A stretch of DNA of 58,704 bases from Acidobacteriota bacterium (GTDB lineage: Bacteria > Acidobacteriota > Terriglobia > Bryobacterales > Bryobacteraceae). Position numbers and translations under genes: made by a program. The DNA is taken from positions 41,583 through 100,286 of the forward strand of contig JBBIVT010000003.1 of the NCBI GenBank assembly GCA_037439565.1. The letters run 5' to 3'. The notes below the pieces were generated by a model, which did not search any database, was not told the DNA's origin, and worked only from the letters and a program-made list of their open reading frames with translations. Positions 1-58,704 of this stretch are shown here, one piece after another; position 1 is the first letter of the stretch, and every line of letters starts with the position of its first letter.

Positions 1-796
1 ACAGGGACTGACCCACTTCGTCGTGCAACTCACGGGAAATGCTGCGCCGCTCTTCTTCCTGGGCGGAAACCAGACGCGCCGAGAGATCTTGTAATTCGCT
101 CCGCGCGCGGACACCCTCTTCGTAACGCTTCTGCAGTTCGGTTTCCAGGTGGAGCGTTCGCCGGATGGTGAACGCCGCCAGCAACAGGCCCACGCCGAGG
201 GTCGCCGCCAGCATAAACATCAGCCTCAGCCGCAGGGTTTGGAACGCCTCGTCCAGGGCTTCGTCTCCGGCGTTCAGCTGCCGCGTGCTGATCTGGTCGA
301 TGCGGTCCACTAATTCGAGCATGGCCGTCCGCCGCCGCACCAGTTCGCCGGAAAGATACTCCGCGGTGCGGTTGCGCGTATCCTGCTCCTTCATTTCCGT
401 AATGAACGTGAGCAGTTTCCAGTAAACGCTCACCTCGGCCTGCAGGCTGCGGTAGGGGACGGCTTCGGCCTTATCGAGCGCTGCTGCGCCGTCCGTGAGA
501 GCGTTGTCGGTGCGGTCGCGAATGTCGTTCCAATGCTTTACCTGCTCGGCGGCGATATCCGGGTCCGAGGCCAGCAGGAAATCGCGCATCACGATGGCGG
601 ATTGATAGATCCCGGCTCGCACTTGGTCCAATGCGCGACTGCGGCGCATGTAGACGTTGCGGACCTGGGCGTCGCTGGCGCGCACTTGGCGCAGGACGAG
701 AAGCGCGTCTGCGCCAGCCACCATCATCAGCAGGAGCAACCCGCCGAAGCCGATCAGCAGCATGCGCCGCCCACCGGCAATAGGCTCATTTTCCAT
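1..796 (-). CDS. Sensor histidine kinase, N-terminal part; the 3' end runs off the left edge of the window
   Basis: Reverse-strand ATG at 796 (MENEPIAGGRRMLLIGFGGLLLLMMVAG...), open to position 1. Order is TM helix, helical extracytoplasmic region, second TM (LMFMLAATLGVGLLLAAF), coiled coil, then the H-box EERRSISRELHDEVGQSL typical of HisKA_3 (NarX/LiaS-type) kinases. It is absent from the ORF track because it has no stop in the window. Confidence 0.75.
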   Translation of the reverse strand, partial: MENEPIAGGRRMLLIGFGGLLLLMMVAGADALLVLRQVRASDAQVRNVYMRRSRALDQVRAGIYQSAIVMRDFLLASDPDIAAEQVKHWNDIRDRTDNALTDGAAALDKAEAVPYRSLQAEVSVYWKLLTFITEMKEQDTRNRTAEYLSGELVRRRTAMLELVDRIDQISTRQLNAGDEALDEAFQTLRLRLMFMLAATLGVGLLLAAFTIRRTLHLETELQKRYEEGVRARSELQDLSARLVSAQEEERRSISRELHDEVGQSL

Positions 797-851
797 TGTT
801 CTCTTTCAGTCTATCGGACCTGGGCCTGAACAAAATACTGTCTATAGGGGA

Positions 852-881
852 TTGCCCACAACCTGCCTATTTAGGTGTAAT
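852..881 (+). promoter_or_regulatory. Candidate sigma-70-type promoter for pal
   Basis: TTGCCC (852-857), 18-nt spacer, TGTAAT (876-881). AAGAGGA Shine-Dalgarno at 903-909 before the ATG at 913. Pattern match only. Confidence 0.3.
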
Positions 882-912
882 GTAAAAAGACTCAGTCTAC
901 ACAAGAGGATTT

Positions 913-1497
913 ATGAAACACGCAACCTTAGCCCTGTTGGGCCTGGCAGCTTTGATGTCGACGGCGGGATGCCACAAGAAAACCGTGGCCGCCGCGAAAC
1001 CGGCCGATACCACGCCAGTGGCCCAGGCTCCCGCGCCTGCCGCGCAGCCGATGGAACGGCGCCAAAGTGCGCCCGCGACGGCGGCCAGCGCGCCCACCAG
1101 GACTCCCGGTGTCATGACGCCAGCCGAACGCGCGCGTCTCAATGAGATTCTGGCCCGCCTGAACGACGCTCTGTTCGATTACGATAAAGCCACCATTCGC
1201 GACGACGCCTCCACCGTGCTGAAGGCCGATGTCGGCGTGATCCGCGACATCCTCTCCAATTATCCCAATCAGAAGCTGCTGATTGAAGGAAATGCGGACG
1301 AGCGTGGCTCGGAAGAGTATAATTTAGCCCTCGGCGATCGCCGCGCCCGCGCCGCGCAGGAGTTTCTGGTTCAGATGGGCATTCCGGCCGCGCAGTTGAG
1401 CTTGGTCAGCTACGGCAAGGAGCGCCCGATCTGCACGGATAAGACCGAGGACTGCTGGCAGCGCAACCGCCGCGTCCACGTCACCGCCGCGCCGTAA
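913..1497 (+). CDS. pal: Peptidoglycan-associated lipoprotein (OmpA-family C-terminal domain)
   Basis: Lipobox LMSTAGC in the signal peptide, a Pro/Ala-rich linker, and the OmpA_C motif LLIEGNADERGSEEYNLALGDRRARAAQEFL. Confidence 0.9.
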   Translation: MKHATLALLGLAALMSTAGCHKKTVAAAKPADTTPVAQAPAPAAQPMERRQSAPATAASAPTRTPGVMTPAERARLNEILARLNDALFDYDKATIRDDASTVLKADVGVIRDILSNYPNQKLLIEGNADERGSEEYNLALGDRRARAAQEFLVQMGIPAAQLSLVSYGKERPICTDKTEDCWQRNRRVHVTAAP

Positions 1498-1524
1498 GGA
1501 CATTGGTTCATTCTCCTTTTCAGT

Positions 1525-1586
1525 AACCGCCCCTGCAACCGCAACCTATTCCTCCGAGGTGCGAGATGCAGGGGCGGTTTTTTTTT
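1525..1586 (+). terminator. Rho-independent terminator downstream of pal
   Basis: Perfect 13-bp inverted repeat aaccgcccctgca (1525-1537) / tgcaggggcggtt (1567-1579), followed by a 9-T run to 1586. The 29-nt loop is unusually long. Confidence 0.6.
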
Positions 1587-1674
1587 CGGCCACATCCCAA
1601 CCTCTTGGCCCAATTGATACACTGATCCTCATGCCGGGCGGTCGGTAAAACGCAGCGGCGGAGGAAGCGAAACT

Positions 1675-2475
1675 ATGAAATGGTATTACGCCGATGCCGG
1701 ACGGCAGGTTGGGCCGGTGGAGGATGCGCAGCTCGATGACTTGCTCCGCTCCGGAGCCATTCGTGATGACACCCTGGTCTGGCGCGAGGGGATGGCCAAC
1801 TGGCAGCCTCATTCCGCAGTGCGCGGACCCGCCAAGCCACAACCGATTCCCGCCGCGGCGGTCCCTGTTGCGGCGGAAACCCGCTTCTGCTCTGAATGCG
1901 GACGGCCGTTTCCAGCCAGCGAACTGGTAAGTATCGGCACGGCTACGGTCTGCGCCCAGTGCAAGCCTCTGTTCATGCAGCGTATGAGGGAGGGCGGGCA
2001 GGCGATCGGCGCGCGGCGCTACGCCGGGTTTTGGATCCGCTTCGTGGCCATCATCATCGATGGCATTATTCTCGGCGTGGTTGGATTCATCATTGGTATG
2101 CCCATCCGCCTGCTTCTTGGCGTTTCCGCTATTTCCGTGTCCCAGAACCGCGATCCGTCCGCTGCGTTGGCGATGCTGCCGGCGATGATGGGAATGCTCG
2201 GCCTCAGCCTGTTCATCAATCTGGTGGTGGGCGTTCTGTACGACGTGTACTTCGTTTCCCAAAAGGGCGGCACGGTAGGGAAGCTGGCCTTGGGCCTGCA
2301 AATCATCCGGGTTGACGGCTCGCGTTTGTCGGTTGGACAGGCCTTCGGCCGCTATTTTGCCAAGTTCCTGAGCGCGATCATTTTCTACATCGGGTTCATC
2401 ATGGCGGGTTTCGACTCGGAAAAGCGCGCCCTGCATGACCGCATCTGCGACTCACGCGTGATCTATTCGAAGTAA
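1675..2475 (+). CDS. GYF_2 domain / zinc-ribbon / RDD-family membrane protein
   Basis: N-terminal WYYADAGRQVGPVEDAQLDDLLRSGAIRDDTLVWREGMANWQP (GYF_2/DUF4339-like). CxxC-x17-CxxC ribbon (CSECG...CAQCK). RDD-type membrane domain (RRYAGFWIRFVAIIIDGIILG ... KRALHDRICDSRVI). Confidence 0.8.
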   Translation: MKWYYADAGRQVGPVEDAQLDDLLRSGAIRDDTLVWREGMANWQPHSAVRGPAKPQPIPAAAVPVAAETRFCSECGRPFPASELVSIGTATVCAQCKPLFMQRMREGGQAIGARRYAGFWIRFVAIIIDGIILGVVGFIIGMPIRLLLGVSAISVSQNRDPSAALAMLPAMMGMLGLSLFINLVVGVLYDVYFVSQKGGTVGKLALGLQIIRVDGSRLSVGQAFGRYFAKFLSAIIFYIGFIMAGFDSEKRALHDRICDSRVIYSK

Positions 2476-3050
2476 TGCCGGCGAATGCCATCGCATGCGC
2501 CGTCTGTTCCTCTCCGGTTGCGGCGGAAAACTGGAACCGGGAGGAGGCCTCGCGTTGCCCCGGCTGCGGCCGGGACGTCAGAGCCCTCGTGTTTCCCGCC
2601 CTCCGTCACGACCGCTCCGGCGAGTCCCCGGCTGCGCTCGAGGGCGAATCCGAAGCCAGTTGCTACTACCATCCGCAGAACCGCGCCGCGCGCGTTTGCG
2701 AAGATTGCGGACGCTTCCTGTGCCAGCTTTGCGATCTGGATGTCGACGGTCGCCACCTCTGCCCGCGCTGCTTCGACAAAACGGAGGTTCTGGAAACCAG
2801 CCGGCCGATGTACGACACCATGGCTCTGGCTCTCGCCACTTTCCCCGCGCTGTTGTTCTGGCCCGCGTTCCTCGGCGCGCCGTGGGCTCTGACGATGGTC
2901 ATTCGCCGCTGGAACGCCCCTTCTTCCCTGGTCCCACGCACGAAAATCCGCTTCATCCTGGCGGCCCTGTTCGCAGTGGCCGAGATCGGCTTCGGGATTT
3001 TCGTCATCTATATGTTCACGAGCGTGAGTCTGAAAGGGCCGCGGCGCTGA
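2475..3050 (+). CDS. Zinc-ribbon plus B-box-like zinc-finger membrane protein
   Basis: The ATG overlaps the upstream TAA (TAATG). CAVC-x16-CPGC ribbon, then C-x2-H-x8-C-x2-C-x4-C-x2-C-x9-C-x2-C (CYYHPQNRAARVCEDCGRFLCQLCDLDVDGRHLCPRC). Three predicted TM helices lie in the C-terminal half. Confidence 0.65.
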   Translation: MPANAIACAVCSSPVAAENWNREEASRCPGCGRDVRALVFPALRHDRSGESPAALEGESEASCYYHPQNRAARVCEDCGRFLCQLCDLDVDGRHLCPRCFDKTEVLETSRPMYDTMALALATFPALLFWPAFLGAPWALTMVIRRWNAPSSLVPRTKIRFILAALFAVAEIGFGIFVIYMFTSVSLKGPRR

Positions 3051-3063
3051 CTGGCCTCTGAAC

Positions 3064-4020
3064 ATGGCCCGTTCCATTTATACGAAGCTCACCGGCCGAT
3101 ACCGAAGCCTGGCTGGCTTCACCCAGCTCTGGCTTGCGCCGGACCACCTGATGCTGCTCCAATCCTCGCGCTTTTCCGAGCAGTATAAGCGCTTTGCATT
3201 TTCCGATATTCAGTCCATCGTGGTGACGGAACTCCCGCCGCGCACTGTTGCCCGGTCGGCGATAATCCTCGCCGCGTTGGCGTGGATGGGTCTCTGGTTC
3301 GCGCTGGAGGCGAGGTGGGCAAAATGGGCGATCGAGCTCAGTGGGGTGCTGGCGCTGCTGATTCCCATTGCCGATATCGCGCGAGGACCGCGCTGCCGCT
3401 GCGTGCTCCACACGCGGGTCAGCCGGGAGCCGCTCGAACCCGTGTCGCGGATCCGCATCGCGCGCAAGTGTTTGGCCGAAATCCGTCCCAGAATCGAAGC
3501 GGTGCAGGGCGTGTTGCCGCCCACGCTCGAGCCGTTCCCGCAGGCGCCTTCCGTGACAGAAACGCCGCCTCCGGAAACACCCTCTCCGCCCGGTTACCTG
3601 CCGGAAATCGTGTTTGGGCTTTTTCTGGCCAACGCCTTAATGATCTGGGCCCTGATGCGATTCCCTCAGATGACCGATCTTTCTGGAGTCCTTGTCAATA
3701 CGATATTCGCGGAAATGCTGTTGATCGTGGTGGCGTTCCTTCGCCGCAAGGGCCGCGACCCGCGTGTGATCGTCTACGCGGTGATGGCGCTGGGTATCCT
3801 GGGTATTGCCTACGGCTTTTATGAACTGGCGCGGGAACTGAGTGGCTGGTATATGACGGTACTCGAAAAGGCGCGGAATAACGATCGTTCGATCACGCCC
3901 TTGACGATCTTTGCGAGCGGGGATCGGGCACAGTGGATGACGGTAGCGTGGCGTGCCGCCGCCGGCGTGATCGGGCTCGGGGCGGCATTCTACGAGCGGC
4001 GGAGCAAATGGCCCCGGTGA
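3064..4020 (+). CDS. Hypothetical polytopic membrane protein
   Basis: 318-aa ORF, 13 nt after the previous stop. Several hydrophobic helices and a Pro-rich linker (TETPPPETPSPPGY). I recognised no family. Confidence 0.6.
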   Translation: MARSIYTKLTGRYRSLAGFTQLWLAPDHLMLLQSSRFSEQYKRFAFSDIQSIVVTELPPRTVARSAIILAALAWMGLWFALEARWAKWAIELSGVLALLIPIADIARGPRCRCVLHTRVSREPLEPVSRIRIARKCLAEIRPRIEAVQGVLPPTLEPFPQAPSVTETPPPETPSPPGYLPEIVFGLFLANALMIWALMRFPQMTDLSGVLVNTIFAEMLLIVVAFLRRKGRDPRVIVYAVMALGILGIAYGFYELARELSGWYMTVLEKARNNDRSITPLTIFASGDRAQWMTVAWRAAAGVIGLGAAFYERRSKWPR

Positions 4021-4310
4021 GTCTCCTCGACCGGCGCTGCTCGAATCACGCCGCGCGTGAAGCGGCGGTGCAATGCCCGTCCTGCAAACGGTTTTTCTGC
4101 CGGGAGTGCGTCACTGAGTACGATGGCCGCATGATGTGCGTCTCCTGCGTTACTCTGTTGGCGCGCAGTGAGGCCGGCGCGGAGCGTTCGAAGAAGATTC
4201 GATGGACATTGGGCGCCTTCGCGGGAATCCTTCTGGCTTGGATGGCGTTTTATTATCTTGGATCGTTGTTGGCGCGCATCCCCTCGCAGTTTCATGCAGA
4301 AGGCCTATGA
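4008..4310 (+). CDS. B-box-like zinc-finger membrane protein (paralog of the 2475 gene's finger)
   Basis: The internal ATG at 4008 overlaps the upstream gene end by 13 nt. CSNHAAREAAVQCPSCKRFFCRECVTEYDGRMMCVSC has exactly the same Cys/His spacing as the 2475 product. One C-terminal TM (WTLGAFAGILLAWMAFYYLG). Confidence 0.6.
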   Translation: MAPVSLLDRRCSNHAAREAAVQCPSCKRFFCRECVTEYDGRMMCVSCVTLLARSEAGAERSKKIRWTLGAFAGILLAWMAFYYLGSLLARIPSQFHAEGL

Positions 4311-5821
4311 ACCGTTCCAGCGAACGCCCCGCCATCGATCTTTTGGAGGAAGCCGTCTCGCTCCTTCGCCATGCCCCCGTCGACGCCGTGGCGGCATACC
4401 TCATCGGCGCGGCGCCGTTCACGCTCGCGTTTCTGTTTTTTCTGGCCGATATGAACCGCAGCCCGTTCGCGTCCGATCAACTGGCCTGGGCATCGCTCGC
4501 CGTCGCGCTTCTGTACGTCTGGAAGAATATCTGGCAGGCGCTGTTCATGGCGAAGCTGTACCGCGTGGTTTCTCCCTCGGAAGCGCCCACGCCGGGCCAT
4601 TGGCAGGCGATCCTGATGCAGGCGGCGCTGCAGCCGGTGGGCCTGGTATTTCCTCTACCACTGTCGTGGACGGTGGCCTTCTTCCGAAACGCCGCGTTGT
4701 ACGCGGGGCTGGGGCGGCACGATGCCGTTTCCGCCGCGCGCCGCCAGTCCGCCTACGCGCCAGGGCAAAATTGGAGCGTGCTCGCCATTGTGCTGGTTGG
4801 CTCGTTGCTGCTGTTCGCAAACGTTCTGATGGTAATCGTTTTTCTGCCGCAACTGGGCCGTTCGCTGCTGGGGATTGAGGGCGATCTGGCGCGTCTCGGC
4901 ATGGGGATTCTCAACCTCACTACATTGAGCGTCGCCGGGGCGATCACCTGGCTGGCCGTGGATCCGTTGCTCGACGCCGTTTATGTGCTGCGGTGCTTCT
5001 ACGGCGAATCGGTGGCCACCGGAGCCGATCTTCGGGCGGCATTGAAGCGCGCCACGGCGATGATCGCGCTGATCGTGGTCGCGGCAACCGGTGCGCACGC
5101 GCAGAGCATCGATGAGAAGAAGCTTGATCAGGCCATCGACCAGGTGATCCATCAGCGCGAGTTCACCTGGCGGGCGCCGCGCACGTCGCCGGAGCCGCAG
5201 GGCAAATGGGTGAGTTGGTACCGCGCGGCGGCGAAATCCCTCCAGGAGGCTTGGGACTGGCTCGGCGGAAAAATCCGGGAATGGCTCCAGCCTCAGAAGG
5301 AAGGGCGTGGAGCCGATAAGGCGGCGACGGTCAATCGTAAAGCAATTCTGGCGCTTATATCGGCCATCATCGCGCTGACTGCCGGAGGAATTGTTCTGTT
5401 TTTTGTGCGGCGAAAACCCGGCCCCGCGGTGAAAGCGCAAGGAGTGGCCGCTTCAGTACCCGCGCTGAATCTGGCCGACGAATCGCTCACCGCCGACCGT
5501 CTGCCGGAAGAGGAATGGCTTGCCCTGGCCGACGAGTTCATCGCGAAAGGCGATTTCCGGCTGGCCCTGCGCGCCCTCTATCTGGCCGCGCTGAACTATC
5601 TCAGCGCCCGCGATCTAGTGTCGTTGCGACGCTGGAAGACCGGCCTCGATTACCGCCGCGAACTGGCCCGCCGCGCGCGCGCGACCCCCGATTTACCGCA
5701 GGCCTTCTCGCAAGGCGTGGCGATTTTCGAGGAAGGCTGGTATGGCCGTCACCCCGTGAATCGCGCCATGGCGGAGGCGGTGGCCTCCGGCTTCAATCAA
5801 ATGAGGGCGCATGGGAAATAG
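4307..5821 (+). CDS. Polytopic membrane protein with a C-terminal DUF4129-like domain
   Basis: ATGA overlap with the upstream stop. Multiple TM helices, then a late TM followed by LRALYLAALNYL...WKTGLDYRRELARRA...FEEGWYGRHPV, which resembles the DUF4129 tail of TgpA-like proteins. Confidence 0.6.
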   Translation: MNRSSERPAIDLLEEAVSLLRHAPVDAVAAYLIGAAPFTLAFLFFLADMNRSPFASDQLAWASLAVALLYVWKNIWQALFMAKLYRVVSPSEAPTPGHWQAILMQAALQPVGLVFPLPLSWTVAFFRNAALYAGLGRHDAVSAARRQSAYAPGQNWSVLAIVLVGSLLLFANVLMVIVFLPQLGRSLLGIEGDLARLGMGILNLTTLSVAGAITWLAVDPLLDAVYVLRCFYGESVATGADLRAALKRATAMIALIVVAATGAHAQSIDEKKLDQAIDQVIHQREFTWRAPRTSPEPQGKWVSWYRAAAKSLQEAWDWLGGKIREWLQPQKEGRGADKAATVNRKAILALISAIIALTAGGIVLFFVRRKPGPAVKAQGVAASVPALNLADESLTADRLPEEEWLALADEFIAKGDFRLALRALYLAALNYLSARDLVSLRRWKTGLDYRRELARRARATPDLPQAFSQGVAIFEEGWYGRHPVNRAMAEAVASGFNQMRAHGK

Positions 5822-6806
5822 ACTTGCCATCGCCGCGCTTTTGATTGCCCTTGCCTGGGGGCTGGAGCAGGTGGTGGTATCGCCCCTGGATATCGGCGCG
5901 GTCTATCCCGAATACTCCACGCTGCGGGCGGACCCGATGGGTGCGATGGCGCTGTACCAGAGCCTCGGCAGGATCACGAACGTCGAACGGCTGTATAAAA
6001 GTCGGGAGGAAACGGTTCCCGGGAAGGGAACCACGATGTTCGTGCTCGGCGTCGATCCGGTGGCATGGTCGCACGCGGACCGCGAGACGCTGGAAGAATA
6101 TGAAAGGCTCACGCGGAACGGCGCCCGATTGGTGTTCGCGTTTCTGCCAGCCCAGAGAAGTTTTGTGGACACCGCCGACACTCCCGTGGAGATGCGCTGG
6201 CACATCCATTTCGGCTATCGGAAAATGCACGCCGACGTGGGCGAGATTCCCCATGAGTCCGGTCTCCGGCTGACGGGCGGCGCGGACTGGAAGACGCTCG
6301 ATGCTGCGTCCAACGCGCTCGAAAGACCTCTGGGCGCGGGATCGGTGGCTCTGATTGCCGATAGCTATCCGCTCAGCAACGAAGGCCTGCGGGAGGCGCG
6401 CGACCCGGCGCTGATCGTCAAGCTCGCCGGCAGCGCCAACCGCATCGTCTTCGACGAGAATCATTTTGGCGTCGCCGAAACCGGCAGCATCGCCAAGCTG
6501 ATACGCAAATATCATCTGGAAGGGGCGCTGGGCGTGTTGGCCCTGGCCGCCATTCTGTTCCTGTGGCGCAGCGCGTCCAGCCTGCTGCCTTCGCGCGCGC
6601 CAGGCGTCGATCAGGCCGTCGCGGGACGGGATTCGCTGGAAGGTATGACCGCGCTGCTGCGCCGCGGCATCGCCGAGAAGGACCTGGTGCGCGTGTGCTA
6701 CGCCGAATGGCGAAAAACCTCGCCGCGCGTTCCCGTGCCCGATGAGTCCGCATTCAATCAAAAAAATGCAGTCGCGGCGTATAAAGCGCTGATGGAGAAA
6801 CGATGA
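5811..6806 (+). CDS. DUF4350-like protein (N- and C-terminal membrane anchors)
   Basis: 11-nt overlap with the upstream gene. N-terminal TM, a soluble domain ending in IVFDENHFG, and a second TM (ALGVLALAAILFLW). The architecture is typical of DUF4350 proteins found next to MoxR/DUF58. Confidence 0.55.
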   Translation: MGNRLAIAALLIALAWGLEQVVVSPLDIGAVYPEYSTLRADPMGAMALYQSLGRITNVERLYKSREETVPGKGTTMFVLGVDPVAWSHADRETLEEYERLTRNGARLVFAFLPAQRSFVDTADTPVEMRWHIHFGYRKMHADVGEIPHESGLRLTGGADWKTLDAASNALERPLGAGSVALIADSYPLSNEGLREARDPALIVKLAGSANRIVFDENHFGVAETGSIAKLIRKYHLEGALGVLALAAILFLWRSASSLLPSRAPGVDQAVAGRDSLEGMTALLRRGIAEKDLVRVCYAEWRKTSPRVPVPDESAFNQKNAVAAYKALMEKR

Positions 6807-7768
6807 CCGAACGACTTGAACTGCTGCACCAGACGCTCGAACGCGCGCGGAAGCAAATTTCCAAGGTGATTCTGGGCCAGGACGCCGCCGTCGACGCCGC
6901 GCTCACCGTCATTCTGACTCGCCAGCACGCGCTGATTGAGGGAGTGCCCGGTGTGGCGAAAACGCTGCTCGCGCGCACTCTGGCTCACGTGCTGGGATGC
7001 GAGTTCGAGCGCATCCAGTTCACTCCGGATCTGATGCCCGCCGACATCACCGGCACCAGCGTGTTCCATTTCGAGCGCAACGAGTTTCACCTGGTGCGCG
7101 GGCCGGTGTTCACGTCATTCCTCCTGGCCGACGAAATCAATCGCGCTCCCGCGAAGACGCAATCGGCGCTGCTGCAGGCAATGCAGGAGCGCGCCGTGAC
7201 CATCGATCGCGAGACCTATCGCTTGTCCCCGGATTTCACCGTGTTCGCCACGCAAAATCCCATCGAATACGAGGGCACCTATCCGCTGCCGGAGGCGCAA
7301 AAGGACCGGTTCCTGCTAAAAATGCCGATGGCCGCCCCGGAGCGCGCCGACGAAATGGAACTGGCGAAAAGGATGCTCGGCGCCGATGCGCCGGAAACGT
7401 GCCTGGATCGCGGCGACGTCCGGGCAGTGCTCCAGGCAGGCGAATTGGATGCGGCGCGAGCGGCGCTCGTGGATGTTGCGATGCGCGAAGAGCTGGTGGC
7501 CTACATCGTCGATCTGGTGAGGAAAACGCGTACGGATGAAAGCGTTCTGGTGGGCGCGGGGCCTCGCGCCACGCAAGGATTAGTCGCGGCGAGCCGCGCG
7601 CATGCGGCCATTGCCGGACGCGATTTCGTGACTCCGGATGACGTGAAGGCGATGGCCATTCCGGTGCTCGATCACCGGCTGATTCTGCGGCCCGAGTTCG
7701 AGATCGAAGGCATGACGCCGGCCGAGGCAGTGGGGAAAATTTTGGAAAGTGTAGCGGTACCCGTGTAA
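6803..7768 (+). CDS. moxR: MoxR-family AAA+ ATPase
   Basis: ATGA overlap. Walker A GVPGVAKT, Walker B/sensor LLADEINRAPAKTQSALLQAMQE, FTVFATQNPIEYEGTYPLPEAQKDRF; about 320 aa. Confidence 0.93.
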   Translation: MTERLELLHQTLERARKQISKVILGQDAAVDAALTVILTRQHALIEGVPGVAKTLLARTLAHVLGCEFERIQFTPDLMPADITGTSVFHFERNEFHLVRGPVFTSFLLADEINRAPAKTQSALLQAMQERAVTIDRETYRLSPDFTVFATQNPIEYEGTYPLPEAQKDRFLLKMPMAAPERADEMELAKRMLGADAPETCLDRGDVRAVLQAGELDAARAALVDVAMREELVAYIVDLVRKTRTDESVLVGAGPRATQGLVAASRAHAAIAGRDFVTPDDVKAMAIPVLDHRLILRPEFEIEGMTPAEAVGKILESVAVPV

Positions 7769-7859
7769 TGAAGATTCGAAAAATGGGGACAGATTACTCT
7801 GCCGCTGCCTGCATGGCAGATGTGGACCAGGCGGTCGGTCCAGATTTTTCACGCTACTT

Positions 7860-9161
7860 ATGATTCCCTCATCCAGACTCATTTGGCTCGTGATGATCGC
7901 GGGATTTCCTGCGGCGATGCTGGCCGCATTGTCCCCTGCCATGCGGTTGACGGCGGTAATATTGCTGATCTCGGGGGCAATGGCCGCGATCGTGGACGCC
8001 TTACTGCGATCGCGCTCTCTGGACGGTATTCGCGTGGAACTGCCCTTGCTGGCGCGCCTCTTCAAGGATCGCGAGGGCGAAATCCGTGTGCGTGTCCACC
8101 ACGCGCATTCCGGCCGAATCCGCTTGGCAATTGCTGTTCCCGAGGGCATAGATGCGGAGTTCGAGGAGCAGGACGTTGATTTGCCCGAAGGCGCTGGGGC
8201 CTCTGAGTTCGTCTGGAAATGGACCGCGCGGCGGCGGGGATTGTATCGCGTGGACGCGGTGTATCTGGAAGCCGCGTCTCCTTGGGGGCTGTGGCGGGCG
8301 CGCCGTAAGGACGCCGCGGGCATGGAGATTCGCGCCTATCCCAATCTGCGGCGCAAGGACGATCTGAAGGCCCTGCGGCAGGGCGTGAGCGGCGCGCATT
8401 CCCAGAGGCAGGTCGGCCGCGGGCGCGAGTTCGAAAAGCTGCGCGAATACCTGCCGGGCGACGCGCTCGACGAGATTCACTGGAAAGCGACGGCGCGCCA
8501 CGGCAAACCGATCACGAAGGTATTTCAGGTCGAGCGCACCCAGGAGGTCTACGTCGTCATCGACGCGTCGCGCCTTTCGGCAAGGCTCGTGGGCGAGGAA
8601 ACCGCGTTGGAGCGGGCGATTTCAGCGGGTTTGATCATCGGATCGGCGGCGGAAAAGAGAGGGGATCTGTTTGGACTTGCCGCGTTCTCCGGCCAAGTGA
8701 ACGCGTTCGTGCGGGCGCGGAACGGCAAAGCGCATTACGCGGCGTGCCGGGACGCAATTTACCAATTGCACCCGCAGCCGGTTTCGCCCGATTTCGATGA
8801 GATTGCCACGTTCCTGCGGCTGCGCCTGCGGAGACGCGCGATGGTGCTGTTTCTCACGTCGCTCGACGATCCGGTGCTTGCGGAAGACTTCGCCCGGGCT
8901 ACGAAACTGCTGGCAAGAAGGCACTTGGTGCTGGCCGGGATGCTGCGTCCCGCGTCGGCGCGGCGGCTATTTGAGAACGATGTGGAAACGGTGGAAGATA
9001 TTTACAGGGACCTCGCGGGCCACATCGCCTGGAGGCGATTGAAGGAACTGGAAGCGTCGCTCGCGCGGAGCGGGGTGAGGCTGTCAGTGATCGACCCGGA
9101 GAATTATTCCAGCGCGCTGATCGGGCTTTACGACACGGTAAAGCAGAGGCAGTTGCTGTGA
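7860..9161 (+). CDS. DUF58 domain protein (vWA-like MoxR partner)
   Basis: N-terminal TM pair. Signature GREFEKLREYLPGDALDEIHWKATARHGKPITKVFQVERTQEVYVVIDASR. Confidence 0.88.
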   Translation: MIPSSRLIWLVMIAGFPAAMLAALSPAMRLTAVILLISGAMAAIVDALLRSRSLDGIRVELPLLARLFKDREGEIRVRVHHAHSGRIRLAIAVPEGIDAEFEEQDVDLPEGAGASEFVWKWTARRRGLYRVDAVYLEAASPWGLWRARRKDAAGMEIRAYPNLRRKDDLKALRQGVSGAHSQRQVGRGREFEKLREYLPGDALDEIHWKATARHGKPITKVFQVERTQEVYVVIDASRLSARLVGEETALERAISAGLIIGSAAEKRGDLFGLAAFSGQVNAFVRARNGKAHYAACRDAIYQLHPQPVSPDFDEIATFLRLRLRRRAMVLFLTSLDDPVLAEDFARATKLLARRHLVLAGMLRPASARRLFENDVETVEDIYRDLAGHIAWRRLKELEASLARSGVRLSVIDPENYSSALIGLYDTVKQRQLL

Positions 9162-10135
9162 TTCTCGATCTCACACGCTTTGTCGAAGCCGGGCGTCCTC
9201 ATTGGACGGCGCTCGAAAAATCCCTTGCTTGGCTGGAGGCGAATCCCCATGCCCGGCTGACGCTCGCCGAAGTAGAGAATCTGCATGTCCTCTATCAACG
9301 CGCCTCTGCCGATCTGGCGCGCGTACCGGAGGGCGAACTGAAACGCTATCTCGAATGGCTGGTCAGCCGCGCCTATGCTGAGATTCACGAAGCCCGGGAG
9401 CGCACGCACTTCCGTCCCTGGAAATGGCTCACCGGGGAGTATCCGCGCACGTTCCGCAAGCATCTGCGGGCGTTCCAATTAGCCGCGGCGCTGACCATCG
9501 GAGGCGTGGCATTTGGGTCGCTGGCGCTGCGCATCGATCCGGAAGCGAAAAGCGTCATCATGCCGTTTGAGGCGCTGCAAAGTTCTCCGGCCGAGCGCGT
9601 GGCCAAGGAGCGCGCCGACGCAGGCAAACACATGACCGGCGTAAAAGGCCGGTTTTCGGCGCAGTTGATGACGCACAACACGCAAGTCGCGCTGACGACG
9701 CTCGCCATGGGGATGACCTTTGGCTTTGGCACGATCGTCCTGCTGTTCTATAACGGCGTGATCCTGGGCGCGGTGGCGTTCGATTATATCCACGGCGGAG
9801 AAGGCGTGTTCCTGATGGGTTGGCTGCTGCCGCACGGCATCATTGAAATTCCGGCGATTCTGGTGGGCGGGCAGGCGGGGCTGGTGATCGCCTACGCGCT
9901 GATCGGTTGGGGCAGCCGCTTTTCGCGAGCCGAACGTCTGCGGCGCGTCTCGCGCGACGTGGTCACTCTGGCGTCGGGCGCGGCGCTGATGCTGGTGTGG
10001 GCGGGGATGATCGAGTCGTTCCTGTCGCAATATCATGAGCCCGTCATCTCCTATGGGACGAAGATCGCCTTCGGGCTGGTCGAGGCGGCGCTGCTCACGT
10101 CTTATCTGGCATTCGCCGGCAGGAAAGCAGGATGA
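9158..10135 (+). CDS. SpoIIM-like (stage II sporulation protein M family) membrane protein
   Basis: GTGA overlap. N-terminal soluble helical domain, then NTQVALTTLAMGMTFGFGTIVLLFYNGVILG ... LPHGIIEIPAILVGGQAGL, characteristic of the SpoIIM/DUF95 family. Confidence 0.8.
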   Translation: MILDLTRFVEAGRPHWTALEKSLAWLEANPHARLTLAEVENLHVLYQRASADLARVPEGELKRYLEWLVSRAYAEIHEARERTHFRPWKWLTGEYPRTFRKHLRAFQLAAALTIGGVAFGSLALRIDPEAKSVIMPFEALQSSPAERVAKERADAGKHMTGVKGRFSAQLMTHNTQVALTTLAMGMTFGFGTIVLLFYNGVILGAVAFDYIHGGEGVFLMGWLLPHGIIEIPAILVGGQAGLVIAYALIGWGSRFSRAERLRRVSRDVVTLASGAALMLVWAGMIESFLSQYHEPVISYGTKIAFGLVEAALLTSYLAFAGRKAG

Positions 10136-10884
10136 CGGGCGACAGTCTCACCATCCGGACGCCGGAGGGCATCGAATTTGCCCTGCCGCTGGCTGGTCCT
10201 GTGAGTAGGATGCTCGCCCTGATCGTCGACGTGGCGGTGGTCGCCGCCATCGGCAAAATGGCGGAACAGTTGCTCGCGCCGCTGGGGTTTTTAGGGAAAG
10301 ATATTTCGGACGCGATTCGCATCCTCTCCTATTTCGTTATCTCCTTAACTTATATGGCCTTGGCTGAGTGGCTTTGGCGCGGCCAGACCGTGGGCAAGAG
10401 GCTGCTGCGGCTGCGGGTGGTGGACGTTGGCGGGCTGAAGCTGGAGCCGAGCCAGGTGATCGTGCGCAATCTGATGCGCTTCATCGACGCCCTGCCGGCT
10501 CTGTATCTTGCAGGTGGAATCTCATGCCTGGCCAGCGAGCGGCGCCAGCGGCTTGGCGATCTGGCGGCTGGGACGGTGGTGATCCGCGCCCCGAAGCTGG
10601 AGCGTCCCGATTTGGATCAATTGCTCGGCGGGAAGTTCAATTCGCTGGCGGAGATCCGTCATCTGGCTGCGAGGCTGCGGCAAAGGGTCCGGCCGGAGGT
10701 GGCGGCGATCGCCTTGGAGGCTCTATTGCGCCGCGATGAAATCGAACCGCGCGCCCGCCTAAAGCTGTTTCGCGAATTGGCGGACTACTTTCGCCGCCTG
10801 GTGGAATATCCGCCTGAGATATCCGAGCAACTCTCTGATGAGCAGTATGTGCGTAACGTCGCCGAAATTCTTCATCGGAAGTAG
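10132..10884 (+). CDS. RDD-family membrane protein
   Basis: ATGA overlap. IEFALPLAGPVSRMLALIVDVAVV ... GQTVGKRLLRLRVVDVGG ... RRQRLGDLAAGTVVIR, plus a roughly 90-aa cytoplasmic tail. Confidence 0.8.
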   Translation: MTGDSLTIRTPEGIEFALPLAGPVSRMLALIVDVAVVAAIGKMAEQLLAPLGFLGKDISDAIRILSYFVISLTYMALAEWLWRGQTVGKRLLRLRVVDVGGLKLEPSQVIVRNLMRFIDALPALYLAGGISCLASERRQRLGDLAAGTVVIRAPKLERPDLDQLLGGKFNSLAEIRHLAARLRQRVRPEVAAIALEALLRRDEIEPRARLKLFRELADYFRRLVEYPPEISEQLSDEQYVRNVAEILHRK

Positions 10885-10935
10885 CCTACTCCCAGCCATT
10901 GCATGCTAGGGGGGAGTGTGCTGAAGTAATAGTTG

Positions 10936-13245
10936 ATGCAATGCGGTAAGTTCCTGAAATTTCTGCCTCTGTTGCTGTTCGTGTTGGCTTCCTGCAACCG
11001 TGATCCGAAGGTGCAGGCGCAGCGGCAACTGGAGCAGGCCAACAAGTTTTTCTCGCGCGGGAAGTACAAGGAAGCGGCGATCATGTATAAACGCGCCCTT
11101 CAGAAAGACATGCGCTTCGGCGAGGCGTACTACCGCCTCGGCTTGACTGAGTTGAAGCTGCAAAGCTATGGCGAGGCGCTTCGCTCGTTGCGACGCTCGG
11201 TGGAGCTTCAGCCCGCCAATACGGACGCCATCACCAAACTGGCGGACCTTTACATGCTGGCCTCCACGCAGCAATCTGCAGGGCAGCAGAAGCAGCTCTT
11301 GGATGAAGTGAAGGATCTTTCCGACAAGTTGCTGAAGCAAAACCCGGATTCGTTCGACGGACACCGGTTGAAAGGGCAGTTGGCGCTGCTTGACAAGGAT
11401 CCCAAGGCGGCAATTGAGGAATTCGAAAAGGCCAACCGCATTAAGCCGAATCAACCCGAAGTCGTGCTGGTGTATTTCCAGGCGCTGATCCTGGATGACC
11501 GGTTCCCGGAAGCGGAGAAGCTGGCGAATGCTCTGATCGACAACGAGAAGGCTTACGCGCCGATGTACGATTTGTTGTACGCGCAGTATCTGCGGCGGAA
11601 GGATTTGGCCTCGGCCGAGGACCTGCTGAAGCGAAAAGTAGCCAACAACCCGTCGCAGGTGCGCGCGATGATTCAGTTGGCACAGCACTACTTCTTCTCG
11701 GGCAAAAAAGCGGAGATGGATGCCGTGATGCAGCAGCTGAACGATGAGAAGAAATTCCCCGATGGGCATCTCGCTGCGGGCGATTTTTATCTTTTCCGCC
11801 TGAAGGATGCGGAGAGTGCCCGGGTGCAATATGAAGCGGCCATCAAGGCGTTTCCAAAGGACAAGGCAGTGTATCAAAAGCGCCTGGTGGAGTTGTACGC
11901 GACCACGGGAAGGGGTCCTCAGGCCAACGAAGTGCTCGCCGCCATTCTGAAGGATAATCCAAAAGACAGCGAAGCCATCGGAATGCGGGCCGCGCTGATG
12001 CTGGCGACTGGAAATCGCGATCAGATCGCCGCGGCGGCCAATGACCTGCAAGCCCTGGTCACCAAATCGCCGGAAAATCACATGTACCGGTTCAACCTGG
12101 CCCGGGCGATGGTGGCGAAAGGCGAAATCGAGCCAGCACGGCTGCAACTGGAAGAGGCCATCAAGCTGCGGAGTGATTTCGTTCTGGCGCGGATCCTGCT
12201 GGCGAAAATCTACCTAGCCGAAGGTCAGCCGGCGAAAGCGCTGAACGAAGCCGAAGGCGCCATCGCGGTCGATAAGGGCAACTTACAGGCGCATCTGACC
12301 CGGTCGAGCGCGCTTTTGGGAATGGGGGACAAGGATAAGGCCCGCCAGGAGCTGGATCTAATCGGTAAGGCATATCCGCAAAACCCCGAGGCCAAATACC
12401 AGGTGGGCTTCATGGCTCTTCAGGATAAGGATTACAAGCGGGCGGAACAGATTTTCACCGACGTGTATAAGTCGAATCCCAACGACACCCGCGGGTTGGC
12501 CGGAGTCACGGAAACACTGGCTGCGGAGGGCCGCATGGCAGACGCCATCAAGGAGACCCAAAAAGCTGTCGAGAAAGAACCGCAGCGGCGGGATCTCAAA
12601 CTGGTGTTGGCGAAGTTCTACGTGCGCTCGGAGCGCTACGACGAGGCGATTGCCATCTATCAGTTCCTGATTCAACAGGAGCCCCGGTCGGCCGATCTGT
12701 TGTTTCAGTTAGCCGAAACGCAACGGCGTAAAGGCGATCTGAATGGGGCGGTCGATACGTTCCGGCGGTGCAGCCAGGCGGCTCCCGCCGATACCGCGTG
12801 TCTCACCCAGATGGGGCTGATTCTGGACGCTACCGGCAAGCGGGACCAGGCCAAGCCGATCTATGAACAGATCCTGAAGATCAAACCGGATAACGGCGTG
12901 GCGCTGAATAATCTGGCCTTCATTAAGGCCGAGGAAGGCGTGGACTTGGATCAGGCGCTGTCGATGTCCCAACGGGCGCGCCAGCAGATGCCCAACGCTC
13001 CTGAGGTTTCCGATACACTCGGCTGGATTTACATCAAGAAAAACTTGAGCGAGGACGCCGTGCGCGTCTTCAAGGATCTTACGGCACAGGTTCCGTCGAA
13101 TCCAACCTTCCATTATCACTACGGGATGGCGCTGCTGCAGAAGGGCGATAAGTCCTCGGCGAAAAAGGAGTTGGAGCTGGCTCTGGCGGACAAACCTTCC
13201 AAGGGCGATGAAGTCAAGGTCCGGGAACTTCTGCAGAAGCTTTAA
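10936..13245 (+). CDS. Large TPR-repeat lipoprotein
   Basis: ATG at 10936; the track start at 10933 is TTG. Lipobox LFVLASC. TPR-like helical repeats run throughout (AIMYKRALQKDMRFGEAYYRLG..., ALNNLAFIKAEEG...). Confidence 0.85.
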   Translation: MQCGKFLKFLPLLLFVLASCNRDPKVQAQRQLEQANKFFSRGKYKEAAIMYKRALQKDMRFGEAYYRLGLTELKLQSYGEALRSLRRSVELQPANTDAITKLADLYMLASTQQSAGQQKQLLDEVKDLSDKLLKQNPDSFDGHRLKGQLALLDKDPKAAIEEFEKANRIKPNQPEVVLVYFQALILDDRFPEAEKLANALIDNEKAYAPMYDLLYAQYLRRKDLASAEDLLKRKVANNPSQVRAMIQLAQHYFFSGKKAEMDAVMQQLNDEKKFPDGHLAAGDFYLFRLKDAESARVQYEAAIKAFPKDKAVYQKRLVELYATTGRGPQANEVLAAILKDNPKDSEAIGMRAALMLATGNRDQIAAAANDLQALVTKSPENHMYRFNLARAMVAKGEIEPARLQLEEAIKLRSDFVLARILLAKIYLAEGQPAKALNEAEGAIAVDKGNLQAHLTRSSALLGMGDKDKARQELDLIGKAYPQNPEAKYQVGFMALQDKDYKRAEQIFTDVYKSNPNDTRGLAGVTETLAAEGRMADAIKETQKAVEKEPQRRDLKLVLAKFYVRSERYDEAIAIYQFLIQQEPRSADLLFQLAETQRRKGDLNGAVDTFRRCSQAAPADTACLTQMGLILDATGKRDQAKPIYEQILKIKPDNGVALNNLAFIKAEEGVDLDQALSMSQRARQQMPNAPEVSDTLGWIYIKKNLSEDAVRVFKDLTAQVPSNPTFHYHYGMALLQKGDKSSAKKELELALADKPSKGDEVKVRELLQKL

Positions 13246-13299
13246 TCGGAGATTCGACTGACAAAATCTGCGTGGTTCCCTTATGTAGCGCCCTTCGCG

Positions 13300-13923
13300 G
13301 TGTTCCTGGCCCTTCTAGCCCTGCACTCGGTTCTTCCGTTGCCGGATCTAGCCGATCAGATCCTGCGGGTCGCCGTGATGCTGCCGGTCCTATGGTTCAT
13401 TGCGCGGCCGGTCGTCGACTTCAGGGTGCGCCATCTGGCGGCGACGCTGGCCATCGGCGTGGCCGTGTTTGTCCTTTGGATCGGGCCCGATTTGCTGATT
13501 CACGGCTACCGGCAATGCTGGCTGTTTCAAAATGCCGTGACGGGGAAAGTGGCGTCGTCGTTGGCGGCCGGCTCCATAATGAGCTGGCCAGTGCTGGCGC
13601 TGCGAACCTTCCGCGCGACCCTTATCGTCCCCATCGTCGAGGAATTATTCTGGCGCGCCTGGCTGATGCGATGGCTGATTGACAACGATTTCGAGAAGGT
13701 GCCGCTCGGAAAGTATGCGCCGCAGGCGTTCTGGCTCGTGGCGCTGCTGTTCGCTTCCGAGCACGGACCTTATTGGGACGTGGGCCTGTTGGCCGGAATC
13801 GTCTATAACTGGTGGATGGTGCGCACGAAGAGTCTGGGCGACCTGATTCTGGCGCACGCCGTGACAAATTTCGTCCTGAGCGTGTACGTGATCGCGGCAG
13901 GCAAGTGGGAATATTGGTTATGA
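13300..13923 (+). CDS. CPBP-family intramembrane glutamic endopeptidase (CAAX-protease-like)
   Basis: Motifs VEELFWRAWL (EExxxR), FASEHG (FxxxH) and HAVTNF. GTG start at 13300. The frame stays open up to the upstream stop, so the true start may lie further 5'. Confidence 0.75.
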   Translation: MFLALLALHSVLPLPDLADQILRVAVMLPVLWFIARPVVDFRVRHLAATLAIGVAVFVLWIGPDLLIHGYRQCWLFQNAVTGKVASSLAAGSIMSWPVLALRTFRATLIVPIVEELFWRAWLMRWLIDNDFEKVPLGKYAPQAFWLVALLFASEHGPYWDVGLLAGIVYNWWMVRTKSLGDLILAHAVTNFVLSVYVIAAGKWEYWL

Positions 13924-14741
13924 AGATGGAAATGATTCGTGAAGGGGCGTCGGCGGCCAACGCCAAGGTGGCGCTGTTCGACTTCGATGGCACGCTGTCC
14001 CTGGTTCGCTCCGGGTGGATGGACGTCATGGTCCCGATGATGGTCGAAATTTTGGCCAGCCTCAAGACAGGGGAATCGGACGCGGAATTGAAGACCGTGG
14101 TTGAGGATTTCGTGTGGCGGCTGACGGGCAAGGAGACGATCTATCAGATGATAGCCTTGGCCGAAAATATCGAGAAGCGCGGCGGCAAGCCGCTCGATCC
14201 GCTCCAGTATAAAAAAATGTATCTGGACCTTCTTTGGGAGCGCATCCGGGGCCGCGTGGAGGAGTTGAAAAGCGGCAAGGCGTCGCCGGAAAAGTACATG
14301 GTTCCCGGCGCACGCGCGCTGCTCGAAAGCCTCAAGGAGCGCGGCCTGAAAATGTACCTGGCCAGCGGCACCGACGAAGTCTATATGAAGGAAGAAGCGC
14401 GCCTGATCGATGTCGCCAGGTACTTCGACGGCGGAGTTTTCGGCGCGCTTGACGACTACAAGAGTTTTTCCAAGAAGATCCTGGTGCAGAGAATCCTGGC
14501 CAGCACCGACGTCCGCGGCGAAGAGATCATCGGCTTCGGCGACGGTTACGTCGAGATCGAGGAAGTGAAACTGGTCGGCGGAGTAGCCGTGGGTGTGGCG
14601 TCGACTGAACCGGAGTGCCAGGTGGTGGACGAATGGAAGCGCCAGCGCCTGATCGGTGTCGGCGCGGATTACATCGTGCCCAACTATCTTTGCCGCGAGC
14701 AGTTAGTGGAGGCCCTGTTTGCCGAACCGGTCCAAGTATGA
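13920..14741 (+). CDS. HAD-superfamily hydrolase/phosphatase
   Basis: ATGA overlap with the CPBP gene. Motif I FDFDGTLS, a cap region, LASGTDE, and GFGDGYVE near the C-terminus. Confidence 0.75.
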   Translation: MKMEMIREGASAANAKVALFDFDGTLSLVRSGWMDVMVPMMVEILASLKTGESDAELKTVVEDFVWRLTGKETIYQMIALAENIEKRGGKPLDPLQYKKMYLDLLWERIRGRVEELKSGKASPEKYMVPGARALLESLKERGLKMYLASGTDEVYMKEEARLIDVARYFDGGVFGALDDYKSFSKKILVQRILASTDVRGEEIIGFGDGYVEIEEVKLVGGVAVGVASTEPECQVVDEWKRQRLIGVGADYIVPNYLCREQLVEALFAEPVQV

Positions 14742-14742
14742 A

Positions 14743-15693
14743 ATGTTCGATCGCCGGAGGTTGGAGATCAAGCCGCTCGGCGAACGGGCGAACGATTTGG
14801 AGATCGGCCACTGGCTGAAGCTCCAGGACGGGACGCCGCCATTTGAGCACGACGATCTGCCTGAGGTCGCCTCGCGATTGCGCAGGGCCAAGGAATCTGG
14901 AGCGGCGCGCATTGTCTGCATGGGCGCGCACGTGCTGCGTGCGGGCGTGAATCGCCATCTCATCGGCCTGATGGAGCGCGGCTGCATTTCGCACCTCGCT
15001 GTGAACGGCGCGGCGGCCATTCACGATTACGAGTTGGCCCGCATCGGCGCGACGACCGAAAGCGTCGCCCGTTATGTGCGATCGGGCGAATTTGGGTTGT
15101 GGAAGGAAACCGGCGAGTTGAACGGCTGGATCGCCGAGGCGGCGCGCGAAGGCTACGGGTTCGGAGAAAACGTCGGCCGCCGGATTCTGGAAAGCGATTA
15201 TCCGTATCGCGAGTGGAGCGTGTTCGCGGCGGCTTACCGTATGGGCGTCCCCGTCACGGTGCACGTGGGCATCGGTTACGACATCCTGCACGAGCATCCG
15301 AACTGCGATGGCGCCGCGGCCGGCGAGGCCAGCTATCGCGATTTTCTGATTTTCGCCCGCGCGGTGGAAAAACTCGAAGGCGGCGTCATGCTCAACTTCG
15401 GTTCCGCCATCATGGGGCCCGAAGTCTATTTGAAGGCTCTGGCGATGGCCCGCAACGTCGCAAGGCAAGAAGGCCGGACGATTACAAAATTCACGACCGC
15501 CGTGTTCGACCTCGCCCCGATCCACGGCGATTTTCGCAGCGAGTTGCCCAAGTCCGATCCAGGCTATTATTTCCGCCCGCACAAGACCATCCTGGTTCGA
15601 ACGGTGAAGGACGGCGGCGAGAGTTTCTATTTCCGCGGCGAGCATCGGGCGACTGTACCCGCCCTATGGCGCCTTTGCCAGGAGCGGGAATGA
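14743..15693 (+). CDS. Conserved hypothetical protein (possibly deoxyhypusine-synthase-like fold)
   Basis: ATG 2 nt after the HAD stop. RIVCMGAHVLRAGVNRHLIGLMERGCISHLAVNGAAAIHDYE loosely resembles DHS-like NAD-binding proteins. The family call is tentative. Confidence 0.4.
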   Translation: MFDRRRLEIKPLGERANDLEIGHWLKLQDGTPPFEHDDLPEVASRLRRAKESGAARIVCMGAHVLRAGVNRHLIGLMERGCISHLAVNGAAAIHDYELARIGATTESVARYVRSGEFGLWKETGELNGWIAEAAREGYGFGENVGRRILESDYPYREWSVFAAAYRMGVPVTVHVGIGYDILHEHPNCDGAAAGEASYRDFLIFARAVEKLEGGVMLNFGSAIMGPEVYLKALAMARNVARQEGRTITKFTTAVFDLAPIHGDFRSELPKSDPGYYFRPHKTILVRTVKDGGESFYFRGEHRATVPALWRLCQERE

Positions 15694-16655
15694 CAACCGC
15701 GGAGATCCTACAGGCCTTTCGCGGCCTCCGAGTGCTGGTGGCGGGCGACGTCTGCCTGGATCGCTGGTGCCGCTACGATCCGAAGGAAGCTCTGGCGTCG
15801 CGTGAGACCGGACTGCCGCGCGTCGGTGTCATCTCCACGGAGACGACGCCGGGCGCGGCGGGAACGATCGCGAATAATCTGGCGGCGTTGGGCGCGGGCC
15901 GGGTAGCCGTCCTGGGCGTGACCGGCGAGGACGGCTTTGGTTGGGAACTGGATCGCGCTCTGCGCGTCCGCGGCATCGACGCGGGCCTGTTGATTCATTC
16001 CTCCGAAGTCCCCACGTTCACCTACACCAAGCTAATCAATGACGCCACGGACGAAGAGGATCTGCCGCGCATCGACTTCATTCACACCCGCGAAATTTCG
16101 CCCGCACTCGAATCGCGCGTGATCGACGCTCTGAACGCCGCCGCTGGCGAGTTCGATGCGATCATCGTCTCCGATCAGGCGGAGACCAAGGCGGGAGGCA
16201 TCGTCACGGCGCGCGTGCGCGAAATCCTGACGCCGATCGCGCGGCGGAAAATTGTCTGGGTCGACTCTCGCGTGCGCGCGGAGCATTTTCGCGGCGTCAT
16301 CCTGAAGCCGAATCGTGACGAGGCGGAGGAGGCGTCGATGCGGGCTTTGGGCCGCGTGGATTTCTCCGCGCTCAGGGCGCATACGGATGCCAAACTGCTG
16401 ATCGTTACCCAGGGCGGCGATGGCGCCCTGGTGATCGACGAGCAGGGCCAGACCATCGCGGAAGGGCGCAAGGTGGAAACCCCGGTCGATATCTGCGGCG
16501 CGGGCGACAGCTTTTCAGCGGGCGCGGCGATGACTCTGGCCGTCACCGGTTCGGCGGTGGACGCCGCGCGCTTTGGTAACCTTGTGGCCTCCATCACCAT
16601 CATGAAAAAAGGCACGGGCACTGCCTCTCCGGAGGAAGTGCTGGCTGCCGGATGA
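15690..16655 (+). CDS. PfkB-family carbohydrate kinase, RfaE domain I-like (heptose-7-phosphate kinase-like)
   Basis: ATGA overlap. LRVLVAGDVCLDRWCRY as in the HldE/RfaE kinase N-terminus. PfkB signature DICGAGDSFSAGAAM. Confidence 0.75.
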   Translation: MTTAEILQAFRGLRVLVAGDVCLDRWCRYDPKEALASRETGLPRVGVISTETTPGAAGTIANNLAALGAGRVAVLGVTGEDGFGWELDRALRVRGIDAGLLIHSSEVPTFTYTKLINDATDEEDLPRIDFIHTREISPALESRVIDALNAAAGEFDAIIVSDQAETKAGGIVTARVREILTPIARRKIVWVDSRVRAEHFRGVILKPNRDEAEEASMRALGRVDFSALRAHTDAKLLIVTQGGDGALVIDEQGQTIAEGRKVETPVDICGAGDSFSAGAAMTLAVTGSAVDAARFGNLVASITIMKKGTGTASPEEVLAAG

Positions 16656-16692
16656 GCCACCGGGATAGCCTGCTCAGGGCCGCTCCCATCTT

Positions 16693-17532
16693 ATGAATAT
16701 CCTGGCCATCGATATCGGCGGTACCAAGTTTTCCTTAGCCTTGTTTCAAGGCGATCGAATGGTGCAACGGGCATCGCTCTCCACCGATCGCGATGGCGGC
16801 CCCGAATGGATGCTGGCGCGGATCGAAAGCCTGGCTCGAGGTTGGCAATTCGACCGCTGCGGCATCGGCTTCGGCGGGCCCGTGGACTTTCGCAAACAGA
16901 CGGTGGCCTTGTCCACCCATGTCGGAGGATGGAAGAATTTCCCGCTCGTCGAGCGCGTCAAGGCCATGTTCAACGTGCCTGTGGCGATGGATAACGACGC
17001 CAACGTCGGGGCGCTGGGCGAGGCCATCTATGGTGCAGGTCGAGATGCCCGCCCGCTGTTTTATATGACCCTTTCGACAGGCATCGGAGGTGGGATCGTG
17101 CTCGCGGATTCCACCGTCTATCGCGGCGCGGATTCTTACGCGGGCGAGGTGGGTCACATCACTCTCCATCCGGACGGCCCCGAATGCCTCTGTGGATGGC
17201 ATGGATGCTTTGAGCGCATATGCTGCGGCCTTTGGCTGGAGAGGGATTACGGGAAACCGGCGAAGGAATTGATGCAGGACCCGGCCTTTGTCGCCCGCTA
17301 TGTCGTGGATTTGGCGCAGGGCATCAAAGCGGCGGTGATGCTGCTGAACCCGGCCCGCATTGTCATCGGCGGAGGAATATCAAAAGCTGGGGACGCGCTG
17401 TTCGTTCCGCTTCGCGCGGAACTGCGCCGGCAGGTAACGCCGTGGTCGCGGGCGCGGTTGGACGTGGTTCCCGCGGCTCTCGGCGACGATAGCGTCCTCT
17501 ACGGATGCCTGCGGCTTATTCGGTCTTTTTAA
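16693..17532 (+). CDS. ROK-family sugar kinase
   Basis: ILAIDIGGTKFSLAL ATP-binding start. Zn motif CLCGWHGCFERICCG. Confidence 0.85.
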   Translation: MNILAIDIGGTKFSLALFQGDRMVQRASLSTDRDGGPEWMLARIESLARGWQFDRCGIGFGGPVDFRKQTVALSTHVGGWKNFPLVERVKAMFNVPVAMDNDANVGALGEAIYGAGRDARPLFYMTLSTGIGGGIVLADSTVYRGADSYAGEVGHITLHPDGPECLCGWHGCFERICCGLWLERDYGKPAKELMQDPAFVARYVVDLAQGIKAAVMLLNPARIVIGGGISKAGDALFVPLRAELRRQVTPWSRARLDVVPAALGDDSVLYGCLRLIRSF

Positions 17533-18034
17533 ACAAGCTGTCGAAAGCTGCGCGCGCGTCACTGGAACTACGCGGCGCGGAGATATTCGGCAGCGACGCG
17601 GCGCTGCCGCCGCCGGCTGGCTGCCCATACCCGCTCGAAGCCGGTGGGTGCGCCGCATCCCGGGCTACGGTGAATCGCGGTTTGAATAGCGCGCAGTCGT
17701 TGGCCTGATCCTTCGTGGCGATCCGCGCCGTAATCGGCTTCAGGCATTGGAAGCGCGTCGACGGCTCGAAATAGGAACACTGCTTGCAGCAGTGCAGAGC
17801 GGTGCCGCATTTTGGACAGTTGCCTTTGAAATCAGTGTCCGGAGGCAATGTGGTGGAGCAGTTGAAGCATCGCGCCGCCGTAACTGCCTGCACCAGCCGT
17901 GGCAGCCGCGGACCCGTGACGTCAAGCGGCAGGCGTGGACCCTGCGGACGCGCTCTCTCGTCGCGCTTTTCTCTGGAGTCTCGGCTACCGGAGTCCTGGT
18001 AACCATTCTGACGGTACTTGCGTTCGCCTTCCAT
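17516..18034 (-). CDS. Cys-rich zinc-ribbon protein with disordered termini
   Basis: ATG at 18034; the track start at 18052 is TTG. CFNCSTTL...CPKCGTALHCCKQCSYF. Arg/Asp/Ser-rich N-terminus and Gly/Ser/Ala-rich C-terminus. Its 3' end overlaps the convergent ROK gene by 17 nt. Confidence 0.55.
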   Translation of the reverse strand: MEGERKYRQNGYQDSGSRDSREKRDERARPQGPRLPLDVTGPRLPRLVQAVTAARCFNCSTTLPPDTDFKGNCPKCGTALHCCKQCSYFEPSTRFQCLKPITARIATKDQANDCALFKPRFTVARDAAHPPASSGYGQPAGGGSAASLPNISAPRSSSDARAAFDSLFKKTE

Positions 18035-18276
18035 ATAGTACTTTGCCCTCAACGAATTAAGGGGGGTTGGCTCACTCCTTTGTTAGGTGTACAACAAGAT
18101 TGGCAATAAGTTGCTTCGCGATGATTACGTTTGGGAAGTCGACGAGTTCAACCGGCTGGCAACGCGGTAGCCGGGAACTCTGTTAAATGCCTAAACCACT
18201 ATTTACCACGGATTTCGCCAAGAATCCAGAGAAATCTTTATTTCAGAGCTGTTATCGGCGGCTTGTCCGCAAATCT

Positions 18277-20826
18277 TTAGCTTTCGGCAGCCCATTTAAT
18301 CAGTGCGTTGCACGGCCGGTTCAAGGGATCGTCACAATGATTTGGGCTAACACGCAACGCGTAGCCCAATCGGCCAGTGGTGAACGGGGCGAAATCGCGC
18401 GCAAACAGAAACACCGATTCCTGTTGTGTCCCGATCGGTGACAGCGTGAGCACCTGAGTGTCTTCCAACTCGCCACGGGCACCGATGCGGCCGACGACTC
18501 CTTCCACGCGCACGTCCTGCGGTGTCAACCCAGCCAGATCCAGCCGCGTGCGAAGGGGGACGCTCGACCCGGCCGAGACCGTGTCGCCGCCGATGCCGTG
18601 ATCGATGAACTTTACCGCCGGCCATCGCTCGGCCACCCCGCTGTGCCAGCGGACATGATCGCGCGGAGCCTCGAAGCCGTCGCGGGAGACGCGCTCGAAG
18701 CCTTGATGCGCGGGTTCGTACAACTGCGAAGAGTACTCCAGCACCATGCGCTGGCAGTTGAAGTTCGCACTCACTGACTTCAGCGATTGCTTCACGCGGC
18801 GCATCCATTCCATCGGGATGCCCTGCTCGCGGCCCTCGTAGTACATGGGCACAATTTCGTTCTCGAGTACCGCGTAAATACCGGCCGCGTGTGCGTCGTC
18901 GCGGTCCACCGAATAAGGATCCCGGTCGCCGATGGCCCAGCCCCCGCTGTTCTCGGAAGCCTCGTCGAACCAGCCGTCCAGAATGCTCAGGTTGAGATTA
19001 CCGTTGATGCCAGCCTTCATGCCGCTGGTGCCGCAGGCCTCTTCGCCACGGCGCGGGTTGTTCAGCCAGATATCGACGCCCTGCACCATTTCGCGCGCCA
19101 CCTGTAAGCTGTAATCCTCCACGAACACGACGTGGTTCGCCAGTTCCAACTCGCGCGAGTACTGCACAATTTCACGAATCAACGTCTTACCGGGAACATC
19201 CAGCGGATGCGCCTTGCCCGCAATGATGATCTGCACCGGCATGCGCGGGTTGGTCAGAATCCGCTTCAAGCGAGCCAGGTCCCGGAACAGAAGCGTCGCC
19301 CGTTTGTAGGTGGCGAAGCGCCGCGCGAAGCCGATGGTCAGGGCGTCCGGGTCCAGCACTTCTTGCAGATGCTTGATCTCGGAAGCCGGAGCGTTTCGTT
19401 CCGCCGCGGTGGAGGCGCCGCGCTCGCGCACGAAGGAAATCAGGCGGCGCTTGCGGCGGCGATGCGCCTCCCAGAGATCCGCGATGGGGATATCGTCGAT
19501 CTGGTCCCACACGGTCGAATGTCCCTCGCGCCAGTCCGGCTCCAGAGCCTGATCGTAAAGAGAGGCCAAATCACCATTGATCCAGCTCGGCAGATGCACG
19601 CCATTGGTGACGGAGGTGATCGGAACCTCCCACACCGGGAGGTTCGGCCACAGCCCCTGCCACATCTCCTGTGAAACATGGCGGTGCAAGCGGCTGACGG
19701 CGTTGCGGTAGGCCGATGTCTTGAACGCGGCAATCGCCATGGAGAACGATTCGCTGGCGTCCTCCGGATGGCTGCGCCCCAGCGACAGAAGCTGATCGAA
19801 GGAAATGCCCGATTCGCGGCAGTACTCTTGAAAGTACTCGTACATAATCCCGGAGTCGAATAAATCGATTCCGGCGGGCACCGAGGTATGAGTGGTGAAG
19901 ACGTTATTGGTGCGGGATGCGTCCAACGCTTCCTCGAACGTCATTTTCTCGTCCCGCATCAGGCGGCGGATGCGCTCCACGGCAAGGAACGCCGAATGGC
20001 CCTCGTTCATGTGGTACACGGTCGGCTGAATGCCCAGTTCTTCGAGCGCACGCAATCCGCCAATGCCCAAGGCAATTTCCTGGCGGATACGGTTATGAGC
20101 ATCCCCGCCATAGAGCTGCGCCGTGATCACGCGATGCACGGGGTTGGGGTTTTGCGGAATATTACTGTCCAGAAGATACAGCTTCACGCGTCCCACGTCT
20201 ATGCGCCAGACCTTCAGGAATACCTGCGCCCCGGACAGCATCACAGAAACCAGCATCTCGCTGCCGTCGGCGCGTTGGACCGGAGTCACCGGCAGCGAAT
20301 AAAAGTCGTTGACCGGTGTGCGTTCCTTCTGCCATCCGTCCGGGCCGATCGATTGGCTGAAGTATCCGTTCTGATAGAGCAGTCCGACGCCCGTCAGCGG
20401 CAGATTCGCGTCGCTTGACGCCTTCAAGTGGTCGCCCGAGAGCACGCCCAGTCCGCCCGAGTAGATCGGCATACAGTCAAGCAAGCCGTACTCCATGGAA
20501 AAATACGCAACCATCATGTTGGAAGGCCGCGTGGAGGTGGCGGAAAGATAGGAGTCGTGCGTTTCACAGGCGCGCCGGTACAACGCCAGATATCGTGGAT
20601 CGGACGCAGCGCGTTCCAGTGTCGCCTGGGAGACGCGGCCCAGCATGACGATCGGATTATGATTCGATGCTTTCCAGATGACGGGATCCAGGCGTCGGAA
20701 CAGGGAACGGAGCGCGTGGTTCCAGCTCCAATGAAGGTTCAACGCCAGCTCCGGCATGCGCTGCAGGGAGGCCGGGAGAGCGGGGCGGACCAGGAATTCT
20801 TTGAGTGGTTGAATCTGAAAGGACAT
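18277..20826 (-). CDS. glgP: Alpha-glucan (glycogen/maltodextrin) phosphorylase, GT35
   Basis: 849 aa. The N-terminal LPELALNLHWSWNH matches the DUF3417-type GlgP N-terminus. PLP-lysine region EACGTSGMKAGINGNLNLSILDGWF. Confidence 0.93.
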   Translation of the reverse strand: MSFQIQPLKEFLVRPALPASLQRMPELALNLHWSWNHALRSLFRRLDPVIWKASNHNPIVMLGRVSQATLERAASDPRYLALYRRACETHDSYLSATSTRPSNMMVAYFSMEYGLLDCMPIYSGGLGVLSGDHLKASSDANLPLTGVGLLYQNGYFSQSIGPDGWQKERTPVNDFYSLPVTPVQRADGSEMLVSVMLSGAQVFLKVWRIDVGRVKLYLLDSNIPQNPNPVHRVITAQLYGGDAHNRIRQEIALGIGGLRALEELGIQPTVYHMNEGHSAFLAVERIRRLMRDEKMTFEEALDASRTNNVFTTHTSVPAGIDLFDSGIMYEYFQEYCRESGISFDQLLSLGRSHPEDASESFSMAIAAFKTSAYRNAVSRLHRHVSQEMWQGLWPNLPVWEVPITSVTNGVHLPSWINGDLASLYDQALEPDWREGHSTVWDQIDDIPIADLWEAHRRRKRRLISFVRERGASTAAERNAPASEIKHLQEVLDPDALTIGFARRFATYKRATLLFRDLARLKRILTNPRMPVQIIIAGKAHPLDVPGKTLIREIVQYSRELELANHVVFVEDYSLQVAREMVQGVDIWLNNPRRGEEACGTSGMKAGINGNLNLSILDGWFDEASENSGGWAIGDRDPYSVDRDDAHAAGIYAVLENEIVPMYYEGREQGIPMEWMRRVKQSLKSVSANFNCQRMVLEYSSQLYEPAHQGFERVSRDGFEAPRDHVRWHSGVAERWPAVKFIDHGIGGDTVSAGSSVPLRTRLDLAGLTPQDVRVEGVVGRIGARGELEDTQVLTLSPIGTQQESVFLFARDFAPFTTGRLGYALRVSPNHCDDPLNRPCNALIKWAAES

Positions 20827-20867
20827 CGCGAACGCTTAGTCCTAACAGGATAGCAAAGGATCGCGCT

Positions 20868-21770
20868 ATGCTAAGTCGCGTGAAGATCAGGAAGCATTGT
20901 CTGCTTTGGCGGATCCCGGGTGTTGCGCTCGTGATGCCGTTGCTGCTCGCCGGCTGCGGTGGGTCGAAGAAGCCTGTGGTGGTCGGAGCGAAGTCCACCA
21001 CGGCGCAGGGTTTAATCGGAGAAATCGCCGCCCAGCATCTGGAGCATCGTCTGGGGCGCAAGGTCGTGAGGAACTTGAGCCTCGGCAATACGGCGATGGC
21101 GTACCAAGCCCTGACGAACGGTGAAGTCGGCCTCTATCCGGAGGAGACCGCCACCATTCAGGCGGTTATTCTAAAGGAGCCGCCGAACCCTGACCCGGCC
21201 AGTTCGCTCGAACGGGGGCGTAACGAAATGCGGCGGATCGCGCAGGTGGAGGTGCTGGATCCGCTCGGCATTGACGACGTGTGGCGGCTCATCGTGACCA
21301 AGAATCAGGCGGCCGGGACGCTCAGTGAGGCGCAAGAAGCGAAACCCGGCTGGAGACTTGGCGTGACTCGCGACTTCAATGAGCGCCTCGATGGACTCAC
21401 CGCGCTCAATCAGTACCACCTGCCGATGGCCGCGGTGCCGCGGGTGGCCGATGCAGCCTCTTTATATGCCGCGCTGGAGTCGGGCGAGTTAAGCATGGTG
21501 GCCGGGAATGCTACCGACGGCCCTCTCTCCCGGCACAGCGACTGGAAAATCCTTCGCGATGACAAAAAAGTTTTTGTTTCCTATCGAACCTGTCTCATGG
21601 TGCGCGCGGACTTGATCATGAGCGACCCCAGGATCCAGCCCGCATTGGCCGAATTGTCAGGAAAATTCACCGATGAAGCGTTGAGCGCGCTGGCCGCGCA
21701 GGTGGATATCGATCACAGGAAAGCGGCGGACGCTGCGGCGGAATTTCTGGCTCGCGCAGGATTGAAATAA
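20868..21770 (+). CDS. Glycine-betaine/osmoprotectant-type ABC substrate-binding lipoprotein (OpuAC/OpuBC-like), orphan
   Basis: ATG at 20868, lipobox LLLAGC. VVVGAKSTTAQGLIGEIAAQHLE...NTAMAYQALTNGEVGLYPE. No permease or ATPase is adjacent. Confidence 0.65.
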   Translation: MLSRVKIRKHCLLWRIPGVALVMPLLLAGCGGSKKPVVVGAKSTTAQGLIGEIAAQHLEHRLGRKVVRNLSLGNTAMAYQALTNGEVGLYPEETATIQAVILKEPPNPDPASSLERGRNEMRRIAQVEVLDPLGIDDVWRLIVTKNQAAGTLSEAQEAKPGWRLGVTRDFNERLDGLTALNQYHLPMAAVPRVADAASLYAALESGELSMVAGNATDGPLSRHSDWKILRDDKKVFVSYRTCLMVRADLIMSDPRIQPALAELSGKFTDEALSALAAQVDIDHRKAADAAAEFLARAGLK

Positions 21771-21827
21771 TTCTTAAGGAACAAAACCAAACCGCGACGC
21801 GTCCGTCTTAATAACCAAAGCGAGTGA

Positions 21828-21883
21828 GGCCTCCGCGCGGATCCCTTCCCCAACTACAACCGCCGCACGGAGGCCCGCTTTTT
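21828..21883 (+). terminator. Possible terminator between convergent genes
   Basis: ggcctccg (21828-21835) pairs with cggaggcc (21868-21875), followed by cgcttttt. The loop is long and GC-rich inner pairs are possible. Confidence 0.35.
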
Positions 21884-21993
21884 GTTCCCTAAAGTGTACA
21901 GGGAATCCCGGAAGCGGTCAATTCTTATTTTGGAGAGAAGGATACATTTACCGGCGGTTGATACCGCGCGCCGGGCCTTGCGCTCCATTCGGG

Positions 21994-23202
21994 CTACTTT
22001 TTTCTTTGATCTAAATTCGGCAGGAACACCGTCAGAAGGCCGATGGCCGGGAGGAAGGCGCACGTGCGGTAGACGAAGGTGATGCTGGTCGCGTCGGCGA
22101 GGCGCCCGAGCATGGCGGCCCCGATGCCGGCGACCCCGAAGGCGAGTCCGAAGAAGAGGCCGGAAATGGCGCCTACACGGCCGGGGACCAGTTCCTGTGC
22201 GTAAACGAGGATCGCCGAAAAGGCCGAGGCCAGCACCAGGCCGATGATGACGGTGAGGACCCCGGTCCACAAGAGATTCGCGTAGGGCAGCGCCAGGGTA
22301 AACGGCAGGATGCCGAGGATCGAGGCCCAGATGACGTACTTACGGCCGATGCGATCGCCGATGGGGCCTCCGGCGAAAGTGCCGGCGGCGACGGCTCCCA
22401 GGAACAGGAACAGGTGGATCTGGGCGTTCTGGACCGAAAGGTGAAATTTACTGATTAAGTAAAAAGTATAGTAACTGGTCAGGCTGGCCAGATAGATATA
22501 TTTTGAAAAAACCAGGGCGATGAGTACCAGCATGGCGAGGGTCACCTGGCGGGGCGAAAGGGTCGCATGACGCTCCGGAGCGCGGCGTTGGACAGTGGGC
22601 GGGTGATGGGTTTTGTACCATGATCCGACCTGGACAAGAATCAGCATGGCGATCAGAGCGGCGAGGGAGAAGAAGGCGATGCTGTGCTGTCCCTTGGGGA
22701 GGACGATGAAGGCCGCCAGGAGGGGGCCGGTGGCCGATCCGGCGTTGCCGCCAACTTGAAATAAAGATTGGGCTAAACCGTGCTGGCCACCCGATGCCAG
22801 ACGGGCGATTCGTGAGGATTCCGGGTGGAAGACCGCGGAACCGACGCCCACCAGCGCGACTGCGGCCAGGATTGCCAAAAAGCTGGGCGCGGAGGCAAGC
22901 AGGAGGAGTCCGGCGAGTGTAAATCCCATGCCGATGGCGAGAGAGTAAGGCTTCGGATGCTTGTCCGTATACACGCCGACCAGCGGCTGGAGCAGCGAGG
23001 CGGTGATCTGAAGCGAAGCGGTGATCATGCCGATCTGGCTGAAATCGAGATGGTAGGACGATTTGAGGATCGGGTAGACCGCCGGGACAACGGATTGCAT
23101 CATGTCGTTCAGCAGGTGACAGAAGCTGATGGCTGCCAGGATTCGGAAGGCGGTTCCCGACGCGTCCTGAGTGAGACCTGGGTTTACGGTGGTGGCAGAC
23201 AC
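21994..23202 (-). CDS. MFS transporter (Fsr/fosmidomycin-resistance-like subfamily)
   Basis: 402 aa, 12 predicted TM. N-terminal FRILAAISFCHLLNDMMQSVVPAVYPILK is typical of Fsr-like MFS proteins. Confidence 0.8.
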   Translation of the reverse strand: MSATTVNPGLTQDASGTAFRILAAISFCHLLNDMMQSVVPAVYPILKSSYHLDFSQIGMITASLQITASLLQPLVGVYTDKHPKPYSLAIGMGFTLAGLLLLASAPSFLAILAAVALVGVGSAVFHPESSRIARLASGGQHGLAQSLFQVGGNAGSATGPLLAAFIVLPKGQHSIAFFSLAALIAMLILVQVGSWYKTHHPPTVQRRAPERHATLSPRQVTLAMLVLIALVFSKYIYLASLTSYYTFYLISKFHLSVQNAQIHLFLFLGAVAAGTFAGGPIGDRIGRKYVIWASILGILPFTLALPYANLLWTGVLTVIIGLVLASAFSAILVYAQELVPGRVGAISGLFFGLAFGVAGIGAAMLGRLADATSITFVYRTCAFLPAIGLLTVFLPNLDQRKK

Positions 23203-23292
23203 TCTTTTCTAGTTTACGTCCAGAAACGCCGGAGCGTTAGGATACACATCGGTATAGCAGGATCTTCCGAATCCCATATTCCGGACTTGCTC

Positions 23293-23308
23293 TGGCCTGG
23301 GAAGTGCA
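23293..23308 (+). promoter_or_regulatory. Candidate sigma-54 (-24/-12) promoter upstream of the kinase/activator pair
   Basis: TGGCCTGGGAAGTGCA has the GG (23294-95) and GC (23306-07) dinucleotides at the canonical 12-nt register of TGGCAC-N5-TTGCA. It lies 84 nt upstream of the ATG at 23392. Confidence 0.3.
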
Positions 23309-23391
23309 GTATTATCAATCACAAGCTTCGGCAAGAGGGTGGTCCTTCACGTGCACTGACTCCACCCGGGTTCGTGTCTTCAGCGGGCAGT

Positions 23392-26334
23392 ATGAAGGAA
23401 TTCAGGCAACAGCTCGTTAGCGCGTTGCTGGTGATCGTGACGGTGGCGGCGGTGGTGGCCGCAGCAGTCAACTTCCAGCAACAGAGCCGATTTGCGCTTC
23501 CTGACGACGGCGTCGCCTGGGTGGATCAGATCGGGGCCGATCATAATGCGCACGTAGTGGCGGCATACGTAATGCCGGGAAGTCCGGCGGCAAAGCAGGG
23601 GCTGCGGGCCGGTGACGTTCTTCTCTCCATCGAAGACGTCCGGATGGACGATGCGCTCGAAGCGACGCAGGTGCTGGCGCGGCTAGGCCCGTGGCGCGAG
23701 GCCAAGTACGAAATGATGCGTGGCGGCCGGCCGTTTGCCGCCAAGGTGATCATCGGTCAGGCCGAACGCGATTCCACAATTTTTTATCAATATGCGGTGG
23801 CCGTGTTGTATCTGGCCATCGGGCTATTTGTTTATTTCCGGCGGGGAAGCGCGCCGCGGGCGCTGCATTTCTTCCTGCTGTGCCTGGCGTCGTTCATCAT
23901 GTCGGCGTTCCATTATTCAGGGAAGCTGAATAACTTCGACAAGTTGATTTATCTGGGCAACGTGGTGGCGGGGTATCTTGCCCCGACGCTTTTTCTGCAC
24001 TTCTGCTTTGTGTTTCCCGAGGCGCAATCCTGGATCAGGAGGCGGGGCGCGGCAGTGCTGTTGTACATCCCCGGCCTTTCGCTGATGGCCGCCCACTTAG
24101 GCGTGATTTTCGGATACGTCCATACGGATGCGCCGCTGCTCGAAATGCGTTGGGTGCTGGACCGGGTCTGGCTGACGTTCCTGTGCGGGATGTACCTGGG
24201 CGGCGGAGCCGTTCTGGCCTGGCAGTTGCGCAAGGCCGAGGATCCGGTAGTGCGCAAGCAGTTGACGTGGCTGCGCAACGGCGCGGTGGTTGGGATTGTG
24301 CCGTTCGCGCTGATTTACGCCCTGCCTTATCTGTTTGGCGTGCCGCCGAATCACGCCATGAATCTGGCGGTGCTGTCCCTGCCGCTGATTCCGCTCACCT
24401 GGGCCTACGCGATTCTGCGCTACCGCTTGATGGATGTCGACGTGATTTTCCAGGAAGGCTATGTCTACACGTTGGCCACGCTGGCGGTGCTGTCGATCTT
24501 CTACGGCCTGATCTTCACGGTGAGCAAGGCGGGTGAACTGAATGGCACGGCGATGGTGGCGCTGATCCTGATTGCGGCATTCGTGTTCCAGCCGATCCGC
24601 AAGTGGATTCAGGAGCAGTTGGACCGCTATTACTTCTACAAAGACCGCTACGATTACCGGCGCACGCTGATTGAGTTCGCGCGCGAGCTGGGTTCGCCGA
24701 CGAATTTGGGTGAGATGCTGGAGAGCGTGGCGGACCGGTTGATCCGGACGCTGGGTATCCGCCACGTGGCGTTCTTCGTGTGGGACGATGCCGAAGCGCG
24801 GTTCCGGTTGGAACTGGCCAGCAACCGGCACGGCAAGCAGACGGAAAATGTTCCCTACGGGCTGGACTTGAGTTTTTTGAGCGCCAAGCCGGGAAAGCCG
24901 TATTTGTTCTTTGAAAGGACAAGGAACCTACTCGACGTGGTGTCGCACGAGATGCCGGTGTCGGCGCGGCGTTCGATCGCCGAACTGGAGCTGACGTATT
25001 ACCTGCCCTGCCTGGCGCGTGGGCGGACGATTGCGTATCTGGGCGTGAGCCGCACCGAGTCGGGCGATTTTCTCTCCAGTGAGGATGTCGAGCTTCTGGT
25101 CACGCTTTCCGGCTACGTGGGCATCGCGGTGGATAATTCGATGCTGTATCAATCGCTGGCGCGCAAGGTGGAAGAGTACGAGCGGTTGAAGGAGTTCAGC
25201 GAAAACATCGTCGAATCGATCAACGTCGGGATTCTGGCCGCGGATCTCGAGGATCGCGTCGAGAGCTGGAACTCGCAGATCGAGAAGTTGACGGGGATTT
25301 CCCGGGCGCAGGCGGTGGGCAGAAAGCTCAGCGAACTGTTGCCCGCGGACCTGTGCGAGCGGCTCGGGCCGGGCGTGGACAACGTCTACAAATACGTCCT
25401 GCAGCCACGGGAAACGACGCTGAACATCGCGGTGGCGCCGCTGATTTCCCGCGATGGCGCGCGGATCGGGCGGCTGATTATTTTCGACGACGTCACGGAC
25501 CGGGCGGAGCTGGAGCGGAGGCTCATGCAGGCCGACAAGCTGAGTTCCATCGGGCTTCTCGCCGCGGGCGTGGCGCATGAGGTCAACACGCCCCTGGCGG
25601 TGATCTCGACCTACGCGCAGATGCTGGCCAAACAGATTTCGGGCGACGAGCAGAAGGCGCCGCTGCTCGAAAAAATCGCGCGGCAGACGTTCCGGGCAAG
25701 CGAGATCGTCAATTCCCTGCTGAATTTCTCCCGCACTTCGCCGACGGAGTTCGTCAGCGTGGATCTCAACAAGACGCTCAAGGAGACGCTGGCGCTGATG
25801 GAGCACCAGCTGACGAAGATCGGCGTGAAGACGGCGCTATCGTTCGACGAGTCCCTGCCGCGGATCAAGGGGAACCCGGGAAAGCTGCAGCAGGTATTCC
25901 TGAATCTGTTCCTGAACGCGAGGGACGCGATGGAACGGGATGGATTGCTGACGGTGAAGACATCGGCCCATGACGGCCGCGTGATCGTTTCCGTGGCCGA
26001 TTCCGGAGCGGGGATCGCGGCCGAGAATCTGGCGAAGATTTTCGATCCGTTCTTCACCACCAAGGGCGCGAAAAAGGGAACGGGATTGGGGTTGTCGGTG
26101 AGCTACGGCATTGTGCGCGAGCACGGAGGCGACATCGAGGTGGAGAGCAGGATCGGCGCGGGGACGCGCTTCGAGCTATCATTTCCTGAGGCGGCAGTTT
26201 TGGAGGCGGCGATCAAGCGAAGCGAGCTTCCGGCCGGTATTCCGGCGGGGACGCCGGTGCAAGCGGTGTCCGCCCAGGTCGTGTCCCCGGCGCCGAGTTC
26301 TGCGGTGGCGCGAACCGATAGGTTGATGTATTAG
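23392..26334 (+). CDS. Sensor histidine kinase: TM, PDZ, polytopic membrane domain, GAF, PAS, HisKA, HATPase
   Basis: ATG at 23392; the upstream part of the track ORF is antisense to the MFS gene. PDZ-like MPGSPAAKQGLRAGDVLLSIEDV after TM1, then about 8 TM. GAF (LGEMLESVADRLIRTLGIRHVAFFVWDD...), PAS (IVESINVGILAADLEDRVESWNSQIEKLTGI). H-box AAGVAHEVNTPL, N-box NLFLNARDAM, G-boxes DSGAGI and GTGLGLS. Confidence 0.9.
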   Translation: MKEFRQQLVSALLVIVTVAAVVAAAVNFQQQSRFALPDDGVAWVDQIGADHNAHVVAAYVMPGSPAAKQGLRAGDVLLSIEDVRMDDALEATQVLARLGPWREAKYEMMRGGRPFAAKVIIGQAERDSTIFYQYAVAVLYLAIGLFVYFRRGSAPRALHFFLLCLASFIMSAFHYSGKLNNFDKLIYLGNVVAGYLAPTLFLHFCFVFPEAQSWIRRRGAAVLLYIPGLSLMAAHLGVIFGYVHTDAPLLEMRWVLDRVWLTFLCGMYLGGGAVLAWQLRKAEDPVVRKQLTWLRNGAVVGIVPFALIYALPYLFGVPPNHAMNLAVLSLPLIPLTWAYAILRYRLMDVDVIFQEGYVYTLATLAVLSIFYGLIFTVSKAGELNGTAMVALILIAAFVFQPIRKWIQEQLDRYYFYKDRYDYRRTLIEFARELGSPTNLGEMLESVADRLIRTLGIRHVAFFVWDDAEARFRLELASNRHGKQTENVPYGLDLSFLSAKPGKPYLFFERTRNLLDVVSHEMPVSARRSIAELELTYYLPCLARGRTIAYLGVSRTESGDFLSSEDVELLVTLSGYVGIAVDNSMLYQSLARKVEEYERLKEFSENIVESINVGILAADLEDRVESWNSQIEKLTGISRAQAVGRKLSELLPADLCERLGPGVDNVYKYVLQPRETTLNIAVAPLISRDGARIGRLIIFDDVTDRAELERRLMQADKLSSIGLLAAGVAHEVNTPLAVISTYAQMLAKQISGDEQKAPLLEKIARQTFRASEIVNSLLNFSRTSPTEFVSVDLNKTLKETLALMEHQLTKIGVKTALSFDESLPRIKGNPGKLQQVFLNLFLNARDAMERDGLLTVKTSAHDGRVIVSVADSGAGIAAENLAKIFDPFFTTKGAKKGTGLGLSVSYGIVREHGGDIEVESRIGAGTRFELSFPEAAVLEAAIKRSELPAGIPAGTPVQAVSAQVVSPAPSSAVARTDRLMY

Positions 26335-27798
26335 ATGATCCTCGACAGTCCGTTTCCTCCCGACACGCCGAGCACGGAAAAGTCCCCTCGCGGGCGCATC
26401 CTGGTGATCGATGATGAACCGGACATTCGCGAAAGCCTGGAAGCGTTGCTTTCGCTCGAAGGCTATCGCGTCGATCTGGCAGTGAATGCCACCGAAGGGC
26501 TGAAGAAGCTGGAAACATCCCTGTACGATCTGGTGCTGGTGGACCTGATGATGCCGGACAAGAGCGGCATGGAAGTGGTGGAGGAGATCCGGCAGAGGGA
26601 TCGCGAAACCCCGCTGTTCATGATCACCGCCTACGGGTCGATTGAAGTGGCGGTGGAGGCGCTGAAGCGCGGCGCCAACGATTACTTCTCCAAGCCCTGG
26701 GACAACGAGAAGCTGGTGATCGAGATCGAACGCATGATCTCGAAGCACCGTTTGGAGCGCGAAAATACCGAACTCAAACGGGCACTGAAACAGCGCTATA
26801 GCTTTCCGAATATCGTCGGCAAAAGCGAGAGAATGATGAAGATCCTCGACCTGGTGGCGCAGGTCGCCGCGAGCCGCGCGACGATTCTCATCACGGGCGA
26901 AACGGGAACGGGCAAGGAACTGATCGCCAATGCGATCCATGCAAGGTCGGCGCGCAGCGATCACCCGTTTGTTGCGGTAAATTCGGGTTCCGTTCCGCCC
27001 GATCTGCTCGAATCGGCTCTGTTCGGGCACGTCAAGGGCGCATTCACCGGCGCGGTGGCGTCGCGCAAGGGATATTTCGAGATCGCCAACCGGGGCACGA
27101 TTTTCTTCGATGAGATCGGAACCATTTCGCCCGAGACGCAGACCAAGCTGCTCCGCGTGATTCAGGAGCGCGAGTTCATGCCGCTCGGCTCCGCGGAAAC
27201 AATCCGCGTGGATGTCAGGATCGTGGCGGCCACCAATGCCGACCTGAAGAAGGCGGTGGAGGAGGGCAGGTTCCGCGAGGATTTGTATTACCGGCTGAAC
27301 GTGATCAACCTCGCTCTGCCGCCGCTGCGCGACCGCAAGGAAGACATTCCGGCGCTGGTGGATCATTTCTTCGCCAAGTATTGCCGGGAAAATGAAAAGT
27401 ACCTGGATTCCGGCGGGCGCAGCATGCTCCGGTTCGAACCGGAGGCGATGCAGATTCTGATGGATCACGCCTGGCCGGGCAATGTCCGCGAGTTGGAAAA
27501 CGTGGTGGAGCGCGCGGTGGTGCTGGCGTCGCAATCGCTGGTTCCGGCCGATGTGCTGCCGGAGCATCTGCTGGAAGCCAAGGGCCTGAGAATCCGCCGG
27601 GACGCGAGCGGTGGGCTGGCCGCGGACGCTAGCCTGTTCGAAGTGGTCGCGGATTTCGAGCGGCGCAAAATCATTGAGCAGTTGGAAGAGTCCGACTGGA
27701 GCCAGACGGCAGCGGCCGAGGCCCTGCACGTTCCGCTGTCGACGTTGAATCAGAAAATCAAGCGGCTGAATATTGAAGTGAAGAAGCGCGGGCAGTAG
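26335..27798 (+). CDS. Sigma-54-dependent response regulator (NtrC/AtoC family)
   Basis: Starts immediately after the kinase stop. REC (ILVIDDEPDI...VLVDLMMPDKSG), AAA+ (GETGTGKE, ESALFGHVKGAFTGA with the GAFTGA sigma-54 contact loop) and a Fis-type HTH at the C-terminus. Confidence 0.93.
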   Translation: MILDSPFPPDTPSTEKSPRGRILVIDDEPDIRESLEALLSLEGYRVDLAVNATEGLKKLETSLYDLVLVDLMMPDKSGMEVVEEIRQRDRETPLFMITAYGSIEVAVEALKRGANDYFSKPWDNEKLVIEIERMISKHRLERENTELKRALKQRYSFPNIVGKSERMMKILDLVAQVAASRATILITGETGTGKELIANAIHARSARSDHPFVAVNSGSVPPDLLESALFGHVKGAFTGAVASRKGYFEIANRGTIFFDEIGTISPETQTKLLRVIQEREFMPLGSAETIRVDVRIVAATNADLKKAVEEGRFREDLYYRLNVINLALPPLRDRKEDIPALVDHFFAKYCRENEKYLDSGGRSMLRFEPEAMQILMDHAWPGNVRELENVVERAVVLASQSLVPADVLPEHLLEAKGLRIRRDASGGLAADASLFEVVADFERRKIIEQLEESDWSQTAAAEALHVPLSTLNQKIKRLNIEVKKRGQ

Positions 27799-27843
27799 AG
27801 CCGGCGCGCGACCCTTATCGCCATCAAGCTACCCTGAAGAAAC

Positions 27844-28911
27844 ATGCGTGCGCCGCTCTCCGCGAGCCCTTCAAATCTGGAGTCGATTCCGGATGTGCCG
27901 GCGGTCTTTTTACTGTGGGCCGGGGAGGGGAAGCCCTATCTGGCGCGAACGGCGCTGCTGCGGCGCCGCCTCAAGCGCCTGATTTCGGATCGCGACCGCG
28001 TGTCCAGGCTGCTGAACCTGCGCGGAATCGCGGAGCGGATCGACTACTGGCCCGTCGGCTCGCGCCTGGAGTCGTCGCTGCTTCACCTGGAACTGGCGCA
28101 GAAATATTTCCCCGGGGATTGGGAGAGAATCACCAGACTGCGCCCTCCGGCGTTCGTCCGGCTGACGGTGGAAAATCCATTTCCACGCACGATGATCACC
28201 ACGCGGCTGGGCAAGGGCGTGTTTTATGGGCCGTTTGCCAGCCGCGCCGCGGCGGAGCGGTTCGACGAAGGGATGCTCGACCTGTTTCAGATCCGCCGCT
28301 GCGAGGACAATCTGACGCCATCGCCCGGGCATCCGGGATGCATTTACGGAGAAATGGCGCGATGCCTCCGGCCGTGCCAGGACGCGGTGACGGTGGAGGA
28401 GTATCGCAGCGAATCGGCGCGTGTGGAACAGTTTCTGCGGACCAGTGGCGCGTCGCTGCGCGAGGCAGCGGAGGCGGCCCGGGACAGGGCCAGCGCGGAG
28501 ATGCAGTTCGAAGAAGCCGAACGGATGCATCTGCGCGTGGAGAAGATCGCGGCGGTGCAGGCGCTGGGCGGGGAACTGGCCAGGACCGTGGACCGGTTGT
28601 CGGGCCTGGCCGTGGTGCGCGCGCCGGTGTGCGAGGCAGTGGATCTCCTGTTTCTCCTCGGCGGGCGGTGGCAGGAGCCGGCGCGATTTTCGTTAGGGGA
28701 GGCCGGCGCGTCGATGGATCACCGGCTGCGGGACCTGGCGCGCGCGCTGCCCGCCGGAGGCCCCCCGAACCTGGAGCATCTTGCGATTTTGGCGCGCTGG
28801 CACGGCTCGAGCTGGCGCGACGGGGAGTGGCTGGGATTCGAATCCATGGAAAAGATACCGTATCGTAAATTGGTAAATGCGATTGGCCGCGTGCATGGGT
28901 TGAAAACGTGA
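27844..28911 (+). CDS. UvrC N-terminal-half-like protein (degenerate GIY-YIG plus Cys region plus UVR motif; Cho-like length)
   Basis: By-eye collinearity with the UvrC N-terminus: VPAVFLLWAGEGKPYLARTALLRRRLKRL (GIY...YIG...R region), LESSLLHLELAQKYFP, FYGPFASRAAAERFDEGMLDLFQIRRCED, GCIYGEMARCLRPCQDAVTVEEYR, and UVR-like MQFEEAERMHLRVEKI. It lacks the C-terminal EndoV/HhH half. Confidence 0.5.
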   Translation: MRAPLSASPSNLESIPDVPAVFLLWAGEGKPYLARTALLRRRLKRLISDRDRVSRLLNLRGIAERIDYWPVGSRLESSLLHLELAQKYFPGDWERITRLRPPAFVRLTVENPFPRTMITTRLGKGVFYGPFASRAAAERFDEGMLDLFQIRRCEDNLTPSPGHPGCIYGEMARCLRPCQDAVTVEEYRSESARVEQFLRTSGASLREAAEAARDRASAEMQFEEAERMHLRVEKIAAVQALGGELARTVDRLSGLAVVRAPVCEAVDLLFLLGGRWQEPARFSLGEAGASMDHRLRDLARALPAGGPPNLEHLAILARWHGSSWRDGEWLGFESMEKIPYRKLVNAIGRVHGLKT

Positions 28912-30023
28912 TCAAGTCTCTTCACGATTGGTGGCTTCCCCGGACTTGGCGGCGGGTTCACGCCTTTTGGACGCAGGGAGTTCGCCAGCAGGTGACTGGG
29001 GCCGGCATCGCATACACGGCGGCGCTGGTGGTGGTGGGCGCGGGCGCGTTTATTTCCACCAACAATCTGCTATTTCTGATTTTCGCGGCGATGCTCTCCA
29101 CGCTGCTGATTTCGGGCTTTATCAGCCGGCTGGGAATCGCGGGCCTGGAGATTAACCTTTTGGCTCCGGAGCATATTTCGGCGCGCCGCAGAGTGCGGGC
29201 CTCCATTCGCATCGGCAATGTAAAGCGCCTGATTCCCTCCTTCAGTGTCCATCTGGCGGGATCGAAAGAGAGCGGCTTCGAATCAACCCTGTATTTCCCG
29301 GTGATCCCGGGCGGGGAGAGCCTGGAGGAGCCGGTGGAACTGTACTTTCCCAAGCGCGGCACGCAGCGGGAGCGCACATTTCAATTCTCGACGCGATTCC
29401 CCTTTGGATTCGCCGAGCGCCGGGAGATGGTGACCGCTCATCACGACATCCTGGTCTATCCCTGCGTGGATCCGCAGCCGGGCTTCGCGGAGTTGCTGGC
29501 CGGCGTGCGCGGCGAAATGGAAGCGCAGCAGCGCGGCCGCGGCCACGATTTTTATCGCATCCGGCGATATGAGGCTCTGGAGAGTGCGCGTCACGTGGAT
29601 TGGCGGGCGACGGCTCACACGGGCGAACTGCAAGTGCGGGAGTTCGCGCGGGAACAGGACAATCGCGCGCTGATTTACCTGGATCTGGACGCGGATTCCG
29701 AGGAGTGGTTCGAATCGGCGGTGGATTGCGCCGCATTTTTGGCGTTTCACCTGGTGGAGCGCGGCTCTGAAGTCCGGTTCCAGACCCAGGAGTTCGACGT
29801 GCGCTCCCCGGAAGAAGGCGACATTTATACTATCCTCAAATATCTGGCTTTGGTTTCCCCGATGCGGGGAAAAACTCCGGCGGCTCCCGATGATCTTACC
29901 TGTTACCAACTCATTCTTACCGCCCATCCTCAGCGCATGGCGTCCCTTGGTTGGGGGGCGGGCGAGCAGCGCGGCGCCCGTATGCTGGGTCCCGACGCGT
30001 TCCGAGGCCCGGTAGCGTCATGA
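28908..30023 (+). CDS. DUF58 domain protein (second copy, no adjacent MoxR)
   Basis: GTGA overlap. N-terminal TM pair. Signature GRGHDFYRIRRYEALESARHVDWRATAHTGELQVREFAREQDNRALIYLDLD. Confidence 0.85.
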   Translation: MIKSLHDWWLPRTWRRVHAFWTQGVRQQVTGAGIAYTAALVVVGAGAFISTNNLLFLIFAAMLSTLLISGFISRLGIAGLEINLLAPEHISARRRVRASIRIGNVKRLIPSFSVHLAGSKESGFESTLYFPVIPGGESLEEPVELYFPKRGTQRERTFQFSTRFPFGFAERREMVTAHHDILVYPCVDPQPGFAELLAGVRGEMEAQQRGRGHDFYRIRRYEALESARHVDWRATAHTGELQVREFAREQDNRALIYLDLDADSEEWFESAVDCAAFLAFHLVERGSEVRFQTQEFDVRSPEEGDIYTILKYLALVSPMRGKTPAAPDDLTCYQLILTAHPQRMASLGWGAGEQRGARMLGPDAFRGPVAS

Positions 30024-33000
30024 GGCTTGTCATTTTTGTGATTGTTGCCGCGCAGGCGTATGCGCAGGTAGCGGCGGCGATATCCGGACGCATCGAAGAT
30101 CCAGCGGGCGCGGCGGTCAGCGGCGCGAAGGTCACCGTGACCAGCGCGGAAACGGGCGTCATCCGCGCGGCGGTCAGCGACGACACGGGCGCGTTCAATG
30201 TGCTCTCCCTTGCGCCGGGACCGTATTCGGTTCACGTGGAAAAAACTGGCTTCAAGGAGGCCGTGCGAACGGGCATCCATCTGCAGGTGGCGCAAAGCGC
30301 GGTGGTGAATTTCCACCTGGAAATCGGCGAGTTCGTGCAGCAGGTCACCGTGGCGGAGGACGTTCCGGTGGTGAACACCACCACGTCGGCGGTGTCGGGC
30401 GTGGTCGGGGAGCGGGAGGTGAAGGATCTGCCTCTGAACGGCCGCAGCTTCGACACGCTGATCGCACTGAATCCGGGCACGGTGAATTACAGCGGGATGA
30501 AAAGCGCTAATACCAGCACCAGTGACGGCAACACGTTCTCAGTAGCCGGGCGGAGAACGTCGGAGAATGTATTTCTCATCAACGGCGTCGAATACACCGG
30601 GTCGAGCCAACTCGCGATTTCGCCCGGCGGCGTGAGCGGCGAACTGCTGGGCATCGACGCGGTGCGCGAGTTCAACGTGCTGACCGACACGTATAGCGCG
30701 GAGTACGGGAAGCGCGCGGGCGCGCAGGTAAGCGTCGTCACGCAATCGGGTACGAATTCTTTGCATGGAACGCTATTCGAATTTTTGCGCAACAGCGCCC
30801 TGGATGCGCGGAATGATTTCGACCGGGGAGCGGTTCCTCCGTTCCGCCGCAATCAGTTCGGCGGCGCGCTGGGCGGTCCGCTGAAGAAGAATAAGCTGTT
30901 CCTGTTCGGCAATTATGAGGGCTTCCGGCAGGCGCTGGCATTGAGCAGCGTAAGCGTGGTCCCGGACGCGCAGGTGCGCCTGGGATTGATTCCGAACGCC
31001 GCGACCGGCGTGTATGCTCCGGTGGCGAACCTGAATCCGGCGATGCTGCCGTTTCTGTCGCTGTGGCCGCAGGCCAACGGGAAGGAATTGTTGGCCGGAG
31101 GAGTGGCGAGCGGGACGGCTCTTTCCTACAACAATCCGCGGTCCCAAATTCGCGAGGATTTCGGCACGGCGCGGGCCGATTACGCCATCAGCGCCGGGGA
31201 CGCGCTTTCGGTGGCCTACACCATCGACGACGGCAACAGCCAGATCCCGCAGGCGGACCCGTTGTTCGCCTCGGGGGAACGGCTGCGCAGCCAGGTGGCG
31301 AGCATCCGCGAAACGCACGTATTTTCGCCCAGCGTGCTGAACACCGCGACGGCAGGTTTTTCGCGCGCCGAGTTCAACCTGGATCCGGTGTCGCTGGCCG
31401 CGTTTCCGGCCAATCAGTCGTTTGTCGAGGGAGGAGGGCCGGGAGGTATCGTGGTGAACGGAGGCGTGACCACCACCGGGCTGGCGGGGATCACGGCGGC
31501 GGGTCCGAACAACGCGGCATTATCCTGGAACCGCAGAAATTTATTCACCTACACGGACGAGGTGCAGATCGCGCGGGGCATCCACCAGATCAGCCTGGGC
31601 GTGTGGGTCCAGCCGATTCGCGACAATGAGGACAGCGCGTCTCGCCAAACCGGGCAGACGACCTTCACCAGCCTGACGACCCTGTTGCAGGGCACGGTAA
31701 GTACCTTCCAGGTGATTCCGAACCCGAACGAATTGGGGTGGAGGAGCACGGAAGGAGCCTGGTACGCCGAGGATGTCATGCGGCTGCGGCCCAACCTGAC
31801 GCTGCGGCTGGGCGTGCGCGAGGAGTTTACCAACGGATGGAACGAAGTGTCGGGCAGGGCGGCGAATTACCTCACCGATGCCAGCGGCGTGCTCCAAACC
31901 AACGTCGCCATCGGCAATTCGGCGTTCACGAAAAACAACGCGACCCATCTTTTCGCGCCGCGCGTGGGGCTGGCGTGGGACCCGTTCGGCGACGGCAAGA
32001 CGGCGGTACGGGCGTCCTTCGGGATGTTCTATTCGCTGATCGACAATCTGAGTTTTCTGCTGAATTCGCTGCCGCCTTATAACGGCGCGATGCAGGTGTC
32101 GAACGCCTCGCTGCTGTCGATTATTCCGATCAAGCCGGGTGTGCAGCCCGCGCCGCAATGCAGCCCCGCGGTGCCGCAGCCGTGCACCACGTTCGCGCCG
32201 CAGGGCGTGCAGCCGGACGCCAAGACCCCGGCGGTGGAGGAGTGGAACCTGACGATTGAGCGGCAACTGGACCGCAACACCTCGGTGCGCGCGGCCTACG
32301 TCGGCTCTTTCGGCTATCACGGCTTTGTGAGCCTGGACCCGAATACGATTCCCGCGCAGGTCTGCGCCAGCGCCAGTTGCGTTTCGGGTGGCATGGGGGC
32401 TTTCAAAGGCAGCGTGGCGCAGGGCCAGCAGTACATCCCCGTGGGGACGCGGCCGAATCCCTACCTGGGCGCGGGCTTTTTCTGGTACACCGAGGGCAAC
32501 ACCAGCTACAACGCGCTGCAACTGGACGTCACCCACCGGCTGAGCCACGGCTTACAGCTTCGCGCGAATTACACCCGGTCCAAGGATCTGGACGTGAGCT
32601 CCGCGCTGACCGGGGCGCAGGCCAACAATCAGCCGCAGATGGTGCTCGACCGCAACAATCTGCGCAGGGACTGGGGGCCGTCGGCGCTGGATGTGGCGAA
32701 CCAAGCCAGCATTTCGAGCCTCTACACGCTTCCGTTCGCCCCCCGGAACCGCTTTCTGGGCGGCTGGCAGATCAACGGGATCGCGACGCTGTTGAGCGGA
32801 TTCCCGTTCACGCCGGTGATCGGCGCGAACCGTTCGGGCGACGGCGATACGCGCAATCCGGACAGGCCGTCGCTGAACCCGGCGTTCACGGGCCCGGTGG
32901 TGCTGGGGAATCCGAACCAGTGGTTCGATCCGAACGCGTTCCTGAGGCCGGCCGCGGGCACGTACGGCAATCTGGGGCGCGGGGTGTTCCGCGGGCCGGG

Positions 33001-33223
33001 ACTGGCGGAATTGGACCTTTCTCTGTTTAAGACCACAAAAGTGGCGGAAAAAGCCGACCTGGAGTTCCGGGCGGAGTTTTTCAACGCGCTGAATCACGCG
33101 AACTTCGGGACGCCGAATGGAACGGTGTTTTCTGGCACGGCGTTCAATTCGTCGGCGGGACTGATTACGAGCACCACCACGACGTCGCGGCAGATTCAGT
33201 TTGGGTTGAAATTAGTGTTTTAG
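30020..33223 (+). CDS. TonB-dependent receptor with an N-terminal carboxypeptidase-regulatory-like domain
   Basis: ATGA overlap. Signal peptide MRLVIFVIVAAQAYAQ, CarboxypepD_reg-like ISGRIEDPAGAAVSGAKVTVTS, plug region, large beta-barrel, and C-terminal ...QFGLKLVF with a terminal Phe. Confidence 0.88.
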   Translation: MRLVIFVIVAAQAYAQVAAAISGRIEDPAGAAVSGAKVTVTSAETGVIRAAVSDDTGAFNVLSLAPGPYSVHVEKTGFKEAVRTGIHLQVAQSAVVNFHLEIGEFVQQVTVAEDVPVVNTTTSAVSGVVGEREVKDLPLNGRSFDTLIALNPGTVNYSGMKSANTSTSDGNTFSVAGRRTSENVFLINGVEYTGSSQLAISPGGVSGELLGIDAVREFNVLTDTYSAEYGKRAGAQVSVVTQSGTNSLHGTLFEFLRNSALDARNDFDRGAVPPFRRNQFGGALGGPLKKNKLFLFGNYEGFRQALALSSVSVVPDAQVRLGLIPNAATGVYAPVANLNPAMLPFLSLWPQANGKELLAGGVASGTALSYNNPRSQIREDFGTARADYAISAGDALSVAYTIDDGNSQIPQADPLFASGERLRSQVASIRETHVFSPSVLNTATAGFSRAEFNLDPVSLAAFPANQSFVEGGGPGGIVVNGGVTTTGLAGITAAGPNNAALSWNRRNLFTYTDEVQIARGIHQISLGVWVQPIRDNEDSASRQTGQTTFTSLTTLLQGTVSTFQVIPNPNELGWRSTEGAWYAEDVMRLRPNLTLRLGVREEFTNGWNEVSGRAANYLTDASGVLQTNVAIGNSAFTKNNATHLFAPRVGLAWDPFGDGKTAVRASFGMFYSLIDNLSFLLNSLPPYNGAMQVSNASLLSIIPIKPGVQPAPQCSPAVPQPCTTFAPQGVQPDAKTPAVEEWNLTIERQLDRNTSVRAAYVGSFGYHGFVSLDPNTIPAQVCASASCVSGGMGAFKGSVAQGQQYIPVGTRPNPYLGAGFFWYTEGNTSYNALQLDVTHRLSHGLQLRANYTRSKDLDVSSALTGAQANNQPQMVLDRNNLRRDWGPSALDVANQASISSLYTLPFAPRNRFLGGWQINGIATLLSGFPFTPVIGANRSGDGDTRNPDRPSLNPAFTGPVVLGNPNQWFDPNAFLRPAAGTYGNLGRGVFRGPGLAELDLSLFKTTKVAEKADLEFRAEFFNALNHANFGTPNGTVFSGTAFNSSAGLITSTTTTSRQIQFGLKLVF

Positions 33224-33261
33224 CGGCGATTGTGGCCGCGCTCAAGATCGGACTTTCCGCG

Positions 33262-33513
33262 TCAGCGATACGCCTCGTTGCGATTCAGCACACGGGAGAT
33301 TTCGAAATGGTCGCCCTTATCGCGAAAAAAGACCCGATAGTCCTGCGCGCGGAGGCGAAGCAGCGGAGGCTCGAAACCGCGAAGCTGCTTGATGCTGCCC
33401 CGACCCCTCTTGACGTAGCGAGCGAGCGTCTTCAGAACCTGCATTGCGATCTGCTGATCGATAGCGCGGACGTCAGCCTTCGCCTGATCCGTCCAAACAA
33501 GCGGTTTAGCCAT
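33262..33513 (-). CDS. Type II toxin, RelE/ParE superfamily
   Basis: 83 aa. WTDQAKADVRAIDQQIAMQVLKTL...LRLRAQDYRVFFRDKGDHFEISRVLNRNEAY fits the ParE/RelE pattern. It overlaps the upstream antitoxin ORF by 8 nt. Confidence 0.8.
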   Translation of the reverse strand: MAKPLVWTDQAKADVRAIDQQIAMQVLKTLARYVKRGRGSIKQLRGFEPPLLRLRAQDYRVFFRDKGDHFEISRVLNRNEAYR

Positions 33514-33778
33514 TCACGCCAGGCGCTGGGTCAGGCTCGTTGGCCATTCTCTCCCAGTCGGCCATTGTCAGGCCGAATTCGGCTAGAACCTGCTCGTGCG
33601 GGATCGGTTCGTTGTGCTTGAGCCATTCGTCGGCTTCGGCGACAGCTTTTTGTTCAGCTTCGGATAACGTGTCGTCATCCTCTGGATCGACCATCGCTTC
33701 CAGAAGATGGACTACCGCGGCAAGCTGGCCCGGAGCCAACTGGTCGAGCAAACGATGGGCGTGCTGCTTCTCACTCAT
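33506..33778 (-). CDS. Putative cognate antitoxin
   Basis: 90-aa acidic protein directly upstream of and overlapping the toxin (LLDQLAPGQLAAVVHLLEAMVDPEDDDTLSEAE...). Assigned by position and size. I recognised no family. Confidence 0.6.
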   Translation of the reverse strand: MSEKQHAHRLLDQLAPGQLAAVVHLLEAMVDPEDDDTLSEAEQKAVAEADEWLKHNEPIPHEQVLAEFGLTMADWERMANEPDPAPGVNG

Positions 33779-33800
33779 GCCAGCTTCATTATACAGGCCG

Positions 33801-35177
33801 CTACTTCGATACCGTGAACGTCGTGAACGGATGCGAATCCAGGTCGCGCAGCTCCGGTTTTTCCCAAGCGAACTCGGGGTGCAGTTTCAAATGCTTCGCC
33901 GCCTTGAAGTCGATGCCGCAGGAGTGGCCCATGGCGGCATTGAAGGACATATTCGCCGCCATCGTGGCGTCGGCGACCTTATTCTGCACCGCGCCGGCCG
34001 TGCCATAAGAGGGCTGCCAGGGCTTCGATCCGCGTGCGGATAACTCGATGTGGCCGCACAAGGTGCGCTCGCTGGGCTCCTCTCTTCTCGCGAACGTATC
34101 GTAGTGGTCGCCCAGGAATTTCTGGCCCAGCGCGACGTCGATGCGGCCCTTATACTCGTTCAGCAGGCTGTCCCACCGGATGTGGCGCGCGTTCCCGCTG
34201 AGGCTCTTGTTGTTCAGATCCCAATCGGTTTCATCCTTGGCGAGCGCCGGGTCGATGGGATAGTTGGAGCCCGCGAAGTAGCCGTCCTTGGTTCGCCACA
34301 GGTTCACGTGCTTCAAGCCGAGTTCGAGGCTGGCAATTTCGCCGGTATTGCGGTCGGCGATCAGCCAGTCGTTGGCGTAGCCGCCGTTGTTGCCTTCCTT
34401 CATGATGCGCGCGAAGTCGTCAATCGAGCCCGCATACTGCATGGCTTTCCTGGCGCGCACGAATTCGGGGACGCCGTTGGGATCGAAGCCATGGAAATTG
34501 CTGATCGTCGTCTCCGTGATCATCATGCCGGCCGAATTGATGCCGAAGTCGTCGCCGGAGTGGATCAGGCCGGGCATACCGTCCATGAGGAAACGGTGGC
34601 CGTGTTCCGGAGTCACATCAAAGATGATGTTCCAGCGCGAGCCGGTCATGTAATCGGTCCAGTTATTGTGGGCGATGACGGGCTTGCCGTCCTTGGTAAA
34701 ACTGCCGGTGGCGACGAAGGCGCTGCAATGGTCCGCCGTGGTGCGATTGGAGGCGCTGTCGGCCCATTTGACGTAGTAGGGATCGAGCTCGAGCCATGCG
34801 TTGGTGGCCACGATGTCCCAAATGTCGAGCTTCACGCCCTTGGCGGCGAGTCCGGCGACGATGCCCGTCAGTTCCTCGCGGTATTCCGCATCCACGTGCG
34901 GCCACAATACGTTCTGGGCCGCAGTGCGGAAATATTTCCAATCCTTGGACTCGTGCGTCATCGCGAGTTTGATGGCCTTATGCGCATCGAGAATCTCCGG
35001 CGCCAGCAGATAGCCGTGCTGGAAGCCGATCTCCGAGGGCTTGCCCTCCAGGTGGACAAAAATCCAACCGGCCTGGACCGGCTTGCGGAAGGATTTGCTC
35101 AACCGGGCGTCGGCGGTGTGCGCGGGAGCGGCGACAGCCAGCGAGGCCAGAACAATCAGGAAGGCGGCACGTTTCAT
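33801..35177 (-). CDS. Secreted Ntn-hydrolase-like protein (peptidase C45 / phospholipase-B-like)
   Basis: Signal peptide MKRAAFLIVLASLAVAAPAHT. Candidate autoprocessing/nucleophile site TTADHCSAFVATGSFTKDGKPVIAHNNW, as in Cys-Ntn hydrolases. Confidence 0.5.
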   Translation of the reverse strand: MKRAAFLIVLASLAVAAPAHTADARLSKSFRKPVQAGWIFVHLEGKPSEIGFQHGYLLAPEILDAHKAIKLAMTHESKDWKYFRTAAQNVLWPHVDAEYREELTGIVAGLAAKGVKLDIWDIVATNAWLELDPYYVKWADSASNRTTADHCSAFVATGSFTKDGKPVIAHNNWTDYMTGSRWNIIFDVTPEHGHRFLMDGMPGLIHSGDDFGINSAGMMITETTISNFHGFDPNGVPEFVRARKAMQYAGSIDDFARIMKEGNNGGYANDWLIADRNTGEIASLELGLKHVNLWRTKDGYFAGSNYPIDPALAKDETDWDLNNKSLSGNARHIRWDSLLNEYKGRIDVALGQKFLGDHYDTFARREEPSERTLCGHIELSARGSKPWQPSYGTAGAVQNKVADATMAANMSFNAAMGHSCGIDFKAAKHLKLHPEFAWEKPELRDLDSHPFTTFTVSK

Positions 35178-35205
35178 TCATACAGGATAGTAAAAATGCG
35201 GCGTG

Positions 35206-35234
35206 GGGACAGACCCCCCTATACGCGATATAAT
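35206..35234 (+). promoter_or_regulatory. Candidate sigma-70-type promoter for the ECF sigma gene
   Basis: GGGACA (35206-35211), 17-nt spacer, perfect TATAAT (35229-35234). It is followed by the perfect palindrome gttccc-tgtg-gggaac (35242-35257) in the short leader before the ATG at 35273. Confidence 0.35.
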
Positions 35235-35272
35235 CCGAAACGTTCCCTGTGGGGAACACACTCTACATACGA

Positions 35273-35875
35273 ATGAGCGATACAGGCGAAGTGACGCGGC
35301 TGCTGGGCGAGGTCGGGCGCGGAAAAAAAGACGCGATGCATCAACTTCTGCCGCTGGTCTACGACGAGCTGCATCGGCTGGCGCGTTCTTATTTCCGGCG
35401 CGAGCGCGGCGAGCACACGCTCCAGCCGACGGCGCTGGTGCACGAGGCCTATATCCGCATGGTGGATCAAAAGGCGCCCATGGAGACGCGCGGGCACTTC
35501 ATGGCCGTGGCGGCGACCCAGATGCGGCGGATTCTGCTTGATTATGCGCGCAAGCATCGGGCGGAGAGGCGCGGCGGAGGCGGGCAAAAAGTCATGCTGG
35601 AAGACACGATGGCCATCGCCGAGCAAAGGCCGCTGGATATGATCGCGCTCGACGGCGCCCTGCGCCAACTTGGCGAACTGGATCCGGAGCAGGCGCAGTT
35701 GGTCGAACTGCGGTTTTTCGGTGGGCTCTCTGTTGAGGAAACTGCCGAAGTGATGGGTGTTTCGTCGGCGACCGTGAAGCGCAGTTGGAGTTCTGCGCGG
35801 GCGTTTCTGCATCGCCAGATGACGGGAGGCGCGAGTGACGCCGGAGCGATGGGCGCAAGTCCGGCAGACGTTTGA
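35273..35875 (+). CDS. ECF-type sigma-70 family sigma factor (kinase-associated ECF group)
   Basis: EVTRLLGEVGRGKKDAMHQLLPLVYDELHRLARSYFRRE...LQPTALVHEAY (region 2) and ELRFFGGLSVEETAEVMGVSSATVKRSW (region 4). The N-terminal TxLL...G motif is typical of ECF sigmas found next to Ser/Thr kinases. Confidence 0.88.
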   Translation: MSDTGEVTRLLGEVGRGKKDAMHQLLPLVYDELHRLARSYFRRERGEHTLQPTALVHEAYIRMVDQKAPMETRGHFMAVAATQMRRILLDYARKHRAERRGGGGQKVMLEDTMAIAEQRPLDMIALDGALRQLGELDPEQAQLVELRFFGGLSVEETAEVMGVSSATVKRSWSSARAFLHRQMTGGASDAGAMGASPADV

Positions 35876-37736
35876 CGGCGCGCTGGAGCGCACGCCCAGG
35901 GATCGCGCCGCGTATCTCCGCGTGGTGTGCGCCCGCGACGACGAACTGCGCCGCGAAGTAGAGAGTCTGCTCGCCAGCCACGAGGAGGCCAGCGGCTTTC
36001 TCGCCAAACCGGCGGCGGATCTGGGCTACACGCTGCCCTATTCCGGCGAGGAATCGGGCGAATATCCGGAAGGCTTCCGCGCCGGCCCTTACCGGTTGGA
36101 AAAGCGCATCGGCCGCGGCGGCATGGGCTCGGTGTGGCTGGCGTCGCGCGGAGATGGGCGCGGCGACGTGCAAAAGGTGGCCGTGAAGCTGGTCAAGCGC
36201 GGGATGGACACCACCGAAATCCTGCGCCGCTTCCGCCTGGAGAGGAAGGTGCTCGCCAGCCTCGATCATCCCAACATCGCGCGCCTGATCGATGGCGGAT
36301 CGACCCCCGATGGCATGCCGTTTCTGGCGATGGAATACGTGGAGGGCGTGCCCATCGATCAATATTGCGAGGCGCGCGCCAGCACCATCACGGAGCGGCT
36401 GAGGCTGTTCCGCGACGTCTGTTCCGCGGTGCAGTACGCGCATCAGAACCTTGTCGTTCATCGCGACATCAAAACCGGCAACATCCTGGTGACGCAGGAG
36501 GGCGTGGTGAAATTGCTCGATTTCGGCATCGCCAAGCTGCTGCGGACCGACCTTTCCACCCTGGAGATGGCGCAGACCAGGCCGGAACTGCGGCCAATGA
36601 CGCTCGACTACGCCAGTCCGGAACAGGTGCGCGGGGATCCGATTACGACGTCGACCGACGTGTACTCGCTTGGCGTGCTTCTGTACAAGCTCCTGACCGG
36701 GAAGTTGCCATATGCCCTGAACGCGCGAACCCCGGAAGCCATCCGTCAGGCGGTTCTCGAAATGGAGCCGCGGCGGCCCAGCAGTGTGATCCTCAGCGAC
36801 TCCAGGAATGCCATCCCGCAGGCCACCCAGAAGATGGAAGCGATTACGGCGGAGACCCGCGACGTGGCGCGCAAACGTTTAAGGAAGAAGCTCAGCGGCG
36901 ATCTGGACATGATCATCCTGAAGGCGTTGCGCAAGGAACCCCAGAAGCGGTATCCCTCCGTCGAGCAGTTTTCAGAGGATATCCGGCGATATCTGGAGCG
37001 CCGCCCGGTGATCGCGCGCATCGACACGCCAGGCTACCGGTTCCGGAAATTCGTCCGGCGCAACGCTCTGGCGGTGGGCGCGGCGGCCGCGCTGACGCTC
37101 ACGCTGCTGGCCAGCGCGATATTTCTAGCCAGCCGGGAACGCGCGGAGTCGCGGCGTTTCGAGAATCAAACGGTGATGCTGCAGCGCCAGTTGATCCGCG
37201 CGGATCTGGAGGTCGGCAGCGCCGCACGCGTCCGCGAGGCGTATACCCTCGCTTCGGCGATCTGGCAGACACATCAGAGCGACGGCGAATCGCGCCGTGA
37301 TCTGGCGGAGGCGGCGTTGAAGCTGGGCGATCTCACCCAGGACCAGGAGGCGGCGGGGAAACTCTACGGTGAGGCGCTTGCGCAGTTCGAGGCGCTCGCG
37401 CGTAACGGCGACCGGGTAACCCAGAGGAGCCTGGGATCCGCCGCCGCGAAGATCGGCGGAGTGGAATTGGCGCGCGGCAACGTCCTGGCGGCGCTGGCGA
37501 GCTTCAGCCGGTCCTTGCGGGTCGCCGACGGGATCGCCGCCGCCGAAGGCCCCAATGCGACGAATCAGACGAAGCTGGCGCTGGCCCAGGCGAATGCCCA
37601 GGTCGGCCAGGCACTATTGCGCAATGGCGCGGTCGCCGAGGGTGTGTCAAAGTTGAAGAAGGCTCTCGGAATTTATCGCGCGCTCGGCGAGGGTGAGCGT
37701 GCCGCTGCGGTGGAAGAAGAACTCAACCGCCGCTAG
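35835..37736 (+). CDS. Ser/Thr protein kinase with a TM segment and a C-terminal TPR-like domain
   Basis: The GTG start overlaps the sigma gene by 41 nt. PERWAQVRQTFDGALE...LLASHEE leader. Kinase motifs VAVKLVK, HRDIKTGNILV, DFGIAK, YASPEQ. TM ALAVGAAAALTLTLLASAIFL. Confidence 0.92.
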   Translation: MTPERWAQVRQTFDGALERTPRDRAAYLRVVCARDDELRREVESLLASHEEASGFLAKPAADLGYTLPYSGEESGEYPEGFRAGPYRLEKRIGRGGMGSVWLASRGDGRGDVQKVAVKLVKRGMDTTEILRRFRLERKVLASLDHPNIARLIDGGSTPDGMPFLAMEYVEGVPIDQYCEARASTITERLRLFRDVCSAVQYAHQNLVVHRDIKTGNILVTQEGVVKLLDFGIAKLLRTDLSTLEMAQTRPELRPMTLDYASPEQVRGDPITTSTDVYSLGVLLYKLLTGKLPYALNARTPEAIRQAVLEMEPRRPSSVILSDSRNAIPQATQKMEAITAETRDVARKRLRKKLSGDLDMIILKALRKEPQKRYPSVEQFSEDIRRYLERRPVIARIDTPGYRFRKFVRRNALAVGAAAALTLTLLASAIFLASRERAESRRFENQTVMLQRQLIRADLEVGSAARVREAYTLASAIWQTHQSDGESRRDLAEAALKLGDLTQDQEAAGKLYGEALAQFEALARNGDRVTQRSLGSAAAKIGGVELARGNVLAALASFSRSLRVADGIAAAEGPNATNQTKLALAQANAQVGQALLRNGAVAEGVSKLKKALGIYRALGEGERAAAVEEELNRR

Positions 37737-37820
37737 CGGTATATGCCGAACAGCGGACATGTTTCCCGCATCGGTTCCCGTCCCGCGGTATCTAATTTTC
37801 TATAGGAGTTTGTCCTTCAG

Positions 37821-40800
37821 GTGTGGATTGTCGAAGTCGCGCTAAGGCGCCCGTACACGTTTATCGTGTTGGCGCTGCTGATTCTGATCATCAGTCCCCT
37901 GGTGATTCTGCGCACCCCCACGGATATTTTCCCGAACATCAATATCCCGGTTGTCAGTGTTCTCTATCAGTACGGAGGGTTGAGCGCGGAGGAGATGGAG
38001 CAGCGCATCACCTCGGTCTACGAGCGCATCCTGACCACCACGGTGAACGACATTGAACATATTGAATCGACATCGCTGAACGGCATCGGAGTGGTCAAGG
38101 TGTATTTTCAGCCCGGTGTGCAGGTAACCGCCGCGGTGGCGCAGTTGACGGCATCGTCGCAGCCCGCGGTCCGCCTGATGCCTCCGGGCACGGTTCCTCC
38201 CCTGGTGATCAGCTACAGCGCGTCGAGCGTGCCGATCCTGCAACTGGCGCTGTCCGGGCAGGGGCTTTCCGAGCAGCAGTTGAACGATTTCGGGACCAAT
38301 TTCATCCGCCAGTCCCTGGCGACGGTGCCGGGCGCGTCCGTGCCATGGCCCTACGGCGGGAAGCAGCGGCAGATCATGATCGACCTGAACGCCGCGGAAC
38401 TTCAGGCGCAGGGGCTTTCGCCGAGCGATATCGTTTCGGCGGTGAACGCCCAGAACCTGATTATTCCCGCGGGGACGTCGAAGATCGGGCAGTTCGAATA
38501 TGACGTGGACCTGAACGCCAGCCCCAAAACGGTGCAGGAGTTGAACGATCTGCCTGTGAAATCGGCCAACGGCACAACCATTTACATTCGCGACGTGGCC
38601 CATGTGCGCGACGGATTTTCTCCGCAGACCAACGTGGTGCGCCGCGACGGTATGCGCGGATCGCTGCTGACGGTGCAGAAGGTGGGCGCAACGTCGACGC
38701 TCGACATCGTGCAGAAGGTGAAGGACGCGCTGCCGGCGATCCGCGCCGCGCTGCCGCCGGAGATGCGGATCGAACCCCTGGCAGATCAATCGCTATTCGT
38801 GCGCGCGGCGGTGAACGGCGTTATCCGTGAGGCGATCCTCGCGGCCTGCCTGACGGCGGCGATGATTCTGCTATTCCTTGGCAGTTGGCGCAGCACGCTG
38901 ATTATCGCCGTCTCCATCCCGTTGTCGATCCTGACCTCGATTATGTGCCTGAGCGCGCTCGGCGAGACGATCAATATCATGACGTTGGGCGGGTTGGCGC
39001 TGGCCGTGGGCATCCTGGTGGACGACGCCACGGTAACCATTGAAAACATCGAGCGCAACTTTGAAGAGGGGAAGGACCTGCACGAAGGCATTTTGCAGGG
39101 TGCGGCGCAGATCGCGCTGCCCGCCCTGGTTTCCACCCTGGCCATCTGCATCGTCTTTATCCCGATGTTCTTTTTGAGCGGCGTGGCGCGATACCTGTTC
39201 ATCCCCCTGGCCGAGGCGGTGGTGTTCGCCATGCTTGCGTCCTACGTGCTGTCGCGCACCCTGGTCCCGACGATGGCGATGTTCCTGCTGCGGGCGCACG
39301 GAGGACATCGGGGCAAGCCATCGCCCTGGAATATCGCGGCGCGTTTTCAAATCTGGTTTCAGGGAGCCTTCGACGCCGCGCGCGATGCCTATCACGCCTT
39401 GCTGAAGCGTCTCATCGCCGCGCCGGGCCTCTTCTTGCCTTTGTTTTTGGGAGCCTGCGCGGCGGTATTCGCCCTCTATCCCTGGTTAGGGCAGGATTTC
39501 TTCCCCACCAGCGACGCCGGCCAGATCAAGCTGCACATCCGCACGAAGACCGGGATGCGCATCGAGGAGACCGCCGCGGTTTGCGACCGCGTGGAGCAGG
39601 CGATCCGCCGCGCGGTTCCTCCGGCCGAGGTCTCCAGCATCATCGATAACATCGGCCTGCCGTATTCGAGCATCAACCTTTCCTACAGCACTTCCGCGCC
39701 GATCGGCACCATGGACGCGGATATCCTGGTATCCCTCAACGACGGGCACCGGCCGGCCAGCGAATACGTCCGCGAATTGCGCAGGAATCTGCCGCGCGAG
39801 TTCCCCGGCGTGAGTTTCGCCTTCCTGCCGGCGGACATCATCAGCCAGATTCTGAATTTCGGATTGCCCGCGCCGGTGGATGTGCAGGTCGTCGGGCTCG
39901 ATATCGACGCCAATCGCGCCTACGCCCAGGCGCTGCTCGAACAACTGCGCCAGGTTTCGGGACTCGTGGACTTACATATGCATCAACTGTTCGATCAGCC
40001 GAAGTTGCACGTCGCGGTGGACCGGACCAAGGCGTCGGAGGGCGGCCTTACGGAAAAGGATGTCGCCAATAGCATGGTAATCGCGCTGAGCGGCAGTTTC
40101 CAGACCACTCCTGCCTTCTGGCTGAACCCGAAGAACGGCGTAAATTACAGCCTGATCGCGCAATCGCCGCAGTATTCGATCAGTTCCCTGGACGATCTGG
40201 AAAATATTTCCCTCACCGGCCCGGGGACCTCGCAAGCAGGGATTCTGGGCGATGTGGCGTCCACCACCCGCGGCGTGGGGATGGCCGTGGTGACGCAGTA
40301 CAACATTCAGCGTACGATCGATTTGTACGGGTCGGTGCAGGATCGCGACCTGGGCGCGGTGGCGGCAGACGTAACCCGCATTGTCGATGCAAGCCGTAAA
40401 TCCCTGCCGCGTGGAGCCCAGGTGGTCATCCGGGGGCAGGTGCAAACCATGAAATCCTCGTATACGGGTCTGCTCGGCGGACTGGCCCTGGCGATTGTCC
40501 TGGTCTATCTGCTGATCGTGGTGAATTTTCAAAGCTGGCTGGATCCTTTCATCATCATCACCGCTCTGCCGGCGGCGATGGCGGGAATCGTGCTTTCGCT
40601 GTTCTTCACCCATACGGCGGTGAGCGTTCCCGCCCTGATGGGGGCGATTATGAGCGTCGGAGTGGCCACGGCGAACAGCATCCTGATGGTGAGCTTCGCG
40701 ATCGGCCGCTTCGCCGAGGAGGGCGATCCGAAACTGGCCGCGCTCGACGCCGGGTTCGCGCGCTTCCGCCCCGTGGTGATGACGGCGTTGGCCATGATCA

Positions 40801-40961
40801 TCGGGATGGTTCCCATGGCGCTCGGCGTGGGTGAAGGCGGTGAGCAGAACGCTCCCCTGGGCCGGGCGGTCATCGGAGGATTGTCGCTGGCCACCGTTGC
40901 TACTTTACTTTTCGTGCCGGTCGTGTTCAGCGTGCTGCACAGACACCGGAAGATTGCGTGA
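37821..40961 (+). CDS. RND efflux transporter permease (AcrB/HAE family)
   Basis: 1046 aa. RPYTFIVLALLILIISPLVILRTPTDIFPNINIPVV at the start and the 12-TM/two-loop RND architecture. Confidence 0.93.
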   Translation: MWIVEVALRRPYTFIVLALLILIISPLVILRTPTDIFPNINIPVVSVLYQYGGLSAEEMEQRITSVYERILTTTVNDIEHIESTSLNGIGVVKVYFQPGVQVTAAVAQLTASSQPAVRLMPPGTVPPLVISYSASSVPILQLALSGQGLSEQQLNDFGTNFIRQSLATVPGASVPWPYGGKQRQIMIDLNAAELQAQGLSPSDIVSAVNAQNLIIPAGTSKIGQFEYDVDLNASPKTVQELNDLPVKSANGTTIYIRDVAHVRDGFSPQTNVVRRDGMRGSLLTVQKVGATSTLDIVQKVKDALPAIRAALPPEMRIEPLADQSLFVRAAVNGVIREAILAACLTAAMILLFLGSWRSTLIIAVSIPLSILTSIMCLSALGETINIMTLGGLALAVGILVDDATVTIENIERNFEEGKDLHEGILQGAAQIALPALVSTLAICIVFIPMFFLSGVARYLFIPLAEAVVFAMLASYVLSRTLVPTMAMFLLRAHGGHRGKPSPWNIAARFQIWFQGAFDAARDAYHALLKRLIAAPGLFLPLFLGACAAVFALYPWLGQDFFPTSDAGQIKLHIRTKTGMRIEETAAVCDRVEQAIRRAVPPAEVSSIIDNIGLPYSSINLSYSTSAPIGTMDADILVSLNDGHRPASEYVRELRRNLPREFPGVSFAFLPADIISQILNFGLPAPVDVQVVGLDIDANRAYAQALLEQLRQVSGLVDLHMHQLFDQPKLHVAVDRTKASEGGLTEKDVANSMVIALSGSFQTTPAFWLNPKNGVNYSLIAQSPQYSISSLDDLENISLTGPGTSQAGILGDVASTTRGVGMAVVTQYNIQRTIDLYGSVQDRDLGAVAADVTRIVDASRKSLPRGAQVVIRGQVQTMKSSYTGLLGGLALAIVLVYLLIVVNFQSWLDPFIIITALPAAMAGIVLSLFFTHTAVSVPALMGAIMSVGVATANSILMVSFAIGRFAEEGDPKLAALDAGFARFRPVVMTALAMIIGMVPMALGVGEGGEQNAPLGRAVIGGLSLATVATLLFVPVVFSVLHRHRKIA

Positions 40962-42112
40962 GTAAGAATATGAATGTGTTCGGGAAAGTGCTTCGAATCG
41001 TCGCGGTGGCGGCGCTGATTCTGCTGCTGGCCGTGGGTATTTACCGCGGTATCCATACGCGGATCGAGGCCGCCGCGAATGTGAAGCAGGCGACCATCGA
41101 TATGTCCGTGCCCACGGTTTCCGTGGTTCATCCGAAGCGCGGCGCGCTCCAGAGCGAGATCGTGCTTCCGGGCAACGTGCAGCCGTTCATCGCCTCGCCG
41201 ATCTACGCGCGGACCAGCGGTTATCTGAAAACATGGCACGTGGATATCGGCGGCCATGTGAAGACGGGCGATCTTCTGGCCGAGATCGAGTCGCCGGAAG
41301 TGGACCGGCAACTGGAGCAGGCCAAGGCCGATTTGAAGACCGCGCAGGCGAATCTGAAACTGGCCGAAATCACTTTGAACCGCGATCTGGGATTGATGAA
41401 GGACGCGATTTCCAAGCAGGAACTGGACAACGCCAGCGGCGCATTTGAGTCGGACAAAGCGGCAGTGGAATCGCAAAGCGCCAATGTGAGGCACCTGGAA
41501 CAATTGGTGGCGTTCGAGAAGGTCTACGCTCCGTTCGACGGCGTCATCACCGCGCGCAACACGGATATCGGGGCGCTCATCAACGCCGGCAACGGCGGGA
41601 CGTCGCAGCAGTTGTTTGCGCTGGCCGCCACGACAACCTTGCGCGTGTTCGTGAATGTTCCGCAGGTCTATTCGCGCTCGGCACTGCCGGGCGTGGTGGC
41701 GCGCCTCACCTTTGCCGAGTATCCGAACCGCTTCTTTACGGGCAAGGTCGTTCGCAATGCCGAAGCCATCGACCCCTCGATGCGCACCCTGTTGACGGAA
41801 GTGGACGTGGACAATACCCACGGGGATTTACTGGCGGGTGCGTTCGCGCAAGTACACCTGACGCTTCCCTCCAAGGCGCCGGCGCTGGTGCTGCCCGTGA
41901 ACTCGCTGTTGTTTCGCGCCGAAGGCATGCAGGCCGGCGTGGTGCGCGAAGATGGCACGGTGCAGTTGATGCCACTCACAATCGGGAAGGACTACGGCAC
42001 GGAAGTAGAGGTCATTTCCGGCTTGAACGAGTCCGATGAGGTCATCGTCAATCCGCCGGATTCGCTCGTGAGCGGTATGAAGGTGCGCATCGCCAGCGCG
42101 CCTGCCCGCTAA
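40958..42112 (+). CDS. RND efflux periplasmic adaptor (membrane fusion protein)
   Basis: GTGA overlap with the permease. TM anchor, lipoyl-like VKTGDLLAEIESPEV, coiled-coil hairpin, beta-barrel domain. Confidence 0.88.
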   Translation: MSKNMNVFGKVLRIVAVAALILLLAVGIYRGIHTRIEAAANVKQATIDMSVPTVSVVHPKRGALQSEIVLPGNVQPFIASPIYARTSGYLKTWHVDIGGHVKTGDLLAEIESPEVDRQLEQAKADLKTAQANLKLAEITLNRDLGLMKDAISKQELDNASGAFESDKAAVESQSANVRHLEQLVAFEKVYAPFDGVITARNTDIGALINAGNGGTSQQLFALAATTTLRVFVNVPQVYSRSALPGVVARLTFAEYPNRFFTGKVVRNAEAIDPSMRTLLTEVDVDNTHGDLLAGAFAQVHLTLPSKAPALVLPVNSLLFRAEGMQAGVVREDGTVQLMPLTIGKDYGTEVEVISGLNESDEVIVNPPDSLVSGMKVRIASAPAR

Positions 42113-42117
42113 GGCCG

Positions 42118-43395
42118 TCAGACCCGCCAGACAATCACGCCGTTGACGATGGCCGCAACCGGACCGCCGCGGAACGTTTTCCCGTCGAACGGGGAATTGC
42201 GGCTCTTTGAAAATGATTTGTTCACGTCGTAGGTCCATTCGCGGTCGAGCGAAAAAATCGTCACGTCGCCGGCCGCGCCCTTGGCGAGCGTCCCTCGTGG
42301 AATTCTCAGAATGCGCGCGGGTCCGGTGGTGAAAAGCTCGACGAGCCTCATCAGGCCGGTTTTGCGCGTGTGCAGCAGCCGCTCCAGCGAGACGCCGAGT
42401 GCGGTTTCCAGCCCCAGGATCCCGAAAGGGCATTTTTCGAACTCCTGCATCTTTTCGCTGCCCGCATGCGGAGCGTGATCCGTCGCGATAGCGTCGATTG
42501 CGCCGTTCATTACGCCAGCGGTGACCGCCTCGATGTCGCCGTGCGTCCGCAACGGCGGTTTCATTTTGAAATTGCTGTCGTAGGGGATCATGTCCGCATC
42601 GGCGATGGCGAAATGATGCGGCGTGGTTTCGGCAGTCACGTTCAGGCCCCTGGCCTTGGCAAAAGCGACCATTTCCACGGAATGCTTCGCGGAAATGTGC
42701 GCCACGTGATACCGCGCGCCGGTCACTTCCGCCAGCAGGATGTCGCGCGCCACCATCACGTCCTCGGAACAGCCGGGGATCCCGCGCAGGCCGAGGCGCA
42801 CGGATTCGTACCCCTCATGCATATCGCCGCCGGCGCTCAGGTGGAGATCCTCGCAGTGGTTAATCACCGGGATCTGAAAGCTACGGGCGAACTCCATGGC
42901 GCGGCGCATTACCCGCGCGTTCATCACCGGACGGCCGTCGTCGGAGATCGCGACCGCGCCCGCGTTCACCATGGAGCCGATGGCGGCAAGTTCCTCGCCC
43001 TCGCTGCCCTTCGTAATCGCGCCGATCGGCCACACGTTCACGACGGCGCGGCGGCGGGCCTTCTCGACGATGTAGCTGGTCACCGTGGCGTTGTCGTTCA
43101 CCGGAGACGTGTTCGGCATGGGCGCGATTGAGGTGAATCCTCCCGCCGCGGCCGCCCGCGAGCCGGATTCGATGGTCTCGGCGTGCTCAAAACCAGGCTC
43201 GCGAAGATGCACGTGCATGTCGATGAAACCGGGCGCGACGATCAGCCCCCCCGCGTCGAAAATCTCCGCGCCTTGCTTCGATAGGTTCGCCCCCACGGCG
43301 GCGACCAGGCCGTCTTCGATCAGGACGTCCGCGATCCCGTCGTGACCCGAAGCTGGGTCCATCACACGGCCGTTCTTAATGAGTAGCGCCGCCAC
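42118..43395 (-). CDS. pyrC: Dihydroorotase
   Basis: LLIKNGRVMDP..., metal site FIDMHVHLREPG, HVAHIS, DHAPH. I prefer the GTG at 43395 (20-nt overlap with pyrB) to the track start at 43437. The start is uncertain. Confidence 0.9.
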   Translation of the reverse strand: MAALLIKNGRVMDPASGHDGIADVLIEDGLVAAVGANLSKQGAEIFDAGGLIVAPGFIDMHVHLREPGFEHAETIESGSRAAAAGGFTSIAPMPNTSPVNDNATVTSYIVEKARRRAVVNVWPIGAITKGSEGEELAAIGSMVNAGAVAISDDGRPVMNARVMRRAMEFARSFQIPVINHCEDLHLSAGGDMHEGYESVRLGLRGIPGCSEDVMVARDILLAEVTGARYHVAHISAKHSVEMVAFAKARGLNVTAETTPHHFAIADADMIPYDSNFKMKPPLRTHGDIEAVTAGVMNGAIDAIATDHAPHAGSEKMQEFEKCPFGILGLETALGVSLERLLHTRKTGLMRLVELFTTGPARILRIPRGTLAKGAAGDVTIFSLDREWTYDVNKSFSKSRNSPFDGKTFRGGPVAAIVNGVIVWRV

Positions 43396-44299
43396 CAAGC
43401 ACCCTTTCCAGTACGGCCATCCGTACCGCGATTCCATTTTCTACCTGATTCAAAATCACTGACCGCTGCGAATCCGCCACTTCCGAGGAGATCTCGCGTC
43501 CGCGGTTGATCGGCCCCGGATGCATCACGATGACATCCGGTTTCGCCAGCCGCAGATGCTCCAGGCGGAGGCCGTAGAACTGAAAATACTCGCTGGCCGG
43601 GAACGCCGATTCATGCTGCCTTTCTAGCTGCACGCGTAGCATCATGATGACGTCCGCATCGCGAATCGCCTCATCCAAATTCGTGGTCAGCGTAATGCCC
43701 GGGGCGATCTGTTGCAACTCCTGCGGCAGCAGCGACGCGGGCCCGCACAGCACGATTTGAGCGCCAAATTTGGAGAGCAGATACGCGTCGGACCGCGCCA
43801 CCCGGCTATGCGCGATATCGCCGATGATGGCCACGCGCAGCCCTTCGAGCGACGCGCCGCGGTCGAGGATCGTCCGCGCGTCCAGCAGGGCCTGGGTGGG
43901 ATGCTCATGCGTGCCGTCGCCGGCGTTGATGATCGGCGTGTCCAGATGCCTCTGCAGAAAATGCGGCGCGCCGGACGCCGCGTGACGCATGATGATTGCG
44001 TCCGGACGCATCGCCGCCAGCGTGTTCAGCGTGTCCACCAGGGATTCTCCCTTCGAAACGCTGGAGGCCTGCGCGTTGATGGACACTGCGTCCGCGCCCA
44101 GGCACTTCGCGGCGATCTCAAAGCTGGTGCGAGTGCGTGTCGAGGCCTCAAAAAACAGGTTCACTACCATGCGCCCGCGCAATAGATCGAGTTTGCGAAA
44201 GCCCTGGCCGGTCTGCGGCTGAAAATCGCGAGCCCGGTCCAGAATGGCCTGAATCTCATCCCTCGTCAGGCCTTCGATTCCCAACAACCCGCGCTTCAT
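43376..44299 (-). CDS. pyrB: Aspartate carbamoyltransferase catalytic subunit
   Basis: FFEASTRTRTSFE, HPTQALLD, HPGPINRG motifs; 307 aa. Confidence 0.95.
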   Translation of the reverse strand: MKRGLLGIEGLTRDEIQAILDRARDFQPQTGQGFRKLDLLRGRMVVNLFFEASTRTRTSFEIAAKCLGADAVSINAQASSVSKGESLVDTLNTLAAMRPDAIIMRHAASGAPHFLQRHLDTPIINAGDGTHEHPTQALLDARTILDRGASLEGLRVAIIGDIAHSRVARSDAYLLSKFGAQIVLCGPASLLPQELQQIAPGITLTTNLDEAIRDADVIMMLRVQLERQHESAFPASEYFQFYGLRLEHLRLAKPDVIVMHPGPINRGREISSEVADSQRSVILNQVENGIAVRMAVLERVLGGGATH

Positions 44300-44851
44300 C
44301 TATCCCACTTTCTCCACCAGAAGAACCTTCTCCATGCTGTCGATTTCGTTGAATTTCACTTCAATGATTTCGCTGTCCGTCGTCTGCACCATGCGGCCCG
44401 TGTACTGCGCTTCAATGGGGATTTCGCGATGCCCGCGATCGATCAACACTAGTAGTTGCACGCGCGCGGCGCGGCCCTGATCGAACAGCGCGTCGAGCGC
44501 GGCGCGAATGGTGCGCCCGGTGTACAGCACGTCGTCCATCAGGATGATGTCCCGGCCGGTGACATCGAATGGGATGTCGGTCGCGTTGAGCACCGGCTGC
44601 GTCGATACCGTGGAGAGATCGTCGCGGTACAGGTTGATGTCGAGGATGCCCACCGGGATCTTTCGATGTTCCAGATCCTCGATCTTCTTCGCCAGCCGCT
44701 GCGCCAGCGGAACTCCGCGGCGGCGGATACCGATGAAGGCCAGTTTATCCAGATTTGCAGTGCGCTCCAGAATTTCGTGCGCCAGGCGGACCAGCGTGCG
44801 GTCGATCTCGGAGGCGCTCATGAGTTGTGCTTTTTCGCGTGTGGCGGGCAT
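44300..44851 (-). CDS. pyrR: Bifunctional pyrimidine operon regulator / uracil phosphoribosyltransferase
   Basis: 183 aa. PRPP motif IILMDDVLYTGRTIRAALD. Its stop abuts the pyrB start. Confidence 0.93.
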   Translation of the reverse strand: MPATREKAQLMSASEIDRTLVRLAHEILERTANLDKLAFIGIRRRGVPLAQRLAKKIEDLEHRKIPVGILDINLYRDDLSTVSTQPVLNATDIPFDVTGRDIILMDDVLYTGRTIRAALDALFDQGRAARVQLLVLIDRGHREIPIEAQYTGRMVQTTDSEIIEVKFNEIDSMEKVLLVEKVG

Positions 44852-44888
44852 GGCGGATGAACGTATCAGCGTATCACAGAGCCGCCGG

Positions 44889-45206
44889 TCAATACTTCTT
44901 CAGCCGGCCCCGGATGGCCTTGGTCAGCCGCTCAATTTCGTCGAGCTTTTTCAGGGTCTTCACGGAGACCGCGTAGCGGTCGCTTTTTTCCAGTTCTTCG
45001 CCCACTTCGTCCGCTAATTTTGAGATGGCTGCGGCATCCGCCAGGTTCTTCTTGTGTTCTGCTTTTAAGATTTCGTCGCGTTGCGATTTGCCGTTGGGAA
45101 GCGTTACCTCCGGGGGCGTGCCCGGCGGCGGTGGCGGAATTGGCGGCGGCTGCTGCGCCAGCCCCAGAAATGCAAGTGTGGAGGCGAGCAAGATTCGTTT
45201 CATCAC
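44889..45206 (-). CDS. Small secreted hypothetical protein
   Basis: Signal peptide MMKRILLASTLAFLGLAQ, a PPPIPPPPPGTPP tract, and a charged helical C-terminus. Local GC is lower. I recognised no family. Confidence 0.5.
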   Translation of the reverse strand: MMKRILLASTLAFLGLAQQPPPIPPPPPGTPPEVTLPNGKSQRDEILKAEHKKNLADAAAISKLADEVGEELEKSDRYAVSVKTLKKLDEIERLTKAIRGRLKKY

Positions 45207-45226
45207 CTACAATGATACAGACGCGC

Positions 45227-45811
45227 ATGAGAGTCCTGGCCGCCTCCATTTCGTTTTCCTTCCTTGCAGCGGGCCCATGCCGGGCGGCCGAAATCGAGCT
45301 GCGCTTCGGCGCCCTGGAGCGCATCGTCTCGGAGCAGGTATTCACGCAGGATGGCCGCAAATACGTGCGCGGCGCGCCGTCCGCCAAGTGCCAGTTCGCC
45401 TATTTGGAAAAGCCGCGCATCGGAGCGGAGAACGGACTGCTCCGCGTACAGGCGCGATTCAGCGGACGAAGCGCGGTCGGCGTGCTCGGCGGTTGCGTCG
45501 GTCTGGGCGATTCCTTCGACTTGACGATGGCTGCCGCGCCCGTGGTTCGTAATGGAGGAATCGGATTTAAGGACGTGAGGATCACCACCGCCAAGGATTC
45601 GTTCTACATCCGGAGGGTGCGGGCAGCGCTGATGCGGGCGTTCTCCAGGGATGTGAAACTCGATGTGCAGGATCAGGCCCGCAAAATTCTGGAGCAGACG
45701 CGTGACGGAGCGTCCTACAAAGCCGGGCTGGAGTCCTTCGTTCTGAACGAAGTTCAAGTGAGACCGGACGCGCTGGTCCTGGTGGTGGACTTCCACCTCG
45801 TCGTACATTGA
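45227..45811 (+). CDS. Secreted hypothetical protein
   Basis: ATG at 45227 gives the signal peptide MRVLAASISFSFLAAGPCRA. An alternative ATG lies at 45212. I recognised no family. Confidence 0.5.
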   Translation: MRVLAASISFSFLAAGPCRAAEIELRFGALERIVSEQVFTQDGRKYVRGAPSAKCQFAYLEKPRIGAENGLLRVQARFSGRSAVGVLGGCVGLGDSFDLTMAAAPVVRNGGIGFKDVRITTAKDSFYIRRVRAALMRAFSRDVKLDVQDQARKILEQTRDGASYKAGLESFVLNEVQVRPDALVLVVDFHLVVH

Positions 45812-45822
45812 AGGAAGACTCC

Positions 45823-47127
45823 ATGCAGCCCGTGAATATTGGCCTCATCGGCCTCGGCAACGTCGGCGAAGGCACGCTGACCATCCTTACTGAAAATGCT
45901 GCCCACATTGAGGCGAAACTCGGCTTCCCGCTGCGCATCGCCGCGGTCTGCAGCCGCGGTGTAGCGAAAAAGAAGCTGCCGTCGGCGTTGGATGGCGCCT
46001 TGAAGACCGCGGATTGGCGTGACGTGGTGAGTCATCCAAGTGTCGACGTGGTGGTGGAGTTGATCGGCGGCACGACGACCGCGCGCGAAATCATCGACGC
46101 TGCCATCGCCAGGGGCAAGTCCGTGGTGACGGCCAACAAGGAGTTGATGGCCCTGGCCGGGGCGGAGTTGTGGAATCGCGCCATCGCCGCGCGCATCAAC
46201 CTGGCGATGGAGGCGAGCGTCGCCGGGGGCATTCCCATTCACGCTGTCCTGCGCGAGGGAATTTCCGGCGATCGCATCAACGCTCTCTACGGGATCCTGA
46301 ACGGCACCTGTAACTTCATTCTCACCGAGATTGAAGCCCGCGGCGCGTCGTTCGCCGACGTTCTGGCCGAGGCCCAGCGCGCCGGGTATGCGGAGGCCGA
46401 CCCGTCGGCCGATGTCGACGGTTTCGACGCGCGCTCCAAGCTGGCGATTCTCGCCGCGCTGGCCTTCGGGGAACAGATCAATCCGGCCGATATTTATACA
46501 GAAGGCATCCGGCGTATCACGCCGGTGGATTTTGAATACGCGCACCAGTTGCATCACACCATTCGTTTGATCTGCGCCGCCCGCCAGACTCCGGAGGGCC
46601 TGATCCTCTCCGTGCGGCCGTCTTTGATCCCCCAATCCACGATCCTGGCCAGCGTCCGCGGCGCCTACAACGCCGTTTGGGTGAGCGGACAATACGGCGC
46701 GGATACGTTTTACTACGGCCGCGGCGCGGGTCCCCATCCCACCGGCGTCGCCGTGGTCAGTGATCTGATGCGCGTGGCGCGGGAGATCCGCTCGGGCAGC
46801 CCGGAGCGCGTTTCTCCTTTCGCCCATGCGAGCCTCGGCGTCTATAAGCCCGTTCCGATCACGCTGAGCAAATCGGCGTACTATCTGCGCTTCCGCGTGG
46901 AGGACCGGCCGGGAATCATCGCGCAACTGGCCACGGCGCTGGCCGCTGAAGGCATCTCCATCGACGCCGTTCTTCAGTTGCCCAAAGCCGACTGGCGGGA
47001 TCTGCCTTTCGTCATCACCGTCGAGCCGGCCACGGAACAATCGATCCGCGCCGCCATCGCGCGCATGGCGGCGTTAAACTTCCTGATTGAACCGCCGCTG
47101 GCCATGCCCATGGAGCTTCCTTTATGA
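45823..47127 (+). CDS. hom: Homoserine dehydrogenase
   Basis: ATG at 45823 preceded by GAAGGAAG. NIGLIGLGNVGEG Rossmann motif, catalytic domain, and a C-terminal ACT domain (YYLRFRVEDRPGIIAQLATALA). Confidence 0.93.
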   Translation: MQPVNIGLIGLGNVGEGTLTILTENAAHIEAKLGFPLRIAAVCSRGVAKKKLPSALDGALKTADWRDVVSHPSVDVVVELIGGTTTAREIIDAAIARGKSVVTANKELMALAGAELWNRAIAARINLAMEASVAGGIPIHAVLREGISGDRINALYGILNGTCNFILTEIEARGASFADVLAEAQRAGYAEADPSADVDGFDARSKLAILAALAFGEQINPADIYTEGIRRITPVDFEYAHQLHHTIRLICAARQTPEGLILSVRPSLIPQSTILASVRGAYNAVWVSGQYGADTFYYGRGAGPHPTGVAVVSDLMRVAREIRSGSPERVSPFAHASLGVYKPVPITLSKSAYYLRFRVEDRPGIIAQLATALAAEGISIDAVLQLPKADWRDLPFVITVEPATEQSIRAAIARMAALNFLIEPPLAMPMELPL

Positions 47128-47759
47128 AACTTTTCGCTGCATTCCTCATCACGATCGGCGTATGGGCGCAGGTCGCCGATAACGCCAATAAAGGCTACAA
47201 GACGAAGGATGGACGGGACCGGGTCGCCGCCACTCTGGACGATCCCCATCGCGACGGCAAGCAGAAGCCCCGCGAGTTGATCGCCGCCATGCACATCAAG
47301 CCTGGGATGACCGTCGCCGACATTGGTACCGGAACCGGTTATATGCTCCCCTTTCTGAGCGCCGCGGTGGGAACCGGCGGAAAGGTGTTCGGTGAGGATA
47401 TTCAGGCCGATTTTCTGGACCGCGCGCGGGCGAAAAACGTTCCGAATACCGAGCTGATTCTCGGGACTGCGACGGATCCGAAACTGCCCCCCTCCTCGGT
47501 GGATATCGCGTTGGCGCTGGACGTGTATCATCACTTCGACTATCCGGAGAAAATGCTGGCGGCAATTCGAGGCGCTCTGAAGCCCGGCGCGCACCTCGTA
47601 ATTGTCGATTTCTACAAGTCGGCGAGCCCCTCTCCCGGCCACATCCGCGCCGAGCGCGACGAGGTGGCGGCGGAAGTCGAGCGCAACGGATTTCATCTGA
47701 TCGACAAACGCGACCATCTGCCGAAGACGCAGTATATGCTCACGTTCGAGAAAAACTGA
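47124..47759 (+). CDS. Class I SAM-dependent methyltransferase with an N-terminal signal/anchor
   Basis: ATGA overlap with hom. Motif I VADIGTGTGYM. LALDVYHHF. Confidence 0.8.
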   Translation: MKLFAAFLITIGVWAQVADNANKGYKTKDGRDRVAATLDDPHRDGKQKPRELIAAMHIKPGMTVADIGTGTGYMLPFLSAAVGTGGKVFGEDIQADFLDRARAKNVPNTELILGTATDPKLPPSSVDIALALDVYHHFDYPEKMLAAIRGALKPGAHLVIVDFYKSASPSPGHIRAERDEVAAEVERNGFHLIDKRDHLPKTQYMLTFEKN

Positions 47760-47763
47760 GCGC

Positions 47764-48210
47764 TTACAGTTCCAGCTCCAGAAATCGCGCGCCCGGCACT
47801 GGATTCACGCGGTATGGCTCAATATCCCGAAAGCCCAGAGACTGGTACATGCGCTGCGCATCCGCCATTTTCGGCAGCGTATCGAGCCTCATGCGCTTGT
47901 ATCCGATGACGCGTGCTTCCTCCATCAGCGCCTGCACCAGACGCCGCCCGAGCCCCGATCCGCGATGCTCCGGCCGGACGTAGAGCCGTTTCATTTCACA
48001 CACGTCCTCCCCGATAGGCCGCAGCGCGACGCAGCCGGCCCCTTCCGCGATCAGCAGCCTGCCGCGCGGCGGAGCGTAATCGCCGGGAAGCGCCGCGAGT
48101 TCCTTCTCAAAATCCTGGAAGCATAAATCCACTTCCAGCCACGCTTCGTACTCGCGCAGCATCCGCCGGATTTCGGCAAGATCGCCGGGTGTGGCTTCGC
48201 GGATCGTCAT
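47764..48210 (-). CDS. GNAT-family N-acetyltransferase
   Basis: The ATG at 48210 overlaps the ppx stop (ATGA). Acetyl-CoA motif VRPEHRGSGLGRRLVQALMEEA. Confidence 0.85.
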   Translation of the reverse strand: MTIREATPGDLAEIRRMLREYEAWLEVDLCFQDFEKELAALPGDYAPPRGRLLIAEGAGCVALRPIGEDVCEMKRLYVRPEHRGSGLGRRLVQALMEEARVIGYKRMRLDTLPKMADAQRMYQSLGFRDIEPYRVNPVPGARFLELEL

Positions 48211-49736
48211 GAGCGTTCGTAACTGACGGCCAGACTTCGCCCGTAAACCTGGCGGAATACATCGTCCACTCGTGACGCCGCCCACTCCGCCAGATCCGGT
48301 TCCCGCGGCGAGGCCAGCTTGACGGCAACCTGGTTGCCGGCGATTTCGCACGACGAAATTTCGACGTCCTGATCCCGGCTGCGATCCAGGTTGTCCGCTA
48401 ACCGAAGCACGGGAATCAGCAGCAGCAGGGCGCGTTTGTCGTCCGGCGCGAGAATCTGATATTCGGGATGCGCGGCGGAGGGCATGGCCTTGCGATGATA
48501 GCGGCAGAGCGTCGCGATAAAGACACGCTCGCGGTTGGTGAAGCCGCTGAAATCGACGTTGGACACAATGTAATACGCGTGTTTGTGATGGCCGGAGTCG
48601 TTGATATGGTGCCCTGTGTCGCAAAAGTAGCTCGCCGCTTCGAGCAACCGCCCGAAGGCGAGCGGCAACTCGTGGATCGGCTCCAGACGCGTGAACAGAG
48701 TCTGTGCGAACGACGCGACTTTGCGCGCGTGCGGCAGGACCACGCCGAACCGCGTCGCGACGCGCTCCACTTCCTTGCGCTGCTCGCGGCCCATGCGCGC
48801 CAATTCACCGCCCACTCCGCGCGCGGCCATATCTGCCAGAATTCCGTCGCGCACACCGGCCGCGCAGTAATAAACCGAGGATGCGTGGAAGCGCTCCAGA
48901 ATGCGCAGCAGCGTCCCGGCGCCGGCGACGATGATTTCCGCCCGCCTCGGCCCGATGCCGGCGATCTTGCGGCGCTGGGCGAGGTCGGATTCGGCAAGCC
49001 GCCGGTACAACTTGCGGATCTCCGCGGTGGAGGCGCGCAGCCGGTCTGCTTGATCGCGGCGGCTGCGCGAAACGCGATTCACCGCGCACACCACCGCCGA
49101 CGCCGTGGCCGACGTCGCGATGACGCGATCCCACTTTGTGCCCATTTTCTCGACCGCTGCGCCCAGCTTCTGGTCGACGAACTCGGCCATCTGGTGCAGC
49201 TCCCTGGGCGAAGGAGGATCGCCGCGGAGAAAAATCTGCTGCAGGCGGACCGCGCCCAGGGGCTTGGAGACCGCGTCCACTAACCGGTCGTCTTCGCCGG
49301 CGATGATTTCCGCGCTGCCTCCGCCGATGTCGACGATCAGGATGCGCTTGCCGGGTTGCGGCCAGCGGCTGATCACGCCCCGGTGAATCAGACGCGCCTC
49401 CTCGCGGCCGGATACGATTTCGACGGGCGTCCCCAGCGCGGACGAGGCCCGCGCCAGAAACTCCAGTTGATTGGACGCGTCGCGCACCGCGCTGGTGGCC
49501 ACCGCGCGCACACCCGCCACGTCCAGCCGCTTGTAGATGTCGGCCATCCGCGCCAGTACCCGGATCACTTCCTCCATCGCCTGTGCGCTGATGCGGCCGT
49601 CCCGGAATACGCTCTCGCCCAAACGCGTCACCACGCGCTCGGAAACCAGTTCGCGGACAGGCTCCCCTGGAGCAGCCTCGGCGGCGATCATCCGGGTGGA
49701 GTTGCTCCCAATATCGACGGCGGCGTAGCGAAGCAT
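48207..49736 (-). CDS. ppx: Ppx/GppA-family exopolyphosphatase
   Basis: ATG at 49736 gives MLRYAAVDIGSNSTRM. IVDIGGGSAEI. C-terminal HD-like domain (HHINDSGHHKHAYY). Confidence 0.9.
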   Translation of the reverse strand: MLRYAAVDIGSNSTRMIAAEAAPGEPVRELVSERVVTRLGESVFRDGRISAQAMEEVIRVLARMADIYKRLDVAGVRAVATSAVRDASNQLEFLARASSALGTPVEIVSGREEARLIHRGVISRWPQPGKRILIVDIGGGSAEIIAGEDDRLVDAVSKPLGAVRLQQIFLRGDPPSPRELHQMAEFVDQKLGAAVEKMGTKWDRVIATSATASAVVCAVNRVSRSRRDQADRLRASTAEIRKLYRRLAESDLAQRRKIAGIGPRRAEIIVAGAGTLLRILERFHASSVYYCAAGVRDGILADMAARGVGGELARMGREQRKEVERVATRFGVVLPHARKVASFAQTLFTRLEPIHELPLAFGRLLEAASYFCDTGHHINDSGHHKHAYYIVSNVDFSGFTNRERVFIATLCRYHRKAMPSAAHPEYQILAPDDKRALLLLIPVLRLADNLDRSRDQDVEISSCEIAGNQVAVKLASPREPDLAEWAASRVDDVFRQVYGRSLAVSYERS

Positions 49737-49743
49737 GGGTCCG

Positions 49744-50883
49744 CTATGCCAGACTCGCGCGCCGCACGTCGATCCTGGAATCGTCGAACTCGCCCAGGCC
49801 AAGCGCGCCCGCGAATTCGATGTGTTCCACCTGGCAGTTCAGATACGTGCTGAATTTATCCGGCTTCGCCAGCGCCAGCGGAGCCATCCCGGCCAGCGCC
49901 CGCTTCGCGTCAATCGCCTTCAATCCCGTTTTGTCAAGCGCCACCGGATCGGTGGCGAAGTACATTGTCTTGTGTTCCCACACGAACTGCGGACGCGCGG
50001 GCGGTCCGCCATGAAACGACGCCTTCACGCCGTCGCAGATATGCAGCGTGGCTTTCTCCCGCATCACCGGCAAACTCACCACCGACGGAATAAACACGCC
50101 GCAAGCGTTCTGCGTCGGCGTCAAATGGCTGCGATTCACGTTATTCACCATTCCGTGCGACATGTTTTTCAGGCAGATGGTCACGCCCGCGGACTGATGA
50201 TGCTTCAGCACGGGCAGGTTGATGAACTTGTTGATCTCTTTGGTCACCACCTTGGCCGCATAGCTGCGGCGGTAATGCGAGTCATTGGCGTTTTCGCCCG
50301 GCTTGATCAGGGCCATCTCCATGAACACGTCCGGATCGTAGCCGCCCATGTCCAGTTGGGTATTGTTGTACCCCTCCGACGAAGTGGTCCAGCGCACGCC
50401 CGGCGGAATCCACTTGTCGATGCCCCCGGCCAGAAACTCGTCCTTGTAGCGATTGAAGACGATCACGTCCCGCGCGCCGACACCGGCCTGCGCAAGCCCG
50501 TCCAGAACCTGCCGCAGCACCAGCGCATCGGAACACAGCTTCGGTCCTCCCACCGGACTCACCTTGATGCCCACCACGTCGCCCTTTTCGAACAGCGTGC
50601 GCCAGGCGTCGGTCCAGGAAGGCGCGCCGGTCAATTCCATCATGCCACGCGTCATTGTCTCCTTCACCGCGCCTGCTTGATACAGGCCTCCTTCGATGAT
50701 GTGCGCGTGCTCCACCGCGGCCACCCGGCCAGGCCAGCGGCCGGGCATGCCGCCCTTCGCCGCGGCTCGCGCGATCTGTGGCGCGGCGGCGGCCAGCACT
50801 GGCGCGAACGCGTTGCGAAGCACCCTGCGTCGCGTTTGGAGGAGGTCCATCCCAAGATCCGTCATGCCGATATTGTATGCCAT
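49744..50883 (-). CDS. DUF362 domain protein with a Tat-type signal
   Basis: TRRRVLRNAF twin-arginine motif. NLPVLKHHQSAGVTICLKNMSHG is typical of DUF362. The start could be 50883 or 50865. Confidence 0.7.
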   Translation of the reverse strand: MAYNIGMTDLGMDLLQTRRRVLRNAFAPVLAAAAPQIARAAAKGGMPGRWPGRVAAVEHAHIIEGGLYQAGAVKETMTRGMMELTGAPSWTDAWRTLFEKGDVVGIKVSPVGGPKLCSDALVLRQVLDGLAQAGVGARDVIVFNRYKDEFLAGGIDKWIPPGVRWTTSSEGYNNTQLDMGGYDPDVFMEMALIKPGENANDSHYRRSYAAKVVTKEINKFINLPVLKHHQSAGVTICLKNMSHGMVNNVNRSHLTPTQNACGVFIPSVVSLPVMREKATLHICDGVKASFHGGPPARPQFVWEHKTMYFATDPVALDKTGLKAIDAKRALAGMAPLALAKPDKFSTYLNCQVEHIEFAGALGLGEFDDSRIDVRRASLA

Positions 50884-50913
50884 CGCGCGTTGCGCTACTG
50901 TGAAGAAATCGCA

Positions 50914-51309
50914 ATGCGCTTTTTTAAGCAGCCGGCGCGGCCGCAGCAACTCGGAAGCCTGGAATCGCACGTCATGGAAACCGTTTGGTCGCACGGCGAC
51001 GCCAGCGTGCGCGACGTGGCCGAAAAGCTCAACCGGCCCCTGGCCTACACCACGGTGATGACCACCCTCGACCGTCTTTATAAAAAGGGTCTCCTCGACC
51101 GGCGCAAAGCGGACCGGGCGTTCGTCTATTCACCCCGCCTGACGCGTTCGGAGTGGGAGCGGCGGATCGTCGCGGACATGCTTCCGCGCGGCGGAGACCT
51201 GTTGATCTCCTGTTTGCTCGACGAGGTCGGCCGCGACGCGGCTCTTCTCGATGAATTGGAGCGGAAGATCAAGCTCAAGCGGGAAGAACTGGACGGGAGG
51301 AAATCGTGA
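50914..51309 (+). CDS. BlaI/MecI/CopY-family transcriptional repressor
   Basis: LGSLESHVMETVWSHGDASVRDVAEKLNRPLAYTTVMTTLDRLYKKGLLDRRK winged helix. This is the only real gene in the long track ORF 49735-51309. Confidence 0.85.
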   Translation: MRFFKQPARPQQLGSLESHVMETVWSHGDASVRDVAEKLNRPLAYTTVMTTLDRLYKKGLLDRRKADRAFVYSPRLTRSEWERRIVADMLPRGGDLLISCLLDEVGRDAALLDELERKIKLKREELDGRKS

Positions 51310-52193
51310 CCACATCCTATTCGCTCCGTCTGCTGTTTCTCGCCAGCGCTTCGTTCTTCCTGCTGCGATTCATCGCGGAGGCTCTCACTTCGTTCGCGGC
51401 ATCCGCCGCGATTCGCCGCGCCCAGCGCATGCGTCCGGACCGGGGCGCGCGCCTTCTGCTCGCCCTCCGGCTTCTGCCGGCCATTTTTTCTGCGTTTTTT
51501 GTGGCGATCCTTTGTGTCCCCAGCTATCTCCGCTTCGAGCCTCGATCGGCGCGGGAGGAAATCGGCGTGGTTTGTTCGGTGGCGGCTGGTCTTGGGTTCG
51601 CTTTCTTTTTTTCTGCCCTCTGGCGATCCGCGCACGCCTGGGTTCGCAGTGCCCGCTTCACCATTTCCGACGATGGAGGCATCGCTCTTGCCGGCATCGT
51701 TCGCTTCCGCGTGCTGATCTCGGCCCGCGCCCGACGCGAGTTGTCGGAGGCTCAACTGGACGCCGCTCTCCGGCATGAGGACGCCCATCGCCAATCGCGC
51801 GATAACTTCAAGCGCCTGCTCATCCTGCTAACGCCCGCGGTGTTTTCCGGATCGCGCGCGCTGGAGCGCGCCTGGGAGCGCTGCGCCGAATGGTCGGCCG
51901 ACGAACGGGCATCCGCGGGCGATCCGGCCCGCGCCCTCGCTCTCGCAGAGGCATTGGTGCGCGTCGCTCGCATGCAAACCGGAGCTCCTTCGTTGATCGC
52001 TACCCTCATCGATTCGGAAGAAGATTTGTGTGCTCGCGTCGACCGGCTTCTGAATGTCCAGGAATTCGCGCATCAGCCTCTTCCCGGCCCTTCGATTGCG
52101 GTCGCCGGAGCCGCCCTTGCCATGGCCTTGGCCGCCATAAATCCCTCCGCCCTGCGCATCGTGCACGGTCTGCTCGAGCGGCTGCTCGAATAA
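51306..52193 (+). CDS. M56-family (BlaR1-like) membrane metallopeptidase, short form without a sensor domain
   Basis: GTGA overlap with the repressor gene. About 4 TM. Zinc motif LRHEDAHRQSRDN (HExxH). Only 295 aa. Confidence 0.75.
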   Translation: MTTSYSLRLLFLASASFFLLRFIAEALTSFAASAAIRRAQRMRPDRGARLLLALRLLPAIFSAFFVAILCVPSYLRFEPRSAREEIGVVCSVAAGLGFAFFFSALWRSAHAWVRSARFTISDDGGIALAGIVRFRVLISARARRELSEAQLDAALRHEDAHRQSRDNFKRLLILLTPAVFSGSRALERAWERCAEWSADERASAGDPARALALAEALVRVARMQTGAPSLIATLIDSEEDLCARVDRLLNVQEFAHQPLPGPSIAVAGAALAMALAAINPSALRIVHGLLERLLE

Positions 52194-52239
52194 GCTTGCG
52201 CGCGATGCGCTCCGGCTGACACCACGACTTGGTGGTGCT

Positions 52240-53358
52240 ATGATGATTCCGATGCCCCTCGTCCCTCCCTACATCGAGAATCTGCGCCCCTACGAACCCG
52301 GCCGCAGCATCGACGAAGTGCGCCGGACGTATGGACTTACGCGGATTGCCAAGCTGGCGTCGAACGAGAATCCGCTGGGGCCCTCGCCCATGGCTCTGGC
52401 AGCCATTCAGGATAGCCTGGGCAAGCTCAATTTCTATCCCAACGGCGGCCTCGACCTGCGCGAGCGCCTGGCGGAAGAGTTCGACCTCAAAATCGAAAAC
52501 GTGATCGCCGGCAGTGGCTCGGATAGCATTATGTCCGGCATTATCCGCGCGTTCCTGTGCGACGACGATGAAGTGCTCACCACCGACGGCGCATTCATCG
52601 GCTTCCAGGTGCTGGCGCGCTCCCGCGGCGTGGCATACCGTACGGTCCCCTACCGCGACTGGCAGTACGATCTGCCCGCCTTGGCCGCGGCCATCACCGA
52701 TAAAACCAAGATCATCTACCTCGCCAATCCGAACAATCCCACCGGAACCATTTTCTCCAGGAGCGAGTTCGACGAATTTTATAAGCACGTTCCGGAGCGC
52801 GTGCTGATCATCCTCGATGAAGCGTATTTCGAGTACGCCAAGGACGCTCCCCGCTACCCGGATTCGATGCATTACCGCTACGATAATGTCATCACTCTGC
52901 GGACGTTTTCAAAAGTCTATGGCTTGGCTGGGCTGCGCGTGGGCTATGGATTCGCGCACGAAGAGTTAATCGGGAATCTCCTTAAAGTGAAGCTTCCCTT
53001 TGAGCCGGGCGAGCCGGCGCAGGCGGCGGCCATTGCCGCGCTCGGCGACAAGGAGTTCGTGCATCGCTCGCTCGAACGGAACGCCCGCGGGCTGCGGCTG
53101 ATAACGGAACGATTGCAGCAGATGGGGCTGGACGTGGTGCCTTCGCAGGCGAACTTCGTGATGCTGCCCCTGGAGAGTGCGGACGAGGCCAGATGGCTGG
53201 TCGAGGAACTGCTTTGCCGGGGCGTGATTGTGCGGCCTCTGGGCGCGTTCGGGCTTCCGCACTGCGTGCGCATTTCCACGGGAACCGACGAAGACAATCG
53301 AATGTTTCTGGACGCCATGGAAGCACTTTATTGCAAGGAGGGAGTATGCCGGCGATAG
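52240..53358 (+). CDS. hisC: Histidinol-phosphate/aromatic aminotransferase (class II PLP)
   Basis: LASNENPLGPSP, IYLANPNNPTG, PLP-lysine TFSKVYGLAGLRVGY. The neighbouring hppD suggests a tyrosine/aromatic role. Confidence 0.85.
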   Translation: MMIPMPLVPPYIENLRPYEPGRSIDEVRRTYGLTRIAKLASNENPLGPSPMALAAIQDSLGKLNFYPNGGLDLRERLAEEFDLKIENVIAGSGSDSIMSGIIRAFLCDDDEVLTTDGAFIGFQVLARSRGVAYRTVPYRDWQYDLPALAAAITDKTKIIYLANPNNPTGTIFSRSEFDEFYKHVPERVLIILDEAYFEYAKDAPRYPDSMHYRYDNVITLRTFSKVYGLAGLRVGYGFAHEELIGNLLKVKLPFEPGEPAQAAAIAALGDKEFVHRSLERNARGLRLITERLQQMGLDVVPSQANFVMLPLESADEARWLVEELLCRGVIVRPLGAFGLPHCVRISTGTDEDNRMFLDAMEALYCKEGVCRR

Positions 53359-54482
53359 ATCAACCTCGCAGCCAGCAGCCAGCCGCCAGCAAGGACTTTT
53401 TGCCGCTCAACGGCACGGATTTCGTCGAGTTTTATGTGGGCAACGCCAGGCAAGCCGCGCATTATTACCGCTCTGCCTTCGGCATGCAATGGACCGGCTA
53501 TTGCGGCCCCGAAACCGGCGTCCGCGATCACGCCTCCTACCTCCTGGAACAGGGGCAGATTCGCTTTGTGCTGACCACCGCTCTGCGCCCCGATCATCCG
53601 GTAGCCGGTCACGTCCATCGCCACGGCGACGCCGTGCGCGACATCGCGCTCTCCGTCGACGACGCAGACGCGGCGTTCCGGGAGACAGTGAAGCGGGGCG
53701 CGCGTCCCGCTCGGGAGCCGTTTACGCTGCGCGATGCCTCGGGTGAAGTGCGCATGGCGTCCATCGCGGCCTACGGCGATACGGTCCACACCTTCGTCGA
53801 ACGGCGGAATTACAAAGGACCGTTCCTGCCAGGCTTCATCGCGGTCACGGCCCAGGATACGGTTTCCCGGCCGGCCGGATTGAAGTACATCGACCATATG
53901 GTCGGCAACGTCGGCTGGAATCAGATGAACCAGTGGGTGCGCTTTTACGAAGACGTGATGGGCTTCAAGCTCTATCAAACCTTCGACGACAACGACATCT
54001 CCACGGAATACTCGGCGCTGATGTCCAAGGTAATGGCCAACGGCAACGGGCGTATCAAATTTCCCATCAACGAGCCGGCCGAAGGCCGCAGGAAGTCCCA
54101 GATCGAGGAATTCCTGGAGTTTTACGGCGGACCTGGCGTGCAGCACATCGCCATGGGCACCGGAAATATCGTCGAAACCGTGGCGCAGCTTCGCCACCAG
54201 GGCGTGGATTTCCTGAAAGTCCCCAGCTCCTACTACCGCGAACTCACCGCGCGTGTCGGCAAAATCGACGAGCCCCTCGATCGCCTGGAGGAACTTGGCA
54301 TCCTGGTCGACCGCGACGACGAAGGCTACATGCTGCAGGTCTTTACCCGCCCCGTGGAGGACCGCCCCACGTTGTTTTACGAAGTGATCCAGCGCAAAGG
54401 CAGCCGCAGCTTCGGCAAAGGCAATTTTAAGGCTCTTTTCGAGGCCATCGAGCGCGAACAAGCCCTGCGCGGGAACCTCTAA
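53346..54482 (+). CDS. hppD: 4-hydroxyphenylpyruvate dioxygenase
   Basis: ATG at 53346 (13-nt overlap with hisC). FVEFYVGNARQAAHYY, IDHMVGNV, GVQHIAMGT, FFEVIQR-like FYEVIQRKG...GNFKALFEAIEREQ. Confidence 0.93.
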   Translation: MPAIDQPRSQQPAASKDFLPLNGTDFVEFYVGNARQAAHYYRSAFGMQWTGYCGPETGVRDHASYLLEQGQIRFVLTTALRPDHPVAGHVHRHGDAVRDIALSVDDADAAFRETVKRGARPAREPFTLRDASGEVRMASIAAYGDTVHTFVERRNYKGPFLPGFIAVTAQDTVSRPAGLKYIDHMVGNVGWNQMNQWVRFYEDVMGFKLYQTFDDNDISTEYSALMSKVMANGNGRIKFPINEPAEGRRKSQIEEFLEFYGGPGVQHIAMGTGNIVETVAQLRHQGVDFLKVPSSYYRELTARVGKIDEPLDRLEELGILVDRDDEGYMLQVFTRPVEDRPTLFYEVIQRKGSRSFGKGNFKALFEAIEREQALRGNL

Positions 54483-54538
54483 CGTCTCTACGGAACGTTT
54501 CCTGGAACCTTTCCGAACCCGCGAGCGTATCCTCGCTT

Positions 54539-57007
<2,469 letters not shown>

Positions 57008-57036
57008 CAAGCCCCGCGACGCGCGGGCGAAAAGCG

Positions 57037-57070
57037 CAGCCCCGGCCCGTAAGGGCGGGGATAACCCTCG
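57037..57070 (+). repeat. Copy 1 of a 34-nt GC hairpin motif (M1), 30 nt after the permease stop
   Basis: cagccccggcccgtaagggcggggataaccctcg. ccccggccc/gggcgggg form an 8-bp stem with one bulge, closed by a GTAA (GNRA-type) loop. The motif recurs at 57270 and 57621. Confidence 0.8.
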
Positions 57071-57088
57071 CCCCGCCCCCCGAAAGGG

Positions 57089-57303
57089 ACGGCCTGAATC
57101 GAGCTCGCATTTTGGGTCAAGAAGAAATTCCTCGCCTGGCCGGGCACCCGCGCCCACCAGCAGTCGCGGCTCCAGGACCGGCCGCGCTTGTCCGTTTCCT
57201 GACGGTCACGATTCTGAACCGCCATGCGTCAGCATGCGGACACCTCATCCGGCCCACGCCGGGGAAGCACAGCCCCGGCCCGTAAGGGCGGGGATAACCC
57301 TCG
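57089..57303 (+). repeat. Tandem non-coding repeat, unit 1 (215 nt)
   Basis: Shares these blocks with unit 2: a 16/16 block acggcctgaatcgagc, a 47/49 block ctgacggtcacgattctgaaccgccatgcgtcagcatgcggacacctca, and a 53/56 block ending in the M1 hairpin. Confidence 0.85.
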
Positions 57304-57450
57304 GCCCGCTGGAGTGGTCCACGAAAACTCAGAAAATCCAGTCAGGATTAGCGCATAGCCCGATGCACATCCCGAGCAGTTCGCAAACATCGGGATCACG
57401 GCACTGACGCTGGACCTGCGCGCAAGCCAACAGAATTGAGCACGAAAAGC

Positions 57451-57654
57451 ACGGCCTGAATCGAGCGCCCGCGCCCGATCCGCCCCACCGCCGAGGCGCG
57501 CCCGCCAGCAGCCGCGGCTCCAGGGGCCCTGCTTGCCCGCTCTGACGGTCGCGATTCTGAAACGCCATGCGTCAGCATGCGGACACCTCACGCTCCCATC
57601 CGGCCCACGCCGGGGAAGCGCAGCCCCGGCCCGTAAGGGCGGGGATAACACCCG
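57451..57654 (+). repeat. Tandem non-coding repeat, unit 2 (204 nt)
   Basis: Same three conserved blocks as unit 1, at offsets of +362, +343 and +351 nt. The units differ by indels, including an 8-nt insertion (cgctccca) after cacctca. Confidence 0.85.
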
Positions 57655-57762
57655 CGAATCGCCCGTCGATCGCGTCCGTAACCCGCCCGCCGACCACCCC
57701 AACTCCCGGCCCATCAGCCATTTTCCACTCTCACCCACCACCGCCCCGCTCCCCCGCGTGCG

Positions 57763-58431
57763 ATGACCAAGCAGAGAGGAACCTCAATGTCACCATCCGA
57801 GCCGACCACCCGAGCCGACGTCAACCGCGCCAACGCCCAGCACTCGACGGGCCCTAAATCGGAAGAGGGCAAGCGCCGCTCCGCCCTCAACGCCCTCCGC
57901 CACGGCCTCACCGGCCAGATCGTCGTCATGCCCAGCGAGGATCTCGCCGCCTACCAGCGCCACGTCCAGAACTTCGTCGACGAATATCAGCCCGCCGGAG
58001 CCACCGAAGCCCAGCTCGTCCAATCGCTCGCCGACGCCTCTTGGCGCTTAAACCGCATCGCCGCGTTAGAGGCCAACGTCCTCGCCCTCTCCGTCCAGGG
58101 CAGTGACGAAATCCAGGGAGCCATGGCCATCGCCGCAGCTTTTGCCCATCAGTCCAAAGCCCTTGCCAATCTGAGCCTGCATACCCAGCGCCTCTCGCGC
58201 CAGTTCGAACGCACCGTCGCCCAGCTCCGCGAGCTCCAGCACATCCGCCATGCCAAAGAAGAACAGGAGATGGAATATCTCCTCAACATCCTCGAAGCCC
58301 ACGAGCGAAACGGTGAACCATACGACCCCTCCGAAGATGGCTTCGTTTTTTCAGAAACCCAAATCCACCAGGCCAGGCAAGCCAGAAACCGCAGCAACCA
58401 ATCCTATGAAGCCTTGCGCGCGCAAGGTTAA
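57763..58431 (+). CDS. Conserved hypothetical protein, no recognisable domain
   Basis: 222-aa ORF with a second in-frame ATG at 57787. N-terminal [31 protein letters not shown], then a helical region. Coding-like composition. Confidence 0.55.
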
Positions 58432-58704
58432 CCAACCGCCTTCTTCAGGAGCGCGCGGATCCTTTCCTCGTCGTCGCCGGTCAACTTCTTCAGCGCAAAG
58501 GCGGCCGGCCACATCGTTCCTTCGTCGAGGTTCGCTTTGTCGCTGAAGCCCAGCGTCGCGTATCTGGCTTTGAACTTGTCCGCGCTCTGGAAGAAGCAGA
58601 CAACCTTGCCGTCCTTGGCGTACGCGGGCATTCCGTACCAGGTTCTCGGCGAGAGGGCTGGCGCGCTGGCTTTGATAAGGGCATGGAGCCGCTCGGCCAT
58701 GGCG
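58428..58704 (-). CDS. DUF1801 (YdhG-like) domain protein, probably 5'-truncated by the window edge
   Basis: [50 protein letters not shown] matches the YdhG/DUF1801 pattern. Family members usually have 15-20 more N-terminal residues, and the frame is open to the window end. Confidence 0.65.

Follow-up and report, generated by a model that had tools for sequence, protein, structure and literature searches.

Ten genes on the forward strand of an Acidobacteriota contig form a real, discrete and tightly packed operon, and the same cassette is a discrete unit of fixed order in at least two phyla. It most likely encodes an inner-membrane remodelling complex driven by a MoxR-type ATPase and its DUF58 partner, with cytoplasmic adaptor proteins. 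The probability that all ten products belong to a single inner-membrane complex, with the MoxR AAA+ ATPase as its motor, was estimated at about one half. No function was assigned to this neighbourhood in the literature searched, in agreement with a prior sequence-only reading of the same DNA.

Organization and boundaries of the operon

The window analysed, meaning the whole stretch of DNA, spans 58,704 nucleotides. An open reading frame and junction check found ten forward-strand frames packed into positions 1675-10884 and reproduced exactly the frames and all nine junctions reported by the sequence-only reading (Table 1), and its description of a single compact same-strand unit was supported. 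For g4 and g5, the listed starts were favoured over longer upstream alternatives by homologue lengths, the g5 start being backed by 451 homologues of about 495-510 amino acids; for g9, the listed GTG was the only in-frame start. The terminator preceding g1 folds at -35.9 kcal/mol (z = -5.5), and none of 200 shuffled sequences was as stable; it was absent from the output of a simple scan because of that scan's loop limit of 8 nt. This terminator marks the 5' boundary of the ten-gene transcription unit. Topologies of the ten products were taken solely from a simple hydropathy scan, which predicted membrane helices in nine of them, as previously claimed, and at least one hydrophobic segment in every product except MoxR.

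Table 1 Positions, predicted products and junctions of the ten genes and the preceding terminator.
Feature	Position	Strand	Length (aa)	Predicted character	Junction at 3' end
Intrinsic terminator	1525..1588	+		Long G+C hairpin, then a run of nine U; 3' of a Pal-like gene	
g1	1675..2475	+	266	Cytoplasmic GYF_2, CxxC...CxxC zinc ribbon, RDD membrane domain (Pfam)	TAATG at 2475
g2	2475..3050	+	191	Zinc ribbon, B-box-like binuclear zinc finger, two membrane helices	13-nt gap before 3064
g3	3064..4020	+	318	Polytopic membrane protein, unnamed family	13-nt overlap at 4008
g4	4008..4310	+	100	Small B-box-like zinc finger, one membrane helix	ATGA at 4307
g5	4307..5821	+	504	Polytopic N-domain, short conserved putative periplasmic segment, membrane helix, C-terminal DUF4129	11-nt overlap at 5811
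g6	5811..6806	+	331	DUF4350; N-terminal signal anchor, ~210-aa putative periplasmic domain, membrane helix, ~80-aa tail	ATGA at 6803
g7	6803..7768	+	321	MoxR-type AAA+ ATPase; sole soluble protein of the ten	91-nt gap before 7860
g8	7860..9161	+	433	DUF58; N-terminal membrane hairpin, then large vWA-like domain	GTGA at 9158
g9	9158..10135	+	325	SpoIIM-family polytopic membrane protein, ~105-aa N-terminal cytoplasmic region, GTG start	ATGA at 10132
g10	10132..10884	+	250	Second RDD-family membrane protein, ~100-aa C-terminal helical tail	Stop at 10884; next ATG (TPR lipoprotein gene) at 10936

Conservation of the cassette

In 16 Bryobacterales/Terriglobia MAGs all ten genes recur in this order, with overlaps between most neighbouring genes. 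Synteny in Bryobacterales runs well past both ends of the cassette, and the conserved order there is thus partly plain collinearity. The complete cassette was also found between unrelated flanks in a Thermodesulfobacteriota MAG (L036) and on contigs L037, L038 and L039, with 4-nt overlaps at most junctions; g10 was the last conserved gene in all four, and the genes downstream of it differed. Across other lineages the order recurs at 31-73% protein identity with differing flanks, and it is this conservation, not the spacing, that makes the arrangement more than chance. A Desulforapulum MAG (L026) carried g1-g9. Several relatives had unrelated genes inserted at the MoxR|DUF58 and DUF58|SpoIIM junctions, and the parts of split cassettes remained within a few kb of each other. 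An earlier suggestion that the front end (g1-g4) had been gained did not hold in the sense of a recent local event: front end and core form a fixed ten-gene cassette in both Acidobacteriota and Thermodesulfobacteriota, and the g3 family is large (about 2,000 clusters at 50% identity, with 2,609 cluster representatives matching its profile at E<=1e-3).

The TPR lipoprotein gene downstream of g10 had been likened to the TPR genes of Bat operons. Its product scored 308.6 bits against PrsT of the XrtA/PEP-CTERM system (cut-off 312.2), and the gene after it encodes a PEP-CTERM-associated CAAX-protease-like protein (150.5 against a cut-off of 81). Both genes are missing beside the cassette in L036-L039, which are its four complete copies from outside Bryobacterales/Terriglobia. 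The TPR lipoprotein was therefore rejected as a Bat-like component, on both its PrsT-like score and this absence.

Front-end proteins

Profile searches placed the family calls made earlier for g1 and g5-g10 above their cut-offs; both B-box calls fell below theirs, with invariant ligands. In g1, Pfam matches to GYF_2 (63.9 bits) and RDD (91.9 bits) were accompanied by weak zinc-ribbon matches and three hydrophobic segments in the hydropathy scan. In one relative (L024), g1 and g2 are fused in frame as a single open reading frame, a clue to a physical link. The zf-B_box match of g2 was sub-threshold (23.2 bits, cut-off 24.1), and 12 of the 14 members of its family matched the same model at E<=0.01; g4 matched zf-B_box at 15.9 bits and an ANCHR-like B-box at 19.8 bits, both below cut-off. 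Eight candidate ligands are invariant among distant orthologues of each protein (C63, H66, C75, C78, C83, C86, C96 and C99 in g2; C11, H14, C23, C26, C31, C34, C44 and C47 in g4). The B-box identity of both is thus best taken as a sub-threshold, ligand-conserved resemblance. BLASTP aligned g2 with g4 at E = 3e-9 (31% identity over 71 amino acids), which identifies g4, at the sequence level, as a paralogue of the g2 finger.

No family in Pfam or NCBIfam matched g3. In its AlphaFold2 model (pLDDT 80.4), a membrane hairpin interrupts a cytoplasmic PH-like beta-sandwich, which is followed by a disordered, Pro-rich linker and then four long helices; Foldseek returned weak PH-domain matches, none at E<=0.001.

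The N-terminus of g1 also matched the GYF region of the model for GltJ, a cytoplasmic GYF and zinc-ribbon switch in the gliding machinery of Myxococcus; the GYF domain of GltJ binds a proline-rich sequence (Attia et al. 2024, PMC11135422). In bacteria, GYF-zinc-ribbon modules lie ahead of membrane modules, and a general role as switches, encoded together with receptor-like membrane proteins, was proposed for such proteins (PMC11135422). Both g1 and GltJ have an N-terminal cytoplasmic GYF domain, an adjacent zinc ribbon and then a membrane module. The match, however, covers only ~75 residues and reaches 34 bits where the family cut-off is 450, and in g1 the GYF domain comes before the zinc ribbon. 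As its membrane module g1 has RDD in place of the GltJ periplasmic domain, and none of the Agl/Glt and MglA genes of the GltJ context occurs with the cassette. Conservation of the Pro-rich PGYLPE motif in g3 is confined to Terriglobia, which weakens the case for a specific pairing of the GYF domain with g3.

Core proteins

The polytopic N-terminal domain of g5 was not recognised as any Pfam family; its DUF4129 domain (residues 459-527) scored 29.0 bits (cut-off 24.8). The AlphaFold2 model of g5 was low in overall confidence (60.7) and confident for the C-terminal helical domain. The DUF4350 match of g6 (35.2 bits, cut-off 30.4) was accompanied by an FDENHFG motif before the second helix, invariant in aligned Bryobacterales/Terriglobia orthologues, and by a topology that agrees with that described for arCOG01314 (PMC5898192). 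The ATPase motifs of g7 are intact, with conserved Walker A (GVPGVAKT) and Walker B (LLADEINR); it matched AAA_3 (207 bits) and AAA_lid_2 (77.9 bits) in Pfam, with a secondary match to bpMoxR (33.7 bits), and its nearest solved structure was 2r44 (E = 2.6e-69). A sequence search found no solved-structure relative of g8, which matched DUF58 (82.7 bits) and, very weakly, VWA_2 (13.7 bits). It carries a conserved GRGREFEKLREY...IHWKATAR motif and a MIDAS-like site of D[AS]SRLS, as opposed to the canonical DxSxS. Pfam matches identified g9 as SpoIIM (126.4 bits; DUF8413 at the N-terminus in precomputed annotation) and g10 as RDD (63.8 bits). Neither a transglutaminase nor a separate BatA/B-type vWA protein was found by Pfam among the ten products; the earlier statement that vWA and transglutaminase modules are absent stands to that extent, but overlooks DUF58, with its weak VWA_2 match and non-canonical MIDAS.

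Comparison with related systems

Recurrence of the RDD/SpoIIM/DUF4129/DUF4350/MoxR/DUF58 neighbourhood in several phyla, as previously claimed, was confirmed. Rhizobium and Paracoccus have the order DUF4129-DUF4350-MoxR-DUF58-SpoIIM-RDD, and Prevotella and Nocardia a looser core, rearranged yet linked; Mycobacterium was added from the literature, the orthologues of Rv3689-Rv3695 being co-regulated in M. chelonae (PMC8191103). Across these five groups the core comprises six or seven genes; all five share the six linked genes and, unlike the cassette, lack GYF, B-box and g3-family genes; in the plasmid clusters of Rhizobium and Paracoccus a DUF805 gene in front replaces the front end. The core DUF4129 protein of other phyla is short (about 204-251 amino acids), whereas in g5 DUF4129 is fused to an N-domain that is large and polytopic. 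The RDD gene of Prevotella and Nocardia is oriented against the adjoining SpoIIM gene, on the other strand, and here the two share a strand.

A computational prediction for a related core was published in 2015. Makarova et al. (PMC5898192) predicted that an archaeal DUF4350+MoxR+vWA combination is a 'novel secretion or membrane remodeling' system, predicted a SpoIIM-vWA-COG0714 linkage and likened DUF4350 to GldG. The vWA-domain partner that they counted beside the MoxR-type ATPase is equated here with DUF58. On that equation the two systems share a DUF4350 protein with a signal sequence and C-terminal membrane helix, an adjoining MoxR ATPase and vWA-type partner, and a SpoIIM homologue in the neighbourhood, by computational prediction only. 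In the archaeal system the partners are Ig-like or S-layer proteins and the whole was interpreted as largely extracellular, whereas most domains here face the cytoplasm and the partners are the DUF4129, two RDD, split-PH, two B-box-like and GYF proteins. That work contains no description of the ten-gene cassette.

TgpA-type clusters (e.g. Pseudomonas TgpA) combine MoxR and DUF58 with a polytopic membrane protein ending in DUF4129, as does the cassette; the bifidobacterial PFNA cluster is reportedly another example. They differ in having Transglut_core and a TgpA N-terminal domain, neither detectable in g5 by Pfam, and the periplasmic module of the cassette is a separate DUF4350 protein. Bat operons (Bacteroides aerotolerance; MoxR-DUF58-BatA/B (vWA)-BatC/E (TPR)), for which stress-tolerance roles were reported in several species (PMC11834572), likewise centre a membrane-associated operon on MoxR and DUF58. 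They include BatA/B-type vWA membrane proteins, which the cassette lacks, and place MoxR first rather than seventh; their TPR members BatC/E contrast with the PrsT-like neighbour here, which lies outside the conserved cassette.

Discussion

Several explanations other than a remodelling complex were weighed. The cassette could be a transport or secretion device in which the two RDD proteins, SpoIIM, g3 and the g5 N-domain make up a carrier or conduit, a periplasmic substrate is handled by the DUF4350 domain with its resemblance to GldG, and MoxR/DUF58 assembles or energises the device. The many polytopic components in the hydropathy scan are consistent with this, and one RDD protein is said to be a cation/proton antiporter. 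The reading is nonetheless improbable, because Pfam and NCBIfam found no ABC, Sec-like, outer-membrane or secretin-like component, the soluble mass mostly faces the cytoplasm (hydropathy), the archaeal Ig-like or S-layer partners are missing and no conserved candidate cargo gene lies beside the cassette in L036-L039; the secretion-or-remodeling prediction and the similarity of DUF4350 to GldG (PMC5898192) count in its favour.

We give the same low credence to a transmembrane signalling switch, in which the GYF-zinc-ribbon, two zinc-finger and PH-like proteins would sense a cytoplasmic or membrane cue and MoxR would reset the sensor. Its support comes from the architecture of the two zinc-finger membrane proteins, which resembles zinc-binding anti-sigma factors, from their invariant Cys/His ligands, from the general-switch proposal for GYF-zinc-ribbon proteins (PMC11135422), and from a histidine kinase and sigma-54 response regulator directly upstream in L032 and ECF-type sigma factor genes nearby in L039. 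Yet L036-L039 show no sigma factor, kinase or DNA-binding protein that constantly belongs to the cassette, the core of Alphaproteobacteria, Bacteroidota and Actinomycetota has no front end, and no output domain was found.

Slightly less probable still are two or three independent neighbouring modules (g1-g7, g8 and g9-g10, or front end and core). Recurrent insertions around DUF58 and the partial collinearity in Bryobacterales would fit; against them, the full set ends exactly at g1 and g10 between different flanks in distant lineages, split parts stay close together and the pairing of MoxR with DUF58 is familiar. Ternary conflict systems of the MoxR-vWA type are on record, but an anti-phage or anti-invader role is very unlikely here despite the bpMoxR match, with no PADLOC family match beyond a single spurious one (16.9 bits), no effector domain in the products (Pfam), a stable chromosomal site of the cassette beside housekeeping envelope genes, and a gene order within it that is conserved across deep divergence.

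The remodelling complex remains the favoured explanation. The MoxR-driven assembly or remodelling machine proposed by the sequence-only reading is a reasonable inference that essentially restates the DUF4350+MoxR+vWA prediction (PMC5898192). The opposite-strand RDD gene of Nocardia and Prevotella counts against one complex, as does the low-confidence g5 model. Given the insertions at MoxR|DUF58 and DUF58|SpoIIM and the gap at the former junction here, stoichiometric products from one mRNA are not required.

In the favoured complex, the DUF58 protein, encoded next to MoxR, would be anchored by its N-terminal hairpin and present its vWA-like domain in the cytoplasm. By analogy with the vWA partners in NorQ/NorD, CbbQ/CbbO and RavA/ViaA it may tether the MoxR hexamer; DUF58 lacks a canonical MIDAS, and the analogy may therefore fail in detail. 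ATP hydrolysis would then remodel, assemble or reset the membrane partners through their cytoplasmic domains, with the g5 DUF4129 domain, the DUF4350 protein's tail and the SpoIIM N-terminal and RDD C-terminal extensions as candidate targets. DUF4129 also ends TgpA transglutaminases, which are likewise paired with MoxR-DUF58. On the cytoplasmic side, the front end would contribute a GYF-zinc-ribbon module, a pair of B-box-like fingers and a split PH-like domain; by analogy with GltJ these would most likely serve as adaptors or switches, either bringing in the motor or controlling when it acts. Apart from the DUF4350 domain and the short conserved g5 segment, no sizeable part would lie in the periplasm; the machine therefore probably acts by altering the periplasmic face of the inner membrane, a role in envelope assembly or homeostasis.

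Gene organization and transcriptional boundaries

The ten-gene, same-strand layout proposed in the sequence-only reading, with all nine junctions, was reproduced exactly from the ORF list and by reading each junction in the sequence. Overlaps make up seven of these junctions (TAATG, 13 nt, ATGA, 11 nt, ATGA, GTGA and ATGA, in gene order) and the remaining two are gaps, one of 13 nt and one of 91 nt. Longer starts further upstream are possible for g4 and g5; the starts at 4008 and 4307 are supported by the lengths of the respective homologues (about 95-100 and about 495-510 aa). Membrane segments were predicted by a hydropathy scan in every product except the MoxR ATPase, in agreement with the nine membrane-anchored products counted previously. 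Close homologues are annotated as Bryobacteraceae, Acidobacteriota.

Features of the cassette, its flanks and other loci in the window
Feature	Position	Strand	Description
Small conserved ORF	165-425		Precedes pal
Small conserved ORF	533-829		Precedes pal
pal	913-1497		Pal-like OmpA-family lipoprotein gene, upstream; Pal model 121.5 vs 125.35 bits
Intrinsic terminator	~1525-1588		After pal; strong, -35.9 kcal/mol, z = -5.5, then U9
g1	1675-2475	+	GYF_2/zinc ribbon/RDD
g2	2475-3050	+	B-box-like
g3	3064-4020	+	No catalogued family
g4	4008-4310	+	B-box-like
g5	4307-5821	+	DUF4129
g6	5811-6806	+	DUF4350
g7	6803-7768	+	MoxR AAA+
Small G+C hairpin	7823-7842		Then GATTTTT; in the MoxR-DUF58 gap
g8	7860-9161	+	DUF58
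g9	9158-10135	+	SpoIIM
g10	10132-10884	+	RDD
prsT	10936-13245		TPR lipoprotein, lipobox LASC; PrsT (XrtA/PEP-CTERM) 308.6 vs 312.2 bits
CAAX-like gene	13300-13923		CAAX-protease-like, PEP-CTERM-associated; pepcterm_CAAX TIGR03008 150.5 vs 81 bits
Histidine kinase	22825-26334		Large; PDZ/7TM/GAF/PAS
Response regulator	26335-27798		Sigma-54-type
355-aa ORF	27844-28911		UvrC-N/GIY-YIG-like; after the sigma-54-type regulator
Second DUF58 gene	28908-30023		Divergent, 28.6 bits; no adjoining MoxR

The terminator after pal places the beginning of the transcription unit after position 1588. The two small ORFs that precede pal are syntenic in Terriglobia. No sigma-70-like promoter site was found in 800-14800, no sigma-54 -24/-12 element matched 5' of g1, and Rfam gave no match across the whole window. 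Apart from the terminator after pal, which has a long loop and was spotted by eye, terminator-like sites occurred at chance level; these include the small hairpin in the 91-nt gap, which came from a simple terminator scan.

Conservation of the cassette

The gene-neighbourhood comparison suggested with the sequence-only reading recovered all ten genes in identical order in 16 Bryobacterales/Terriglobia MAGs and the same cassette order in four distant relatives (L036-L039, of which L036 is a Thermodesulfobacteriota MAG). A pattern scan with a g5 alignment, taking one genome per species, had yielded 26 loci, which were compared by tblastn with all window proteins; on shorter contigs, whichever part of the cassette fits keeps its order in every case. 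Synteny in Bryobacterales/Terriglobia extends into both flanks, taking in pal and the small ORFs on the upstream side and prsT, the CAAX-like gene and a HAD gene on the downstream side, so conservation within this group alone cannot delimit the operon. For that purpose, the contigs of 11 matches to a g3 profile in distant relatives were read. In L036-L039 the order runs GYF_2-RDD, a protein of ~190-210 aa, a g3-like protein, a protein of ~100 aa, a DUF4129 protein of 530-560 aa, DUF4350, MoxR, DUF58, SpoIIM and RDD, with 4-nt overlaps at most junctions and, for L036-L038, 31-73% identity to the window proteins. These four loci have unrelated flanking genes, some of them on the opposite strand, and lack a TPR gene after the cassette. 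Four short contigs (L032-L035) carry the first three to six cassette genes with their order kept, and a fragmented assembly (L040) holds cassette pieces only. The cassette is real, discrete, conserved over at least two phyla and uncharacterised.

Several long-read MAG contigs (L027, L012, L014, L019 and L040) gave split or shifted tblastn matches or fragmented calls in cassette genes, consistent with indel errors and not pseudogenes. A Desulforapulum MAG (L026) has genes for NfeD and a flotillin-like FloA, a membrane-microdomain pair, preceding the cassette (3277-6336), an arrangement absent from the other loci examined. In L032 the GYF-RDD cassette is immediately preceded by genes for a kinase and a sigma-54 regulator.

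Comparison with Bat and TgpA clusters

Bat operons, composed of MoxR, DUF58, vWA and TPR genes, have been tied to stress tolerance (PMC11834572). None of the ten cassette products contains a vWA domain above the cut-off, as BatA/BatB-type proteins would. The TPR lipoprotein gene downstream of g10 had been likened to those of Bat operons, a resemblance that did not hold: its PrsT score and its pepcterm_CAAX neighbour rule it out as a Bat-like cassette member, and it has no counterpart after the cassette in L036-L039. Judged by family, prsT and the CAAX-like gene belong to a different known system (XrtA/PEP-CTERM), and together they resemble part of an exosortase/EPS neighbourhood immediately 3' of the cassette. 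No terminator was found between g10 and prsT, so read-through is possible in this organism. TgpA-type clusters likewise carry a C-terminal DUF4129 on a polytopic protein beside MoxR-DUF58, as g5 does (residues 459-527, 29 bits). The transglutaminase module was indeed lacking, with no Transglut_core match in any product at E<=0.1.

The six-gene core

Profile searches with Pfam upheld the earlier family calls for GYF_2, RDD, DUF4129, DUF4350, AAA_3, DUF58 and SpoIIM, while the B-box calls for g2 and g4 fell below threshold. The g1 product carries GYF_2 and RDD, g5 ends in DUF4129, and g6, g9 and g10 carry DUF4350, SpoIIM and RDD, respectively, so that all six families of the RDD/SpoIIM/DUF4129/DUF4350/MoxR/DUF58 neighbourhood are adjacent in g5-g10. 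The MoxR product matched AAA_3 at 207 bits (cut-off 27), AAA_lid_2 at 77.9 bits (cut-off 22.7) and the solved MoxR structure 2r44 at E = 2.6e-69. Its predicted ATPase motifs are intact (Walker A GVPGVAKT, Walker B LLADEINR) and are kept in all aligned orthologues. DUF58 (82.7 bits in g8, cut-off 23.4) is encoded by the gene right after MoxR in the window, L036-L039, Rhizobium, Paracoccus, Prevotella and Nocardia. The canonical vWA MIDAS (DxSxS...T...D) is absent from g8, and the VWA_2 match is only 13.7 bits; cassette proteins have D[AS]SRLS at this site, against DSGRLM in Rhizobium and DKGRVM in Prevotella, and the DUF58 signature motif is retained. PDB sequence searches with DUF58 and SpoIIM gave no relatives, and tblastn of DUF4350 against plasmids gave no match. 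The AlphaFold2 model of g5 was poor (pLDDT 60.7) except for a helical DUF4129 domain, and too poor for a fold search. The idea that g5 arose by fusion of two proteins that are separate in Prevotella, one polytopic and one DUF4129, was rejected, hhalign giving nothing significant.

The core neighbourhood had been said to recur in several phyla, and it was found in Acidobacteriota, Thermodesulfobacteriota, Pseudomonadota, Bacteroidota and Actinomycetota. Two loci (L028 and L029) keep the six core genes in order; the DUF4129 and DUF4350 matches of L028 are sub-threshold, and the L029 equivalents, without a Pfam match, were assigned by position and length. Plasmids or chromids of Rhizobium and Paracoccus carry DUF805, DUF4129-like, DUF4350-like, MoxR, DUF58, SpoIIM and RDD genes in the g5-g10 order. 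In Prevotella an opposite-strand RDD gene is followed by genes for SpoIIM, proteins of 336 and 204 aa, DUF4350, MoxR and DUF58. Nocardia has DUF4129, further on MoxR, DUF58, RDD (opposite strand) and SpoIIM. The front four genes were met solely alongside the long-g5 form of the core. From the literature, the Mycobacterium counterpart of the core is Rv3689-Rv3695. Its M. chelonae orthologues are jointly down-regulated in double lysogens (PMC8191103), and a co-IP list for the divisome protein Rv0954 includes Rv3694c and Rv3695 (PMC8093794); a search on Rv3690-95 returned nothing beyond that one expression table and one co-IP list. Likewise, our literature search found no paper joining DUF4129 to either DUF4350 or MoxR. 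DUF4350 (arCOG01314) with a COG0714 ATPase and vWA has been predicted to form a secretion or membrane-remodelling complex, and SpoIIM homologues adjoin vWA and COG0714 genes in bacteria (Makarova, Galperin, Koonin 2015, PMC5898192).

The four-gene front end

The first product, g1, contains a GYF_2 domain (63.9 bits, residues 3-50), a conserved CxxC...CxxC at 72-96 and then an RDD membrane domain. Its match to the GltJ equivalog NF033761 (NCBIfam) is 34.3 bits, covers the GYF region only and does not reach the 450-bit cut-off. In GltJ itself, the GYF domain was shown to bind a proline-rich sequence (Attia et al. 2024, PMC11135422). The same study describes a common bacterial architecture, an N-terminal GYF_2 with an adjoining zinc ribbon and then a membrane module, which it proposes to act as a switch; g1 fits this architecture. 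Binding of the g1 GYF domain to the Pro-rich linker of g3 was considered and given little weight: PP...PGYxPE is invariant in Terriglobia and not kept in distant orthologues, where Pro-rich runs are sporadic. The candidate pairing is retained as a weak idea. In a single short-read Bryobacteraceae MAG (L024, 7263-8669), g1 and g2 form one in-frame ORF of 468 aa, which may be a natural, Rosetta-stone fusion or an assembly error.

For g2 and g4, the zf-B_box scores were 23.2 and 15.9 bits, under the Pfam gathering cut-off of 24.1, and g4 reached 19.8 bits against ANCHR-like_BBOX (cut-off 27). Twelve of 14 g2 relatives matched zf-B_box at E<=0.01, the best of them at 4.3e-5. Even distant orthologues share, without variation, the spacing C-x2-H-x8-C-x2-C-x4-C-x2-C-x9-C-x2-C, which resembles B-box type 1, and g2 and g4 are paralogous across the finger and the helix after it (E = 3e-9). 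A profile of the fingers matched the p44 RING-like finger and Midline-1 B-box1 in the PDB weakly (E 0.02-0.3). Based upon the matching relatives, the eight invariant Cys/His ligands and the paralogy, both are named putative B-box-like binuclear zinc fingers.

No Pfam or NCBIfam family was found for g3. Among 1.84 billion cluster representatives, a g3-family profile matched 2,609 at E<=1e-3, of which 2,025 also passed E<=1e-10; g3 is a representative of a large uncatalogued family of about 2,000 clusters at 50% identity. The AlphaFold2 model (pLDDT 80.4) has five N-terminal strands, a membrane helical hairpin, two strands and one helix, followed by a disordered Pro-rich linker and four long helices. 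The N-terminal part may be a PH-like sandwich split by the membrane hairpin; this fold call is tentative since Foldseek returned nothing at E<=0.001, and its PH-domain matches were weak (E >= 0.1, with probabilities reaching 0.97). Conservation in the family centres on the split domain, which contains the motifs LW..DH, E.YKRF..DIQ and GPxCxC. The family is unrelated to the 336-aa protein of Prevotella.

Proposed function and alternatives

The observation behind the sequence-only reading was confirmed, and its interpretation, a MoxR-driven membrane assembly or remodelling machine, was supported in part. The most economical reading, to which we assign a probability of roughly one half, is that the cassette encodes a single inner-membrane remodelling complex driven by MoxR/DUF58 with cytoplasmic adaptors. 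Membrane-anchored DUF58 would tether a MoxR hexamer at the cytoplasmic face, and ATP hydrolysis would remodel the polytopic partners by way of their cytoplasmic portions, namely DUF4129, the tail of the DUF4350 protein and the extensions of SpoIIM and RDD. The DUF4350 domain and the g5 loop would deliver the output at the periplasmic face, and the GYF-zinc-ribbon, B-box-like and PH-like proteins would act as adaptors or gates on the cytoplasmic side.

That the cassette is a device for transport or secretion seems unlikely to us, and we rate the chance that it is a signalling switch as similarly low.

That the genes are independent modules and merely neighbours is rather improbable. The order is fixed in the 16 Terriglobia MAGs and L036-L039. 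Unrelated insertions in relatives are confined to the MoxR|DUF58 (L004, L026) and DUF58|SpoIIM (L004) junctions. Gaps occur at the same places, of ~790 nt at the first in L008 and ~130-1,240 nt at the second in L003 and L005-L008, and the only long gap in the window sits at the first. In L026, g1-g7 are followed by 5.4 kb of unrelated genes (YitT, GlnA, radical SAM, PIN; 13919-19273) and then by g8-g9. These sites suggest three sub-modules, not necessarily strictly co-translated. The inserts of L004 (13375-14049 and 15378-16837) hold a same-strand ORF of 224 aa, methyltransferase-like as judged by eye, and, on the opposite strand, a small membrane protein and a secreted repeat protein of 335 aa. 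A conflict system is highly improbable, PADLOC giving no match and the sole AbiEii match (16.9 bits) being spurious.

Beyond the remodelling complex, the cassette could represent a distinct, widespread and unnamed class of inner-membrane machine, a possibility that we regard as speculative. Here a cytoplasmic sensor set, comprising the GYF-zinc-ribbon switch, the two B-box-like membrane proteins and the hairpin-split PH-like domain, would gate the MoxR/DUF58 motor and so cause an inside-out conformational change in a SpoIIM/RDD/DUF4129/DUF4350 complex, by which an envelope process would be steered from the cytoplasm.

Significance

[quoted passage not shown] The cassette unites all of these families in one compact unit with clear boundaries and fixed order, and its four added front proteins, with recognisable interaction domains, make it a full set of components for pull-down, co-folding and genetic work. 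The core neighbourhood was already known but is unstudied; new here are the front end of four genes, how large the g3 family is, and the finding that the TPR gene lies outside the system. A sensor-gated machine, if real, would show MoxR ATPases acting in a new way and would give SpoIIM and RDD proteins their first functional setting apart from sporulation. A mechanism, if worked out, would probably be transferable to mycobacteria (Rv3689-95) and rhizobia, which have the simpler core and are genetically tractable.

Follow-up and report, generated by a model that had tools for sequence, protein, structure and literature searches.

REP and REPIN palindromes with RAYT (TnpA-REP) genes, and BIME clusters, have been described in Enterobacteria and Pseudomonas (Nunvar 2010, PMC2817692; Bertels and Rainey 2011, PMC3116915; Ton-Hoang 2012, PMC3333891), and REPs are defined by a conserved GTAG (or CGTC) tag that stays unpaired beside the palindrome, at one of its ends (PMC3733652). 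RAYT-like genes with long flanking TIRs, named 'TIRtrons', include a sharply defined acidobacterial group, and the TIR repeat families are moderately abundant (Di Nocera et al. 2013, PMC3733652). The published acidobacterial TIRYTs come from Terriglobus, Koribacter, Acidobacterium and Granulicella, the named ones being tsa392, aba1552/3447, acp645 and gma794 (PMC3733652).

We analysed a 58.7-kb stretch of Bryobacteraceae DNA (the window), whose largest non-coding stretch is a gap of 755 nt between a permease gene and a downstream ORF. This gap is probably a cluster of at least three small, non-coding and dispersed palindromic repeat modules of Bryobacteraceae (T, H and M2), and not a dedicated regulatory RNA. 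Elements of this kind are already known, namely REP/TIR repeats with a Y1 transposase, and the family described here is a further example. One of the repeats matches inverted repeats around a transposase gene of related genomes, and the array is therefore a fairly ordinary kind of selfish repeat DNA.

Organization of the gap and its repeat modules

The permease gene ends in a TAG stop codon (57005-57007), and the repeat cluster begins 30 nt downstream. The features of the region are as follows:

54539..57007, + strand: MacB/FtsX-type (ADOP-like) permease gene, 822 aa (Pfam MacB_PCD 8e-42, FtsX 4e-28)
56997..57008, + strand: first copy of the 12-mer GTCAGGATTAGC, which runs across the permease stop codon and has flanks without extended similarity
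57037..57070, + strand: module H copy 0, hairpin B alone, with the exact 29-mer common to all three H copies
57081..57176, + strand: module M2 copy 1, made of D5 (57081-57104), a 44-nt linker and D3 (57149-57176)
57189..57242, + strand: module T copy 1, the 49-nt block and its left end (nhmmer E=3.9e-14)
57246..57339, + strand: module H copy 1, full length, with hairpin A (57249-57262), hairpin B (57273-57293) and the tail CCTCGGCCCGCTGGAGTGGTCCACGAAAACTCAGAAAATCC
57340..57442, + strand: spacer S, single-copy, of lower GC (58% over 57338-57442), with 12-mer copy 2 at 57341-57352
57443..57524, + strand: module M2 copy 2, made of D5 (57443-57466), a 30-nt linker and D3 (57497-57524)
57534..57585, + strand: module T copy 2 (nhmmer E=1.1e-13), with its short hairpin at 57562-57582
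57597..57654, + strand: module H copy 2, with hairpin A (57600-57613) and hairpin B (57624-57644), without the tail
57655..57786, + strand: conserved leader of the downstream ORF family, outside the repeat units (sequence conserved with loci L007 and L009)
57787..58431, + strand: ORF without domains, starting at the ATG at 57787 (214 aa) or at 57763 (222 aa)

The module order M2-T-H is present twice, with a solitary H hairpin in front and a unique spacer between the two sets. All T, H and M2 copies lie on the + strand, and no further copy of any of them occurs within the window. The ATG at 57787 is preceded by an AGAGGAA ribosome-binding site. Exact-sequence protein look-ups returned no record for the permease or for the downstream ORF of the window, and the window contains no Y1 gene. 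A Y1 remnant between the two T copies was rejected.

The near-identical blocks named in the original prediction are all present. The 16-nt block ACGGCCTGAATCGAGC is found at 57089-57104 and 57451-57466 (16/16), and the 49-nt block at 57199-57247 and 57542-57590 (47/49 identical), while the last block, claimed as 53/56, corresponds to a 58-nt hairpin block at 57246-57303 and 57597-57654 (95% identical). The third hairpin copy is also there, as an exact 29-mer at 57037-57065, 57270-57298 and 57621-57649, which gives three occurrences where 100 shuffles led to an expectation of 0.00. The order of four blocks is repeated, with offsets of 343-362 nt between the copies. Overall, unit 1 and unit 2 are 77% identical; the blocks reach 92-96%, whereas the D5-D3 linkers, of 44 nt in unit 1 and 30 nt in unit 2, are unrelated (41%). 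Unit 2 carries the predicted frame-breaking 8-nt insertion between block 2 and the hairpin block. Coding potential was rejected because of these indels between the units and because the longest ORFs of the gap have no Pfam match.

The 12-mer GTCAGGATTAGC does recur at 57341-57352, but its first copy starts at 56997, one base off the predicted position, and the offset is 344 nt and not 343 nt. The second copy was rejected as a relic of the permease 3' end, given that the frame before it (...WSGPRKLRKSSQD*) does not resemble the permease C-terminus and the match extends on neither side. The recurrence could be due to chance: by our estimate, 1.7 kb of sequence should contain about 0.1 such exact pairs, and a second exact 12-mer pair, unrelated to GTCAGGATTAGC, is also present in the region.

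The intact module T is a three-helix palindrome of about 55-65 nt, in which one arm is the inverted copy of the other. Within the window, copy 1 reads TGTCCGT-TTCC-TGACG-GTC-ACGATT-CTG-AACCGC-CATG-CGTCA-GCAT-GCGGACA, its right arm holding the short hairpin CCG-C-CATGC GTCA GCATG CGG (57219-57239), and copy 2 reads TGCCCGC-TC-TGACG-GTC-GCGATT-CTG-AAACGC-CATG-CGTCA-GCAT-GCGGACA. Hairpin B of H copy 0 (CCCC-G-GCCC GTAA GGGC GGGG, 57040-57060) has 8 bp and one bulged G; the T and H hairpins are 21 nt each, with 8 bp and one bulge. The competing alternative pairings of the original prediction can be found in the sequence as claimed, and the hairpins that it called 'mutually exclusive' are helices of a DNA palindrome with several arms. 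When folded as DNA, the T copy beside the Y1 gene of L019 forms one three-helix hairpin (−22.7 kcal/mol, z=−5.45, 0/200 shuffles as good), and the window copies give z=−1.7 (copy 1) and z=−0.7 (copy 2). The window copies are decayed: the long stem is mostly lost and the short right-arm hairpin is kept.

Dispersal of the modules and pairing of T with a Y1 gene

Copies of the modules were found in other genomic contexts, in metagenomes and in relatives, which shows that the array is not a private duplication. The 23-mer core of T has six exact matches in JGI metagenomes, the only ones in the entire JGI collection, all intergenic and with unrelated flanks, while nhmmer retrieved copies independently of the core pattern (L010 5892-5934, L005 7315-7348 and L026 3343-3382). 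Solo T copies lie between other genes, among them those of L010, L011 and L013, and further T copies are found in L005, L012, L015 and the window. Taken together, T and H hairpins are intergenic in L003, L005 and L010-L015 and also occur on other contigs of X1 and X5. One metagenome, Ga0210394, is common to the solo copies of L010, L011 and L013 and to the Y1 locus L027. In run X1 the T core has a depth of ~99, against ~16 for unique sequence, and has other flanks on both sides; this amounts to about 6 copy-equivalents, which for T and H alike are summed contig depths in which organisms may be mixed. Scans of IMG/VR with the T core and with hairpin B gave no matches.

Module H has about 14-20 copy-equivalents and different flanks in the source metagenome and in a related soil metagenome. 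In runs X5/X6, the stretch 57269/70-57336/7 is matched, with sharp ends, by five long contigs whose flanks differ, at a depth of ~390 against ~27 for unique sequence (~14-fold), and in X1 hairpin B reaches ~342 against ~16 (~20-fold). Two other Bryobacterales genomes (L003, L005) carry a pair formed by a variable hairpin and hairpin B in the gap after a gene. Four loci from outside the Bryobacterales (L001, L002, L004, L006) were rejected as relatives of hairpin B, as the ~21-26 nt that they share can be put down to chance or convergence. In L001, L002 and L006, the loop TAA of hairpin B may end an upstream reading frame.

Module M2 (D5-D3) is present in about three copies, positions 57461-57524 being ~3x as deep as unique sequence in X5 and having other flanks in X4. 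In X5, an H tail stands directly before a D5-like sequence that runs into the linker of M2 copy 1, so that H is joined directly to M2, and it is joined to other points as well. We infer that H and M2 are further repeat families of the same kind as T, the one module tied to a transposase. Spacer S has single-copy depth in X5 and X1. It was rejected as a specially conserved RNA, given that its identity in close relatives (95-97%) is no better than that of the neighbouring genes (92-98%), and that the RNA fragments of a relative are sporadic over 20 kb.

In four related lineages (L016, L019, L026, L029), a small Y1/HUH gene is bordered by terminal inverted repeats that are the arms of T. Module T lies at, or overlaps, the Y1_Tnp stop codon in L014/L016-18 (protein P0121) and in L019-25 (P0124, 85% identical to the Y1 query fragment), the latter loci having been found via the Y1 protein and not via the T DNA pattern. 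In L026-28 (P0122, 81%) the right arm alone is at the Y1 stop, and in L029 (P0136, 71%) the left arm is there and the right half has diverged. An inverted copy is present upstream in every case, and the perfect inverted repeats around the gene measure 27 nt (L016), 32 nt (L026) and 17 nt (L029). Positions 57215/6-57242/3 of the window (T copy 1) agree at 100% with the right arm of 27-28 nt in L016-28, and the right arm of T copy 2 is 27/28 identical to the copies adjoining Y1 genes. The identity of the Y1 proteins of L016-L028 to the query fragment is 81-100%, while their flanking genes differ. The pairing of T arms with Y1 was seen in relatives, in four lineages. Together with the recurrence of the modules in other contexts, the finding that the palindrome family of the 49-nt block flanks a Y1 gene in relatives supports the REP/MITE-like reading proposed originally.

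The Y1 protein scores 39 bits against Pfam PF01797 (Y1_Tnp, cut-off 23) and carries the JGI label RayT, and it stays below the cut-offs of both the NCBIfam RAYT model NF047646 (27-30 bits, cut-off 80) and the IS200 model NF033573 (31-37 bits, cut-off 55). Its gene neighbours are conserved between two species (L016, L019), and the gene appears to be single-copy and in a conserved position. It has a conserved non-canonical ATA start, as well as an in-frame TGA in two species where a relative has TGG, and it appears to be throttled by both. No contig of X1 or X5 was placed on the Y1 fragment of L014 at 80% likeness; this placement also missed the identical 28-nt T core and is therefore insensitive. 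We also observed that CCGTAAGGG is common to hairpin B and to the variant TIR of L030, a weak lead as to homology with the T-type TIRs on which we make no claim.

Alternative explanations of the array

A simple tandem duplication, or the scar of recombination between paralogous permease loci, would mean that a segment of ~345 nt, which takes in the final codons of the permease at its start, was doubled once and then drifted, and that the units exist only here. The order and offsets of the blocks, the in-register recurrence of the 12-mer across the stop codon (344 nt), the direct orientation of all modules and their restriction to this place within the window are in line with it, and the same module order does indeed occur twice, as first predicted. 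However, the source metagenome and relatives contain copies of every module that have other flanks, the divergence of one linker against the conserved blocks is not that of uniform drift, the 12-mer match extends on neither side, and the frame before its second copy is not permease-like. In addition, the X5 relative appears to hold both unit types, and any duplication would therefore be old. We consider this explanation of the whole array quite unlikely, while a duplication step may have helped to build it. A different proposal is that the gap as a whole serves the ORF at 57763/57787 as its promoter or leader, and that the repeats belong to the mobile unit of this multi-copy gene. The ORF has 3695 homologues at E<=1e-3, under Bryobacteraceae names, and its depth (10-15x in X1, 15-30x in X5) points to a very large multi-copy family. 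The ~130 nt upstream (57655-57786) are multi-copy too, at 5-8x the unique level in X1, and the same stretch precedes homologous ORFs in L007 and L009, in unrelated contexts. Where contigs carry close homologues, they end at 76-592 nt before the gene, and the context differs from one contig to the next (the L008 contig has just 76 nt upstream of its ORF homologue). The similarity to the L007 and L009 loci nevertheless begins only at ~57655; farther upstream both loci differ and lack the modules, and in X1 the sequence before the leader is a different one in its other copies. The predicted leader role is thus retained for ~57655-57786 and not for the two repeat units, which lie outside the conserved stretch, and as an account of the entire gap it has next to no probability.

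The gap could also encode a structured regulatory RNA, namely a stabiliser or terminator in the permease 3'-UTR, a switch or a small RNA, working via the alternative hairpins. These are GC-rich, one has a GNRA-like GTAA loop, the alternative pairings are present, and the first hairpin lies 30 nt past the permease stop codon; in L005, pairs of H-like hairpins follow 7 nt after a stop codon, and T-runs follow short T-type hairpins. One metatranscriptome contig from a close relative spans 57246-57406, yet RNA from that relative covers the entire 20 kb only sporadically and is not enriched at the array. A cmscan of 56500-58704 against Rfam gave no match at E<=1. The sole site with a hairpin and T-run between 56800 and 57900 lies inside the permease gene, the count being no higher than in shuffles, and the gap itself has no terminator- or promoter-like site. 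RNA folds of 57240-57460 are no better than those of shuffled sequence (z=−1.25 and +0.38), and the single compensated pair of hairpin A among four sequences was equalled or exceeded in 210/500 shuffles, so that the covariation is not significant. Moreover, the T copies of the window are without the long stem, and the right arm is identical as DNA in both orientations around Y1 genes, which fits recognition of DNA by a protein. The predicted riboregulator, terminator or switch therefore finds no support in the Rfam, terminator, folding and covariation results, and we regard it as very improbable.

Proposed origin of the array and comparison with known systems

Returning to the interpretation of the gap as dispersed repeats, we propose, by analogy with IS608 TnpA and TnpA-REP/RAYT, that the Y1 enzyme would recognise the imperfect hairpin with its bulge in single-stranded DNA by binding to it, and would copy or move the non-autonomous T elements in trans. 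Repeated insertions beside earlier copies, combined with local duplication or recombination, could then have produced the two-fold array. If the permease transcript is affected at all, for instance by a hairpin at its 3' end that slows exonucleases, this would be a by-product.

It is also conceivable, although we think it unlikely, that T and Y1 represent an undescribed Bryobacteraceae lineage of domesticated 'TIRtron', under host-level selection and not merely selfish DNA. The observations cited for domestication are the identity of the right arm in L016-L028, the fixed position of the Y1 gene and its apparent throttling; L029 keeps the left arm only. If domestication were true, the arrays would be sites where Y1 serves the cell, e.g. 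in the processing of single-stranded DNA or in genome structuring, and an untagged class of palindromes would gain a dedicated Y1 enzyme.

To our knowledge, REP-type elements have been little described in Bryobacteraceae. The tie between a specific palindrome and a specific small Y1 family provides a concrete candidate pair of enzyme and substrate in this family. Explaining the largest non-coding stretch as repeat DNA guards against its annotation as a riboswitch or small RNA, and shows why metagenome assemblies of these organisms break at such sites. The finding opens no new biological question.

The locus can be compared with three known systems. With IS200/IS605 elements and PATEs it shares a transposase of the Y1_Tnp fold, non-autonomous derivatives that consist of hairpins only, and subterminal imperfect hairpins that are the likely recognition sites. 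In contrast, the Y1 gene is syntenic in two species, unlike a multi-copy IS, its protein falls below the IS200 cut-off, and its ends are true inverted repeats, which are absent from IS200/IS605.

With the REP/REPIN-RAYT system it shares extragenic palindromes that are short, imperfect and GC-rich, carry a bulge and are found in unrelated contexts, and repeats that flank, in inverted orientation and in four lineages, an apparently single-copy and position-conserved Y1 gene. The full T module resembles a REPIN in that its two inverted arms fold into a hairpin, and the clusters are built from several module types, as in BIMEs. The copy numbers differ, since T (~6 copy-equivalents) and H (~14-20) amount to tens at most, versus the hundreds of REPs (typically >100 per genome). 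There is also no unpaired GTAG/CGTC tag, the CGTC of T being paired with GACG as the middle helix, and the Y1 protein, at 27-30 bits, is far from the RAYT cut-off of 80. The modules of the window are all in one orientation, without the alternation of BIMEs and REPINs, so that only the mosaic of modules is common to them.

The comparison with TIRtrons/TIRYTs draws on their published description (PMC3733652). The published hosts are not Bryobacteraceae, the boxed GGGGWSAS TIR motif of that paper is missing from module T, and the repeats of the window are decayed solo copies that stand in a stack with two further modules. On the other hand, both involve a small Y1/HUH gene with inverted repeats, here perfect over 17-32 nt, in a host from the Acidobacteria and without an unpaired GTAG tag, and in both the TIRs double as a dispersed intergenic family of low to moderate copy number, here within the same metagenome.

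Repeat modules in the gap after the permease gene

The 755-nt gap between the permease stop codon and the ORF at 57763/57787, in a window of 62% G+C, houses all the repeats named in the original prediction, with coordinates re-derived here.

Features of the gap and its flanking genes (window coordinates)
54539-57007: MacB/FtsX-type permease, 822 aa, with Pfam MacB_PCD and FtsX
56997-57008, 57341-57352: 12-mer GTCAGGATTAGC, exact
57013-57070 (79%), 57246-57303 (reference), 57597-57654 (95%): 58-nt hairpin block
57081-57104, 57443-57466: 24-nt block, 92% identity
57149-57176, 57497-57524: 28-nt block, 93% identity
57199-57247, 57542-57590: 49-nt block, 47/49 identical
57246-57339: module H, full copy (hairpins A and B and a tail)
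57037-57070, 57597-57654: module H, truncated copies
57081-57176, 57443-57524: module M2
57189-57242, 57534-57585: module T
57787-58431: ORF, 214 aa from 57787, with an AGAGGAA ribosome-binding site ahead of the ATG at 57787

An exact 29-mer inside the 58-nt block is present in three copies (0.00 expected in shuffles), copy-to-copy offsets are 343-362 nt, and the repeats have no other occurrence within the 58.7-kb window. The tandem duplication put forward in the original prediction is right in part, in that the M2-T-H set occurs twice, but not as a simple event: overall identity between the units is only 77%, and the linkers that join the 24-nt block to the 28-nt block show no relationship to each other (41% identity), so that divergence is not uniform, unlike the product of a simple duplication.

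The modules of the gap are dispersed repeats. In X1, a metagenome that contains the window at 100% identity, contig depth is ~16-21 over unique parts of the locus, ~99 at the core of the 49-nt block and ~342 at the GTAA hairpin, depths being sums over organisms and copy numbers therefore rough. On both sides of each module the X1 contigs depart into other sequence, and they also include a third, more diverged copy across the 28-nt and 49-nt blocks and a further variant of the junction leading into the hairpin block. X5 and X6 come from a soil metagenome in which a close relative is present; here a unit of hairpin B and a 40-nt tail has sharp ends (57269/70 and 57336/7) and a depth of ~390 vs ~27, and lies within or ends five long contigs with differing flanks. 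There, 57461-57524 has about three-fold depth, and joints connect the hairpin tail straight to other modules. This recurrence in other contexts, in X1, X5/X6 and JGI contigs, supports the suggestion of a REP/MITE-like element.

Module T and its association with Y1 proteins

A 23-nt core of the 49-nt block was found at six sites in JGI metagenome contigs, all intergenic and with unrelated flanks. Their alignment gives a longer element with sharp ends, module T, with the consensus TGTCCGC-TCCC-TGACG-GTC-GCGGTTC-(loop 3-12 nt)-GAACCGC-CATG-CGTCA-GCAT-GCGGACA, in which two internal loops separate three helices, so that the left arm is an inverted copy of the right arm. The ctgacg/cgtcag pairing noticed originally corresponds to the middle helix, while the hairpin thought to compete with it is a fold inside the right arm (CCG-C-CATGC GTCA GCATG CGG). 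A well-preserved copy (L019) forms a single hairpin of −22.7 kcal/mol (z = −5.45; 0/200 shuffles equally stable). The window copies (fold z = −1.7 and −0.7), with mismatched inner and outer helices, are decayed and retain the right arm, and the decay of the long stem suggests that they are old and inactive. Some other loci (L015, L026 and L005) have the right arm only, and L012 retains a diverged left arm.

At L005 (7270-7390), a minus-strand tRNA gene has beside it a tandem set of three short hairpins, CCGCCATGC-(ATC/GTCA)-GCATGCGG; T-runs follow two of the three, and at this site the T-type right arm resembles an intrinsic terminator. At L015 (~150-270 and 1-60, minus-strand view), the T right arm is bracketed by copies, in direct orientation, of a different repeat of ~60 nt, which contains the palindromes GGGCTGTCCCC/GGGGACAGCC; GGGGACAG matches the GGGGWSAS motif boxed in TIRs by Di Nocera et al. 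(PMC3733652). The stretch is another mosaic of repeat families.

One of the six core sites (L014) has a gene fragment that matches Pfam Y1_Tnp and whose stop codon is overlapped by T. A protein search with this fragment returned 304 small proteins (~110-135 aa), nearly all with PF01797 and many labelled 'REP element-mobilizing transposase RayT' by JGI, and five were examined with their flanks.

Y1 proteins (identity to the query fragment) and their flanks
P0121 (100%), L016-18: full T at the stop; upstream an inverted copy, the perfect inverted repeat being 27 nt long (L016)
P0124 (85%), L019-25: full T at the stop codon; inverted copy upstream, the left-arm copy of L016 with 2 mismatches
P0122 (81%), L026-28: only the right arm at the stop; upstream an inverted copy, the perfect inverted repeat being 32 nt long (L026)
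P0136 (71%), L029: left arm and diverged right half at the stop; upstream an inverted copy, the perfect inverted repeat being 17 nt long
P0222 (59%), L030: variant end, related by eye; related variant GTGACCGTAAGGGAGCGGTACA upstream, no perfect inverted repeat of at least 10 nt

The loci of P0124, P0122 and P0136 were found via the protein and not the DNA pattern, and are thus independent of the T-core scan. In L016-L028 the 27-28-nt right arm is 100% identical to window positions 57215/6-57242/3, and a single metagenome (Ga0210394) yielded the Y1 locus L027 as well as solo T copies on L010, L011 and L013. In relatives, these loci show T linked to a Y1/HUH enzyme.

In two species P0121 and P0124 are flanked by the same genes, a pair of outer-membrane barrel genes upstream and a thiolase downstream, and the contigs of each protein all give one locus; the Y1 gene behaves as a fixed, apparently single-copy gene and not as a multi-copy IS. 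The full-length protein passed Pfam Y1_Tnp (39 bits) and fell under the NCBIfam cut-offs for IS200 TnpA (37 vs 55) and RAYT (30 vs 80). The Y1 genes at L016 (9791-10339), L019 (9791-10342), L026 (5175-5675) and L029 (~2840-3333) are annotated too short, as conserved coding sequence (..YFITFSCYG..HNVPGTR..) runs ~50 codons 5' of the annotated ATG. All four share a conserved ATA-GCC at the position of ATG in L030, which makes ATA a possible start codon. In L016 and L019 an in-frame TGA stands where L026 has TGG, with an in-frame ATG 13 codons upstream of it.

Module H, RNA readings and flanking genes

In the window's own community, H is more abundant than any other module. Two other Bryobacterales genomes carry hairpin B, the pattern searched for, in identical form; the hairpin A ahead of it differs there but is still self-complementary, and the pair lies in a gap after a gene (7 nt past the stop codon in L005). 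Covariation is not significant, with one compensated pair among only four sequences, matched or exceeded in 210/500 shuffles. Hairpin B and the short T hairpin are built alike: each has 8 bp, a single bulged base within the 5' arm and a tetraloop of the form GTNA. No linked transposase was found for H, and neither H nor M2 has a known enzyme; a 9-nt match of H to the variant TIR of L030 is a lead only.

The riboregulatory reading also proposed for the gap is not supported. The Rfam search suggested with it gave no match at E ≤ 1, the gap contains no terminator- or promoter-like site, and neither strand of 57240-57460 gives an RNA fold of greater stability than shuffled sequence. Two mine-drainage metagenomes and one soil metagenome have the spacer 57340-57442 at 95-97% identity, but neighbouring genes match at 92-98% in the same relatives, so the spacer is not specially conserved. 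A metatranscriptome of the same study has one 186-nt contig over 57246-57406, possibly DNA carry-over, and comparable fragments are thinly scattered along the whole 20 kb. The repeat region is non-coding, as originally argued, because indels between the units disrupt every frame, the longest ORFs have no Pfam match and no remnant of a Y1 gene was found.

A role as leader of the downstream ORF can be kept for the sequence from ~57655 onward and not for the repeat units: ~130 nt upstream of the ORF are kept with the gene in L007 and L009, where conservation with the window ceases beyond that point, and the leader is therefore separate from the repeats. The ORF has no Pfam domain and belongs to a very large, domain-less family (3695 matches), whose members bear Bryobacteraceae names, so the window most probably derives from this acidobacterial family. 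ORF and leader (57655-58431) form a multi-copy unit; ORF depth is 10-30 times the unique level (X1, X5), and contigs end 76-592 nt away from its closest homologues, in a different context each time. The unit could represent a family of mobile or selfish genes in Bryobacteraceae. Upstream of the L009 homologue of the ORF, units resembling GGGGACGGACGCGAG form a tandem array (~230-330). Within the permease gene, 55413-55569 and 56669-56825 reach 7-30 times unique depth in metagenomes X1, X5 and X2, with many contigs departing into other sequence; these are conserved FtsX transmembrane segments common to many permease paralogues.

Origin of the repeats

The repeats are confirmed, and the best reading of the gap is a BIME-like accumulation of small, non-autonomous palindromic repeats from three families. 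By analogy with IS608 TnpA and E. coli TnpA-REP, the Y1 enzyme would recognise the bulged T hairpin on single-stranded DNA and excise and re-insert, or copy, the element. Fresh copies would be prone to land next to older ones, and a local duplication would afterwards have doubled the M2-T-H set. Weak points of this explanation are that every module in the window has the same orientation and that copy numbers are low by the standard of REPs.

The repeats belong to a known kind of element. By the definition of Di Nocera et al. 2013 (PMC3733652), REPs bear an unpaired GTAG or CGTC tag at one end; T has no such tag. The same authors described RAYT-like genes with long TIRs on either side ('TIRtrons', 'TIRYTs'), including a sharply defined acidobacterial TIRYT group, and TIRs that can also make moderately abundant repeat families; the Y1 loci with T arms have the same arrangement as these TIRtrons and TIRYTs.
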